A stretch of DNA of 64,000 nucleotides, taken from contig JAUCBJ010008553.1 of NCBI GenBank assembly GCA_032718475.1, forward strand, positions 1 to 64,000. The letters are read 5' to 3'. Positions within the stretch are counted from its first letter, which is position 1, and each line of letters opens with the position of its first letter. This document shows positions 1 to 64,000 of this stretch, piece after piece. The DNA is from Nemertoderma westbladi (taxonomy: Eukaryota; Animalia; Xenacoelomorpha). The translations under genes and the position numbers were made by a program. A model generated the notes under the pieces. It was not told where the DNA came from and did no database searches. It saw nothing but the letters and a program-made list of their open reading frames with translations.

Positions 1-3000
1 CACGGTACAAACTGAACTACTCCGCTCCTACAAACTGAACTACTCCCCGGTACAAACTGAACTACTCCCCGGTACAAACTGAACTACTCCACCCGTACAA
101 ACTGAACTACACACGGTACAAACTGAACTACACACGGTACAAACTGAACTACTCCCGGTACAAACTGAACTACTCCCCGGTACAAACTGAACTACTCCCC
201 GGTACAAACTGAACTACTCCCCGGTACAAACTGAACTACTCCGCTCCTACAAACTGAACTACTCCACGGTACAAACTGAACTACTCCCCGGTACAAACTG
301 AACTACTCCCCGGTACAAACTGAACTACTCCACGGTACAAACTGAACTACTCCACCCTACAAACTGAACTACTCCGCTCCTACAAACTGAACTACTCCCC
401 GGTACAAACTGAACTACTCCCCGGTACAAACTGAACTACTCCCCGGTACAAACTGAACTACTCCACGGTACAAACTGAACTACTCCCCGGTACAAACTGA
501 ACTACTCCCCGGTACAAACTGAACTACTCCCCGGTACAAACTGAACTACACACGGTACAAACTGAACTACTCCACCCTACAAACTGAACTACTCCACCCT
601 ACAAACTGAACTACTCCCCGGTACAAACTGAACTACTCCACCCTACAAACTGAACTACTCCGCTCCTACAAACTGAACTACTCCCCGGTACAAACTGAAC
701 TACTCCCCGGTACAAACTGAACTACTCCCCGGTACAAACTGAACTACTCCACGGTACAAACTGAACTACTCCCCGGTACAAACTGAACTACTCCCCGGTA
801 CAAACTGAACTACTCCCCGGTACAAACTGAACTACTCCCCGGTACAAACTGAACTACTCCACCCTACAAACTGAACTACTCCGCTCCTACAAACTGAACT
901 ACTCCGCTCCTACAAACTGAACTACTCCGCTCCTACAAACTGAACTACTCCGCTCCTACAAACTGAACTACTCCACCCTACAAACTGAACTACACACGGT
1001 ACAAACTGAACTACACACGGTACAAACTGAACTACTCCACCCTACAAACTGAACTACTCCCCGGTACAAACTGAACTACTCCACGGTACAAACTGAACTA
1101 CTCCCCGGTACAAACTGAACTACTCCCCGGTACAAACTGAACTACTCCCCGGTACAAACTGAACTACTCCCCGGTACAAACTGAACTACTCCCCGGTACA
1201 AACTGAACTACTCCCCGGTACAAACTGAACTACTCCCCGGTACAAACTGAACTACTCCCCGGTACAAACTGAACTACTCCCCGGTACAAACTGAACTACA
1301 CACGGTACAAACTGAACTACACACGGTACAAACTGTACTACACACGGTACAAACTGAACTACACACGGTACAAACTGAACTACTACACGGTACAAACTGA
1401 ACTACTACACGGTACAAACTGAACTACACACGGTACAAACTGAACTACACACGGTACAAACTGAACTACACACGGTACAAACTGAACTACTCCCCGGTAC
1501 AAACTGAACTACTCCACGGTACAAACTGAACTACTCCCCGGTACAAACTGAACTACTCCCCGGTACAAACTGAACTACACACGGTACAAACTGAACTACT
1601 CCACCCTACAAACTGAACTACACACGGTACAAACTGAACTACACACGGTACAAACTGAACTACTCCACCCTACAAACTGAACTACACACGGTACAAACTG
1701 AACTACACACGGTACAAACTGAACTACACACGGTACAAACTGAACTACTCCACGGTACAAACTGAACTACTCCCCGGTACAAACTGAACTACTCCCCGGT
1801 ACAAACTGAACTACTCCACGGTACAAACTGAACTACTCCCCGGTACAAACTGAACTACTCCCCGGTACAAACTGAACTACACACGGTACAAACTGAACTA
1901 CTCCACCCTACAAACTGAACTACACACGGTACAAACTGAACTACACACGGTACAAACTGAACTACACACGGTACAAACTGAACTACTCCACGGTACAAAC
2001 TGAACTACTCCCCGGTACAAACTGAACTACTCCCCGGTACAAACTGAACTACTACACGGTACAAACTGAACTACACACGGTACAAACTGAACTACTCCAC
2101 CCTACAAACTGAACTACACACGGTACAAACTGAACTACACACGGTACAAACTGAACTACACACGGTACAAACTGAACTACTCCCCGGTACAAACTGTACT
2201 ACACACGGTACAAACTGAACTACTCCACCCTACAAACTGAACTACACACGGTACAAACTGAACTACACACGGTACAAACTGAACTACACACGGTACAAAC
2301 TGAACTACTCCACCCTACAAACTGAACTACACACGGTACAAACTGAACTACACACGGTACAAACTGAACTACTCCCCGGTACAAACTGAACTACACACGG
2401 TACAAACTGAACTACTCCACCCTACAAACTGAACTACACACGGTACAAACTGAACTACACACGGTACAAACTGAACTACACACGGTACAAACTGAACTAC
2501 TCCCCGGTACAAACTGTACTACACACGGTACAAACTGAACTACTCCACCCTACAAACTGAACTACTCCCCGGTACAAACTGAACTACTCCACGGTACAAA
2601 CTGAACTACACACGGTACAAACTGAACTACACACGGTACAAACTGAACTACTACACGGTACAAACTGAACTACACACGGTACAAACTGTACTACACACGG
2701 TACAAACTGAACTACACACGGTACAAACTGAACTACTCCCCGGTACAAACTGAACTACTCCACGGTACAAACTGAACTACTCCCCGGTACAAACTGAACT
2801 ACACACGGTACAAACTGAACTACTCCACGGTACAAACTGAACTACTACACGGTACAAACTGAACTACACACGGTACAAACTGAACTACACACGGTACAAA
2901 CTGAACTACACACGGTACAAACTGAACTACTCCCCGGTACAAACTGAACTACTCCCCGGTACAAACTGAACTACACACGGTACAAACTGAACTACACACG

Positions 3001-6000
3001 GTACAAACTGAACTACTCCCCGGTACAAACTGAACTACTCCCCGGTACAAACTGAACTACTCCACGGTACAAACTGAACTACACACGGTACAAACTGAAC
3101 TACACACGGTACAAACTGAACTACTCCACCCTACAAACTGAACTACTCCCCGGTACAAACTGAACTACTCCACGGTACAAACTGAACTACACACGGTACA
3201 AACTGAACTACACACGGTACAAACTGAACTACACACGGTACAAACTGAACTACACACGGTACAAACTGAACTACACACGGTACAAACTGAACTACACACG
3301 GTACAAACTGAACTACACACGGTACAAACTGAACTACACACGGTACAAACTGAACTACTCCCCGGTACAAACTGAACTACTCCCCGGTACAAACTGAACT
3401 ACTCCACGGTACAAACTGAACTACACACGGTACAAACTGAACTACACACGGTACAAACTGAACTACACACGGTACAAACTGAACTACACACGGTACAAAC
3501 TGAACTACACACGGTACAAACTGAACTACTACACGGTACAAACTGAACTACACACGGTACAAACTGAACTACACACGGTACAAACTGAACTACACACGGT
3601 ACAAACTGAACTACACACGGTACAAACTGAACTACACACGGTACAAACTGAACTACACACGGTACAAACTGAACTACACACGGTACAAACTGAACTACAC
3701 ACGGTACAAACTGAACTACACACGGTACAAACTGAACTACTCACGGTACAAACTGAACTACACACGGTACAAACTGAACTACACACGGTACAAACTGAAC
3801 TACACACGGTACAAACTGAACTACACACGGTACAAACTGAACTACACACGGTACAAACTGAACTACACACGGTACAAACTGAACTACACACGGTACAAAC
3901 TGAACTACACACGGTACAAACTGAACTACACACGGTACAAACTGAACTATACACGGTACAAACTGAACTACACACGGTACAAACTGAACTACCACGGTAC
4001 AAACTGAACTACACACGGTACAAACTGAACTACACACGGTACAAACTGAACTACACACGGTACAAACTGAACTACACACGGTACAAACTGAACTACACAC
4101 GGTACAAACTGAACTACACACGGTACATACTGAACTACACACGGTACAAACTGAACTACACACGGTACAAACTGAACTACGCACGGTACAAACTGAACTA
4201 CACACGGTACAAACTGAACTACACACGGTACAAACTGAACTACACACGGTACAAACTGAACTACACACGGTACAAACTGAACTACACACGGTACAAACTG
4301 AACTACACACGGTACAAACTGAACTACACACGGTACAAACTGAACTACACACGGTACAAACTGAACTACTACACGGTACAAACTGAACTACACACGGTAC
4401 AAACTGAACTAAACACGGTACAAACTGAACTACACACGGTACAAACTGAACTACACACGGTACAAACTGAACTACACACGGTACAAACTGAACTACACAC
4501 GGTACAAACTGAACTACACACGGTACAAACTGAACTACACACGGTACATACTGAACTACACACGGTACAAACTGAACTACACGCGGTACAAACTGAACTA
4601 AACACGGTACAAACTGAACTACACACGGTACAAACTGAACTACACGCGGTACAAACTGAACTAAACACGGTACAAACTGAACTACTCCACCCTACAAACT
4701 GAACTACACACGGTACAAACTGAACTACACACGGTACAAACTGAACTACACACGGTACAAACTGAACTACACACGGTACAAACTGAACTACACACGGTAC
4801 AAACTGAACTACTCCACGGTACAAACTGAACTACACACGGTACAAACTGAACTACACACGGTACAAACTGAACTACACACGGTACAAACTGAACTACACA
4901 CGGTACATACTGAACTACACACGGTACAAACTGAACTACACACGGTACAAACTGAACTACGCACGGTACAAACTGAACTACACACGGTACAAACTGAACT
5001 ACACACGGTACAAACTGAACTACACACGGTACAAACTGAACTACACACGGTACAAACTGAACTACACACGGTACAAACTGAACTACACACGGTACAAACT
5101 GAACTACTACACGGTACAAACTGAACTACACACGGTACAAACTGAACTACACACGGTACAAACTGAACTACACACGGTACAAACTGAACTACACACGGTA
5201 CAAACTGAACTACACACGGTACAAACTGAACTACACACGGTACAAACTGAACTACACACGGTACAAACTGAACTACACACGGTACAAACTGAACTACACA
5301 CGGTACAAACTGAACTACACACGGTACAAACTGAACTACACACGGTACAAACTGAACTACACACGGTACAAACTGAACTACACACGGTACAAACTGAACT
5401 ACACACGGTACATACTGAACTACACACGGTACAAACTGAACTACACACGGTACAAACTGAACTACGCACGGTACAAACTGAACTACACAGGGTACAAACT
5501 GAACTACACACGGTACAAACTGAACTACACACGGTACAAACTGAACTACATACGGTACAAACTGAACTACACACGGTACAAACTGAACTACACACGGTAC
5601 AAACTTTAACTACTACACGGTACAAACTGAACTACACACGGTACAAACTGAACTAAACACGGTACAAACTGAACTACACACGGTACAAACTGAACTACAC
5701 ACGGTACAAACTGAACTACACACGGTACATACTGAACTACACACGGTACAAACTGAACTACACGCGGTACAAACTGAACTAAACACGGTACAAACTGAAC
5801 TACACACGGTACAAACTAAACTACGCACGGTACAAACTGAACTACACACGGTACAAACTGAACTACACACGGTACAAACTGAACTACACACGGTACATAC
5901 TGAACTAAACACGGTACAAACTGAACTACACGCGGTACAAACTGAACTAAACACGGTACAAACTGAACTACACACGGTACAAACTGAACTACACACGGTA

Positions 6001-8365
6001 CAAACTGAACTACTCCACGGTACAAACTGAACTACTACACGGTACAAACTGAACTACACACGGTACAAACTGAACTACACACGGTACAAACTGAACTACA
6101 CACGGTACAAACTGAACTACACACGGTACAAACTGAACTACACACGGTACATACTGAACTACACACGGTACAAACTGAACTACACACGGTACAAACTGAA
6201 CTACGCACGGTACAAACTGAACTACACAGGGTACAAACTGAACTACACACGGTACAAACTGAACTACACACGGTACAAACTGAACTACATACGGTACAAA
6301 CTGAACTACACACGGTACAAACTGAACTACACACGGTACAAACTTTAACTACTACACGGTACAAACTGAACTACACACGGTACAAACTGAACTAAACACG
6401 GTACAAACTGAACTACACACGGTACAAACTGAACTACACACGGTACAAACTGAACTACACACGGTACATACTGAACTACACACGGTACAAACTGAACTAC
6501 ACGCGGTACAAACTGAACTAAACACGGTACAAACTGAACTACACACGGTACAAACTAAACTACGCACGGTACAAACTGAACTACACACGGTACAAACTGA
6601 ACTACACACGGTACAAACTGAACTACACACGGTACATACTGAACTACACACGGTACAAACTGAACTACACGCGGTACAAACTGAACTAAACACGGTACAA
6701 ACTGAACTACACACGGTACAAACTGAACTACACACGGTACAAACTGAACTACTCCACGGTACAAACTGAACTACTACACGGTACAAACTGAACTACACAC
6801 GGTACAAACTGAACTACACACGGTACAAACTGAACTACACACGGTACAAACTGAACTACACACGGTACAAACTGAACTACTACACGGTACAAACTGAACT
6901 ACACACGGTACAAACTGAACTACACACGGTACAAACTGAACTACACACGGTACAAACTGAACTACACACGGTAAAAACTGAACTACACACGGTACAAACT
7001 GAACTACACACGGTACAAACTGAACTACTACACGGTACAAACTGAACTAAACACGGTACAAACTGAACTACACACGGTACAAACTGAACTACTACACGGT
7101 ACAAACTGAACTACACACGGTACAAACTGAACTACACACGGTACAAACTGAACTACTACACGGTACAAACTGAACTAAACACGGTACAAACTGAACTACA
7201 CACGGTACAAACTGAACTACACACGGTACAAACTGAACTACACACGGTACAAACTGAACTACACACGGTACAAACTGAACTACACACGGTACAAACTGAA
7301 CTACACACGGTACAAACTGAACTACACACGGTACAAACTGAACTACTACACGGTACAAACTGAACTACTACACGGTACAAACTGAACTACTACACGGTAC
7401 AAACTGAACTACTACACGGTACAAACTGAACTACACACGGTACAAACTGAATTACACACGGTACAAACTGAACTACACACGGTACAAACTGAACTACACA
7501 CGGTACAAACTGAACTACACACGGTACAAACTAAACTACACACGGTACAAACTGAACTACACACGGTACAAACTGAACTACACACGGTACAAACTGAACT
7601 ACACACGGTACAAACTGAACTACACACGGTACAAACTGAACTACACACGGTACAAACTGAACTACACACGGTACAAACTGAACTACACACGGTACAAACT
7701 GAACTACACACGGTACAAACTGAACTACACACGGTACAAACTGAACTACACACGGTACAAACTGAACTACACACGGTACAAACTGAACTACACACGGTAC
7801 AAACTGAACTACACACGGTACAAACTGAACTACACACGGTACAAACTGAACTACACACGGTACAAACTGAACTACACACGGTACAAACTGAACTACACAC
7901 GGTACAAACTGAACTACACACGGTACAAACTGAACTACACACGGTACAAACTGAACTACACACGGTACAAACTGAACTACACACGGAACAAACTGAACTA
8001 CTACACGGTACAAACTGAAATAAACACGGTATAAACTGAACTAAACACGGTACAAACTGAACTAAACACGGTATAAACTGAACTAAACACAGTACAAACT
8101 GAACTACACACGGTACAAACTGAACTACACACGGTACAAACTGAACTACACACGGTACAAACTGAACTACACACGGTACAAACTGAACTACACACGGTAC
8201 AAACTGAACTACACACGGTACAAACTGAACTACACACGGTACAAACTGAACTACACACGGTACAAACTGAACTACACACGGTACAAACTGAACTACACAC
8301 GGTACAAACTGAACTACACACGGTACAAACTGAACTACACACGGTACAAACTGAACTACACACGG
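1..8365. repeat. Satellite array, 21-bp unit CACGGTACAAACTGAACTACA with 22/23-bp variants (TCCCCGG, TCCACCC, TCCGCTCC); runs off the left edge of the window
   Basis: Continuous tandem copies are directly visible. The minus-strand CVVQFVP/CSSVCTV ORFs are translations of the repeat. Confidence 0.98.
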
Positions 8366-9563
8366 TGTAAAAGCTTTTGTGGGATAACTGATTCGTTTGC
8401 CTTGCTGGCCAGTTCCCCCCCGGTCGCTAGAATACTCTAAAAGGGATCTATAGGTAAAATAGTGCAAGCTACCAGCTTATTGGCTGATGGGCTGTACGAG
8501 AGTATCTGGGTTCTGTTCGATCGGCCAACCAGCTTAGGGAGGTTGCCTTAGCCCTGCTGTCCGTATCGGCCAATAGAATTTGAGTGGGCGTTGATGTTGA
8601 CCTATCCCAGAGCTACTGAACTGAATTTTCCTATCTCACTGCTCATCCTCTGTGTTGGACGGGAGCTTCGGGGAATAAGGGTAGTTGGTATCCTCGTATA
8701 GTCAGGTAGTCATATGATTTTATATGATTCTGTTGTTGTGTTCCCATTTTCGCCATAACACCGGCTTTTTGGGAAGAACTCTAGTAAAACTGCTTAAATT
8801 ATCGAAAGTATGACTGTTATCTAACTCAATCGACTTATCTGATCTAATTAACTCACTATTAATCATATTGTTTGTACTGTTATTTACCGTCAGTTATTAA
8901 TTGTATCTATTTGTTGATGGAAATATTGCTCTTTGGAGAATACGGATAAATCACCCAAAATTCCCAATTTTCTTGATACACTACAGGTTAGAGAGACGGG
9001 CTATATATAACAATTGCGATTTATATTAATGTGGTGTGTATTGAATCTAATGTTATTTAGCAGACCCTACATGAGTCAATTGCTGCTCTCTTTATGTGTG
9101 ATCAAATTTACTGACGGTCGGCAGAATAGTGTGTATGATTGTGATTGGTAACAAAGCATTTCCTAAAGAATGCGCCTTATACTTTAATCATAAGCAGTAT
9201 CGTTGCGTTTAGTATAAGTCCTAGTTCTGTTTAAATAGATAGAGCGCCACGTCCTAAAGGAACTGTTAATATTTCCCGAAAGCCAATAATATCTGTCAGA
9301 AATTAATTAATAACGATCAATCGAATAATACAATAGGTTTACACTGCAACCTTACACTGCAATAATAAAATTTAAGCAGCCGAATTCAGCCTCCCGGGTG
9401 TAGATCCATCGGGTGAATGATCGCGCATGGGCTGGCTTCGGGTAATGTTTTGTTTATTAGCATAAAATATTGTCGTATGCTAAAGGTGTTTTAATTAACT
9501 AAAAGACATATAAATTTTGGCAGGTTAAACTGCTAAAGGTCTTCAAAAGCGCGAACAATAACA
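8366..9563 (+). repeat. 5' LTR (1198 bp)
   Basis: Starts TGTAAAAGC, ends AATAACA, and matches 26095-27292 at a constant offset of 17729. Contains CCAAT-like boxes (~8478 on minus, ~8570), a TATA-like CTATATATAA (9001) and AATAAA (9364-9369). Confidence 0.95.
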
Positions 9564-9692
9564 GTTAATCTTCGTATTGCAGTGTAGGCATTAAATACAG
9601 TTTAATATTGTTCTGGTAAGAACTATAACAGTTAACGATCTTATTGCAGTAAGCAATAAGGTTGCAAAATACCGTAGTGACCGGTAAACCTG

Positions 9693-9822
9693 AACCGGTA
9701 CTTCTGTAGGTCAGTAGGCCCAACTGCCAGAACCGGTACTGCTGTAGGTCCGTAGGTCCAACTGACAGAACCGGTACTTCTGTAGGTCTGTAGGCCCAAC
9801 TGTCCTAACCGGTACTGCTGTA
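9693..9822 (+). repeat. ~39-bp tandem repeat (AACCGGTACT(T/G)CTGTAGGTC..) x3-4 in the retrotransposon 5' leader
   Basis: Repeated ACCGGTACT.CTGTAGGTC.GTAGG.CCAACTG units are visible. Confidence 0.85.
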
Positions 9823-9984
9823 TAAGTACATTAGTATTATTCGATTTTGATTATTGTATACCGGTAGGTCTCGATATTAAATCGGGGATGCCTGGTTTTT
9901 ATTGGGATTTTACTTAGGTCTATTTCTGTCAGTTTTATTTCCTAGTAAGTTAATATTGAGCTGAAGACGTGTAAGTCTGCTCAG

Positions 9985-10570
9985 ATTGTACAGATAATTG
10001 TAGGCTGAACTGCTGTCTGACTGTTGTTGGGTTTGGAGAGATTACGGCGTGTGTAGAGTTTGTCTGATAAAGTGCCGTTAGTAAGTTGGGGCAGCCATAT
10101 GCTGTAAGGTCAATCCCCTCTTAAAGAATAAGTCGTACTACCGTGTTAGAACGCATACTAACTAACTGTTTCAGAATCTGCATATACTGTAGTTTATTTA
10201 GGCTTGATCGTAGTCTGCCAGTGTTTTAGCCTGTGTTTGTTTGTGTGGTCTGTTCAGGTACCGTAATAGTTATTACTCAGATATTTTGTAGGCTGGATTG
10301 TTGTCTAGCTATTATTAGGTCTGAAGAGATTGCTGTGTGTGTGGAGTTTGTCTGATAAAGTGCTGTTAGTAAGTTGGGGCAGCCATATGCTGTAAGGTCA
10401 ATCCCCTCTTAAAGAATAAGTCGTACTACCGTGTTAGAACGCATACTAACTAACCATTTCAGAATCTACACGTACGGTAGTTTATTTAGGCTTGGTGGTA
10501 GTCTGCCAGCGTTTGGTTTGTATTTTGTTTGAGTATTCTGTACGGGTAGCGTAATATTTATTATTCAGAG
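9985..10570 (+). repeat. 288-bp diverged tandem duplication in the 5' leader
   Basis: GTAAGTTGGGGCAGCCATATGCTGTAAGGTCAATCCCCTCTTAAAG... occurs at 10081 and 10369. Confidence 0.9.
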
Positions 10571-11496
10571 TTTATGCGATTATTCGCAACATTCATGTCC
10601 CCAAGTTTATTCCTACAGTAATTGTGTTTGTTATACATACCGTTATAGTTAAATTAACCCCGGTACTACACGGGCTGCTTGGCGTAGGACAAGACTGGTG
10701 ACTTTGTGCTCTGGTCACTCCAGCAGATGCCGTGGTTCTTTTAACTGTTCAAGTATATTAACTACTGATTATTTGTTATACCGGTACTTGTACCTAATTT
10801 AGGGTTTAGTGTACAGTGCTTTCCGAAGTAATTAGTGTGTAGGCAGTATATTTGTGTTGTAAAGTGGTTGATAGGCACATTTGTTAGCTCTATTAACTTC
10901 TGGGTAGGAACAATCCGTGATACATAACGTAGTACCTATAGCGATACGGTTATAGGTCGTCAGGCGGTGGTATTTTCCTATCTGGACAGTGCAATATATT
11001 TACTACTACTTATTATTTCAAATACCGTAGTACCCTGTCCGTTGTAATAACCAGAAATTCTAACCCTTTGTTAGGCTGGTTTGTAGACTTCCTGTAAAAT
11101 TACCCTAAAAATTCGTACGTTATATTTTTGTTGTGTTTAATTAGAGATTTAATCTCACCCGTATCGTAAGTAATTTGTAGTATTAAGTAACTTAAGTAAA
11201 TTAGAATTATCAGTTTTAGTGTCAAATAAATAGCACTTCACTGAGAGCGTACAGCTTCTGTGTAGTGACTCCCCCAGAAATAATAACATTTATTTCAAAT
11301 ATTGACAAACCCTTTTTTACACGGGTATATATCTATTATAAATCAACTCAAACGATTTATAAATAGTAGGCCTGCCATACAACAACTAGGTCTCAAAATC
11401 AGTTGGACTACTGCTTAAATAACGGTAATAAAGTAAGTTAAAGTAACCAAGTAACCCTAAAATATTCAGAAATTCAATTATTCTAAAATAATTGAC

Positions 11497-11870
11497 ATAC
11501 CGGTATTTACCATAGGCTTATTATATTTATTTCTATAAATTTGAGCTGAAATCATACCGGTACTCTGTACTTGATTCTAGTCCATAATTATACTTATATA
11601 TACTATAAGTGTAAGCTGTATACCGGTATTCACTATAGGCCTACTATATATTTATATATATTTGTGCTAAAATAATATACCGGTACTCTGTGACAAATCT
11701 AGTCCATAATTATACTTATATATACTATAAGTGTAAGCTGTATACCGGTATTCACTATAGGCCTACTATATATTTATATATATTTGTGCTAAAATAATAT
11801 ACCGGTACTCTGTGACAAATCTAGTCTGTAATAATACTTATATATATTATAAGCATACCGGTATTCTAAT
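11497..11870 (+). repeat. 122-bp AT-rich tandem repeat x2-3 just upstream of gag
   Basis: TCCATAATTATACTTATATATACTATAAG... occurs at 11581 and 11703, with degenerate flanking copies. Confidence 0.85.
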
Positions 11871-12001
11871 ATATTGTATATATATCACGTTACACTGAGT
11901 AACGGTATCGGTAATAAATCGCTAGGCTTGCGGTCATACTGAATTACCAGACTTGCTTTAACTGAAACTATAGTAGTAGACATTCAACTGTATAGCTAAA
12001 C

Positions 12002-15000
12002 ATGTCTGACACTCAGCAAAACCTGTCAGACAGTCTGATCGATACAACTATCTGTGACTCAGATAGGAGTGTGGAGCGATTAAGAAAGGAGTTCAGCTCA
12101 CCTCCTACTGCAAAAAAGGTCATCCCTCCAGTAGTATCAGACCCTAGGCTAATCCACCATAGGTCCATCATAGGTACTCGGGCACAGGTCAAACGGAACC
12201 AAGAGGCAGTTGTCCTATCGCAGCAACATCTTGGTCAAGAATCTACTTCCCAGCGACCCGATAGCTCCAGTAGTTCGGATACTATAGAGCTGACCCCCGA
12301 ACGCGGAGTGCAGATGGCTGCTACAGTCTACTCGGACCCCCTTCTTACCCTTCCTGCTGCAGTGCTAACTACTATATTCATTGCGGTAGAGGAACATCAA
12401 GCCGATTGGGCGAGGAATAAGCGAGCGACCCAAGATAATTATGCGGGATTCGCCAGGGAAGAATTGATGTCTATTGTCGAGTCACAATGGAACTTTCCCG
12501 GACTCGGACTCCCGTTGGATTTGTCCGAGGCTACTTGGGAAGATATACACAGGATGGGAGTGGCTAAAGATACAATGGATCCAGCTGTTTGGAAGAGGTC
12601 GGCAGCAGGATATGTGCAGGGATTCTTCGGCTCCTTGGAGCGATTGGAAGAACAACTGTTTCGACAACCTCAAGGACCTCAAGAGCAGGAAGAGCTGCTA
12701 TACCAAATACGCGAAAGAACCCTACGCATACGACTAATCCTCTCAGCCTTTGAGGAAACTTCCAAAAGAAGACAGGACACGTCGCTACAGGTTGCTGTCA
12801 AAACTTGGTTACATCGGGTAGATCTCAAAGTGCAGGAAACGGCTCAGTGGAAATCCCAGCTGGCTGAGAGATCACCCCATGAAGAACAAACTGATGTCAC
12901 CCTTTCTCAAGCGGAAAGCGAAGAGACCGCCGAGAAGCCGCGAACTAGAGACGCTATCGACATTTATTTGTCTGACTATCAGCGATTCCTAGGAGACGAA
13001 GAGTTGAGGAGACGGCTGTCTGGACTTTCCCCTAATAGTGAAGGAACTAAGCTTGTGTTGGACTCAATCGATGCGGAAATGTTAGCTGCAAACCAAGCTG
13101 AATGTGATGAAAAACTCCGCCTCACTAGAGTCCGAGAAGAACAAGTAAAGAAAGAATGGATAGAGAAAAGAAAGGTGGCAGCAGCAGCGGCGGCAGAAGC
13201 AGAAGCCGAAAGAAAGGCGGCAGAAGCAGAAGCCGAAAGAAAGTCGGCAAAAGCAGAAGCCGAAAGAAAGGCGGCAGAAGCAGAAGCAGAAGGAAAAGCA
13301 GCAGTAGCAGAAGCAGAAGCAGAAGCCGAAAGAAAGGCGGCAGAAGCAGAAGCAGAAAGAAAGGCAGCAGTGGCCGAAGCAGAACGTAGAGCTTCTGAGG
13401 AGACTATCCAATTGGAGTTGGAGAATCTGCAAGAGACGCAAGACAGTATAAATAAACAGTTTACTGCTAATCAAATGCAGATGATGAGAAAATCTACTCC
13501 CAAGCGCCAGGGATACACATCCTCGGAGGAAGGCGAGACTACCGATCCTGAAGGCGGAGGAAATAGATCTCATCTAAGTAGGCGTAGAAAAACATCTTAC
13601 CGTCGCAAATTGCCTGATTTGCCCCCAGCTGTTAGAAGACAGCTAGCTAGCACAGACTTGAGTAGTGTAGAACCTACAGCCCAAAGTATTAAGGTCAAAA
13701 GACTCCCTACAATAGTTGATGAGCCTGAAGTAATTAAGCCTGTCGTTCCCAAAGTCACTTCTGTGTTAGAGACCCCTGTACTTCCAGAGCTTAACTCTAA
13801 ATTCCCTTTACATAGTACTACACTGCCTGCACCCGGTGGAACAGTCCAAGAGAATATCCCTGTCCAGATAGCAGAGAGAGAAATCAAAAATATGTCTCCC
13901 GTCGTCCCGCTTCAGCCCGCTACTATGTTGGCGACTCCCGCTTCGGCGGTTGAGTGGGTGGAAGAGGGACGGCGGGGGATGAATCTCCTGCTAGGACAGA
14001 TGCAGGAGACTGTCCACCAACTTAAGGGAACAGTGAGGGAAGGTAGAGCAGAGTTGCAAGAAGTGCAGCAAAGTATCGCGCTAGAACGCGACAAATTAGT
14101 CAATATACAAAGGGGCATACCAATACCCCCTGTAACATTGTGTCAACCTGTTAGGTCTGAAGTATTACATGCGCAAGGTGTGGAGCCTACACGCATCTAT
14201 ACTGCTAGTGAAGTTGAAACTCCTATAGCAAACCCTATTAAGGGTGATTATAGACCTGTTATTAATGATATTCCCTATAGACCTGATAATGATCCGAGAA
14301 ATTTATATACCGATAATTCGATATTAAATAACACGATGGCCCAAGAAAGCTTTACGCGTCAGATGGCTAGAACAGAAGCCCGCCAAGCGGTCAAAGTGGG
14401 AGAGATCGTCAAATTCAATGGAGATGAGATGAAATGGTTACCTTTCAACGAATATTACAAAGATAGCATACAGAACTCTGTACTATCTAACGGAGAGAAA
14501 CTTAGATTCCTCATCAAGTGCTTGGAAGGACCTCCCAAGTTAATGGCGTTAAAGTTTATTGGACATCCAGATGGATTAAGACAAGTTTGGGATACACTAA
14601 ACATCAGGTATGGTAACAAGGATAACATAGCTAAGTATTTGTATGCAAAATTAGTAGCCCCCCGACACTTCCTTAGTAGCGGGATTATAGAGTTTTCCGA
14701 TGAAATTCAAGAGATCTGTAGACAACTGGACTGGTTAGGTAAGTCGCATGAATATCAGAGTTCCATGGTTATTGGAGCCGTAGTCTCTACTTTACCAAAG
14801 GGTGGAGTATGTACACGCTGGGACAAGAAAGTGTTGTACATGAATGAACAACAACGACGAAGTCCTACCATGGCTGATCTCATGTCTTTCTTAGATGGTG
14901 AAGTAAAACTACAACTCATCAAGCAGTCCAGAGAGAAAACATCAGAAAATAAGGTAAGTGAGAAACCCACTTCTAGGAGAAGAGTAACACCGGTGTGTTA

Positions 15001-16024
15001 CACTGACGACGGCGAAAGCCAAGCTTCCCAAGAAGTGGACAGCGGGAAAGACACAGACCGATCTTATTATGTTGACAAAACCTCAAAGGACGTAAGTAAA
15101 TACAAGGCTCGAAACGATAGGAGAGAACAAATTGCCAAGACCCCTCCTCAGTCTCCTAACAGAATGCACCGAAGAAAACCTGAAGAAAAAACGAGAGTGC
15201 ATCAAGTTAACCAAGGTAAAGTGAGTAACATCAAACCTAACTGTGCGCTGTGCGACGGGACACACCGTTTGAGTGCGTGTGCTGAATTTCTAAAGAAATC
15301 CCTTGTAGACAGACGTACAGTTGTGTGGGACAAGCGGTTATGCTATAATTGCCTCAGACCAGGACACCAACGGCGAAGCTGTTACTCCGACATAAAGTGT
15401 GCAAAGTGTGGCGCGAAACATCACATCTTGTTACACAGTGAGTTCGAACGAGACAAACAGAGTCAGGTAAGTGAGCCCGAACTACATGTCCAATTTAGTG
15501 ACGTAAATGACACTGATCAAGAGTCCGAGATGGAAGGATTCTATACTGACGAATTCTCCGACGCCAATGAATCCTGTTATCTAATAAACACCGCGGTGTA
15601 TCGAGCACTTACTTACGAAAGGGACATCAACGATGAGTTTCCCCAAACTACTTTCGCCAAACAACCATCTTGGAAAGCTCCAGCTTCCAACGTAGGAATC
15701 AGAGAATTTCCTGTAGTTCAGGTAAGAGTTCACGGTATTAACAAAAGCTACATAGTGAACACCCTACTTGACTCCGGCAGCACAGGAACATTCATTGATC
15801 AAGAACTAGCCGAAGATATCTTTGCTGGACAACCCAGGTTCCGGACTAAATTGAATATGTCAGGAATTATGCAGGTTTGGAAATCTACCCTAACGGCAGA
15901 TTACTATGTAGGTGTGTTGTCCACCCCCCAGGATAAGTTAGGAACACAAGGCATAAGGTCAGTAAAAATGGTGGCTATAAAGAACTTTGCTACTACTCAA
16001 GCAGACCTTTATAATTGGGACTAA
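12002..16024 (+). CDS. gag: Bel/Pao Gag plus most of the aspartic protease (1340 aa), with a long N-terminal extension
   Basis: DUF1759-like KFNGDEMKWLPF...LSNGEKLRFLIKCLEG. Knuckles CALCDGTHRLSAC, CYNCLRPGHQRRSC and CAKCGAKHHILLH. Protease motif LLDSGSTGTFI. EAEAERKAA charged helical repeats. Confidence 0.93.
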   Translation: MSDTQQNLSDSLIDTTICDSDRSVERLRKEFSSPPTAKKVIPPVVSDPRLIHHRSIIGTRAQVKRNQEAVVLSQQHLGQESTSQRPDSSSSSDTIELTPERGVQMAATVYSDPLLTLPAAVLTTIFIAVEEHQADWARNKRATQDNYAGFAREELMSIVESQWNFPGLGLPLDLSEATWEDIHRMGVAKDTMDPAVWKRSAAGYVQGFFGSLERLEEQLFRQPQGPQEQEELLYQIRERTLRIRLILSAFEETSKRRQDTSLQVAVKTWLHRVDLKVQETAQWKSQLAERSPHEEQTDVTLSQAESEETAEKPRTRDAIDIYLSDYQRFLGDEELRRRLSGLSPNSEGTKLVLDSIDAEMLAANQAECDEKLRLTRVREEQVKKEWIEKRKVAAAAAAEAEAERKAAEAEAERKSAKAEAERKAAEAEAEGKAAVAEAEAEAERKAAEAEAERKAAVAEAERRASEETIQLELENLQETQDSINKQFTANQMQMMRKSTPKRQGYTSSEEGETTDPEGGGNRSHLSRRRKTSYRRKLPDLPPAVRRQLASTDLSSVEPTAQSIKVKRLPTIVDEPEVIKPVVPKVTSVLETPVLPELNSKFPLHSTTLPAPGGTVQENIPVQIAEREIKNMSPVVPLQPATMLATPASAVEWVEEGRRGMNLLLGQMQETVHQLKGTVREGRAELQEVQQSIALERDKLVNIQRGIPIPPVTLCQPVRSEVLHAQGVEPTRIYTASEVETPIANPIKGDYRPVINDIPYRPDNDPRNLYTDNSILNNTMAQESFTRQMARTEARQAVKVGEIVKFNGDEMKWLPFNEYYKDSIQNSVLSNGEKLRFLIKCLEGPPKLMALKFIGHPDGLRQVWDTLNIRYGNKDNIAKYLYAKLVAPRHFLSSGIIEFSDEIQEICRQLDWLGKSHEYQSSMVIGAVVSTLPKGGVCTRWDKKVLYMNEQQRRSPTMADLMSFLDGEVKLQLIKQSREKTSENKVSEKPTSRRRVTPVCYTDDGESQASQEVDSGKDTDRSYYVDKTSKDVSKYKARNDRREQIAKTPPQSPNRMHRRKPEEKTRVHQVNQGKVSNIKPNCALCDGTHRLSACAEFLKKSLVDRRTVVWDKRLCYNCLRPGHQRRSCYSDIKCAKCGAKHHILLHSEFERDKQSQVSEPELHVQFSDVNDTDQESEMEGFYTDEFSDANESCYLINTAVYRALTYERDINDEFPQTTFAKQPSWKAPASNVGIREFPVVQVRVHGINKSYIVNTLLDSGSTGTFIDQELAEDIFAGQPRFRTKLNMSGIMQVWKSTLTADYYVGVLSTPQDKLGTQGIRSVKMVAIKNFATTQADLYNWD

Positions 16025-19000
16025 GATGAGAGCGTCCAACATCTTAAGATACCTCGATTCCAGACAGATTATCCTGGAGTGCAAATACTTATCGGCCAAA
16101 ACGCGCACGAGGCGCTCGAAACATTAGAGAAACGGCCTGCTCAACCACAACCACTGCAAACATATGCGGTAAGAACTAGAGTAGGTTGGTACTTTACTGG
16201 CCCTTCCCGTAGAACTCTCGAAGAGAGAATGCCACACGAACAAATACATCAAGTAAACGATTGGGAAGTGGAAAGCAGTGAGGTGGACGAACTAACTGAG
16301 GGAACGCCATACTCCTCAGATAATGACGACATCTACCAACTCTTCGAAGAAGAGAACACAATTGACCTACTTACAGAGAATCAGACTTGGAAAAACCAAA
16401 CGAACCTATGTCAACTGATTCGCCCAACGGAATCCATTATTTATAATGACGAACTTAATGACGAGGTAGAGCGCTACAACGCTAGAACTCGGGACGAACT
16501 CGCCGTACGATTCTTTACCCAAGAATTAGTAGAACCCAATTCATACGACAAAGCCCTGTCGATAGAAGAAGAAAGAGCCAAGCAAATCCAGGAAACAACC
16601 ACACGTTTTTTAAAAGATCAAGGTAGATATGAAATCGGACTACCCTTCCGAAAACGTGAACCCAGATTTATAAATAACAGACCCTTGGCTGAGAAAAGAA
16701 TCAATCAATTACATCGACGTCTTACGGCAAACGCTTCAGCTAAGGAAATGTACCAAACTCAGTTGAAGAAATTTATCACAAAGGGATATGCGGAGCGAGT
16801 ACCGGAAGGAACTCCAATAACTGAAAGGACTTATTATCTAACACATCATTACGTTCCCAAACCCGGTAAACCCCATGAAGTACGGGTCGTATTTGATGGC
16901 TCCGCCCTATATATGGGCCAATCCCTTAATTCCGAGTTGTTACCAGGACCCAACTTGCTCCAATCTTTGTTGGGAATACTTTTAAGATTAAGACAATATT
17001 CCATCGCGTTCGCTTCCGATATCGAAGGAATGTTCTTACAAGTCAAGGCGCTGGAGAGAGATAGAGACAGCCTGAGATTTCTGTGGTGGCCTGAAGGAGA
17101 CCTCAACCAGAAACCGGTGGAGTACTGGATGACCATCCAGGCTTTTGGGATCATATCTAGCCCTTCCAACGCCTGCTCCGTGGTGCGAACCACTGCGAAT
17201 GACAACCGAGACTCCTTCTCCAAAGAAGTGATAGACAACATAAAACGCAATATATACATGGACGACAGATTAAGGTCCCTTCCATCAGTAGAAGAAGCCA
17301 TAGCTGTCGCGAAAGGAACGGTAGAGTGTTTGAAAAGAGGTGGATTTCGGCTGACGAAATTCACTAGTAACTCCCGTGAGTTTCTGGAAGCCATACCGGT
17401 AGAGGATCGCGGAGCGAAAGACCTAGACTTAATAAAGGACGATCTTCCTGAAACCCAGACGCTAGGCTTGAAGTGGGACACTGAAAGAGACATCCTGTTT
17501 TTTCAGTTAAAACAGCGAGATAATCCAGTCCGGACCAAACGGATTTGTTTAAGTATCCTGAGCACTTATTTCGACCCATTGGGATTTATTAGCCCAGTTA
17601 TATTGATTGCTCGGAGTTTAGTACAACAGATGTGGCTTGAAAACCACTCGTGGGATGATCCGCTTAAGGGAGAACTGTTGAAGAAATGGATGAAATGGGA
17701 AGATTCTCTACCTGCCATCGAGAACTTTATAATTTCCCGTGCATATTTTGGACATGTTCTTCCGACGTATTCCTATCAACTCCATGTGTTTGGAGACGCC
17801 AGCGACATGGGAATAGGTATAGTAGCATATCTGCGAGTCGAAACTCCGGATGGGATCAAAGTCGCCTTGGTTACCTCTAAGGCACTGATTAACAACAAGT
17901 TAAAGGTTCCTCGAGCGGAGTTAAAAGCGGCTTTATACGCTACAGCCATCGGCCGGAACGTAACGGAACAAATCGATTACCCACTGGAGAAAACGGTTTA
18001 TTGGACCGACGCTTTACTCGTGTTGGAATATCTAACCAATGAAGTCTGTCAGTTCAGCGTTTTTGTTACGAACAGGGTAGCAATTATTCTTAGTCGCACA
18101 AAGATAGATCAATGGAGACATTGCCCTGGTACGATTAATCCAGCCGATATCGCCTCCAGGGGAGCAACTCCACAGGAACTGATAGATACTCCAGAGTGGT
18201 TGGGTGGACCCGACTTCCTGAGCAAGGAAGAGGACGAATGGCCTCCTCACCTTACTACGGCGGAAATTAGACAAGCCAAGGGAGCGGAGACCGTCAAACC
18301 TAAAACCCGGGCGAGTAAATCGAAGTTATTTAAACCGACTATCGATCTATCTGTATTACATGTTTCCGGAAACGATGATTTAGATCCACAATCCCTCGCT
18401 ATAAATAAATCTGTTGCGGAAATTCGAGATAGAGATTGGAAATCTGGAATACCAGACGTCTCGCAAGGAATCTCACCCCTGCTGCAGAGAGCGATGCATC
18501 ACTACAGTTCCTGGAATCGGCTCTGTAAAGCCGTCACATATTTAAAGAGATGCTTTCATCATCAATACTCCAGGGCGAAGACCACTAGTGATAACGCTCC
18601 ATTGACATCTGCGCAAGTTCATGTTATTAAAAACTTACCTAAATACAAAGTGTCTGACAGTTTTCTAAAGGAGAAAATTAGTCACCAGGAGCATGAAGAG
18701 ACTAATAAACAGATACTGAGACTCCTGCAATGCTATGAGGATTCCGAAAAGTATTTCCTGTTGTTGAGAAATCCGCAGATGCGCTTAAGGGATCGATTCT
18801 CTAGCACAATGATAGATGGATTAATACGTGTTGGAGGAAGGTTAACCAATGCACCCTTATCCTTTGACACTAAATTCCCCATACTCATTAGAAATCTTGA
18901 AGTACAAATCAAAATGATTGTAGATGTTCACAGTAAGCTTTATCATGCTGGAAGAGAACGAGTTCTTAGCGAAATTCGAACTCGCTATTATTTTGATAAA

Positions 19001-20140
19001 CCCCGTAGGGCTCTGAACCAAGTTCTTAGGAACTGCATACCCTGTAGGAAAGCATTCAGTAGGCCTTTAACACAGCGAGAGGCAGAATTACCTAGGGAAC
19101 GAGTAAGCTTCTATGAACCACCTTTTACTAATACTGGTGTAGATTTATTTGGCCCTATTGAAGTATATCGTGCGAGGACTATAGTCAAGAGATGGTGTGT
19201 CATCTTCGTGTGCATGACTTGCAGAGCCATCCATCTCGATATGGTGAACGATCTATCTACCAACAGTTTCGTCTTAAGTTTACGACGACAGATCGCTCGC
19301 TTCGGTACGAGTAATACCATGAGATCGGACAAGGGAACGAACTTCATTGGTGCCAACAACGAAATACAGGCTTACGTAAAGGACTGGAATCAAAGACAGG
19401 TGGATGACCAGCTAAGGATAACAGCGTCTAGCTGGACCTTCAACGCCGCCGACGCCCCTTGGTGGGGAGGAAGTTGGGAGAGATTAATTAGAAGTGTTAA
19501 GACCGCATTTCACTTTATAGTGCCATGCCGTGCGTATCTCACCGACGAACTTTTGCGGACGTTAATGGAGGAAATAGCTGCCTATCTCAACGAGAGACCG
19601 CTTATGCCAGTCTCATCGAGTCCCGATTCCCTGGAAGCGCTAACACCTGCGCACTTCCTACTGAAGAAACCGGTAGCCATGCTCCCACGATCGGAGATTG
19701 TCGACGGAGACGAATACTGCCGTCGAACTTGGCAACTTATGCAGTTGCTATCCCGTCGTTTCGCTGACCATTTCGAGAAACATTACCTGCCCACGCTACA
19801 ACTTCGAACTAAGTGGTTTGCGCAGCAGGAAAACGTCAGCGCCGGAGATATGGTACTTGTTGTAGATCCAGACCTCCCACGTAAACGGTGGCAGACAGGT
19901 CGTATCATCGAGACTCATATCTCGGAGGATGGTTTAGTGCGTTCAGTAGAACTCATCGTTATGCGGCGTAACTTCAAGAAGCCCGGTATAATCTTTGAGA
20001 CGCAACAACTCAATCGCCCAGTTGGTCGTTTATGTTTACTGGAAAGAGACAGAGAACTCTCTGGAAACTATGGAAGACAAGACACTCTTCCCACGACCAC
20101 CTCCCTAATTCCTCAAACATCTAGGGACTCCCAAACGTGA
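16025..20140 (+). CDS. pol: Bel/Pao Pol (protease C-terminus, RT, RNase H, integrase), in frame with gag after a single TAA
   Basis: RVVFDGSA, SDIEGMFLQV, LRFLWW and YMDD (RT). LHVFGDAS, PRAEL and NPADIASRG (RNaseH/A17). H..YH..CIPC, GVDLFGP, RSDKGTNF and WERLIRSVK (integrase). 16025-16078 reads DESVQHLKIPRFQTDYPG into VQILIG without a stop. Confidence 0.95.
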   Translation, partial: DESVQHLKIPRFQTDYPGVQILIGQNAHEALETLEKRPAQPQPLQTYAVRTRVGWYFTGPSRRTLEERMPHEQIHQVNDWEVESSEVDELTEGTPYSSDNDDIYQLFEEENTIDLLTENQTWKNQTNLCQLIRPTESIIYNDELNDEVERYNARTRDELAVRFFTQELVEPNSYDKALSIEEERAKQIQETTTRFLKDQGRYEIGLPFRKREPRFINNRPLAEKRINQLHRRLTANASAKEMYQTQLKKFITKGYAERVPEGTPITERTYYLTHHYVPKPGKPHEVRVVFDGSALYMGQSLNSELLPGPNLLQSLLGILLRLRQYSIAFASDIEGMFLQVKALERDRDSLRFLWWPEGDLNQKPVEYWMTIQAFGIISSPSNACSVVRTTANDNRDSFSKEVIDNIKRNIYMDDRLRSLPSVEEAIAVAKGTVECLKRGGFRLTKFTSNSREFLEAIPVEDRGAKDLDLIKDDLPETQTLGLKWDTERDILFFQLKQRDNPVRTKRICLSILSTYFDPLGFISPVILIARSLVQQMWLENHSWDDPLKGELLKKWMKWEDSLPAIENFIISRAYFGHVLPTYSYQLHVFGDASDMGIGIVAYLRVETPDGIKVALVTSKALINNKLKVPRAELKAALYATAIGRNVTEQIDYPLEKTVYWTDALLVLEYLTNEVCQFSVFVTNRVAIILSRTKIDQWRHCPGTINPADIASRGATPQELIDTPEWLGGPDFLSKEEDEWPPHLTTAEIRQAKGAETVKPKTRASKSKLFKPTIDLSVLHVSGNDDLDPQSLAINKSVAEIRDRDWKSGIPDVSQGISPLLQRAMHHYSSWNRLCKAVTYLKRCFHHQYSRAKTTSDNAPLTSAQVHVIKNLPKYKVSDSFLKEKISHQEHEETNKQILRLLQCYEDSEKYFLLLRNPQMRLRDRFSSTMIDGLIRVGGRLTNAPLSFDTKFPILIRNLEVQIKMIVDVHSKLYHAGRERVLSEIRTRYYFDKPRRALNQVLRNCIPCRKAFSRPLTQREAELPRERVSFYEPPFTNTGVDLFGPIEVYRARTIVKRWCVIFVCMTCRAIHLDMVNDLSTNSFVLSLRRQIARFGTSNTMRSDKGTNFIGANNEIQAYVKDWNQRQVDDQLRITASSWTFNAADAPWWGGSWERLIRSVKTAFHFIVPCRAYLTDELLRTLMEEIAAYLNERPLMPVSSSPDSLEALTPAHFLLKKPVAMLPRSEIVDGDEYCRRTWQLMQLLSRRFADHFEKHYLPTLQLRTKWFAQQENVSAGDMVLVVDPDLPRKRWQTGRIIETHISEDGLVRSVELIVMRRNFKKPGIIFETQQLNRPVGRLCLLERDRELSGNYGRQDTLPTTTSLIPQTSRDSQT

Positions 20141-21762
20141 TACGTCTGGAGTGGGTGTATGACTATGTTATTTATCTATTTTATTACATTTTATATGCGA
20201 ACTTTATTATGTACTTTATTATAATCGTTTTTATTCAATTTTTATTTAGTAGAATTTTATTTTAGGGATTATTTAGTAGATTAGTGCAATATATTAGTGT
20301 TTATTACGTACATAATTACTATAATATATATTTAGTGCGACGGCGAGAAATAATTATTTTTCTCTTCCCTTACTGTCCGTATCATATTATAAATACGTGA
20401 CTACAGTAAGATGAAATGTCCGTACTTCTTAAAGTACAATAAAGCCACTACTATATTCAAGTATTATTGGTAGGCAGAGTATTAGGAATGCAAAGTTCAG
20501 ATCCTTGTGTCTCGGCTAAACCAAGCTCTGGGTAGACCTTGGAAACGACTTGCCTCTTCACACTGACATTGCTTCGTGCGATATTGCTCTTCTACCTTAT
20601 AACAAATAATACATATAGTAGCGTGATGTCCCTCTAACAGTAGCGTAAATCGCAAATAAATCTGTTAAACTTTTTGACCATCTGTAATTCTAGTCGATTA
20701 AGATATCGTGGCACCCACCGATATACTTGAAAGACAAATTCTAGAATCAGTGGTTAACGTCCCCAGACAAGTTCTGGAATAAATCGGTGCTCATCCTAAA
20801 TATTAATTTAATATTTATTAAAATCTGTAAAATCCCGATCCTTTAAAATTTCTAGTCAATTAAGATATCGCAGTATTTACCGATATTCTTAGAAGGACTA
20901 TTTTATAGAATTAAGGATCCTGAGTTCCCAGACATGCTCTGGAATAAAATTTGTGTCAATTTAACTTCAAATAATAAAATTCACGGGAATAAATTTAAAT
21001 TCATATTCAAATGAATTTCATAAATTGTCATTTTGTGCAATTTATAACATTCCCAAAATTCCAGTAATTAATAGATCATGGGAGCGGAGATTCATATTGA
21101 GTGTACTAGAGTGCGAGAATCTCCAACATATAGTCAATAGCCGATAAAATTTATAAAATCATGCATAAAGAGGATATTGACAATTAAAGAATTACTATTA
21201 AATAACATCCCAGATCTGTATGCATGAGAATTTCCCTAATTCTACCGCTAGTTTTCCATAATGTCACCATGGCAACACCCACGCTAGAATTAGAAGCAAG
21301 TTAAAGGAACAATAAAAAGCTTGCCCCATTGCGTAGCATAAGAGTATACATAGCGCACTATTAGTATCCAAGGATACATAGTAATAACGTGACATTCTGG
21401 AAGACACTGACTAACGGACAAATGGCATGCATGTGTGCAGTAAGTAATGATTGTATGGAATTTGTGCGTTTATAGGTGAATGTTACTACTAAAGTGTGTT
21501 TACAGTAGCTAATCGCAATTGTAAAGTAGCCCTAACTCTACCGAGATAACCTCAAGTGGATTCAAGCCTTTGGGACGGACAGTGGTGGGACTTGTGCCGG
21601 TTATCGTTGTCGTGCTGTTGCTACATGTTGGCGTAAACACCGCGACGACGGTACATCGGCGCTGAGAAACCCACTGTCCGGGGGCAAAAGTCTAGTAGGC
21701 AGCGACGCCCGCTTGCCTAAAATATTAACTCATATTGATATTAATAAACTCAGATAGCAGAT

Positions 21763-24700
21763 ATGACGGAATTGATAGAAGATGACCTTGGTATCAGGGA
21801 GCGATATACTCTACCTTTACAAGCGTTTGTGGATAGCTTGATACGCGGTGAAGCCGATCCGACTATTACGGAGGACGATGGTCGTTATATCGAACCGCCG
21901 ATGTCCCAGGAACAACTTACGCGTGAATTGGACTATAGAAAATTCACCGCTCGCTATACGAATCGTAATGGTACGTATATGGACTTCTTAACTACCGGCC
22001 ATCCTACCGATTTACATGATACGGAAGATGTAGACACCGAAAGGGAAATGGTTTTATTTAAATATCATGCCCAGCGGAATCGTAATGATAAACCGAGAAT
22101 AGAACACGAGAACTCTATTCGCAACCTACTCGACAGAGAAAACGTTGAAGAACCCGATAAGCGCATCAACTTCAACGACTACTTGGAATTTTTGAGAGAA
22201 ACCTATCTCAATATTGCCAGTCAACAGAACCTAGAGACTCGATATCCTCAAGGTATACATCACGATCCCATGGTAGAACTCAAACGACTCTATTTCACCA
22301 TGATGTATCTTACCGCAGATCGTCCACTGCCTGTTGTCCCGGACAGCTTTGAACAAATGGAAGAGTATTGCAAAACTGGAGATCGATCACCCGCGTTTCC
22401 TCTGCAGGACGTACGTCTTTGGTATTATTGTGACTCATGTCCTAGACCTAACCAGCAATCGGAAAGACATAAACATCTGCGGAGACGTTGTGCTAAACAC
22501 AGTTTTACGCGTTATACTTACGGGAGTTTCGAGCGAAATCTGTTCGACGTATCCCCTACGATCGCCCGTCTAAAACGATCGCTAAATAAACCCATGATCA
22601 GAGTTCCGGAATACTCGGTCAGGCCTCCTCATTTCCCAGTGAGACCTCAAACTCTTGATCCTAACAGTATCACTGATCCTCCCGAGTTATACTCACTGTT
22701 CAAAGATTTGGTATTACCCGAGCAGTTAATCGGTGATGTTCCCTCGGTAGGTTCGTTAGATATTCGACCATCCTATCTAACCGGATTGGGACGCGGGCAT
22801 CTAACATCCCCATTTAATCCTTACAATCGGCCAGGATTAACTCCGATACAACCTGCCACGGAAGTCGAGGAGAGTGTCATCAGAAACGCTTTAGACGCCA
22901 TCCGACAGAAAATCGGAAAGGGAACACAGGATTTTCTAGAGAAACGTAAATTACAGCAGCAGGTCCAATCCGTGAAAGAGTTAGCCTTGCCGCAGTTTGA
23001 TAGAGAAATCCAAAACCTCGAAGAGGACATCAAGCTCGGACGTACGTATTCTCTACAGGAGTTTCTAGAAGAACGCTTACAGAAACAAGCGGAGGAAAAT
23101 CAACTAGAGGAGAAACATACGGAAATGGATGAGAGAGAAGAAGCCGCTTTAGCCCAACCCGAAGCTCAGATACTCATAACCGATCTCTACTCTAAAACCG
23201 TCCGTCATCCATCGATGGTTCCGCATTTCGGAGACAAACTCTTTGCAAAGATACAACCCCAACCGGTTGATATCAGCATAAGATCGCAAAATCTTATCGC
23301 TGACGCTCCTATGTTACAGCGTCCGCCAATCGAGGCCGCTCGAGTTGACGGTATACTCGTTGAACCTCCGGACAATCGAGCGGATCTTGTCCGTCGTATG
23401 GTACACGATGTCAACATACGCGCTAGACCTTTACAGAACTCTTTTTATGGAATTAAAGACCACCCTTATTACGTTAATCTGACTCAATATTATATGGTCA
23501 AACCAGAAGATCCGACGCATAATTTAAAGTTTCTACCACTGATAAATCCTCTGGACATTGTCGAACTCGAACAATTACAAAAACATCTGGATCAGTTAGT
23601 AAAGGTAAACTCATTTCGAAAACCATATAACGTTTCTCGAATAGAGAAGGATACAGAACCTCCTTATAATCTCGATGGATTTATTAAAACTCGATTAGTC
23701 CATTGGAATCTAGACGTATTATTCGAGGAGGAGAAAATACAAAGATATGGAAATGTGGAGACGTATACCACTCGATATATGAAGTATAGTGATCTCCCTG
23801 ACGCTAATCAATGCGCCACCTTGTGGCATCCAGTAGGGATGACCCTCGAGAACGCCACCAAAGAATGGAATGAAACTCTTAATATCGTTGAGATGTATGG
23901 CGTTGTTACTTACGATAACGAAGGTAGCGTTCCAATCGGAGAATTAGGAACTACGCGCATGATACACATACGCGGATTAGCTGGTTCCACTCACGTGTTT
24001 ACGCGAGCGTGTTCCGACGTGATCGATTATTCCTTTGAAACTCTCACCGAAACGCAAAAGAATCTCCGACATGGACAATTCGAACTCGCGCAGCGTTACG
24101 TCATTGACACCGAACGCAAACCGGCCATGGGTATCGATGGATCGATGTTACCCCAACCCGTTCTCGAGATGTTATTCAACGAAAGAATCATTAAAATCGG
24201 CTCAGCTGTTTACGGAGATCTCCAAAACGACTTTCAGAATATGGAAAATATCCCCTATCCTTTCGTGGATACTCAGCTGATAGCTCCTTGGGCCGAAGGC
24301 CGAGGTTTCTTCCGCACCATGTATGCTAATGCGTCTAGCGACATTACAAAGGTGCAACGAACTTCCATCGGACATCTTGCTTTTCAGGAATACGGATGGA
24401 ATTTCAAGGTTGGAAATCCCATCAACTATCAACAAGTATACGGAGACCATTATTCTCGATTATACTTTGACGGACCGTTGACCGCACCTGGCGCCGTGTA
24501 TAGCTTCATGAGTGTTCCACTCCGTCCCTCCTTAGCTATCTACACGATCTTCGAAAACACCGCACTTTCCAGTTGGCTAGCCGATGTGTGCAGTCGTACT
24601 ATACGCGCCCATCCATTAATCCTTGGGACCAAACTCGCTAAGCTAGATGAACATAATAAATTCATCCGCTTTGAATGTTTCCGACGATTTTTAACCCCGT

Positions 24701-26016
24701 TTCGCAACGTGGATAGCCAATTCAAAGACCGCGCTTTGACCAAGCTCAGCTTAAGAGACTCGGCTGCGGAGAAGTTAGATAGCGCTGGATTTGCTATTTT
24801 CAAAGACATTTGTATAATAAACCTGCACTCCTCTGTTATCCAAAGACCTCGAATCCCCACAGGTTATTCTGTCGTGGAAATTCAGACGGTAGGTCCACTT
24901 GAGGAGACGGCCATGCCTACCTCAACTATACAAGGGGAAGACGAACCCATATGTTTAGAATCTGAAGAGATTCAGCCCCCCACGTCTCGGAGTAGCGATA
25001 GCGACTACATATTGGAATGGTATCAAGGTCCACAGTGTCTTACTGCGTATGATTATCGCCATGCCAATTATGTTTCTCGACAACGTTGTCGGCTGTGCGC
25101 ATCGAGAGACCATATTACGTCTATGGACACCAACGATCTCTGTTCCTATTTCCACGAGCAACCGTCGATGGAAATCTATTGTGCATATTGTCGGCTTAAT
25201 AATTTGCACATTTTTGCTGTCTGCCCCCAATTTATGACTCAATGCCATCATTGTCAATTAAAAGGACACGCCAGCTTTGATTGTCCCTTTAATCATGATT
25301 TAGAGAGCGTAGACGAAATGATTGTACTACGTTATATCAGAGCTTGGGAAGCGAACGCTGATTTACATTGTGATTCACGCCATCGCTATTACCCTGGACG
25401 CGCTTACGAAGGAGTTTATGCGTTCCATCCTTATTTGTTTGCCTCCGTCGAGCAGAAATCACGCCTATCAAGTTATGAACTATTGAAGCGCGTTGGAGAA
25501 TGTATTTCAACTAAATATGTACACAAATTCCTCAGGAGCATTAATCCGAGTGACATCCATTCTTACAACTTAATAAACTTTATCCGTCAAGACCCTGCCT
25601 ATGGAGACTTATTTGTCAACTCACACCCCGAGTTACAGGAAGTATATCGACGGCCTTACGAGTACCGAGCCCGCGAACGCGAGTTGGAAAGAACCATTAA
25701 ACCAAGGAAGTTTCTAACTACCTATGGTCCACCCACGGCCCTCGTGCAGACCACTCGTACAGGACCCGTAAGAGCGGCTGTCTTGAAACGAGCTCTCAAA
25801 GCCGTTAGACCCCTCTCCCCGGACGTTGATGTCAATCAACCCGGTACTTCGACCGGCGGATATACCGATCGTAATCCCATACCTTCTGATGCAATCATAT
25901 TGCACCCTTCACCCAGGAGTTATAGCCCTCCTCGTAAAGTGGCTCGCCCCAAAGAGAAAAGGACTCTTGCTAGCTTTAAAAAACTGCGTAAACGCCGTCC
26001 GCGCAAGAAAGACTAA
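21763..26016 (+). CDS. ORF3, 1417 aa: DEDDy-like 3'-5' exonuclease domain + three CCHC-type zinc knuckles + basic C-terminal tail; not env
   Basis: Uninterrupted 4.2-kb ORF inside the LTRs. ExoI VVTYDNEG (D718/E720), LPQPVLEMLFNERIIKIGSAVYGD (D819), FVDTQLIA, SIGHLAFQEYG and an ExoIII-like PLRPSLAIYTIFE. CHHCQLKGHASFDC knuckle, ends KKLRKRRPRKKD. No signal peptide or TM segment seen. Confidence 0.85.
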   Translation: MTELIEDDLGIRERYTLPLQAFVDSLIRGEADPTITEDDGRYIEPPMSQEQLTRELDYRKFTARYTNRNGTYMDFLTTGHPTDLHDTEDVDTEREMVLFKYHAQRNRNDKPRIEHENSIRNLLDRENVEEPDKRINFNDYLEFLRETYLNIASQQNLETRYPQGIHHDPMVELKRLYFTMMYLTADRPLPVVPDSFEQMEEYCKTGDRSPAFPLQDVRLWYYCDSCPRPNQQSERHKHLRRRCAKHSFTRYTYGSFERNLFDVSPTIARLKRSLNKPMIRVPEYSVRPPHFPVRPQTLDPNSITDPPELYSLFKDLVLPEQLIGDVPSVGSLDIRPSYLTGLGRGHLTSPFNPYNRPGLTPIQPATEVEESVIRNALDAIRQKIGKGTQDFLEKRKLQQQVQSVKELALPQFDREIQNLEEDIKLGRTYSLQEFLEERLQKQAEENQLEEKHTEMDEREEAALAQPEAQILITDLYSKTVRHPSMVPHFGDKLFAKIQPQPVDISIRSQNLIADAPMLQRPPIEAARVDGILVEPPDNRADLVRRMVHDVNIRARPLQNSFYGIKDHPYYVNLTQYYMVKPEDPTHNLKFLPLINPLDIVELEQLQKHLDQLVKVNSFRKPYNVSRIEKDTEPPYNLDGFIKTRLVHWNLDVLFEEEKIQRYGNVETYTTRYMKYSDLPDANQCATLWHPVGMTLENATKEWNETLNIVEMYGVVTYDNEGSVPIGELGTTRMIHIRGLAGSTHVFTRACSDVIDYSFETLTETQKNLRHGQFELAQRYVIDTERKPAMGIDGSMLPQPVLEMLFNERIIKIGSAVYGDLQNDFQNMENIPYPFVDTQLIAPWAEGRGFFRTMYANASSDITKVQRTSIGHLAFQEYGWNFKVGNPINYQQVYGDHYSRLYFDGPLTAPGAVYSFMSVPLRPSLAIYTIFENTALSSWLADVCSRTIRAHPLILGTKLAKLDEHNKFIRFECFRRFLTPFRNVDSQFKDRALTKLSLRDSAAEKLDSAGFAIFKDICIINLHSSVIQRPRIPTGYSVVEIQTVGPLEETAMPTSTIQGEDEPICLESEEIQPPTSRSSDSDYILEWYQGPQCLTAYDYRHANYVSRQRCRLCASRDHITSMDTNDLCSYFHEQPSMEIYCAYCRLNNLHIFAVCPQFMTQCHHCQLKGHASFDCPFNHDLESVDEMIVLRYIRAWEANADLHCDSRHRYYPGRAYEGVYAFHPYLFASVEQKSRLSSYELLKRVGECISTKYVHKFLRSINPSDIHSYNLINFIRQDPAYGDLFVNSHPELQEVYRRPYEYRARERELERTIKPRKFLTTYGPPTALVQTTRTGPVRAAVLKRALKAVRPLSPDVDVNQPGTSTGGYTDRNPIPSDAIILHPSPRSYSPPRKVARPKEKRTLASFKKLRKRRPRKKD

Positions 26017-26086
26017 CTGTTTAGAGTATTTTTATATTTTAGAAACTGTGATTTTGTATATTTTATAGACTTAAATCCCATTTTCT

Positions 26087-26094
26087 GGGAGCGG
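26087..26094 (+). promoter_or_regulatory. Polypurine tract (plus-strand primer)
   Basis: GGGAGCGG lies immediately 5' of the TGT start of the 3' LTR. Confidence 0.7.
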
Positions 26095-27292
26095 TGTAAA
26101 AGCTTTTGTGGGATAACTGATTCGTTTGCCTTGCTGGCCAGTTCCCCCCCGGTCGCTAGAATACTCTAAAAGGGATCTATAGGTAAAATAGTGCAAGCTA
26201 CCAGCTTATTGGCTGATGGGCTGTACGAGAGTATCTGGGTTCTGTTCGATCGGCCAACCAGCTTAGGGAGGTTGCCTTAGCCCTGCTGTCCGTATCGGCC
26301 AATAGAATTTGAGTGGGCGTTGATTTTGACCTATCCCAGAGCTACTGAACTGAATTTTCCTATCTCACTGCTCATCCTCTGTGTTGGACGGGAGCTTCGG
26401 GGAATAAGGGTAGTTGGTATCCTCGTATAGTCAGGTAGTCATATGATTTTATATGATTCTGTTGTTGTGTTCCCATTTTCGCCATAACACCGGCTTTTTG
26501 GGAAGAACTCTAGTAAAACTGCTTAAATTATCGAAAGTATGACTGTTATCTAACTCAATCGACTTATCTGATCTAATTAACTCACTATTAATCATATTGT
26601 TTGTACTGTTATTTACCGTCAGTTATTAATTGTATCTATTTGTTGATGGAAATATTGCTCTTTGGAGAATACGGATAAATCACCCAAAATTCCCAATTTT
26701 CTTGATACACTACAGGTTAGAGAGACGGGCTATATATAACAATTGCGATTTATATTAATGTGGTGTGTATTGAATCTAATGTTATTTAGCAGACCCTACA
26801 TGAGTCAATTGCTGCTCTCTTTATGTGTGATCAAATTTACTGACGGTCGGCAGAATAGTGTGTATGATTGTGATTGGTAACAAAGCATTTCCTAAAGAAT
26901 GCGCCTTATACTTTAATCATAAGCAGTATCGTTGCGTTTAGTATAAGTCCTAGTTCTGTTTAAATAGATAGAGCGCCACGTCCTAAAGGAACTGTTAATA
27001 TTTCCCGAAAGCCAATAATATCTGTCAGAAATTAATTAATAACGATCAATCGAATAATACAATAGGTTTACACTGCAACCTTACACTGCAATAATAAAAT
27101 TTAAGCAGCCGAATTCAGCCTCCCGGGTGTAGATCCATCGGGTGAATGATCGCGCATGGGCTGGCTTCGGGTAATGTTTTGTTTATTAGCATAAAATATT
27201 GTCGTATGCTAAAGGTGTTTTAATTAACTAAAAGACATATAAATTTTGGCAGGTTAAACTGCTAAAGGTCTTCAAAAGCGCGAACAATAACA
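26095..27292 (+). repeat. 3' LTR (1198 bp)
   Basis: Same as the 5' LTR. By eye only one substitution was seen (G8596 vs T26325). Confidence 0.95.
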
Positions 27293-28329
27293 GCATAAAG
27301 TCTGGTATACTTCACATGGGGGTAACTGAAAAGTGAAATATAACGGCATAAAGTCTGGTATACTTCACCATTACTTTTGTTGCTAATTTAGTCTTAGAAA
27401 GTCTTTCTATATCACTAAAAGTTTGAAAGAAAGTATTTCGACAAAAAATATAATAATATTAAATAGTAGTGCATTTAATAATAAATGAACGTATAAATTA
27501 TACTTTCTTTTACTGTTTTTTTTTAATTTGATTGAGAAAAGGCAAAATTTCAGATAAAATTAGCTGCTATTAACTTAAAAACAAAACAAAACTAAATCTA
27601 GCTTAAAAATGATCTATGTAGGCCGACTATTTATTATTAAAAAGCTTTATTGTTAAACTCCAACTCCAGCCACTAAACTGTCCTTGAGTAAAGCTCTAAG
27701 TGAATATAATAGGCTGAATAACTCCAACCAATCAAAATAAGGCCCTTACACAGACAAACAATGCTGCAGTTAACAAGTATTATTGGTCTTTCCTGAATAG
27801 TGGCTATTGTGTACTTCATTTTTAATGTAAGTTAAGCCAAGATCTTTCTAATATTCGTTATTGTCGGTAGGCTGTTCCAAATTCCCCATTTATAGGGCCC
27901 AAATTTCCACGAGTATATTTATTCCCTTTATAAAGATAATAGGTGCCCATATTAGTGCAGTAGTATTGCCTCAACTGCAACGATGATATTGAAGTTAACA
28001 CATGCGGCATATGTAGGCCTTTCGAATATAATAAGGCCCATGTGAAGTATACCATACTGTTATATTTCACTTCCCAGTATACACCCATGTTAAGAATACA
28101 AGATATTCACTACAAACCCAGAAGGGATGAATCTAACAAAAACAATAAACGAATTAGTATCTGTACAGGTTGTAAGGAAGGAACAAAACACTTAATAAGG
28201 ATAAATTTAATAAAATACAAATTACATAGATATTATATAAATACATAACACATCATAATATATAAAATTCCTGGAAAAGTCAACCGAAAAATAAAGACCT
28301 GGTATTCTTCACAAGGGGGAATTGGCACT

Positions 28330-30610
28330 GTTTATACAAAAATATATATAATTATACTGGCAGACCTTTTAATTGCTGGCAAACATTTTAATTATACTGG
28401 CACACCTTTTAATCAATCTTGAACATATTTTAATTAAAATGACACACCTTTTAATTAAACTGGCACATGTTTTTAAATACTGGCACACATTTTAATTATA
28501 ATGGCACACCTTTAATTATAATGTTAATCAATCTGGCACACTTTCTAATTAAAATGACACACCTTTTAATTAAACTGGCGCATCTTTTTAAGTACTGGCA
28601 CACATTTTAATCATAATGGCACACCTTTTAATTATAATGGCACATCTTTTAATCAATCTGGAACACCTTTTAATTAAACTGGCACATATTTTTAAATATA
28701 CTGGCACACCATTTAATTAATGGCACATCATTTAATCAATCTGGAACACCTTTTAATTAAACTGGCACATCTTTTTAAATATACTGGCACACATTTAAAT
28801 TATAATGACAGGCACACCTTTTAATTATAATGGCACATCTTTTAATTTATCTGGAACACCTTTTAATTAGCCCTATATTAATTAGCGCTATAAAATGTTG
28901 TACAAATCCCGGGGGGGGGGGGGGTGTCATATTGAACCCCCCCCCCCCCCCCAAAATCTACAAATTTTATTTAAAAAGTCTGATTTATTTTGTTTGTACG
29001 TAAATCTCACTAGTCTGAATCCAAACGAAAAAAAATTTTCGAAAACATTAAATGGGGTGGTTATTTTGCAGCACCAATTTATTAAGTAAGTGAACAATTT
29101 TCACAAAATTTGAAAGTTACAATTTTCAGCTAATCGTTTTTCAATATAGGTTTTCTGGGGCGCTGAATTCATTGGATGATATTTAAAAAGATTGGATTAC
29201 TATAAATGGCTGTTTTAGTCCTCTGCGTAGACAAAAAATGAAAAAAACAAGTAACCAGCACTTTTCAGTTAGAACACAAAATTTTTAATTCTCTTATACG
29301 ATGCTATAAATTCACATTTTTAGGTTTTCTGGGGCGCTGATTCTAATGGAATACATTTCTAATAGGCAAGATCATTGCTAATCGTATTTTTCGGCGTAGT
29401 ATGGCAAATTGTGGTGCTAGCACCAAATTTCGTACCTGTTTTTATTGATTCCATCAGATTCAGGACCCTCATAAACACGGATAACGCAAGAAACAAGATG
29501 ATACTATCTATTGATCGAATTTGCTTCTTTTTAAAAATTTGGTGCTAGCACACAAATCCCCGAAAAATACAAGTTTGAGAATTCTTATGGAATTTTTACT
29601 TATTCCATTGAATTCAGAACCCCCACAAACCCGTAAAACGCAAGTGACAACCTTACACATACACAATAGTGTCATCAGTTGTCTAGATATATAATTATGT
29701 ATTCCATCGAAGTCAGAACCCCTATAAACCTCTAAAATGCGAGAAATAATTTGTCACAATCAATTGAACTATTGAATGATTTTCTAAATTTCGTGGTGGC
29801 ACCAAATTTTGCCCACCGCACCGAAACATACAAGTTTGATGTGCCTAGTGCGAATCTTATATATTCCATCGAAACGAGAACCCTAAAATCCCCTATTGCG
29901 CAAAAAACAGGTTCAAACAATCACTTTACAAAATTGAAATATTTCAAAATTTGGCGCTGGTACTAAAATTTGGCACCCGCCGAAAAAAAAAGGTTTGAAA
30001 TTTCTAGCACATTTTATATGAATTCCATCTATAGCGAACATCAAAAAAACCGGTGTAAATCAAGAATATATCTTGCAAATCGTATTTCATGAAATATAAT
30101 TTTCAAAAAAACGTCTCAAAGTAGAGCCAAAAGTAGGGATAAAAAATGGTGCTATATAACTCGAAAAGTTCCCAATATTTTTAAAAACTGTTTTCACTAT
30201 TAGGAAGACAATACGGTAGATTTTTAGGAAAAGTCATAAAATTTCAGATTTCCAGCTCCGTTTGTTTAGAGTTATAACAATAAAAACCACATGGGTGGAG
30301 GGGGGGGGGGGGGGGGGGGGGGTGGGGGGGGGGGGGGGTGTCATATTGACTTCCACAGCCACACCCCCTGGGTTTAATAGGGTTAAACATCTTTTAAATA
30401 TACTGTGACATTTTTTAATCAAACTGGAACACTTCATTAAAATGGTACTTATTTACTTATACAGTATTTACTAATTACTTTTACTTATAACTTTTAATTA
30501 AACTGGAATACCATTTAATTAAGCTGACACACCTTATAATTAAACTGGCCTATCTTATATGTAATTAAACTGGCACACATATTAATCAAACTGGCACAAA
30601 ATTAATTATG
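28330..30610. repeat. Degenerate ~22-bp minisatellite (TTTTAATTAAACTGGCACACC-like), interrupted by a MITE
   Basis: Recurrent CTGGCACAC/TTTAATT motifs at 28330-28870 and 30387-30610. Confidence 0.75.
28871..30382 (-). mobile_element. Non-autonomous CCC-terminal DNA transposon (piggyBac-like MITE, family B)
   Basis: Ends CCCTAT... and ...TAATAGGG|TTAA, with subterminal G-run/TGTCATATTGA/C-run motifs. Internal sequence is the reverse complement of 41917-43094. Confidence 0.75.
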
Positions 30611-32348
30611 GTTTTATGGGAACAATTAATATACACAAAAAAAATTTAAGTTTTCAAATTTCCTGAGCAGCAAGCAAACATTTTCCGTGACTTCATTCCT
30701 GATATTCAAATTTGGCGATGTTGTTCCTGTCTGTAAGCCTGTCAGTCTGTCCGTCAAAATATAACCGACAGCCTGACAGCCAAACAGACAATTTGGAAGT
30801 CATCAAATGTTAAAATTGACACTCGAAATTGATTCTGCGACCCTGGAAACCACAAGAGCTAAACCTTTAGCTTGGAGATCTGCCCTTTCCTTACATTTCA
30901 CGGACAGATTGTCGGATAGTCAGAAAGACCGTCAGACAGACAAACAGACTAAATAGATTTCATTAAAAGTGAAAACTGACCTTAAAAATGAAATCAGCGA
31001 CCAGGAAAACCCCCATAGCTAAAATCTTAGCATGGATTTGTGCTTTCGTGTTGCTAGATGTATATTGACAGACATTATCACATATTAAAACAGACAGTTT
31101 TTGCGCGGGAAGGTTTATACTTCAAAGGCAATAATCCTGGAATTACATTTTTTCACACAAAACACACTACTCCTCCGCCATTTCTTAACCTTTTTTTTGT
31201 GATTTTTGATTTTTATGAAAGGAAATTAAATAAGCTTTAATATTCTTCGGCCACTTTTTTTAATTTCACAATATTTCCGCGTCTTTTTCACGAAAAAACA
31301 TAAAAAACATGGATTTTTTCAATTTTTAAAAATGTTGAGTTTTTTTTCACAAAATTACCAATTATCAGAAATAGAAAATGAAAATAAAAAAGTGGGCGAA
31401 GAACATGATGAAATTTAACATGCTAGTTCCAAAAAATGTGGTATCGAAAAATGAAGATGGGAAATAACGGAGAAGTTAGTCTTTTTAGCGAAATTTTTTA
31501 AATCTTACCCCAGCCGCTAGGGGGCTCTAAAAAATTTTTTTTCAAATATTGATTTACTTTAGTTAATTCTCTTATTCGATGGTATATAGTTTTCTTCGCA
31601 TTTTCAACCGAATTGTAGATAAACAAATGAGAAAAACACTAGGGGGGGGGGGGGGGGGTGGTTAACTGATTAGCCCCCCCCCCCCCCCTTAATATTACCA
31701 ATTAATACCTGTAATATTCTTACCGATTTTATCACATGTAAAGAAAGCATGTGCTTTCGATGTGCTAAATAAAAATTATAGAAACAATTGTTTATACGGG
31801 TTTAGAAAAAAGCTCACCAGTGGCCAACCCTGGCCATATAATTAATGCGTGTCAGAACAGAAAGAACAGCAGTGTCTATGAGCCGTGCGGATCGTATCTG
31901 AACTCAGATCAGGTTCTAGAGCATCCTTCACACACTTTCTCCTTCACACCTTCACATGGAACTTCATGTCTCTTCCGTGTAGAAAAATTTGCGCGCGCGA
32001 CATGGAAGTTTTGCCAGCGCTGTCCGTTATGGGCTTCCGTATAGAGTGTCTCCACAGTCGCACGTTATTCTAACCAAAATTAAAACTTGAAGTTTTAATA
32101 ACGAGCAGAAGTACTGTTAATATTGACACAACGTATTGACAATTAAATTATAATATAATAAAAATTAAATTAAACGCACTGCAACACCAAAGATATTTTT
32201 AAACAAGCCCTATTATTTTTTCATATTTTGTAATAATACTGAATATTAGTATTACACGCATTGGCTCCATAATGCATTAATAATTCAAACGCTTTTATTC
32301 GGTGTAAACAATTATTCCCGTGTAATGTATCATTTACAAATTCCTATG

Positions 32349-32583
32349 TTACAGTGCTTTATTTGGTGGGGGGCACCTGCCCCTGTGGCACTTGAGACCC
32401 CTGGCGTACCATTCGATTTGGTCCAATAATCTCCTAGCGTTGGATTCGTAACGTATCTTCCATTTTCCGTCAACCGGTTCTCCGTCTGTATTCAAGGAGT
32501 CCTGGACACTGGGACAGCCCATTATCTCGGACACAGAGAGACATCCATGGTGGCCTGTGAGCGCTCGCATCTGCATCGCTGCC
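32349..32583 (-). CDS. FMN reductase exon 4
   Basis: TTTCAG acceptor; reads AAMQMR...LLDQIEWYARGLK...stop. Confidence 0.9.
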
Positions 32584-35500
32584 CTGAAATACAATTTGTT
32601 TTCGTTTCTTAGTTTTGAGCATACTGTAATTGGTGTCGCCAATCCGAAATATTTATCGAACACAAATAACATGTTTCGCTTCGAAAACGACAAACGTTAT
32701 TCTAAAGTTATACATTTATGTAGCAAAGTATCTCACCTAATTCTATACCAGGCCTTCGCACAATACGATATTAGGCAGCATAATAATTATAGGACGTGTA
32801 TAATGTATCAGTTTATAACTCTCCAGTAGAGGCGAATAACATATTACATTACAGATATGGAGCTGTGCATTCATTAGCAAAGTAAATAGACTACAGTTAC
32901 CGTTCTAGGCAACTAAAAACAACGAAGCTGAACCTGAATTGTTTTTCCGTCACCATGGTTACTTGTATAAATATTATTCCCAATATTATTATTATAATTA
33001 TTCAATTAGGCCTCTGCAACAGCTACCTGCCATATTGAGCTCTCTACCTAGAGCATGACAGAAAGTTGAATCTATAGGGCCTACAGCTGTAATATATGTT
33101 TGTTCCGAGTCCCGTAAATACATACAATAGTTTGCACCATACGGATAAATATATTGACTACTAGCTAGACCAAGACAAACCAGTGCCGATTCAAACAACT
33201 GCAAACGTTTAATATTTGGCTAAATTCTTACTGTGTGGGTAAAATAATGCGATAAAATATGATTGATCTGTAAAATTCTATTATGAAATTTGAGTAATTA
33301 TTACTACAATGACAATTATGTTTTATATGCAGTTTTTAATAATGAATGAATGAATGAATGAATGAATGAATGAATGAAACACAATTCTGAAACACTCGTA
33401 TCAGTTCTGTAATACGTTCTTTATATTATTTAGAATGATACAATCTCAATTATTCAAAAAAGTGAAAAGGAAATATACAAATCGTATTTGAGACTCAAGC
33501 GGTTCATATACATAAATACCGGTAAATTAATGTTCAGAATACCTCATCGGTACATTTACTTTTGAGACGCATTTTTATTTATTTACATAATTTCTTACCG
33601 GTATATAATACCGGTATGAGCGCTATTTAAAATGTAAAATGTTCTGTAAATAAATCACGTACGAACCTCATTCCGCCAAATATTCCACTGGAATAACAAA
33701 CAATCCCACTGGGTTTGTAAGTCCATCCCTCCATTCCGAAATGGTCGACTAAGTTTTTCATAGCGGAAGGAATACAATGGTTGTATTCGCCACAAATAAA
33801 AATAAAAGCGTCGCAGGACTTTATTTCGTCGTTGATTTTGACCAGCCAAGAAGGTGCTTCCGATATATCCCTACAAAGAATAGGGAGTAAAGAGGTTGTT
33901 ATTATTATTATTATTATCGTACATGAAACAATAACCTTACAATTATTGCACAGTACATACCTAACTACAGACACTCTAGCACAAAAAAAAGAAAAATAAT
34001 TAAAGTAAGTAGAACAATAATAATAAACAACAATAAGGTTATTCATTTTATTACCGAGAGCGAGAGTTTTTGTACTGGATATGTACATCTCTGTATGCCA
34101 ATATATATGACTATATATATGTACTCTACAGACTTAACTTTCCAATTTAAACAGGGATTAAATATAATATATGTATGTTCCTTACGTATGAATACTCACT
34201 CCATAGCGAAAAATATTAACTGATCCTAATGGGCCACGAAGACCTGTCACGAAGACCTGTCACGGAGACCTGTCACGAAGACCTGTCACGGAGACCCGTC
34301 ACGGAGATCCGCCACGAAGACCTGTCACGAAGACCTGTCACGGAGACCTGTCACGGAGAGTTGTCACGGAGAGTTGTCACGGAGACCCGTCACGAAGACC
34401 TGTCACGAAGACGTGTCACGGTGACATGTCACGGAGACCTGTCACGGAGACCCGTCACGAACACTTGTCTCGAAGACGTGTCACGATGACCTGTCACGGA
34501 TACCTGTCACGGAGACCTGTCACGGAGAACCGTCACGAAGACCTGTCACGAAGACGTGTCACGATGACCTGTCACGGGGACCTGTCACGGAGACCCGTCA
34601 CGAAGACCTGTCGCGGAGACCTGTCACGGAGACCTGTTACGGAGACCTGTCACGGAGACCCGTCACGAAGACCTGTCTCGAAGACGTGTCACGATGACCT
34701 GTTACTCCGGTCAGGTACTGCTGTACTTCCTTTTGAGTGACTGATAAAAACATTAGATAGCTCACTCCATAGCGAATAGATTATCCATCCGTCTTGGTAG
34801 CTCCATAACCTAGGTAACGGTTCGAGCACCATTAGGGTCGGTTGATTGATGTATTTAATCCACCGTCACTACAACCCACAACAATTTATTTAATAAGATG
34901 ATTATTAAGAGATTATTTAATAAAATGGCTGTACGATAATGTATCATAGCCAGGTAGTGGTCCAAATTGACCGCAAGTGAAATTAAAAAATGTTCTAGGT
35001 ACGCCCCCTAGCTGAATTATAACATTAGATGTTAGAATTAACTTTAGTTGAGAAATTCGGAAGTTTCCTTACGTGTAATGGTGAAGCGGTTTCGTGAGAA
35101 CGGGAAAGTCTATTTCTTCCGGGTCGCAAACATAAACTTCTAAATTTCGTTTCTTTAGTTGAGCTTCGATAAATCTGCTAACTCTAAAATGTAATACAGA
35201 AATAAATAAGTTAATGAATATTATGTAATACCTACCTGTCTTGTATGATAAAACGATATTATAAGTCTTGTATGAAAATATTTAGAAATAATATTGTAGA
35301 TATACATACACTTATTTTTTAATATTGTATATTGACGGGAACTCAGCCCATTTTACATACTGTAGATATATTATACATACATATAGCACAATAATTGTAA
35401 TTGATTAGAAACATTACGTAATATCATACATATACGTCCTGTTGTTAATGGCTGCCAATGGGGATGATACAAGTTTAGGTTAGTTATTCTAGCAGTGTTT

Positions 35501-38500
35501 ATTCATCCCTTAGGACAGTAACTACCCGTTTTAGTTAAAAAAAAGTGATCTGGAGTTTGGCTTAGAGAGGGGAATGTAGAATTCAACCAATCAGCGATGA
35601 GCTTTTTTTCAGAGAAAGCAGGCTGCTCCAATCAGAGTTTATTTCCCTTTCAAGCTTTTCACTGTAATAATCTACTTTGTAAATAAATAAATAACATTGA
35701 CTGAAAAGTGAAAAGTGAAAACCAAGTATTCTTCATATTATTGGTGAAAATTTCGTAAATATAATAATGGGAATGATGATTGTTCATGTACTAGCATACT
35801 GGTGGGTTATTGTGGTAATTCTGCAATAATGAAGCAATGCAATGCTGCATTCAAAACAAGATTCGCCGGGACTCTCGGTATGAGTGCAAACAGTGCATTG
35901 GGAGTCCAGGGTTCTCTGCCTTGGTAAATGCTTTGCCGATTATCATAAATAGATCATATCATAGTAATAGTTCGATTATAACGGTACCATAAATAGACCA
36001 TGAAACATAATATATACGATATAGTTCAGAAAAATAAATATTTTTTTCGGGGGTGTAACAGGAGTGGATGAGTAAACGGGGGTGTAACAGGAGTGGAGGA
36101 GTAAAGGGGGTGTAACAGGAGTGGATGAGTATACGGGGGTGTAACAGGAGTGGAGGAGTAAACGGGGGTGTAACAGGAGTGGAGGAGTATACGGGGGTGT
36201 AACGGGAGTGGATGAGTAAACGTGAGTGTAACGGGAGTGGATGAGTAAACGGGGGTGTAACAGTAGTGGATGAGTAAACGGGGGTGTAACAGGAGTGGAT
36301 GAGTAAACGTGGGTGTAACAGGAGTGGATGAGTAAAGGGGGGTGTAACAGTAGTGGATGAGTAAACGGGGGTGTAACAGGAGTGGATGAGTAAACGGGGG
36401 TGTAACAGGAGTGGATGAGTATACGGGGGTGTAACAGGAGTGGATGAGTATACGGGGGTGTAACAGGAGTGGATGAGTATACGGGGGTGTAACAGGAGTG
36501 GATGAGTAAAGGGGGTGTAACAGGAGTGGATGAGTAAAGGGGGTGTAACAGGAGTGGATGAGTATACGGGGGTGTAACAGGAGTGGATGAGTATACGGGG
36601 GTGTAACAGGAGTGGATGAGTAAAGGGGGGTGTAACAGGAGTGGATGAGTATACGGGGGTGTAACAGGAGTGGATGAGTATACGGGGGTGTAACAGGAGT
36701 GGATGAGTATACGGGGGTGTAACAGGAGTGGATGAGTAAAGGGGGGTGTAACAGGAGTGGATGAGTATACGGGGGTGTAACAGGAGTGGATGAGTATACG
36801 GGGGTGTAACAGGAGTGGATGAGTAAAGGGGGTGTAACAGGAGTGGATGAGTAAAGGGGGTGTAACAGGAGTGGATGAGTATACGGGGGTGTAACAGGAG
36901 TGGATGAGTAAAGGGGGTGTAACAGGAGTGGATGAGTAAAGGGGGGTGTAACAGTAGTGGATGAGTAAACGGGGGTGTAACAGGAGTGGATGAGTAAACG
37001 GGGGTGTAACAGGAGTGGATGAGTATACGGGGGTGTAACAGTAGTGAATGAGTATACGGGGGTGTAACAGGAGTGGATGAGTATACGGGGGTGTAACAGG
37101 AGTGGATGAGTATACGGGGGTGTAACAGGAGTGGAGGAGTAAAGGGGGTGTAACAGGAGTGGATGAGTAAACGGGTGTGTAACAGGAGTGGATGAGTAAA
37201 CGTGGGTGTAACGGGAGTGGATGAGTAAAGGGGGTGTAACAGTAGTGGATGAGTAAACGGGGGTGTAACAGGAGTGGATGAGTAAAGGGGGTGTAACAGT
37301 AGTGGATGAGTAAACGGGGGTGTAACAGGAGTGGATGAGTAAACGGGGGTGTAATAGTAGTGGATGAGTAAAGGGGGTGTAATAGTAGTGGATGAGTATA
37401 CGGGGGTGTAACAGTAGTGGATGAGTAAAGGGGGTGTAACAGGAGTGGATGAGTAAAGGGGGTGTAACAGGAGTGGATGAGTATACGGGGGTGTAACAGG
37501 AGTGGATGAGTAAAGGGGGTGTAACAGGAGTGGATGAGTAAAGGGGGGTGTAACAGTAGTGGATGAGTAAACGGGGGTGTAACAGGAGTGGATGAGTAAA
37601 CGGGGGTGTAACAGGAGTGGATGAGTATACGGGGGTGTAACAGTAGTGGATGAGTATACGGGGGTGTAACAGGAGTGGATGAGTATACGGGGGTGTAACA
37701 GGAGTGGATGAGTATACGGGGGTGTAACAGGAGTGGATGAGTAAAGGGGGTGTAACAGTAGTGGATGAGTAAACGGGGGTGTAACAGGAGTGGATGAGTA
37801 AACGGGGGTGTAACAGGAGTGGATGAGTATACGGGGGTGTAACAGTAGTGGATGAGTATACGGGGGTGTAACAGGAGTGGATGAGTATACGGGGGTGTAA
37901 CAGGAGTGGATGAGTAAAGGGGGTGTAACAGTAGTGGATGAGTAAACGGGGGTGTAACAGGAGTGGATGAGTAAAGGGGGTGTAACAGTAGTGGATGAGT
38001 ATACGGGGGTGTAACAGGAGTGGATGAGTAAAGGGGGTGTAACAGTAGTGGATGAGTAAAGGGGGTGTAACAGTAGTGGATGAGTATACGGGGGTGTAAC
38101 AGTAGTGGATGAGTAAAGGGGGTGTAACAGTAGTGGATGAGTATACGGGGGTGTAACAGGAGTGGATGAGAAAAGGGGGTGTAACAGGAGTGGATGAGTA
38201 AACGGGGGTGTAACAGGAGTGGATGAGTAAAGGGGGTGTAACAGTAGTGGATGAGTAAAGGGGGTGTAACAGTAGTGGATGAGTATACGGGGGTGTAACA
38301 GTAGTGGATGAGTAAAGGGGGTGTAACAGGAGTGGATGAGTATACGGGGGTGTAACAGTAGTGGATGAGTAAAGGGGGTGTAACAGTAGTGGATGAGTAT
38401 ACGGGGGTGTAACAGTAGTGGATGAGTAAAGGGGGTGTAACAGGAGTGGATGAGTAAAGGGGGTGTAACAGGAGTGGATGAGAAAAGGGGGTGTAACAGG

Positions 38501-41500
38501 AGTGGATGAGTAAACGGGGGTGTAACAGGAGTGGATGAGTATACGGGGGTGTAACAGGAGTGGATGAGAAAAGGGGGTGTAACAGGAGTGGATGAGTAAA
38601 CGGGGGTGTAACAGGAGTGGATGAGTATACGGGGGTGTAACAGGAGTGGATGAGTAAAGGGGGTGTAACAGGAGTGGATGAGTAAAGGGGGTGTAACAGG
38701 AGTGGATGAGTATACGGGGGTGTAACAGTAGTGGATGAGTATACGGGGGTGTAACAGTAGTGGATGAGTAAAGGGGGTGTAACAGTAGTGGATGAGTATA
38801 CGGGGGTGTAACAGTAGTGGATGAGTAAAGGGGGTGTAACAGGAGTGGATGAGAAAAGGGGGTGTAACAGGAGTGGATGAGTAAACGGGGGTGTAACAGG
38901 AGTGGATGAGTATACGGGGGTGTAACAGGAGTGGATGAGAAAAGGGGGTGTAACAGGAGTGGATGAGTAAACGGGGGTGTAACAGGAGTGGATGAGTATA
39001 CGGGGGTGTAACAGGAGTGGATGAGTAAAGGGGGTGTAACAGGAGTGGATGAGTAAAGGGGGTGTAACAGGAGTGGATGAGTATACGGGGGTGTAACAGT
39101 AGTGGATGAGTAAACGGGGGTGTAACAGGAGTGGATGAGTAAAGGGGGTGTAACAGGAGTGGATGAGTATACGGGGGTGTAACAGTAGTGGATGAGTAAA
39201 CGGGGGTGTAACAGGAGTGGATGAGTAAAGGGGGTGTAACAGGAGTGGATGAGTATACGGGGGTGTAACAGGAGTGGATGAGTAAAGGGGGTGTAACAGG
39301 AGTGGATGAGTAAAGGGGGTGTAACAGGAGTGGATGAGTATACGGGGGTGTAACAGTAGTGGATGAGTAAACGGGGGTGTAACAGGAGTGGATGAGTAAA
39401 GGGGGTGTAACAGGAGTGGATGAGTATACGGGGGTGTAACAGGAGTGGATGAGTAAAGGGGGTGTAACAGGAGTGGATGAGTATACGGGGGTGTAACAGT
39501 AGTGGATGAGTAAACGGGGGTGTAACAGGAGTGGATGAGTAAAGGGGGTGTAACAGGAGTGGATGAGTATACGGGGGTGTAACAGTAGTGGATGAGTAAA
39601 CGGGGGTGTAACAGGAGTGGATGAGAAAAGGGGGTGTAACAGGAGTGGATGAGTAAACGGGGGTGTAACAGGAGTGGATGAGTATACGGGGGTGTAACAG
39701 TAATAAGCAGATAGTGATTGTAATAATATTCAAGGGGATTTTGTAGCGGGAAAAGCCGGTCTTCGACACGCAACACTATCAATTCTAAGCCGCCTGAGAG
39801 CGTGCCATGCTGAGGACGTGAGAAATCATTTACAGGTGTAGCAGGAATTTTTGATGAAATTCTGTGGGAGGAACAGAACACCATCATTTTCATAATTTAC
39901 ATTATCTTACTTAACATAATTTAGACTATTGCACTCCATGAACCCTAGCAGTTAATGAGTCCATTCTCGAGCTCCACCATTTGTAGGCTGATATAAAAAA
40001 TAGAGGAATATAAAAAATACCATTCTTATTCGTAATTGTGGTTGATTATGTTCTACGCATGCCATTTGACCATTTAATAAAGATGGGGTGATGGTAACAC
40101 CCCCTACTGGCACAAGAAGTAGAGGAAATCCAACAAAGTACCTTACTATACTGATCTAGACTTTGCGGATGACTTAGAGGTACTGTCAGAATCACTAGAG
40201 GGAGCCAAAAGGCTCCTCTGCTCATTGGATCAGGTTGTGTCTAGTTTTGTTCCTTTTGTAAACTCCAAGAAGACCCAAATTATGACAGTGAACCTTGACA
40301 GCCCGGATGTCTGATCGTAAAGGGCATAAGCTCCAGGAATAGCATGTTTGAGAATGTGGATGACTTCTACCGCTTGGGATCATCGATTCGGAAGTCAGGT
40401 GAAGACCTTCGGATACGTAAGGGGAAGGCATGGGCAGTATTAAATAGTCTGTGCAGGATTTGTATGTCCCATAGAATAAAACGGAACCTTAACCCTATTA
40501 CCACTGGGGGGGGGGGCGAATCGGCCCTTTCCTAGTTTTTAATTGCTGTATCTATGCAATCACCTTATGTACCTCCCAATTTTTTAGGAGAATTAGTCAA
40601 ATTTAATGGCGCATCTTTTGCAAAAAACGGCGTTGCAATTAGATTTTAACTTTTCGATGTGGGTGCCACCTCAAAATTTTGTCCCCAGCAGAAATTTTAT
40701 GAAATTTTCGAATTTTCAAGGTCTTTTATAAGTTAGTAATTCTTATGTTGGGGCTTTTTTTTATTGATTCTGATTTGTAAGGAGCACTCTACTACTCTAT
40801 ATAAGTATGTAAGGGAAGTGGTACGTCATTTTTGGTGCACTAAAATTAGGGCGTGGCACTTCAAATTTTCAAAATTTCAATATTCGTTAAATACTCCGAA
40901 GTTTAGATTTCAATGCGTTTTTATGGGTTTTCTGGCATGCTTAATCGATTGAAAGTAACATATAGATATAACAATTCTTAGTGGTACATCATTTTTGGTG
41001 CACCAAAATTAGGGCGTGGCAAGTAGGCATACTTCAAATTTTCAAAATTACGATATTCAGAAAATACCACAAGGTTTTCATTTCAACCCATTTTTATAGG
41101 TTATCTGGACCGCTGAATCGATTGAAAGTAATATTGAAGCCTCAAGTCTTAGTGTTACGTCATTATTGATACACTACAATTAGGGCGTGGTACTTTTTCA
41201 AAATTTGCATAAGTGCCACTCCCTAATTTTGGTGCACCAAAAATGCCAAACCACTACGTCTTCAGGCTTCTATAATACTTTCAATTGATTCAGCGGTCCA
41301 GAAAACCTATAAATGTGCGTTGAAATCTCAACTTTGGTTTATTTTCCGAATCTCGTATTTTTCAATATGAAGTGCCACACTTTAATTTTGGTGCTCTAAA
41401 AAGGACGATCCACTAAGTCTTCAGGCTTCGATAATATTTTCAATCGATTCAGCGGTCCAGAAAACCTTTAAAAACGCGTTGAAATCAAAAGATGGGGGTA

Positions 41501-43714
41501 TTTTCCGAATATCGCATTTTTTAAAATTTGAAGTGCCACGCCCACTTCTTAGGTGCACGAAAAATAGCATCCAGTTCAATTTTCGGAAATGGAATATAAT
41601 CACATTCGATTCAGCGTAGTGAAAAACCTACTAATGCTAGCCAACAATACCACACTATTACTGTAGTTTTTAGAATATCAAAAAATGTATATTTTGTCCT
41701 GGGACTACTTCTATTTTTCATGTGAAAATTATTACACCCACCTTATGAAATTTTCATTTTTTTGGATTTGAAAATGTTCTTCGATAATTCTTTCACCTAC
41801 AGCCCAAATTTCGTAGAATTTTATTGGATGATTACAAAAATACAGCGGGGGGGGGGCGAATCGACCCCCCGCCAGTGCTGCTAATGGTCTAAACACCCCA
41901 GTGGTAATAGGGTTAACCCTATTAAAAACTCGGGGGTTGGGGGTCAATATGACCCCCACCCCCTGTAGTTTTTTTGTTATAATTCTGAAACAAACGCAGT
42001 TGTGCATCTGAAATTTTATGAATTTTCTTAAAAATATATTGTCTTCTTAATAGTGAAAACAGTTTTCAAAAATATTTGGTAGTTTTCGAGTTATACAGTA
42101 GTAAAAATTTTTAACAATTTTTTGAGACGTTGAAAATGACATTTCATGAAATATTATTTGTAACATATCTATTTTTGATTTACACTGGTTTTTGTGGTGT
42201 TTGCCATTAGAAGAAATTCATATAAATTAATTTAGAAATTTTAAACTTGCTTTTTTCGGCGGGTGCCCATGCCCAATTTTGTTGCCAGCACCAAATAAAT
42301 TTGTAAATTGATTATTTGAACCTGTTTTTTACGCAATAGGGGTTTTTGAGGTTCTGGTATCGATGGAATATATACGAGTTGCACCACGCGTAGTTTTCGC
42401 GTACCACTTGTATTTTTCGATGCTGTGTGCAAATTTTGGTGCCAGCACGAAATGTTGAAATTCCTTTCAATAGTTCAATTGCGTGTGACAACTTATTTCT
42501 CGCGTTTTAGAGGTTTATGGAGTTCTGAATTCAACGGAATAAATAATTATTTAACGAGACATCTAAAACTTGTATTTTTCGGAAGTGGGCGCAAAATATG
42601 GTGCTAGAACCGAATTTTGAAAACCCTCAAATATCAATTGATTGTGTCACCTTGTTTCTTGCATTATACAGTACGTATTTGTGAGGGTCCTGAAATCAAT
42701 GGAATAAGTAAAAATTGCATAATAGTTTTCAAACATGAATTTTTCATCGGTGGGTGAAAATTGTAGTGTCAGCACCAAATTTTTGAAAATAAGCAAATTG
42801 ATCAATAGATAGTATCATCTTGTTTCTTGCGTTATACGGGTTTATCATGTTGTTTCTTGCGTTATACGGGTTTATGAGGGTCCTGAATCTGATGGAATCA
42901 ATAAAAACCGCACTGGCTTTTTGGTGATGGGTACGAAATTTGGTGCTAGAACCATAATTTGTCATATTACGCCGAAAAATACAAGTAGCAATGATCTGGC
43001 ATATTAGAAATGTATTCCATTAGAATCAGCGCTCTAGAAAACCTGAAAATGTGAATTTATAGCATCGTATAAGAGAATTAAAAATTTTGTGGGGTTAAGG
43101 TTCTATTACTTATGGCAGTAGTTGTAACAATACTTTTATATGAGAGTCCAGGTCCCGGGTTCATTGACTGTGTCAAGTACAATGAACACATCTCCAATCA
43201 GACTTTATAGCTATACAACATTGGAGGTGTATCGTTGGTCCCCCTAGTTTGACACTTGAACAGAGCCTCCGCCCCCGCTTACAGGCCATTGCTTTCACTG
43301 TGAGGACCAGCCAGTGCATAATCTTGTGCTTTGGCCGCCTTATGGACTGAATAAACATGGTGTACAGCCCATGACTTTCTTAAGACGCATCTTAAAGGAC
43401 ACTGGCCTTGAAGATGCTGATGATCTAGCAAATATCATGGGTGTTAGGGAGTTGTGGCGGCGCAATTTTGTCGACAATCCGGCACAGCATTCTTAATATA
43501 TATGTAATGTATATAATGCAGCTACAATGGAGCATGCCGTGATACCGATCGTAGTAGTACTGTAGGCTCATGTAGAAAATAATACTTGATTCAAAATGAT
43601 ACCTACACAAATAGCTTGAAAGCTGAAACGGAGTTCCTACCTTAAGCTCAATCTTTCTTCCCTGACAGTTCCAATTATCACTCCAACCTTCAATCGACAG
43701 TCCCAAGTTTCCAT
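32349..43714 (-). CDS. NADPH-dependent FMN reductase / NAD(P)H:quinone reductase family (flavodoxin-like, SsuE/ChrR-like), 4 exons, 207 aa
   Basis: Exons 43714-43641, 35183-35073, 33870-33667 and 32583-32349 total 624 nt, with three GT-AG phase-2 introns. Protein reads METWDCRLKVGVIIGTVREERLSLR-VSRFIEAQL..DFPVLTKPLHHYT-DISEAP..GEYNHCIPSAMKNLVDHF..YKPSGIVCYSSGIFGGMR-AAMQMR..LLDQIEWYARGLK. Confidence 0.9.
33341..33378. repeat. (AATG)n microsatellite
   Basis: About 9 AATG copies. Confidence 0.95.
33667..33870 (-). CDS. FMN reductase exon 3
   Basis: EYNH.IP..MKNLVD signature and YS.G..GG.R motif; TTTGTAG acceptor and GT donor. Confidence 0.92.
34234..34700. repeat. 15-bp minisatellite (GACCTGTCACG(G/A)AGA-type) in intron 2
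   Basis: About 30 visible units, flanked by a 16-bp direct repeat CTCACTCCATAGCGAA. Confidence 0.92.
35073..35183 (-). CDS. FMN reductase exon 2
   Basis: TTTTAG acceptor, VSRFIEAQLKKRNLEVYVCDPEEIDFPVLTKPLHHY, GTAAGG donor. Phases match the neighbouring exons. Confidence 0.88.
35834..35952 (+). pseudogene. piggyBac transposase C-terminal cysteine-rich domain remnant (frameshifted)
   Basis: Reads CC..NKIRRDSRYECKQCIGSPG, then after a 1-nt shift LCLGKCFADYHK-stop. This matches the piggyBac CRD pattern R..SRY.C..C...PGLC...CF..YH. Confidence 0.75.
36048..39700. repeat. 28/29-bp G-rich minisatellite GGGGGTGTAACAGGAGTGGATGAGTA(A/T)A(C) in intron 1
   Basis: About 125 contiguous units. The 1305-aa and 1247-aa minus ORFs are translations of the repeat. 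Confidence 0.97.
40493..41912. mobile_element. Non-autonomous piggyBac-like element (family A), 1420 bp
   Basis: Perfect 17-bp TIR CCCTATTACCACTGGGG / CCCCAGTGGTAATAGGG, with TTAA on both sides (40489-40492 and 41913-41916). Confidence 0.92.
41917..43094 (+). mobile_element. Non-autonomous piggyBac-like element (family B), right part internally deleted
   Basis: TTAA|CCCTATTAAAAAC... and ...GGGG|TTAA. Homologous to 28871-30382 and 59517-59970. Confidence 0.8.
43641..43714 (-). CDS. FMN reductase exon 1
   Basis: ATG...LKVGVIIGTVREER (phosphate-binding loop), followed by an AG|GTAGG donor. Confidence 0.85.
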
Positions 43715-44789
43715 TATATGTCGTATCTATGGAACCGGTATGTTGCTACGCCAGTAGACAGTCAGTAATAATTATAAAAATTGAAAATTAAACTTATCTT
43801 GGCTAAAAAAATGTTAAAAAATTAAAAAAAAAAAGTTATGAACTGATGTACTATACGATAAGGTTATCTACGCGTTTATATTAAATATTTTACATAGTAT
43901 TCACTTAGCGTTGAACACATCAGATCTTTTTGCTAAACCAAGTTTAAAATAATATAAAAAAAACTTTAAATTATCAAAAGAACCGAAGATATCAAATGAA
44001 CTGTTAGCACGAAACTTGAGTTTGTTGAAAAAAACTTATAAGATTTGTTCAGATTTTTCCTACTTATTAGTTGTCAATTCGTTGACCGAGTCACATGGCG
44101 ATCGAGAGATGATATAAGAAAATAATTTTAAATTGCCTATATAAAATGCTTAATTAAATTTATTTACTTTTCCGGAGTACTTAATCATTAGGGCCCGTAG
44201 TTACTATTAGTGTAAAGTGCAGTACAACAAAATTGTTTAGCGGGTGTGATGAATATCCTTTCACAACCTACTGTAATCAATCAATTCTACGACATGTTGA
44301 ATTAACCATCATCAGGCTCTGGTACATATATATGTACAATATACGTGTACATCATAAGCCTATATAATATGTACATTACAGAGGAAGCCTTAGTTAATTA
44401 GTGCAATGGGAGGAATGGAAGTTACGGGTCGATAATACATTACTCACGCTCAACCTACACGTTATTATATATGATGTATTTATCTTTACAATGCGAAATG
44501 TAATAAGGGAAATTCTTAGCGCCATCGGATTCCTTACCCTAGGCGCCGCCCATTCGTTAGTATTTAATTTATCCTCGCTGTGTCTTTTCATGTGAATTGT
44601 GATATAGTGTAGTTTCAGAATTCACAACGCGGATTTTGTTAATTAAAAGAGGATGATATTTTATGAAACAAGTTTCAAACTTAATTTAATTTCATGGGAA
44701 ACACAAATTTGACCTAGTACCAATCTATTGGTACTGCTGGTATTAATAACACTTTCCATCTAATTTCAAAACTGATTAATAACTATTTA

Positions 44790-45060
44790 CATACTACAAC
44801 TACTTCTACTAGGATCGGCATGCTGTATTGCAGTTGCATTTTAAGAATGCTGTGCCGGCTTGTCAACAAAATTGCACCGCCACAACTCCCTATCACCCAT
44901 GACATTTGCTAGATCATCCGCATCTTCAAGGCCAGTGTCCTTTAAGATGCGTCCCAAGAAAGTCATTGGCTGTCCACCATGCTTATTCACTCCATGAGGC
45001 TGCCAAAGTACAAGATTATGCATTGGCTGGTCCTCACGGCGAAAGCAATGTCCTGCAAAG
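44790..45060 (-). mobile_element. 5'-truncated 3'-end copy of the same RTE-like LINE, inverted
   Basis: FAGHCFRREDQPMHNLVLWQPHG...DTGLEDADDLANVMGDRELWR, plus a 3' UTR and TAG-like tail resembling 43290-43560. Confidence 0.88.
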
Positions 45061-45210
45061 CTTCATAAGCAAAGCTTCAAACTATTGACACCATTGTGTG
45101 TGCAAAGTAGCACTTTTCAGCGTTATGACACGAGTTTATTTATGTGTTTACGCAAATAAACAAGGGTCTTTAACGCTGAAAAGTGACCTTTGAAACCAAT
45201 GATGTATGTA

Positions 45211-45790
45211 ATTTTGTTACATTATGTCAACTTATCAGCGTTCGGTATGTGAAGAAAGGATTTTATGGATGTTCATTTATACATTTTAATCATGTATTAT
45301 ATCGAATATAAGTGAAATTTATTAACAGGTTACACAGTATTAATTAATACATTTATATCTAATTAAAGTTTATTGTTGTTATCTCCTGCATGGATGTGAT
45401 AAATCGTCCATCTTGAGTTTCGTCGACTGAAGCAAACTGAGTCATCCGTTCAGTTTTACTGAACACTGTCGCCATTTTCTTTGCTCAATTTCTGTATAAA
45501 GTGTCTACTATTGGACGTTTACAGTACACTTTAAACAATTATTTACATACTGTAGAGTAGACAGACAGTCCTGTGGTCTCGTCACTGCAAACTGGATAAT
45601 ATAGCAGCATATAGTAGCATTAACATAAATGTAAAGAATACATTGTGGAAAACGGTAATTTAAGTTGTTTCCATGTTATTAATTACTTTGCAGCATTCCG
45701 TCCTATAGGCCGCAACGTTGCAAAGTAGTACTTTGCAGCGTTACGAGTAATTCATCAGAACGCTGATAAGTTGGCAAAATGTAACAAAAT
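45211..45790. mobile_element. Probable MITE with 33-bp terminal inverted repeats
   Basis: ATTTTGTTACATTATGTCAACTTATCAGCGTTC (45211-45243) vs the reverse complement of 45758-45790 shows 2 mismatches. A related motif occurs near 59363. Confidence 0.6.
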
Positions 45791-46471
45791 TTATTACTAA
45801 ATTACAAGATTTAGTTGTTGAAAATCTATAAAATATTTTCATGGTACAATAATTTATTATTTTTTATAAATAGTGTACATGTTCCAAAAAATATATAGAT
45901 ACTTTTCCAAATTAACCGTTAGTGTTTTTTTTAACTATTCTGCAAATCCGATAATAGTGTAGCTAAAAACAGTATTTTCATGGTATTTTCGTGGCAGTAA
46001 GACAAAAACGCTGAAACACTGAATAAGTTTGGTTACAGGTTTTGAATAACAAAAGACTGATTGATGATTCCAAATCCCAACTAATCCTGCACTCCCACAT
46101 CTTGTACGGCTTTTCGTTGCATTTCCATCGTATTCGTATAGAGAAAGTTGCACCTGGCAATTAAATCAAACGTCATTCCTTTGATTGTTTTTAACGAGCG
46201 GCAAATATATTTGAAGAAGATAATAATTATTATAATCAAACGTGAATTTAATGACTTGATCACATCTTTCATCTCCAACTACAAAATCGCTATAAAATAA
46301 TCGGATCTTTATAAAAAATCTTATAAATTTCCTTAAAATAGAGTTGTGACTATCATAACATTATGTTTATTTTGTTCTAAATAATTTAGTGACAAAGTAA
46401 GTAAAAACGTATTCAATCAGAAAATAAATAGCAGAACTGTATTTTCCACCGACCCTTGGACGTATAATTTA

Positions 46472-46580
46472 TGGCACTGAGCGGGCTCAATTGGATTTGT
46501 GGCTCGGAGCACTGAGCGAGCGCAATGCGATTGGTAGCTCGGAGCACTGAGCCAGCTCAATGGGATTGGTGGCTCGGAGA
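46472..46580. repeat. ~35-bp tandem repeat x3 (GCACTGAGC..GCTCAAT.GGATTGGTGGCTCGGA)
   Basis: Three diverged units are visible. Confidence 0.75.
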
Positions 46581-47245
46581 GCATCAAACACATGCATGGT
46601 GGTATTAATATGAAAACAATAAAAAATAAATAAAATAGGACATGGGGTCTTATTCCCTCAGATACTACCTAGCATTTATGGCCACTTGGGCCATTGTTAG
46701 TACTCAGGCACTAAGGCCCATTAAAAAACAAAATACCAAATCGATTTTAGTGCTACATATCCCAACCCAACTACCACAGGAAAAACTACACCAAACCATA
46801 CAGTAACTACAGGTACCGGTAAGTATTGCACGAAATAGGCTATCTTATAAATTACGAAAAATATATAGGACATTTTGTCCGCCGAAAAGGTAAGTCTAAG
46901 TAATAAATTTTATAAAAATAAAAGGGTTTCGGAGATTTAAACACTGTACCCTGGGATTCGTGGTTCTCCTCATCAGCAGTGTGCCACGAACCCCACCCCT
47001 AACCTAACAAAACTGCACCACTAAATTAAGACAATGACCAATAAATAAGAAATCCCACCGTACCTCCCCCAGAGTTGAAACCACCCACCCCCAATGTATG
47101 TTACCATCAGCCCCAAATGCATAAACATGATTCCCCACTGAATGCAACCAACCCCAAATTAGCACCTACCGGTATGTACAGATAAATTATCAGATTTTTA
47201 AACAAAATTGCGCAGATGTCAGAAAATGCCCCTGTAAATATATAA

Positions 47246-47718
47246 TGCATGGTGGTGAACTAGCAATATCCTTTGGGAAACAGAGTGGAATGGTTACTGT
47301 GGAAGATCACCCAGGGTGGTGAACAGTGATTCCTTTAGGAAACAGAGTGGAAGGGTGTACTGTCAGACTGTGGAAGATCACCCATGGTGGTGAACAGGCA
47401 TTCCTTTAGGACACAGAGTGGAAGGGTTTACTGTGGAAGATCACCCTTGATGGTGAACAGGCATTCATTTAGGAAACAGAGTGGAATGGTTTACAGTAGA
47501 TGATCACCCATTGTGGTGAACAGGCATTCATTTAGGAAACAGAGTTGAAGGGTTTACTGTGGAAAATAAAACATGCATGGAGGTGAACTGGCAATATCCT
47601 TTGGGAAACAGAGTGGAAGGGTTTGCTGTGGAAGTTCACTCATGATGATGAACAGGAATTCATTTAGGAAACAGAGTGGAATGGTTTACAGTAGATGATC
47701 ACCCATTGTGGTGAACAG
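47246..47718. repeat. ~60-bp diverged tandem repeat (GGTGAACAGGCATTC.TTTAGGAAACAGAGTGGAAGGGTTTACTGTGGAAGATCACCC)
   Basis: About 7-8 units; runs directly into the 33-bp satellite. Confidence 0.85.
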
Positions 47719-50700
47719 TATAGGCAGTTCGCAGCTATTACAGTAGTACAGTATAGGCAGTTCGCAGCTATTACAGTAGTACAGTATAGGCAGTTCGCAG
47801 CTATTACAGTAGTACAGTATAGGCAGTTCGCAGCTATTACAGTAGTACAGTATAGGCAGTTCGCAGCTATTACAGTAAGTACAGTATAGGCAGTTCGCAG
47901 CTATTACAGTAGTACAGTATAGGCAGTTCGAAGCTATTACAGTAGTACAGTATAGGCAGTTCGCAGCTATTACAGTAGTACGGTATAGGCAGTTCGCAGC
48001 TATTACAGTAGTACAGTATAGGCAGTTTGCAGCTATTGCAGTAGTACAGTATAGGCAGTTCGCAGCTATTACAGTAGTACAGTATAGGCAGTTCGAAGCT
48101 ATTACAGTAGTACAGTATAGGCAGTTCGCAGCTATTACAGTAGTACAGTATAGGCAGTTCGCAGCTATTACAGTAAGTACAGTATAGGCAGTTCGCAGCT
48201 ATTACAGTAGTACAGTATAGGCAGTTCGCAGCTATTACAGTAGTACAGTATAGGCAGTTCGCAGCTATTACAGTAGTACAGTATAGGCAGTTCGAAGCTA
48301 TTACAGTAGTACAGTATAGGCAGTTCGAAGCTATTACAGTAAGTACAGTATAGGCAGTTCGCAGCTATTGCAGTAGTACAGTATAGGCAGTTCGCAGCTA
48401 TTAAAGTAGTACAGTATAGGCAGTTCCCAGCTATTACAGTAGTACAGTATAGGCAGTTCGCAGCTATTACAGTAGTACAGTATAGGCAGTTCGCAGCTAT
48501 TACAGTAGTACAGTATAGGCAGTTCGCAGCTATTACAGTAGTACAGTATAGGCAGTTCGCAGCAATTACAGTAGTACAGTATAGGCAGTTCGCAGCTATT
48601 ACAGTAGTACAGTATAGGCAGTTCGCAGCTATTACAGTAGTACAGTATAGGCAGTTCGCAGCTATTACAGTAGTACAGTATAGGCAGTTCGCAGCAATTA
48701 CAGTAGTACAGTATAGGCAGTTCGCAGCTATTACAGTAGTACAGTATAGGCAGTTCGCAGCTATTACAGTAGTACAGTATAGGCAGTTCGCAGCTATTAC
48801 AGTAAGTACAGTATAGGCAGTTCGCAGCTATTACAGTAGTACAGTATAGGCAGTTCGAAGCTATTACAGTAGTACAGTATAGGCAGTTCGCAGCTATTAC
48901 AGTAGTACAGTATAGGCAGTTCGCAGCTATTACAGTAGTACAGTATAGGCAGTTCGCAGCTATTACAGTAGTACAATATAGGCAGTTCGCAGCTATTACA
49001 GTAGTACGGTATAGGCAGTTCGAAGCTATTACAGTAGTACAGTATAGGCAGTACGCAGCTATTACAGTAGTACAGTATAGGCAGTTCGCAGCTATTACAG
49101 TAGTACAGTATAGGCAGTTCGCAGCTATTACAGTAGTACAGTATAGGCAGTTCGCAGCTATTACAGTAGTACAGTATAGGCAGTACGCAGCTATTACAGT
49201 AGTACAGTATAGGCAGTTCGCAGCTATTACAGTAGTACAGTATAGGCAGTTCGCAGCTATTACAGTAGTACAGTATAGGCAGTACGCAGCTATTACAGTA
49301 GTACAGTATAGGCAGTTCGCAGCTATTACAGTAGTACAGTATAGGCAGTTCGCAGCTATTACAGTAGTACAGTATAGGCAGTTCGCAGCTATTACAGTAG
49401 TACAGTATAGGCAGTACGCAGCTATTACAGTAGTACAGTATAGGCAGTTCGCAGCTATTACAGTAGTACAGTATAGGCAGTTCGCAGCTATTACAGTAGT
49501 ACAGTATAGGCAGTTCGCAGCTATTACAGTAGTACAGTATAGGCAGTACGCAGCTATTACAGTAGTACAGTATAGGCAGTTCGCAGCTATTACAGTAGTA
49601 CAGTATAGGCAGTTCGCAGCTATTACAGTAGTACAGTATAGGCAGTACGCAGCTATTACAGTAGTACAGTATAGGCAGTTCGCAGCTATTACAGTAGTAC
49701 AGTATAGGCAGTTCGCAGCTATTACAGTAGTACAGTATAGGCAGTTCGCAGCTATTACAGTAGTACAGTATAGGCAGTTCGCAGATATTACAGTAGTACA
49801 GTATAGGCAGTTCGAAGCTATTACAGTAAGTACAGTATAGGCAGTTCGAAGCTATTACAGTAGTACAGTATAGGCAGTTCGCAGCTATTACAGTAGTACA
49901 GTATAGGCAGTTCGCAGCTATTACAGTAGTACAGTATAGGCAGTTCGCAGCTATTACAGTAGTACAGTATAGGCAGTTCGCAGCTATTACAGTAGTACAG
50001 TATAGGCAGTTCGCAGCTATTACAGTAGTACAGTATAGGCAGTTCGCAGCTATTACAGTAGTACAGTATAGGCAGTTCGCAGCTATTACAGTAGTACAGT
50101 ATAGGCAGTTCGCAGATATTACAGTAGTACAGTATAGGCAGTTCGAAGCTATTACAGTAAGTACAGTATAGGCAGTTCGAAGCTATTACAGTAGTACAGT
50201 ATAGGCAGTTCGCAGCTATTACAGTAGTACAGTATAGGCAGTTCGCAGCTATTACAGTAGTACAGTATAGGCAGTTCGCAGCTATTACAGTAGTACAGTA
50301 TAGGCAGTTCGCAGCTATTACAGTAGTACAGTATAGGCAGTTCGCAGCTATTACAGTAGTACAATATAGGCAGTTCGCAGCTATTACAGTAGTACGGTAT
50401 AGGCAGTTCGAAGCTATTACAGTAGTACAGTATAGGCAGTTCGAAGCTATTACAGTAGTACAGTATAGGCAGTTCGCAGCTATTACAGTAGTACAGTATA
50501 GGCAGTTCGAAGCTATTACAGTAAGTACAGTATAGGCAGTTCGCAGCTATTGCAGTAGTACAGTATAGGCAGTTCGCAGCTATTAAAGTAGTACAGTATA
50601 GGCAGTTCCCAGCTATTACAGTAGTACAGTATAGGCAGTTCGAAGCTATTACAGTAGTACAGTATAGGCAGTTCGCAGCTATTACAGTAGTACAGTATAG

Positions 50701-53700
50701 GCAGTTCGAAGCTATTACAGTAAGTACAGTATAGGCAGTTCGCAGCTATTACAGTAAGTACAGTATAGGCAGTTCGCAGCTATTACAGTAGTACAGTATA
50801 GGCAGTTCGCAGCTATTACAGTAGTACAGTATAGGCAGTTCGCAGCTATTACAGTAGTACAGTATAGGCAGTTCGCAGCAATTACAGTAGTACAGTATAG
50901 GCAGTTCGCAGCTATTACAGTAGTACAGTATAGGCAGTTCGCAGCAATTACAGTAGTACAGTATAGGCAGTTCGCAGCTATTGCAGTAGTACAGTATAGG
51001 CAGTTCGCAGCAATTACAGTAGTACAGTATAGGCAGTTCGCAGCTATTGCAGTAGTACAGTATAGGCAGTTCGCAGCTATTGCAGTAGTACAGTATAGGC
51101 AGTTCGAAGCTATTACAGTAGTACAGTATAGGCAGTTCGCAGCACTTACAGTAGTACAGTATAGGCAGTTCGCAGCTATTGCAGTAGTACAGTATAGGCA
51201 GTTCGCAGCTATTACAGTAGTACAGTATAGGCAGTTCGCAGCTATTACAGTAAGTACAGTATAGGCAGTTCGCAGCTATTACAGTAGTACAGTATAGGCA
51301 GTTCGCAGCTATTACAGTAGTACAGTATAGGCAGATCCCAGATATTACAGTAGTACAGTATAGGCAGTTCGAAGCTATTACAGTAGTACAGTATAGGCAG
51401 TTCGCAGCTATTACAGTAGTACAGTATAGGCAGTTCGCAGCTATTACAGTAGTACAGTATAGGCAGTTCGCAGCTATTACAGTAGTACAGTATAGGCAGT
51501 TCGCAGCAATTACAGTAGTACAGTATAGGCAGTTCGCAGCTATTGCAGTAGTACAGTATAGGCAGTTCGCAGCTATTACAGTAGTACAGTATAGGCAGAT
51601 CCCAGATATTACAGTAGTACAGTATAGGCAGTTCGCAGCTATTACAGTAGTACAGTATAGGCAGTTCGAAGCTATTACAGTAGTACAGTATAGGCAGTTC
51701 GCAGCTATTACAGTAGTACAGTATAGGCAGTTCGCAGCTATTACAGTAGTACAGTATATGCAGTTCGAAGCTATTACAGTAGTACAGTATAGGCAGTTCG
51801 CAGCTATTGCAGTAGTACAGTATAGGCAGTTCGCAGCTATTACAGTATTACAGTATAGGCAGATCCCAGATATTACAGTAGTACAGTATAGGCAGTTCGC
51901 AGCTATTACAGTAGTACAGTATAGGCAGTTCGAAGCTATTACAGTAAAACAGTATAGGCAGTTCGCAGCTATTACAGTAGTACAGTATATGCAGTTCGAA
52001 GCTATTACAGTAAGTACAGTATAGGCAGTTCGCAGCTATTGCAGTAGTACAGTATAGGCAGTTCGCAGCTATTAAAGTAGTACGGTATAGGCAGTTCGCA
52101 GCTATTACAGTAGTACAGTATAGGCAGTTCGAAGCTATTACAGTAGTACAGTATAGGCAGTTCGAAGCTATTACAGTAGTACAGTATAGGCAGTTCGCAG
52201 CTATTGCAGTAGTACAGTATAGGCAGTTCGCAGCTATTACAGTAGTACAGTATAGGCAGTTCGCAGCTATTACAGTAGTACAGTATAGGCAGTTCGAAGC
52301 TATTACAGTAGTACAGTATAGGCAGTTCGCAGCTATTACAGTAGTACAGTATAGGCAGTTCGCAGCTATTACAGTAGTACAGTATAGGCAGTTCGCAGCT
52401 ATTACAGTAGTACAGTATAGGCAGTTCGCAGCTATTACAGTAGTACAGTATAGGCAGTTCGCAGCTATTACAGTAGTACAGTATAGGCAGTTCGCAGCTA
52501 TTACAGTAGTACAGTTTAGGCAGTTCGAAGCTATTACAGTAATACAGTATAGGCAGTTCGCAGCTATTACAGTAGTACAGTATAGGCAGTTCGCAGCTAT
52601 TACAGTAGTACAGTATAGGCAGTTCGCAGCTATTGCAGTAGTACAGTATAGGCAGATCCCAGATATTACAGTAGTACAGTATAGGCAGTTCGCAGCTATT
52701 ACAGTAGTACAGTATAGGCAGTTCGAAGCTATTACAGTAGTACAGTATAGGCAGTTCGCAGCTATTACAGTAGTACAGTATAGGCAGTTCGAAGCTATTA
52801 CATTAGTACAGTATAGGCAGTTCGCAGCTATTACAGTAAAACAGTATAGGCAGTTCGAAGCTATTACAGTAGTACAGTATAGGCAGTTCGCAGCTATTAC
52901 AGTAGTACAGTATAGGCAGTTCGAAGCTATTACAGTAGTACAGTATAGGCAGTTCGCAGCTATTACAGTAGTACAGTATAGGCAGATCCCAGATATTACA
53001 GTAGTACAGTATAGGTAGTTCGCAGCTATTACAGTAGTACAGTATAGGCAGTTCGAAGCTATTACATTAGTACAGTATAGGCAGTTCGCAGCTATTACAG
53101 TAAAACAGTATAGGCAGTTCGAAGCTATTACAGTAGTACAGTATAGGCAGTTCGCAGCAATTACAGTAGTACAGTATAGGCAGTTCGCAGCTATTACAGT
53201 AGTACAGTATAGGCAGTTCGAAGCTATTACAGTAGTACAGTATAGGCAGATCCCAGATATTACAGTAGTACAGTATAGGTAGTTCGCAGCTATTACAGTA
53301 GTACAGTATAGGCAGTTCGAAGCTATTACATTAGTACAGTATAGGCAGTTCGCAGCTATTACAGTAGTACAGTATAGGCAGTTCGCAGCTATTACAGTAG
53401 TACAGTATAGGCAGTTCGAAGCTATTACATTAATACAGTATAGGCAGTTCGCAGCTATTACAGTAGTACAGTATAGGCAGTTCGCAGCTATTACAGTAGT
53501 ACAGTATAGGCAGTTCGAAGCTATTACATTAGTACAGTATAGGCAGTTCGCAGCTATTACAGTAGTACAGTATAGGCAGTTCGCAGCTATTACAGTAGTA
53601 CAGTATAGGCAGTTCGAAGCTATTACAGTAGTACAGTATAGGCAGTTCGCAGCAATTACAGTAGTACAGTATAGGCAGTTCGCAGCTATTACAGTAGTAC

Positions 53701-54829
53701 AGTATAGGCAGTTCGAAGCTATTACATTAGTACAGTATAGGCAGTTCGCAGCTATTACAGTAGTACAGTATAGGCAGTTCGCAGCTATTACAGTAGTACA
53801 GTATAGGCAGTTCGAAGCTATTACATTAGTACAGTATAGGCAGTTCGCAGCTATTACAGTAGTACAGTATAGGCAGTTCGCAGCTATTACAGCAGTACAG
53901 TATAGGCAGTTCGCAGCTATTACAGTAGTACAGTATAGGCAGTTCGAAGCTATTACAGTAAAACAGTATAGGCAGTGCGAAGCTATTACAGTAGTACAGT
54001 ATAGGCAGTTCGAAGCTATTACAGTAGTACAGTATAGGCAGTTCGCAGCTATTACAGTAGTACAGTATAGGCAGTTCGCAGCTATTACAGTAGTACAGTA
54101 TAGGCAGTTCGAAGCTATTACAGTAGTACAGTATAGGCAGTTCGCAGCTATTACAGTAGTACAGTATAGGCAGATCCCAGCTATTACAGTAGTACAGTAT
54201 AGGCAGTTCGCAGATATTGCAGTAGTACAGTATAGGCAGTTCGCAGCTATTACAGTAGTACAGTATAGGCAGTTCGAAGCTATTACAGTAGTACAGTATA
54301 GGCAGTTCGAAGCTATTACATTAGTACAGTATAGGCAGATCGCAGCAATTACAGTAGTACAGTATAGGCAGTTCGCAGCTATTACAGTAGTACAGTATAG
54401 GCAGTTCGCAGCTATTACAGTAGTACAGTATAGGCAGTTCGCAGCTATTACAGTAGTACAGTATAGGCAGTTCGCAGCTATTACAGTAGTACAGTATAGG
54501 CAGTTCGAAGCTATTACAGTAGTACAGTATAGGCAGTTCGCAGCTATTACAGTAGTACAGTATAGGCAGTTCGCAGCTATTACAGTAGTACAGTATAGGC
54601 AGTTCGAAGCTATTACAGTAGTACAGTATAGGCAGTTCGCAGCTATTACAGTAGTACAGTATAGGCAGTTCGCAGCTATTACAGTAGTACAGTATAGGCA
54701 GTTCGCAGCTATTACAGTAGTACAGTATAGGCAGTTCGCAGCTATTACAGTAGTACAGTATAGGCAGTTCGAAGCTATTACAGTAGTACAGTATAGGCAG
54801 TTCGAAGCTATTACATTAGTACAGTATAG
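47716..54829. repeat. 33-bp satellite CAGTATAGGCAGTTCGCAGCTATTACAGTAGTA (~7.1 kb)
   Basis: Highly homogeneous tandem array with occasional 34-bp variants. Confidence 0.98.
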
Positions 54830-56339
54830 ATCTCTAAATCGGGAGTTTGTACTCGGAATTTGTACTGAAAACCAATGAGGAGGACAAGAACACTGCCGGT
54901 AACAGGTGACTGTAACTACATTTGATTGATGTCTAGTTCAGACTACGGCCCGACGACGGCCTTAATAATTGCGGTGTTGGATGATGAATACTCCAAACCC
55001 TGGCCAGAAATTCCAATAGAAAGCTCTGACTTTGCCTACTGTAGTTCTTGTGGTGAATGTGCGCTACTACTGTCTGCTAAACCGACCTCTCGTTAACATA
55101 TTGTATCAGACGTGTGGGGATAACATACGTTTCGGTCTAAGACGTTTCGCCCCAATGATCGAAATATATGATTTGATTGTCGGAATGTTTGTATAAAAAA
55201 TAAATATGTATAAAAAAAAATCAGATTTACTGTAGTTTCTACTGTAGAAGCGAAATACCAGTGCAGTACTAATATAGTTACAGTCCTCAAATATTTGATA
55301 CGGGGGTAATTCATTATTTTATTTTACTTGTATTATATCTCTAGTACTTACTATATATAAAGTTCTATATCATCCTCATGGGGAAACACAATAAACTAAA
55401 TATTGATCAGTTCTTCAATTTATTAGATCTGAAATTTCTACGTTAGTGGTGCAGTGTTGTCAGTAGGAAGTGCTCCAACTACACCAAAAGTCAAGGTCGA
55501 TCCTTTGCAACCAATTTATTGTGAACCTGAATCATCACTAAGCAAAGGTCAACCGACGCTTATTCCTTTTATGGGAGGAAGCTCGTGGGTTAGTTGCTAC
55601 TTTATTGACTCAAGGGTTATAGGTGTACTGTATGTACTACGTGCGGGTAAGGTAGTTATTACGTCCTAATCACCCCAAACCTAGTCATACTGTTTATAAT
55701 AATAATCTGGTAGACCTCTGAAGCTGTGCTTGTCAATCTTATATATCTTTTCATGATTGTGTGGATGTCACATCAATTTTTCTGTATTACAATTATTTTC
55801 CTGACGGTACTGAAATATAAAGGGTCTATATGAAAATTGACGCAATTAGAGTTTATGTTAACACAGTCAGACATCACATTACCCACACAAATCAACCAGA
55901 CATATTTATTATAATATGATGGATAATTTGCCACTTAAATATTTCCTGCATATGTGTAGGAGACCTATAGGTAGTTCTACTGTAAAATTTATGATATAAC
56001 GGTCCAATGGGAGGCATTCAAAGACTCAGTCGTTCTGTAGTTTTTATGAATTATGCGACATGGCTTTTATATATCGCTTGAATTAATGTGCAGTCATTCG
56101 TGGCATGTGACACTGTGTAGTAGTGGATAACTATACGTTAATATATTTTGAAAACATTTCTCTATATTTTTTATATATTAGTTAATCTTAATTTCTCATT
56201 TGCACCCACTCCCCTCACATTAATAATGACTTTTAAAAATTTAGTAGGAAACCTTTGCCCAAAAGTAACGTTTGGATGCAATATGCAACTGCTAATTTTA
56301 AATGAAATGAAAGGGATAGCTCATGTTACGGTTTCATTC

Positions 56340-57980
56340 CAACTCAACACCTAAACCCATAGAACCTGCAACCCAGCACGCACCTACAACCCAGCACGCA
56401 CCTACAACCCGGCACCTACAACTAATAGCACCTACAACCCAGCACGCACCTACAACCCAGCACATACAACCCAACACTTACAACACAGAACCTACAACCC
56501 GGCACCTACAACTAATAGCACCTACAACCCAGCACCTACAACTCAAAACCTACAACCCATAGAACCTACAACCCAGCACGTACAACCCAACACTTACAAC
56601 ATAGCACCTACAACCCAACACTTACAACACAGCACCTACAACCCGGCACCTACAACTAATAGCACCTACAACCCAGCACCTACAACCCAACACCTACAAC
56701 GTATCACCTACAACTCAAAACCTACAACCCATAGCACCTACAACCCAGCACGTACAACCGAACACTTACAACACAGCACCTACAACCCAACACTTACAAC
56801 ACAGCACCTATAACCCGGCACCTACAACTAATAACACCTACAACCCAGCACCTACAACCCAACACCTACAACGTATCACCTACAACTCAAAACCTACAAC
56901 CCATAGCACCTACAACCCAGCACGTACAACCCAACACTTACAACATAGCACCTACAACCCAACACTTACAACACAGCACCTACAACCCGGCACCTACAAC
57001 CCGGCACCTACAGCTAATAGCACCTACAACCCAGCACCTACAACGTATCACCTACAACTCAAAACCTACAACCTATAGCACCTACAACCCAGCACGTACA
57101 ACCCAACACTTACAACACAGCACCTACAACCCAACACTTTAAATGCAACACCTACAACCCAACACATACAACCCAGCACCTGCAACCAATAGCACTTGCA
57201 ATCCAGCACCTAAATCCCACCACCTACAACGCAATACCTACAACTCAAAACCTACAACCCATAGAACCTACAACCTAGCACCTACAACCCATAGTACTTA
57301 CAACCAAGCACCTACAACTCGGCACCTACAACCAATACCACCTACAACTCAGCACCTACAACCCAACACCTACAACTGAACAACTACAAATCAAAGCCTA
57401 CAACCCAACACCTACAACCAATAGCACCTACAACCAAACACCTACAAACCATAGCACCTGCAGCCCAGCACCTACAGCCCAACACACACAACCCAGCACC
57501 TACAATACAGCACCTACAAGCCAGCACATACAACACAACACCTACAACTCAAAACCTACAACCCAGCACCTACAACCATCTACCTACGACCCATAGCACT
57601 TACAACCCAACACCTACAACCTAACGCCTACAACCAAGCACCTACAAACCATAGCACCTACAACCCAGTACACACAACCCAGCACCTACAATCCAGCACC
57701 TACAACCCAGCACCGATAACCAAGCACCTACAACCCATAGCACCTACAACCTAGCACATCCACCTAAAACCTCTAATCGGTTTGCTTGTTTCTGAAATTG
57801 CTCTAATATATTTGATTATGACTTAGGGTTAGGGTTACTTGACACTTATAATTAGGGTTTGTGTTACTCTTGTAACCTGCATGATAAACATTTTGAAAAA
57901 TTTATTTTTGACCTGTTATATGGGTTTAGGGTAGGTGTTTTGGGTTGTAGGTTCTTTGGGTTGTAGGTGTAGGTGCTTAT
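56340..57980. repeat. Degenerate CACCTACAACCC(AG/AA)-type 14-16-bp array, with a short inverted block at ~57920-57980
   Basis: Recurrent CACCTACAACCC at 56340-57770; GGGTTGTAGG copies near 57940-57970. Confidence 0.85.
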
Positions 57981-58145
57981 AGATTTTAGTGTAGGGGCTT
58001 TGTGTAAATCTTTGTATTCATACAGTAGCTGTCCGGATGTCTGTAAGTTTTGTGTAGGAATTTGTTAATCTGCATGATATAGTCGATATATGAAATGAAT
58101 TAATTCAATCGCTTCCTTACCTCACCCCCAACAATGTAAGTTAAG

Positions 58146-58692
58146 CATATTGCTATAGTATTTAAAGTATGACGTCATATTGATATAGTGTTCAAAGTAT
58201 GACGTCATATTGCTATAGTGTTTAAAGTATGACGTCATATTGATATGGTGTTTAAAGTATGACGTCATATTGCTATAGTGTTTAAAGTATGATGTCATAT
58301 TGCTATATTGTTTAAAGTATGACGTCATATTGCTATATTGTTTAAAGTATGCCGTCATATTGATATGGTGTTTAAAGTATGACGTCATATTGCTATATTG
58401 TTTAAAGTATGACGTCATATTGATATAGTGTTTAAAGTATGACGTCATATTGCTATAGTGTTTAAAGTATGACGTCATATTTCATAGTGTTTAAAGTATG
58501 ACGTCATATTGCTATAGTGTTTAAAGTATGACGTCATATTGATATAGTGTTTAAAGTATGACGTCATATTGCTATAGTGTTTAAAGTATGACGTCATATT
58601 GATATAGTGTTTAAAGTATGACGTCATATTGCTATAGTGTTTAAAGTATGACGTCATATTTCTATAGTGTTTAAAGTATGACGTAATATTGC
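58146..58692. repeat. 30-bp minisatellite CATATTG(C/A)TATAGTGTTTAAAGTATGACGT; junctions form TGACGTCA (CRE)
   Basis: About 18 units; 15 perfect TGACGTCA counted. Confidence 0.95.
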
Positions 58693-58770
58693 AACATGGC
58701 ATAGTTCCTGTTCCTGTATCTTCTGCGAATTATTTAATAATAAGTTGAATTGTATCAATGAGGAGCCGCT

Positions 58771-59073
58771 ATGAACTCTATTGAACTGGTTCGAAAATTC
58801 GACCCGAAAGACTCCCTTGGGCCTGGCAACAGTAACCACCACGTTGCCATGGCAATTAGTAACGCTTCAGTAGCGACTACAGGGGTTTCACGGACAGGGA
58901 ATATATTGCCGAAGACAATGCGTTTACTATTGGCCATGTGGATGGGCGCTATTATTGTGGCGTGTTTAGTTGGACTGATATACATCATCACTCACGCTGC
59001 CACCTTCAACCCAGATCATCACCCCCATTCCGCACACCCTAATATCACCTTGGAAACTACGCAGACACCATAG
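58771..59073 (+). CDS. Putative small single-pass membrane protein, or terminal exon of a larger gene (100 aa)
   Basis: Non-repetitive, GC-richer ORF with a hydrophobic run LLLAMWMGAIIVACLVGLIYIIT, then a His-rich tail and an NIT sequon. No recognised family. Confidence 0.4.
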   Translation: MNSIELVRKFDPKDSLGPGNSNHHVAMAISNASVATTGVSRTGNILPKTMRLLLAMWMGAIIVACLVGLIYIITHAATFNPDHHPHSAHPNITLETTQTP

Positions 59074-59516
59074 AAATTGTTGTTTGTATGTTGTGCTGAC
59101 CCTAGCAATAATGGCGTGTAATAGGACCACAATAGATTCGATTAACAGAAATGAGATGAGTGACAATAATTGTGATATCTGAATTTTTGTTTAAAACTTT
59201 AATTACGTAATGGTATTAAAAATGAAACAAAATACAGTTATAGGCTACTAATATATTGCTAATAACTAGTTTTGTATATTTGTGTAACCAACGAGTGCAG
59301 CGAGTGAGTTATGCATAAATATACGAGGGTATTTATCGCCGAATACATACAGTGATGGACGTAATTTTGTTACATTATGGCAACTTATTGGAGGTTCTAA
59401 ACTTTTAATGAATTCATATCGATTTATGCAACTAATTGTAGATATCATTGACAACAACTGTAGCCGAACAGTAAACATTCGTTCAAACACTTATATTATC
59501 ATTTTCAATACTGTAC

Positions 59517-59970
59517 GTCATATTGATTCCACCCCACCCCCCCCCCCCCCCCCCCCCCCCCATATAAAATGCTCTGGGGTGGTGGTTATATTGCTGCACC
59601 AAAATTACATGTAGAGCAAGTCCATAAAATCTGAAAGTTACATTTTTCGGCTAATTGTTTCTCAATATAGGTTGTCTGGGGCGCAAAATCCATTGGAAAA
59701 TATTAAAAAATGATCTAAATAATATAAATGGCTGTTTTAGTCCTTTGCGTAAACAAAATATAAAAAAAACAAGTAACCAGCACTTTTCAGTTTCAACACA
59801 AAATTTTTAATTCACTTATACGATGCTATAAATTCACATGTTCAGGTTTTATAGGGCACTGATTCTAATGGAATACATTTCTAATATGCCAGATCATTGC
59901 TAATCGTATTTTTCGGCGTAATATTGTAATTTCTGGTGCTAGCACCAAATTTTGTACCCATCACCAAAAA
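59517..59970 (-). mobile_element. Partial copy of family-B MITE
   Basis: Shares AACAAGTAACCAGCACTTTTCAG...CTTATACGATGCTATAAATTCACAT...GGTGCTAGCACCAAAT with 29246-29430. Confidence 0.8.
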
Positions 59971-60524
59971 CTTTGAGATGTCCAGTCATGAATTTCATGA
60001 ATAAACGGACATATGGGCTCATAAAAAACCTTCGCAGATAACCTTTTTAATGTTTGGATCTCATGCCTAATATCCTAAAGTATCTGAAATGAGAAATTGG
60101 AAGCAAATTCCGTTATGTGTGGGCTCATACTTGCAAGTTGAAATTGACTGAACATTTTTTTACATTTTCCAAAATCTCTGTGCGAATTTTACCTACAATT
60201 AAGGGCAAAATACCGTCATTATAAATAACATTAATCCTAGTCTGTCTAATTGCCTGTGTGAGTGATGGTTCAACCTCGGTTGTACTTAAGAAATAATTAA
60301 ATAGTGATTTCCTAGAAAGCAATAAACTTCGTTTGAAAAAATAACAAAACGCTATTGCGAATTTCGTAATAAATAGCTTTTAAACTACTCAACATGTGAC
60401 ATTCAAATTTTAAATTCTCTTCCTCTAACCGCTGGGCAATACACAAATATTTTCCGTTTGTGGCAACATGATATATAAGTCGAGATATTTGCGTTACGGA
60501 ATTACAATTTTCAAGCTCTGCTTG

Positions 60525-63500
60525 ACGTTTGTGTTGGTGTAGACTGCTACACTGCGAGACGTTAGTGTTGGTGTAGACTGGTACCGGTACACAGCAAGAC
60601 TTTAGTGTTGGTGTAGATTGGTACACAGGGACTTATTAGTGTTGGTGTAGATTGTTACACAGGGAGTTGTTAGTGTTGGTGTAGACTGGTACACTGCGAG
60701 ACGTTAGTGTTGGTGTAGACTGGTACACTGCGAGACGTTAGTGTTGGTGTAGACTGGTACATAGCGAGACATCAATGTTGGTGAAGACTGGTAAACTGCG
60801 AGACGTTAGTGTTGGTGTAGACTGGTACACTGCGAGACGTTTGTGTTGGTGTAGACTGGTACACAGCGAGACATCAATGTTGGTGTAGACTGGTAAACTG
60901 CGAGACGTTAGTGTTTGTGTAGACTGGTACAGAGCGAGACATCAGTGTTGGTGTAGACTGGTACACTGAGAGACGTTAGTGTTGGTGTAGACTGGTACAC
61001 AGCGAGACGTTAGTGTTGGTGTAGATTGGTACACAGGGAGTTGTTAGTGTTGATGTAGACTAGTACACTGAGAGACGTTATTGTTGGTGTAGATTGTTAC
61101 ACAGGGAGTTGTCAGTGTTGGTGTAGACTGGTACACTGCGAGACGTTTGTGTTGGTGTAGACTGGTACACTGCGAGACGTTAGTGTTGGTGTAGACTGGT
61201 ACACTGCGAGACGTTAGTGTTGGTGTAGACTGGTACAGAGCGAGACATCAGTGTTGGTGTAGACTGGTAAACTGCGAGACGTTAGTGTTGGTGTAGATTG
61301 GTACACAGGGAGTTATTAGTGTTGGTGTAGATTGGTACACAGGGAGTTGTTAGTGTTGGTGTAGATTGGTGCACAGGGAGTTGTTAGTATTGATGTAGAC
61401 TAGTACACTGAGAGACGTTAGTGTTGGTGTAGATTGTTACACAGGGAGTTGTTAGTGTTGGTGTAGACTGGTACACTGCGAGACGTTTGCGTTGGTGTAG
61501 ACTGGTACAATGCGAGACGTTAGTGTTGGTGTAGACTGGTACACAGCGAGACATCAATGTTGGTGTAGACTGGTAAACTGCGAGACGTTAGTGTTGGTGT
61601 AGACTGGTACGGAGCGAGACATCAGTGTTGGTGTAGACTGGTAAACTGCGAGACGTTAGTGTTGGTGTGGACTGGTACACAGCGAGACGTTAGTGTTGGT
61701 GTAAATTGGTACACAGGGAGTTATTAGTGTTGGTGTAGATTGGTACACAGGGAGTTGTTAGTGTTGGTGTAGATTGGTGCACATGGAGTTGTTAGTATTG
61801 ATGTAGACTAGTACACTGAGAGACGTTAGTGTTGGTGTAGACTGGTACACTGAGAGACGTTTGTGTTGGTGTAGACTGGTACACTGAGAGACGTTAGTGT
61901 TTGTGTAGACTGGTACACAGACAGACGTTAGTGTTGGTGTAGACTGGTACACAGATAGACGTTAGTGTTGGTGTAGACTGGTACACCGAGAGACGTTAGT
62001 GTTGGTGTAGACTGGTAGACAGTGAGAGGTTAGTGTTGGTATAGATTGGTACACAGGGAGTTATTAGTGTTGGTGAAGATTGGTGCATAGGGAGTTGTTA
62101 GTGATGGTGTAGACTGGTGCACAGAGAGACGTTAGTATTGGTGTAGACTGGTACACAGCGAGACGTTAGTATTGGTGTAGATTGGTACTCAGGGAGTTAT
62201 TAGTGTTGGTGTAGACTGGTACACAGACAGACGTTAGTGTTGGTGTATACTGGTACACTGAGAGACGTTAGTGTTGGTGTAGACCGGTACACTGAGAGAC
62301 GTTAGTGTTGGTGTAGAATGGTACACTGGGAGACGTTAGTGCTGGTGTAGACTGGTACACTGGGAGGCGTTAGTGTTGGTGTAGACTGGTACACAGCGAG
62401 ACGTTAGTATTGGTGTAGATTGGTACTCAGGGAGTTATTAGTGTTGGTGTAGACTGGTACACAGACAGACGTTAGTGTTGGTGTATACTGGTACACTGAG
62501 AGACGTTAGTGTTGGTGTAGACCGGTACACTGAGAGACGTTAGTGTTGGTGTAGAATGGTACACTGGGAGACGTTAGTGCTGGTGTAGACTGGTACACTG
62601 CGAGGCGATAGTGTTGGTGTAGACTGGTACACTGCGAGGCGTTAGTGTTGGTGTAGACTAGTACACTGCGAGGCGTTAGTGTTGGTGTAGACTAGTACAC
62701 TGCGAGACGTTAGTGTTGGTGTAGACTGGTACACTGGGAGGCGTTAGTGTTGGTGTAGACTGGTACACAGCGAGACGTTAGTATTGGTGTAGATTGGTAC
62801 TCAGGGAGTTATTAGTGTTGGTGTAGACTGGTACACAGACAGACGTTAGTGTTGGTGTATACTGGTACACTGAGAGACGTTAGTGTTGGTGTAGACCGGT
62901 ACACTGAGAGACGTTAGTGTTGGTGTAGAATGGTACACTGGGAGACGTTAGTGCTGGTGTAGACTGGTACACTGGGAGACGTTAGTGCTGGTGTAGACTG
63001 GTACACTGCGAGGCGATAGTGTTGGTGTAGACTAGTACACTGCGAGGCGTTAGTGTTGGTGTAGACTGGTACATAGCGAGACATTAGTATTGGTGTAGAT
63101 TGGTACTCAGGGAGTTATTAGTGTTGGTGTAGACTGGTACACAGACAGACGTTAGTGTTGGTGTAGACTGGTACACTGCAAGGCGATAGTGTTGGTGTAG
63201 ACTGGTACACTGCGAGGCGTTAGTGTTGGTGTAGACTGGTACACTGGGAGACGTTAGTACTGGTGTAGAGTGGTACACTGCGAGACGTTAGTGTTGGTGT
63301 AGACTGGTACACTGCGAGGCGTTAGTGTTGGTGTAGACTGGTACACTGCGAGGCGTTAGTGTTGGTGTAGACTGGTACACTGGGAGACGTTAGTACTGGT
63401 GTAGAGTGGTACACTGCGAGACGTTAGTGTTGGTGTAGACTGGTACACTGCGAGGCGATAGTGTTGGTGTAGACTGGTACACTGCGAGGCGTTAGTGTTG

Positions 63501-64000
63501 GTGTAGACTGGTACACTGGGAGACGTTAGTACTGGTGTAGAGTGGTACACTGCGAGACGTTAGTGTTGGTGTAGACTGGTACACTGCGAGGCGTTAGTGT
63601 TGGTGTAGACTGGTACACTGCGAGGCGATAGTGTTGGTGTAGACTGGTACACTGCGAGGCGTTAGTGTTGGTGTAGACTGGTACACTGAGAGACGTTAGT
63701 GTTTGTGTAGACTGGTACACTGCGAGGCGATAGTGTTGGTGTAGACTGGTACACTGAGAGACGTTAGTGTTTGTGTAGACTGGTACACTGCGAGGCGTTA
63801 GTGTTGGTGTAGACTGGTACACTGCGAGGCGTTAGTGTTGGTGTAGACTGGTACACTACGAGGCGATAGTGTTGGTGTAGACTGGTACACTGAGAGACGT
63901 TAGTGTTTGTGTAGACTGCTACACTGCGAGGCGTTAGTGTTGGTGTAGACTGGTACACTGCGAGGCGATAGTGTTGGTGTAGACTGGTACACTGAGAGTC
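60525..64000. repeat. 34-bp satellite GTTAGTGTTGGTGTAGACTGGTACACTGCGAGAC; runs off the right edge
   Basis: Tandem array with variant units (e.g. ...CACAGGGAGTT...). Confidence 0.97.

Follow-up and report, generated by a model that had tools for sequence, protein, structure and literature searches.

A Bel/Pao retrotransposon of Nemertoderma westbladi carries a third gene encoding a putative RNase D-like exonuclease domain and zinc knuckles

An 18.9 kb Bel/Pao retrotransposon of Nemertoderma westbladi carries a third gene, ORF3, between pol and the polypurine tract (PPT), and the protein that it encodes likely trims or grips RNA ends. Building on what can be observed directly (the position of ORF3 in the element, its domain kinship, its acidic residues and its many diverged copies), we tentatively favour an account modelled on the enzyme TbRND, in which ORF3 would be an RNase D-like exonuclease and knuckle protein acting on the RNA or RNP of its own element.

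Organization of the element

The element was analyzed in a window of 64,000 nucleotides, positions 1 to 64,000 of the forward strand of contig JAUCBJ010008553.1 (assembly GCA_032718475.1), and contains the following features:

8366..9563, + strand: 5' LTR (TG...CA), ~1.2 kb; matches the 3' LTR over 1202 nt with 1 mismatch
12002..16024, + strand: gag and the first part of the protease, 1340 aa, ending at an in-frame stop; DUF1759 (E 7e-12), weak zf-CCHC and Asp protease
16025..20140, + strand: remainder of pol, continuing the frame of gag, with RT, RNase H and integrase; Peptidase_A17 (E 5e-36), Integrase_H2C2 (E 3e-7), DUF5641 (E 6.5e-20), RT motif YMDD in the sequence
20141..21762, + strand: non-coding spacer, 1622 nt, with 23 ATG triplets
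21763..26016, + strand: ORF3, 1417 aa, an open frame of 1417 codons
21763..23830, + strand: N-terminal ~690 aa of ORF3; C223-x2-C-x9-HxH-x4-C motif, charged helical stretch at aa ~380-470
23845..24612, + strand: putative RNase D-like DEDDy exonuclease domain, aa ~695-950, with two insertions; D718, E720, D819, Y927, E931
25087..25284, + strand: three Cys/His zinc-knuckle motifs, aa 1109-1174; zf-CCHC_3 E 0.009, below the cut-off; aligns with the triple knuckle of the homologue P0001
26087..26094, + strand: polypurine tract-like run directly 5' of the 3' LTR
26095..27292, + strand: 3' LTR, paired with the 5' LTR

The initial annotation had assigned the element to Bel/Pao, described ORF3 as an intact frame in the env position without a transmembrane (TM) helix, and noted zinc knuckles and a series of exonuclease motifs, all of which we recovered. 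Pao-type gag and pol domains occur in the expected order in Pfam (DUF1759, Asp protease, Peptidase_A17, Integrase_H2C2, DUF5641), flanked by two LTRs within the 0.2-1.2 kb range of Bel/Pao elements, with a PPT before the 3' LTR. The window has two occurrences of the LTR start motif. The LTRs are 1198-nt TG...CA repeats that differ at 1 of 1202 bases (99.9% identical), and this copy of the element is very young; its gag-pol frame contains a single in-frame stop (16022-16024). No tRNA-Arg/Gly primer-binding site was recognised by eye after 9563, and the two flanks of the element do not match as a target-site duplication.

ORF3 lies between the end of pol (20140) and the PPT (26087), and an open frame of its length would arise by chance, from base composition alone, with a p of about 1e-33. 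Its N-terminal ~690 residues have no notable Pfam or PDB sequence match. The motifs VVTYDNEG (D718, E720), VYGD (D819), FVDTQLIA (834), SIGHLA (868) and AIY (925) follow, and then the knuckles, of which the first is atypical (C1109-x2-C-x4-H-x9-C), the second reads C1140-x2-C-x5-H-x4-C and the third is canonical (C1161-x2-C-x4-H-x4-C); a basic tail includes KKLRK at 1406. Hydropathy over 19 residues peaks at 1.37, indicating no TM helix, and an env-like third gene was rejected on this ground; no signal peptide was seen, as judged by eye only.

A predicted exonuclease domain with a variant active site

Sequence homology of ORF3 to the PF01612 group is weak but repeated, falling below curated cut-offs, and together with the residue alignments it supports the DEDDy, RNase D-like domain that had been proposed. 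Three leads obtained without a known nuclease as input point to RNase D or PF01612: the RNase D family TIGR01388 matches aa 798-843 (E 0.0069; NCBIfam, 18,950 models); 24 of 30 ORF3 matches by ESM Atlas features fall in the PF01612 set (score 0.92); and a two-sequence profile of ORF3 and P0001 has matches at E<=0.1 in 36 of 201 bacterial genomes, with 8 of 10 lying inside a PF01612 match in the genomes also scanned with PF01612. The Pfam search of ORF3 returned no PF01612 match, the PDB sequence search had no exonuclease among its matches, and in HMM searches the ExoII stretch alone scores.

P0001, the single homologue found for ORF3 (E 4.9e-7, 30% identity), shares its layout of exonuclease, triple CCHC and basic tail, and has as its top Atlas lead a Euglenozoan cluster with PF01612 and zf-CCHC (0.86). 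Word-based searches of near-length proteins gave 0 matches for aa 560-1050 and aa 641-1040 of ORF3, and P0001 retrieved only itself. No loci related to the ORF3 domain or P0001 were found in viral and metagenome contigs, none related to the element's pol in viral contigs, and nothing related in plasmids.

In a 48-row alignment, 46 rows of which are bacterial exonucleases, D718, E720, K811, D819 and Y927 are invariant. The ExoI D-x-E and the ExoII D are present in ORF3, in the same register in both MAFFT runs; at ExoIII, ORF3 has Y927-x3-E931 rather than Y-x3-D, with Glu in the Asp column, and P0001 likewise has Y-x3-E. As aligned, the predicted site is a D-E-D-E variant and not strict DEDDy. 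With Glu (E931) as the fourth acid in ORF3 and P0001 alike, exonuclease activity is plausible but unproven; the change from Asp may weaken or abolish catalysis. Plain pairwise alignment prefers VIDYSFE (D755) as ExoI, a candidate rejected because its Glu is missing and because MAFFT with family sequences, in two runs, places D718/E720 in ExoI after the expected helix. A second ExoIII register, PLTAPGAVY915-x3-S, which would imply a dead site, was set aside since Y-x3-E-N-T of P0001 aligns with Y927-x3-E931-N-T.

A single-sequence AlphaFold model of the domain had a pLDDT of 30.7. With a family-filled alignment the core reached 82-93 (mean 59), and because this alignment is full of bacterial exonucleases, structural matches of the resulting model are not independent evidence of the fold. 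For this alignment-biased model RNase D ranks on top (Z 13.3, rmsd 3.5, 163 aligned), with the WRN and Pol I exonuclease domains at Z 11.7-12.9, Nibbler at 11.9, EXD1 at 11.6 and TbRND at 11.5. The particular kinship to Mut-7/Nibbler and EXD1 envisaged at first is unsupported: Nibbler, WRN, EXD1, TbRND and Egl all score within 1 Z unit of one another, and the Mut-7/Nibbler and EXD1 subfamily (Z 11.2-11.9) lies below RNase D.

Copies in public sequencing runs

Public runs contain numerous ORF3 pieces, diverged (80-98%) and with almost no gaps, and coverage extends to 30 of 30 bins in 4 of 4 runs; ORF3 is therefore a family gene and not a one-off insertion. Among the matches listed, ORF3 pieces (n=16; 80-98% alike) have 5 gaps per 713 substitutions and pol pieces (n=12) have 13 per 571; none of the 12 best-supported indels falls in ORF3. 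The family appears to be high-copy, with single ORF3 contigs in run X3 at a depth of 5,100-7,300 vs. 12.3 for a flanking contig. An abundant form in run X5 skips 22126-24934, the whole exonuclease; copies therefore spread without the exonuclease in cis.

The intactness of ORF3 had been taken as a sign of selection. For the copy in the window it is uninformative, because the LTRs are 99.9% identical; selection is argued instead from the diverged pieces of the family. Listed substitutions (ORF3, n=6: 3 synonymous, 3 not; pol: 12 synonymous, 5 not) are not numerous enough to demonstrate purifying selection at the amino-acid level.

Possible functions of ORF3

In the account that we favour, the D-E-D-E site would bind two metals and cut, with RNA as the probable substrate; as in TbRND, whose CCHC fingers bind the RNA that its exonuclease trims (available text of PMC7797062), knuckles and nuclease may work together, most likely on the element's own RNA or RNP. 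The protein could mature RNA 3' ends, or remove RNA fragments while particles assemble and reverse transcription proceeds. ORF3 would be a separate gene, expressed from a spliced RNA or a promoter of its own, with a product that could act in trans.

A serious though unlikely candidate is counter-silencing, in which ORF3, mimicking Nibbler, Mut-7 or EXD1, would trim or sequester host piRNA/siRNA precursors or guides and so protect the family. The fold that the model shares with Nibbler and EXD1, a separate gene with possible action in trans, the apparently high copy number and the large unexplained N-terminal half, which could bind host factors, would all fit. However, the piRNA nucleases are not specially close, RNase D being the best match and WRN, TbRND and Egl tied with them, and our literature search found no element-encoded exonuclease that suppresses piRNA.

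Rather doubtful is a pseudo-nuclease, in which the fold is kept while the D-to-E change and the insertions have produced an RNA-binding adaptor resembling Egalitarian or EXD1, which might, for instance, deliver the element's RNA to the germ line or to sites of assembly. The ExoIII Glu, the two large insertions and the presence of Egl and EXD1 among the tied structural matches point this way, as do DEDD derivatives that have lost activity but still bind RNA (available text of PMC5408684); against it, two proteins only ~30% identical still share the Tyr and all four acidic positions, conservation that probably exceeds what is usual for a dead site.

More doubtful still is that ORF3 and P0001 represent a family, old and so far undescribed, of D-E-D-E exonucleases with triple knuckles that are carried by retroelements and used in Bel/Pao to trim or soak up host piRNA/siRNA guides. 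If true, such a counter-defence nuclease would also explain the high copy number of an oversized 19-kb element.

A DNA exonuclease of the WRN or proofreading type, which would trim the ends or flaps of cDNA as it is reverse transcribed or integrated, is improbable: WRN and Pol I domains are among the top structural matches and a very long element may favour help with cDNA synthesis, but both the RNase D signal in the sequence and the CCHC knuckles favour RNA, and ORF3 is not fused to pol. Least credible by far is a recently captured host or foreign gene of no benefit to the element; although the copy in the window is too young for its intactness to be informative and forms lacking the exonuclease domain exist, pieces down to 80% identity remain almost gap-free, and ORF3 is intronless, resembles gag and pol in GC by codon position, and has no close relative among 1.84 billion representatives.

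Comparison with known systems

The rotifer elements Juno and Vesta are Gypsy-like, and thus belong to a superfamily other than the Bel/Pao of the element described here. As the initial annotation had noted, ORF3s with a DEDDy exonuclease occur in LTR retrotransposons of bdelloid rotifers, namely Juno1/2 and Vesta2/5; they occur also in Athena/Terminon retroelements (available text of PMC5408684). The same text describes an RNase D-like DEDDy exonuclease in a non-env third ORF 3' of pol, with its acidic residues kept, features shared with ORF3; compared by description, the motif is given as DEED there vs. D-E-D-E here, and ORF3 differs in its 1417 aa, triple CCHC cluster and 690-aa N-terminal part. 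Protein searches with ORF3 and P0001 did not bring up the rotifer Juno/Vesta/Athena ORFs. In the literature searched (Repbase, GyDB, most subscription journals and supplements lay outside it), no exonuclease ORF was found in Bel/Pao, consistent with the earlier statement that none comparable was known; in the portions of that literature available, exonuclease third-gene cargo was found for rotifer elements only, which are unrelated to Bel/Pao.

The order LTR-gag-pol(PR-RT-RH-IN)-third gene-PPT-LTR is shared with Belpaoviridae (Semotivirus), in which elements such as Tas have env-like third genes, and LTR length lies at the top of the range stated for them; here, in contrast, the third gene appears to encode a soluble nuclease-fold protein, and the element measures 18.9 kb vs. 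a stated 4.2-10 kb (PMC8742986). With Trypanosoma brucei TbRND (PDB 7c42), ORF3 would share an RNase D-type exonuclease, a linker and several CCHC fingers; unlike ORF3, the 375-aa TbRND is a cellular enzyme of the mitochondrion, its fingers number four and are canonical, and its DEDD site is complete (available text of PMC7797062). Nibbler/Mut-7, EXD1, EXD2, WRN exo, Egalitarian and Rrp6 have the motif order and, in the model, the fold of ORF3, but at 9-17% identity no candidate donor stands out, and the Pfam search of ORF3 revealed neither an HRDC domain nor known partner domains of cellular DEDDy proteins.

Exonuclease cargo thus appears to reach a third, unrelated retrotransposon superfamily, beyond rotifer Gypsy-like and Penelope-like elements, and the element that carries it is nearly double the size range stated for Bel/Pao. 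That the same type of nuclease was gained repeatedly suggests a shared, unsolved retroelement step, either the handling of RNA 3' ends or the evasion of small RNAs, and ORF3, intact and in a recently active family, offers a clean protein with which to test it.

Element architecture

The window carries an LTR retrotransposon whose Pfam domains (DUF1759, Peptidase_A17, Integrase_H2C2 and DUF5641) form the usual Bel/Pao set, and which holds a third open reading frame (ORF3) downstream of pol:

8366-27292: LTR retrotransposon, 18,927 nt
ending at stop 16022-16024: gag/protease frame, 1340 aa
directly after that stop, in the same phase: pol frame, 1371 aa
between pol and ORF3: spacer, 1622 nt, with 23 ATG triplets
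21763-26016, forward strand: ORF3, 1417 aa

A purine run and then the 3′ LTR begin 70 nt downstream of the end of ORF3, and the LTR pair shows one mismatch over the 1202 nt matched. Despite this 99.9% identity, the flanks (8361-8365 / 27293-27297) show no target-site duplication, possibly because copies recombined, the site was rearranged later or the assembly was joined there; on the 5′ side the element abuts a 21-nt satellite (392 copies), on the 3′ side a different repeat. The single in-frame stop (16022-16024) falls after the protease DSG motif and ahead of a later ILIG motif, before RT, and so is more plausibly damage to the window copy than a read-through signal; it sits in the protease region, and that copy is probably non-autonomous.

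The leader upstream of gag (9564-12001) is unusually long (2.4 kb), contains tandem duplications (periods 38, 288 and 122 nt), and holds no recognised tRNA primer-binding site. Within gag (13189-13384), a 27-nt tandem repeat encodes an Ala/Glu/Lys-rich, AEAERKAAE-like coiled coil, and the length of this repeat varies from copy to copy at joints in the sequencing runs. Satellite arrays (1-8366, 36048-39700, 47715-54829, 56340-57757 and 60524-63998; periods 21, 29, 33, 14 and 34) dominate the window; the long open frames within these arrays are artefacts of the repetition.

Exonuclease-like domain of ORF3

The initial annotation described ORF3 as having a DEDDy exonuclease fold with zinc knuckles and no transmembrane segment; all of its motifs were recovered in place, and no membrane helix was found. 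ORF3 has no Pfam match to PF01612, PDB sequence searches returned no exonuclease, and single-sequence AlphaFold gave no usable model of the domain (pLDDT 30.7). Three leads, none of which was handed a known nuclease, nevertheless converge on the exonuclease assignment. The best NCBIfam match is RNase D (TIGR01388, aa 798-843), at a whole-protein E of 0.0069, far below cut-off. In the ESM Atlas, 24 of 30 matches to aa 640-1040 belong to the PF01612 set (0.92), behind a first-ranked unnamed cluster (0.93); sharing 159-160 features, as here, is usual among distant relatives.

The third lead depends on P0001, the only protein returned by a full HMMER search of aa 541-1218 against 1.84 billion representatives (648 aa, E 4.9e-7, 30% identity), a singleton from a 9,449-nt ENA contig. 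Downstream of its motifs (ILSIDVE, IKADL, VLDTQ, GLGHV and WTKPL-x6-Y-x3-E-N-T) the chain is first disordered, then bears three CCHC knuckles and ends in a basic tail. The two proteins align over the exonuclease part (E 3e-14) and the knuckles (3e-4), the knuckle score being exceeded in 0 of 2000 shuffles, a test that Cys spacing inflates; the top Atlas match of P0001, a lead only, is a Euglenozoan PF01612 plus zf-CCHC cluster (0.86). At a threshold of E<=0.1, a profile built from ORF3 and P0001 alone hit 36 of 201 bacterial genomes, its strongest match reaching 7.9e-4. Eight of ten profile matches, in genomes scanned with both, lay wholly within a PF01612 match. Among 30 retrieved loci, 28 contain an RNase D-family frame. 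An HMM of the matched bacterial exonucleases scored the same ExoII stretch in ORF3 (E 4e-7) and P0001 (2e-6), with these two as targets. An RNase D-like exonuclease fold is very probable for the domain.

The N-terminal 690 aa gave no explanatory match in domain and PDB sequence searches; a fourth Cys/His motif, C-x2-C-x9-HxH-x4-C, lies in this half (22429-22491).

Active site and structural model

An active-site alignment of 48 rows (ORF3, P0001 and 46 bacterial exonucleases, from 47 selected after a PolA row was dropped) shows D718, E720, K811, D819 and Y927 of ORF3 as invariant, and an independent MAFFT run reproduced the ExoI register. The DEDDy residues are kept at D718, E720, D819 and Y927, but the ExoIII Asp column holds Glu in both ORF3 (E931) and P0001; as aligned, the site reads D-E-D-E, complete in charge with one non-canonical ligand.

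AlphaFold on this alignment gave a core pLDDT of 82-93 with two low-confidence insertions (model mean 59). Compared with known structures, the model scores Z 13.3 against RNase D (rmsd 3.5, 163 aligned), 11.9 against Nibbler, 11.7 against WRN, 11.6 against EXD1, 11.5 against TbRND, an RNase D-type exonuclease of Trypanosoma brucei, and 11.3 against Egalitarian; it also matches Pol I-type exonucleases and diDNases, and Foldseek accords. As the alignment was filled with exonuclease family members, these matches show compatibility of the modelled fold, not independent proof, and single out no donor subfamily.

ORF3 within the element family

The element stretch occurs, whole or in part, in six of seven listed sequencing runs, from four studies and none recorded as RNA. 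All 30 bins of 8000-27800, including those of ORF3, are covered in four of four runs. Among the pieces listed, a small part of all and taken longest first, 16 of ORF3 (80-98% alike) carry 713 substitutions and 5 gaps, and 12 of pol carry 571 and 13. GC by codon position in ORF3 tracks that of gag and pol. ORF3 is therefore a regular, frame-conserved component of a diversified family, not a one-off insertion. Of the 12 best-supported indels among 320, 11 are non-coding and the remaining one inserts 3 nt into gag, with none in ORF3 or pol; the 40 substitutions listed of 3,984 include six in ORF3, an uninformative three synonymous and three not. Single ORF3 contigs in run X3 reach depths of 5,100-7,300 vs 12.3 for a flank contig; depth, which is not copy number, suggests hundreds of copies.

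An abundant form in run X5 skips 22126-24934, and with it the exonuclease part of ORF3, and a form skipping pol 16330-18104 is present in all four runs, so deleted, non-autonomous derivatives spread as well. Further abundant derivatives have joints at 18290-20005, where part of pol is lacking, and at 26707/21544, where LTR sequence runs into the stretch immediately before ORF3.

Possible function

In TbRND, the CCHC fingers bind the RNA whose 3′ end the exonuclease trims, at a distance of 5-9 nt from that end (PMC7797062). Since TbRND serves best as a model where CCHC fingers follow an RNase D-type domain, we favour, as quite possible if short of probable, a reading in which ORF3 trims RNA 3′ ends: the knuckles would grip RNA near the 3′ end and the exonuclease domain would trim it, the substrate being the element's own RNA or particles. 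A small-RNA counter-defence factor, the anti-silencing role raised by the initial annotation, is rather unlikely, an RNA adaptor without catalysis is unlikely, and a cDNA exonuclease is improbable. The ATG triplets of the spacer imply that ORF3 would be expressed from a separate transcript.

Comparison with known systems

No exonuclease ORF in Bel/Pao was found in the literature searched (Repbase, GyDB and supplements outside its scope). The word exonuclease is absent from the available portions of a survey of 7,861 elements, which gives a 15 kb upper bound (PMC3118150), and of PMC2774666 and PMC12440569. The ICTV profile of Belpaoviridae describes genomes of 4.2-10 kb with a third gene that is env-like at most (PMC8742986), whereas this element measures 18,927 nt. 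The rotifer precedent mentioned in the initial annotation is borne out by PMC5408684, and restated in PMC5718144 and PMC6431247: DEDDy ORF3s, of untested function, occur in Juno and Vesta elements and in Athena/Terminons, with a DEED motif in contrast to D-E-D-E here. ORF3 is a real feature: putative exonuclease cargo of a known kind, now in a third retroelement superfamily, which here has a distinct D-E-D-E site and a triple knuckle and sits in an oversized element.
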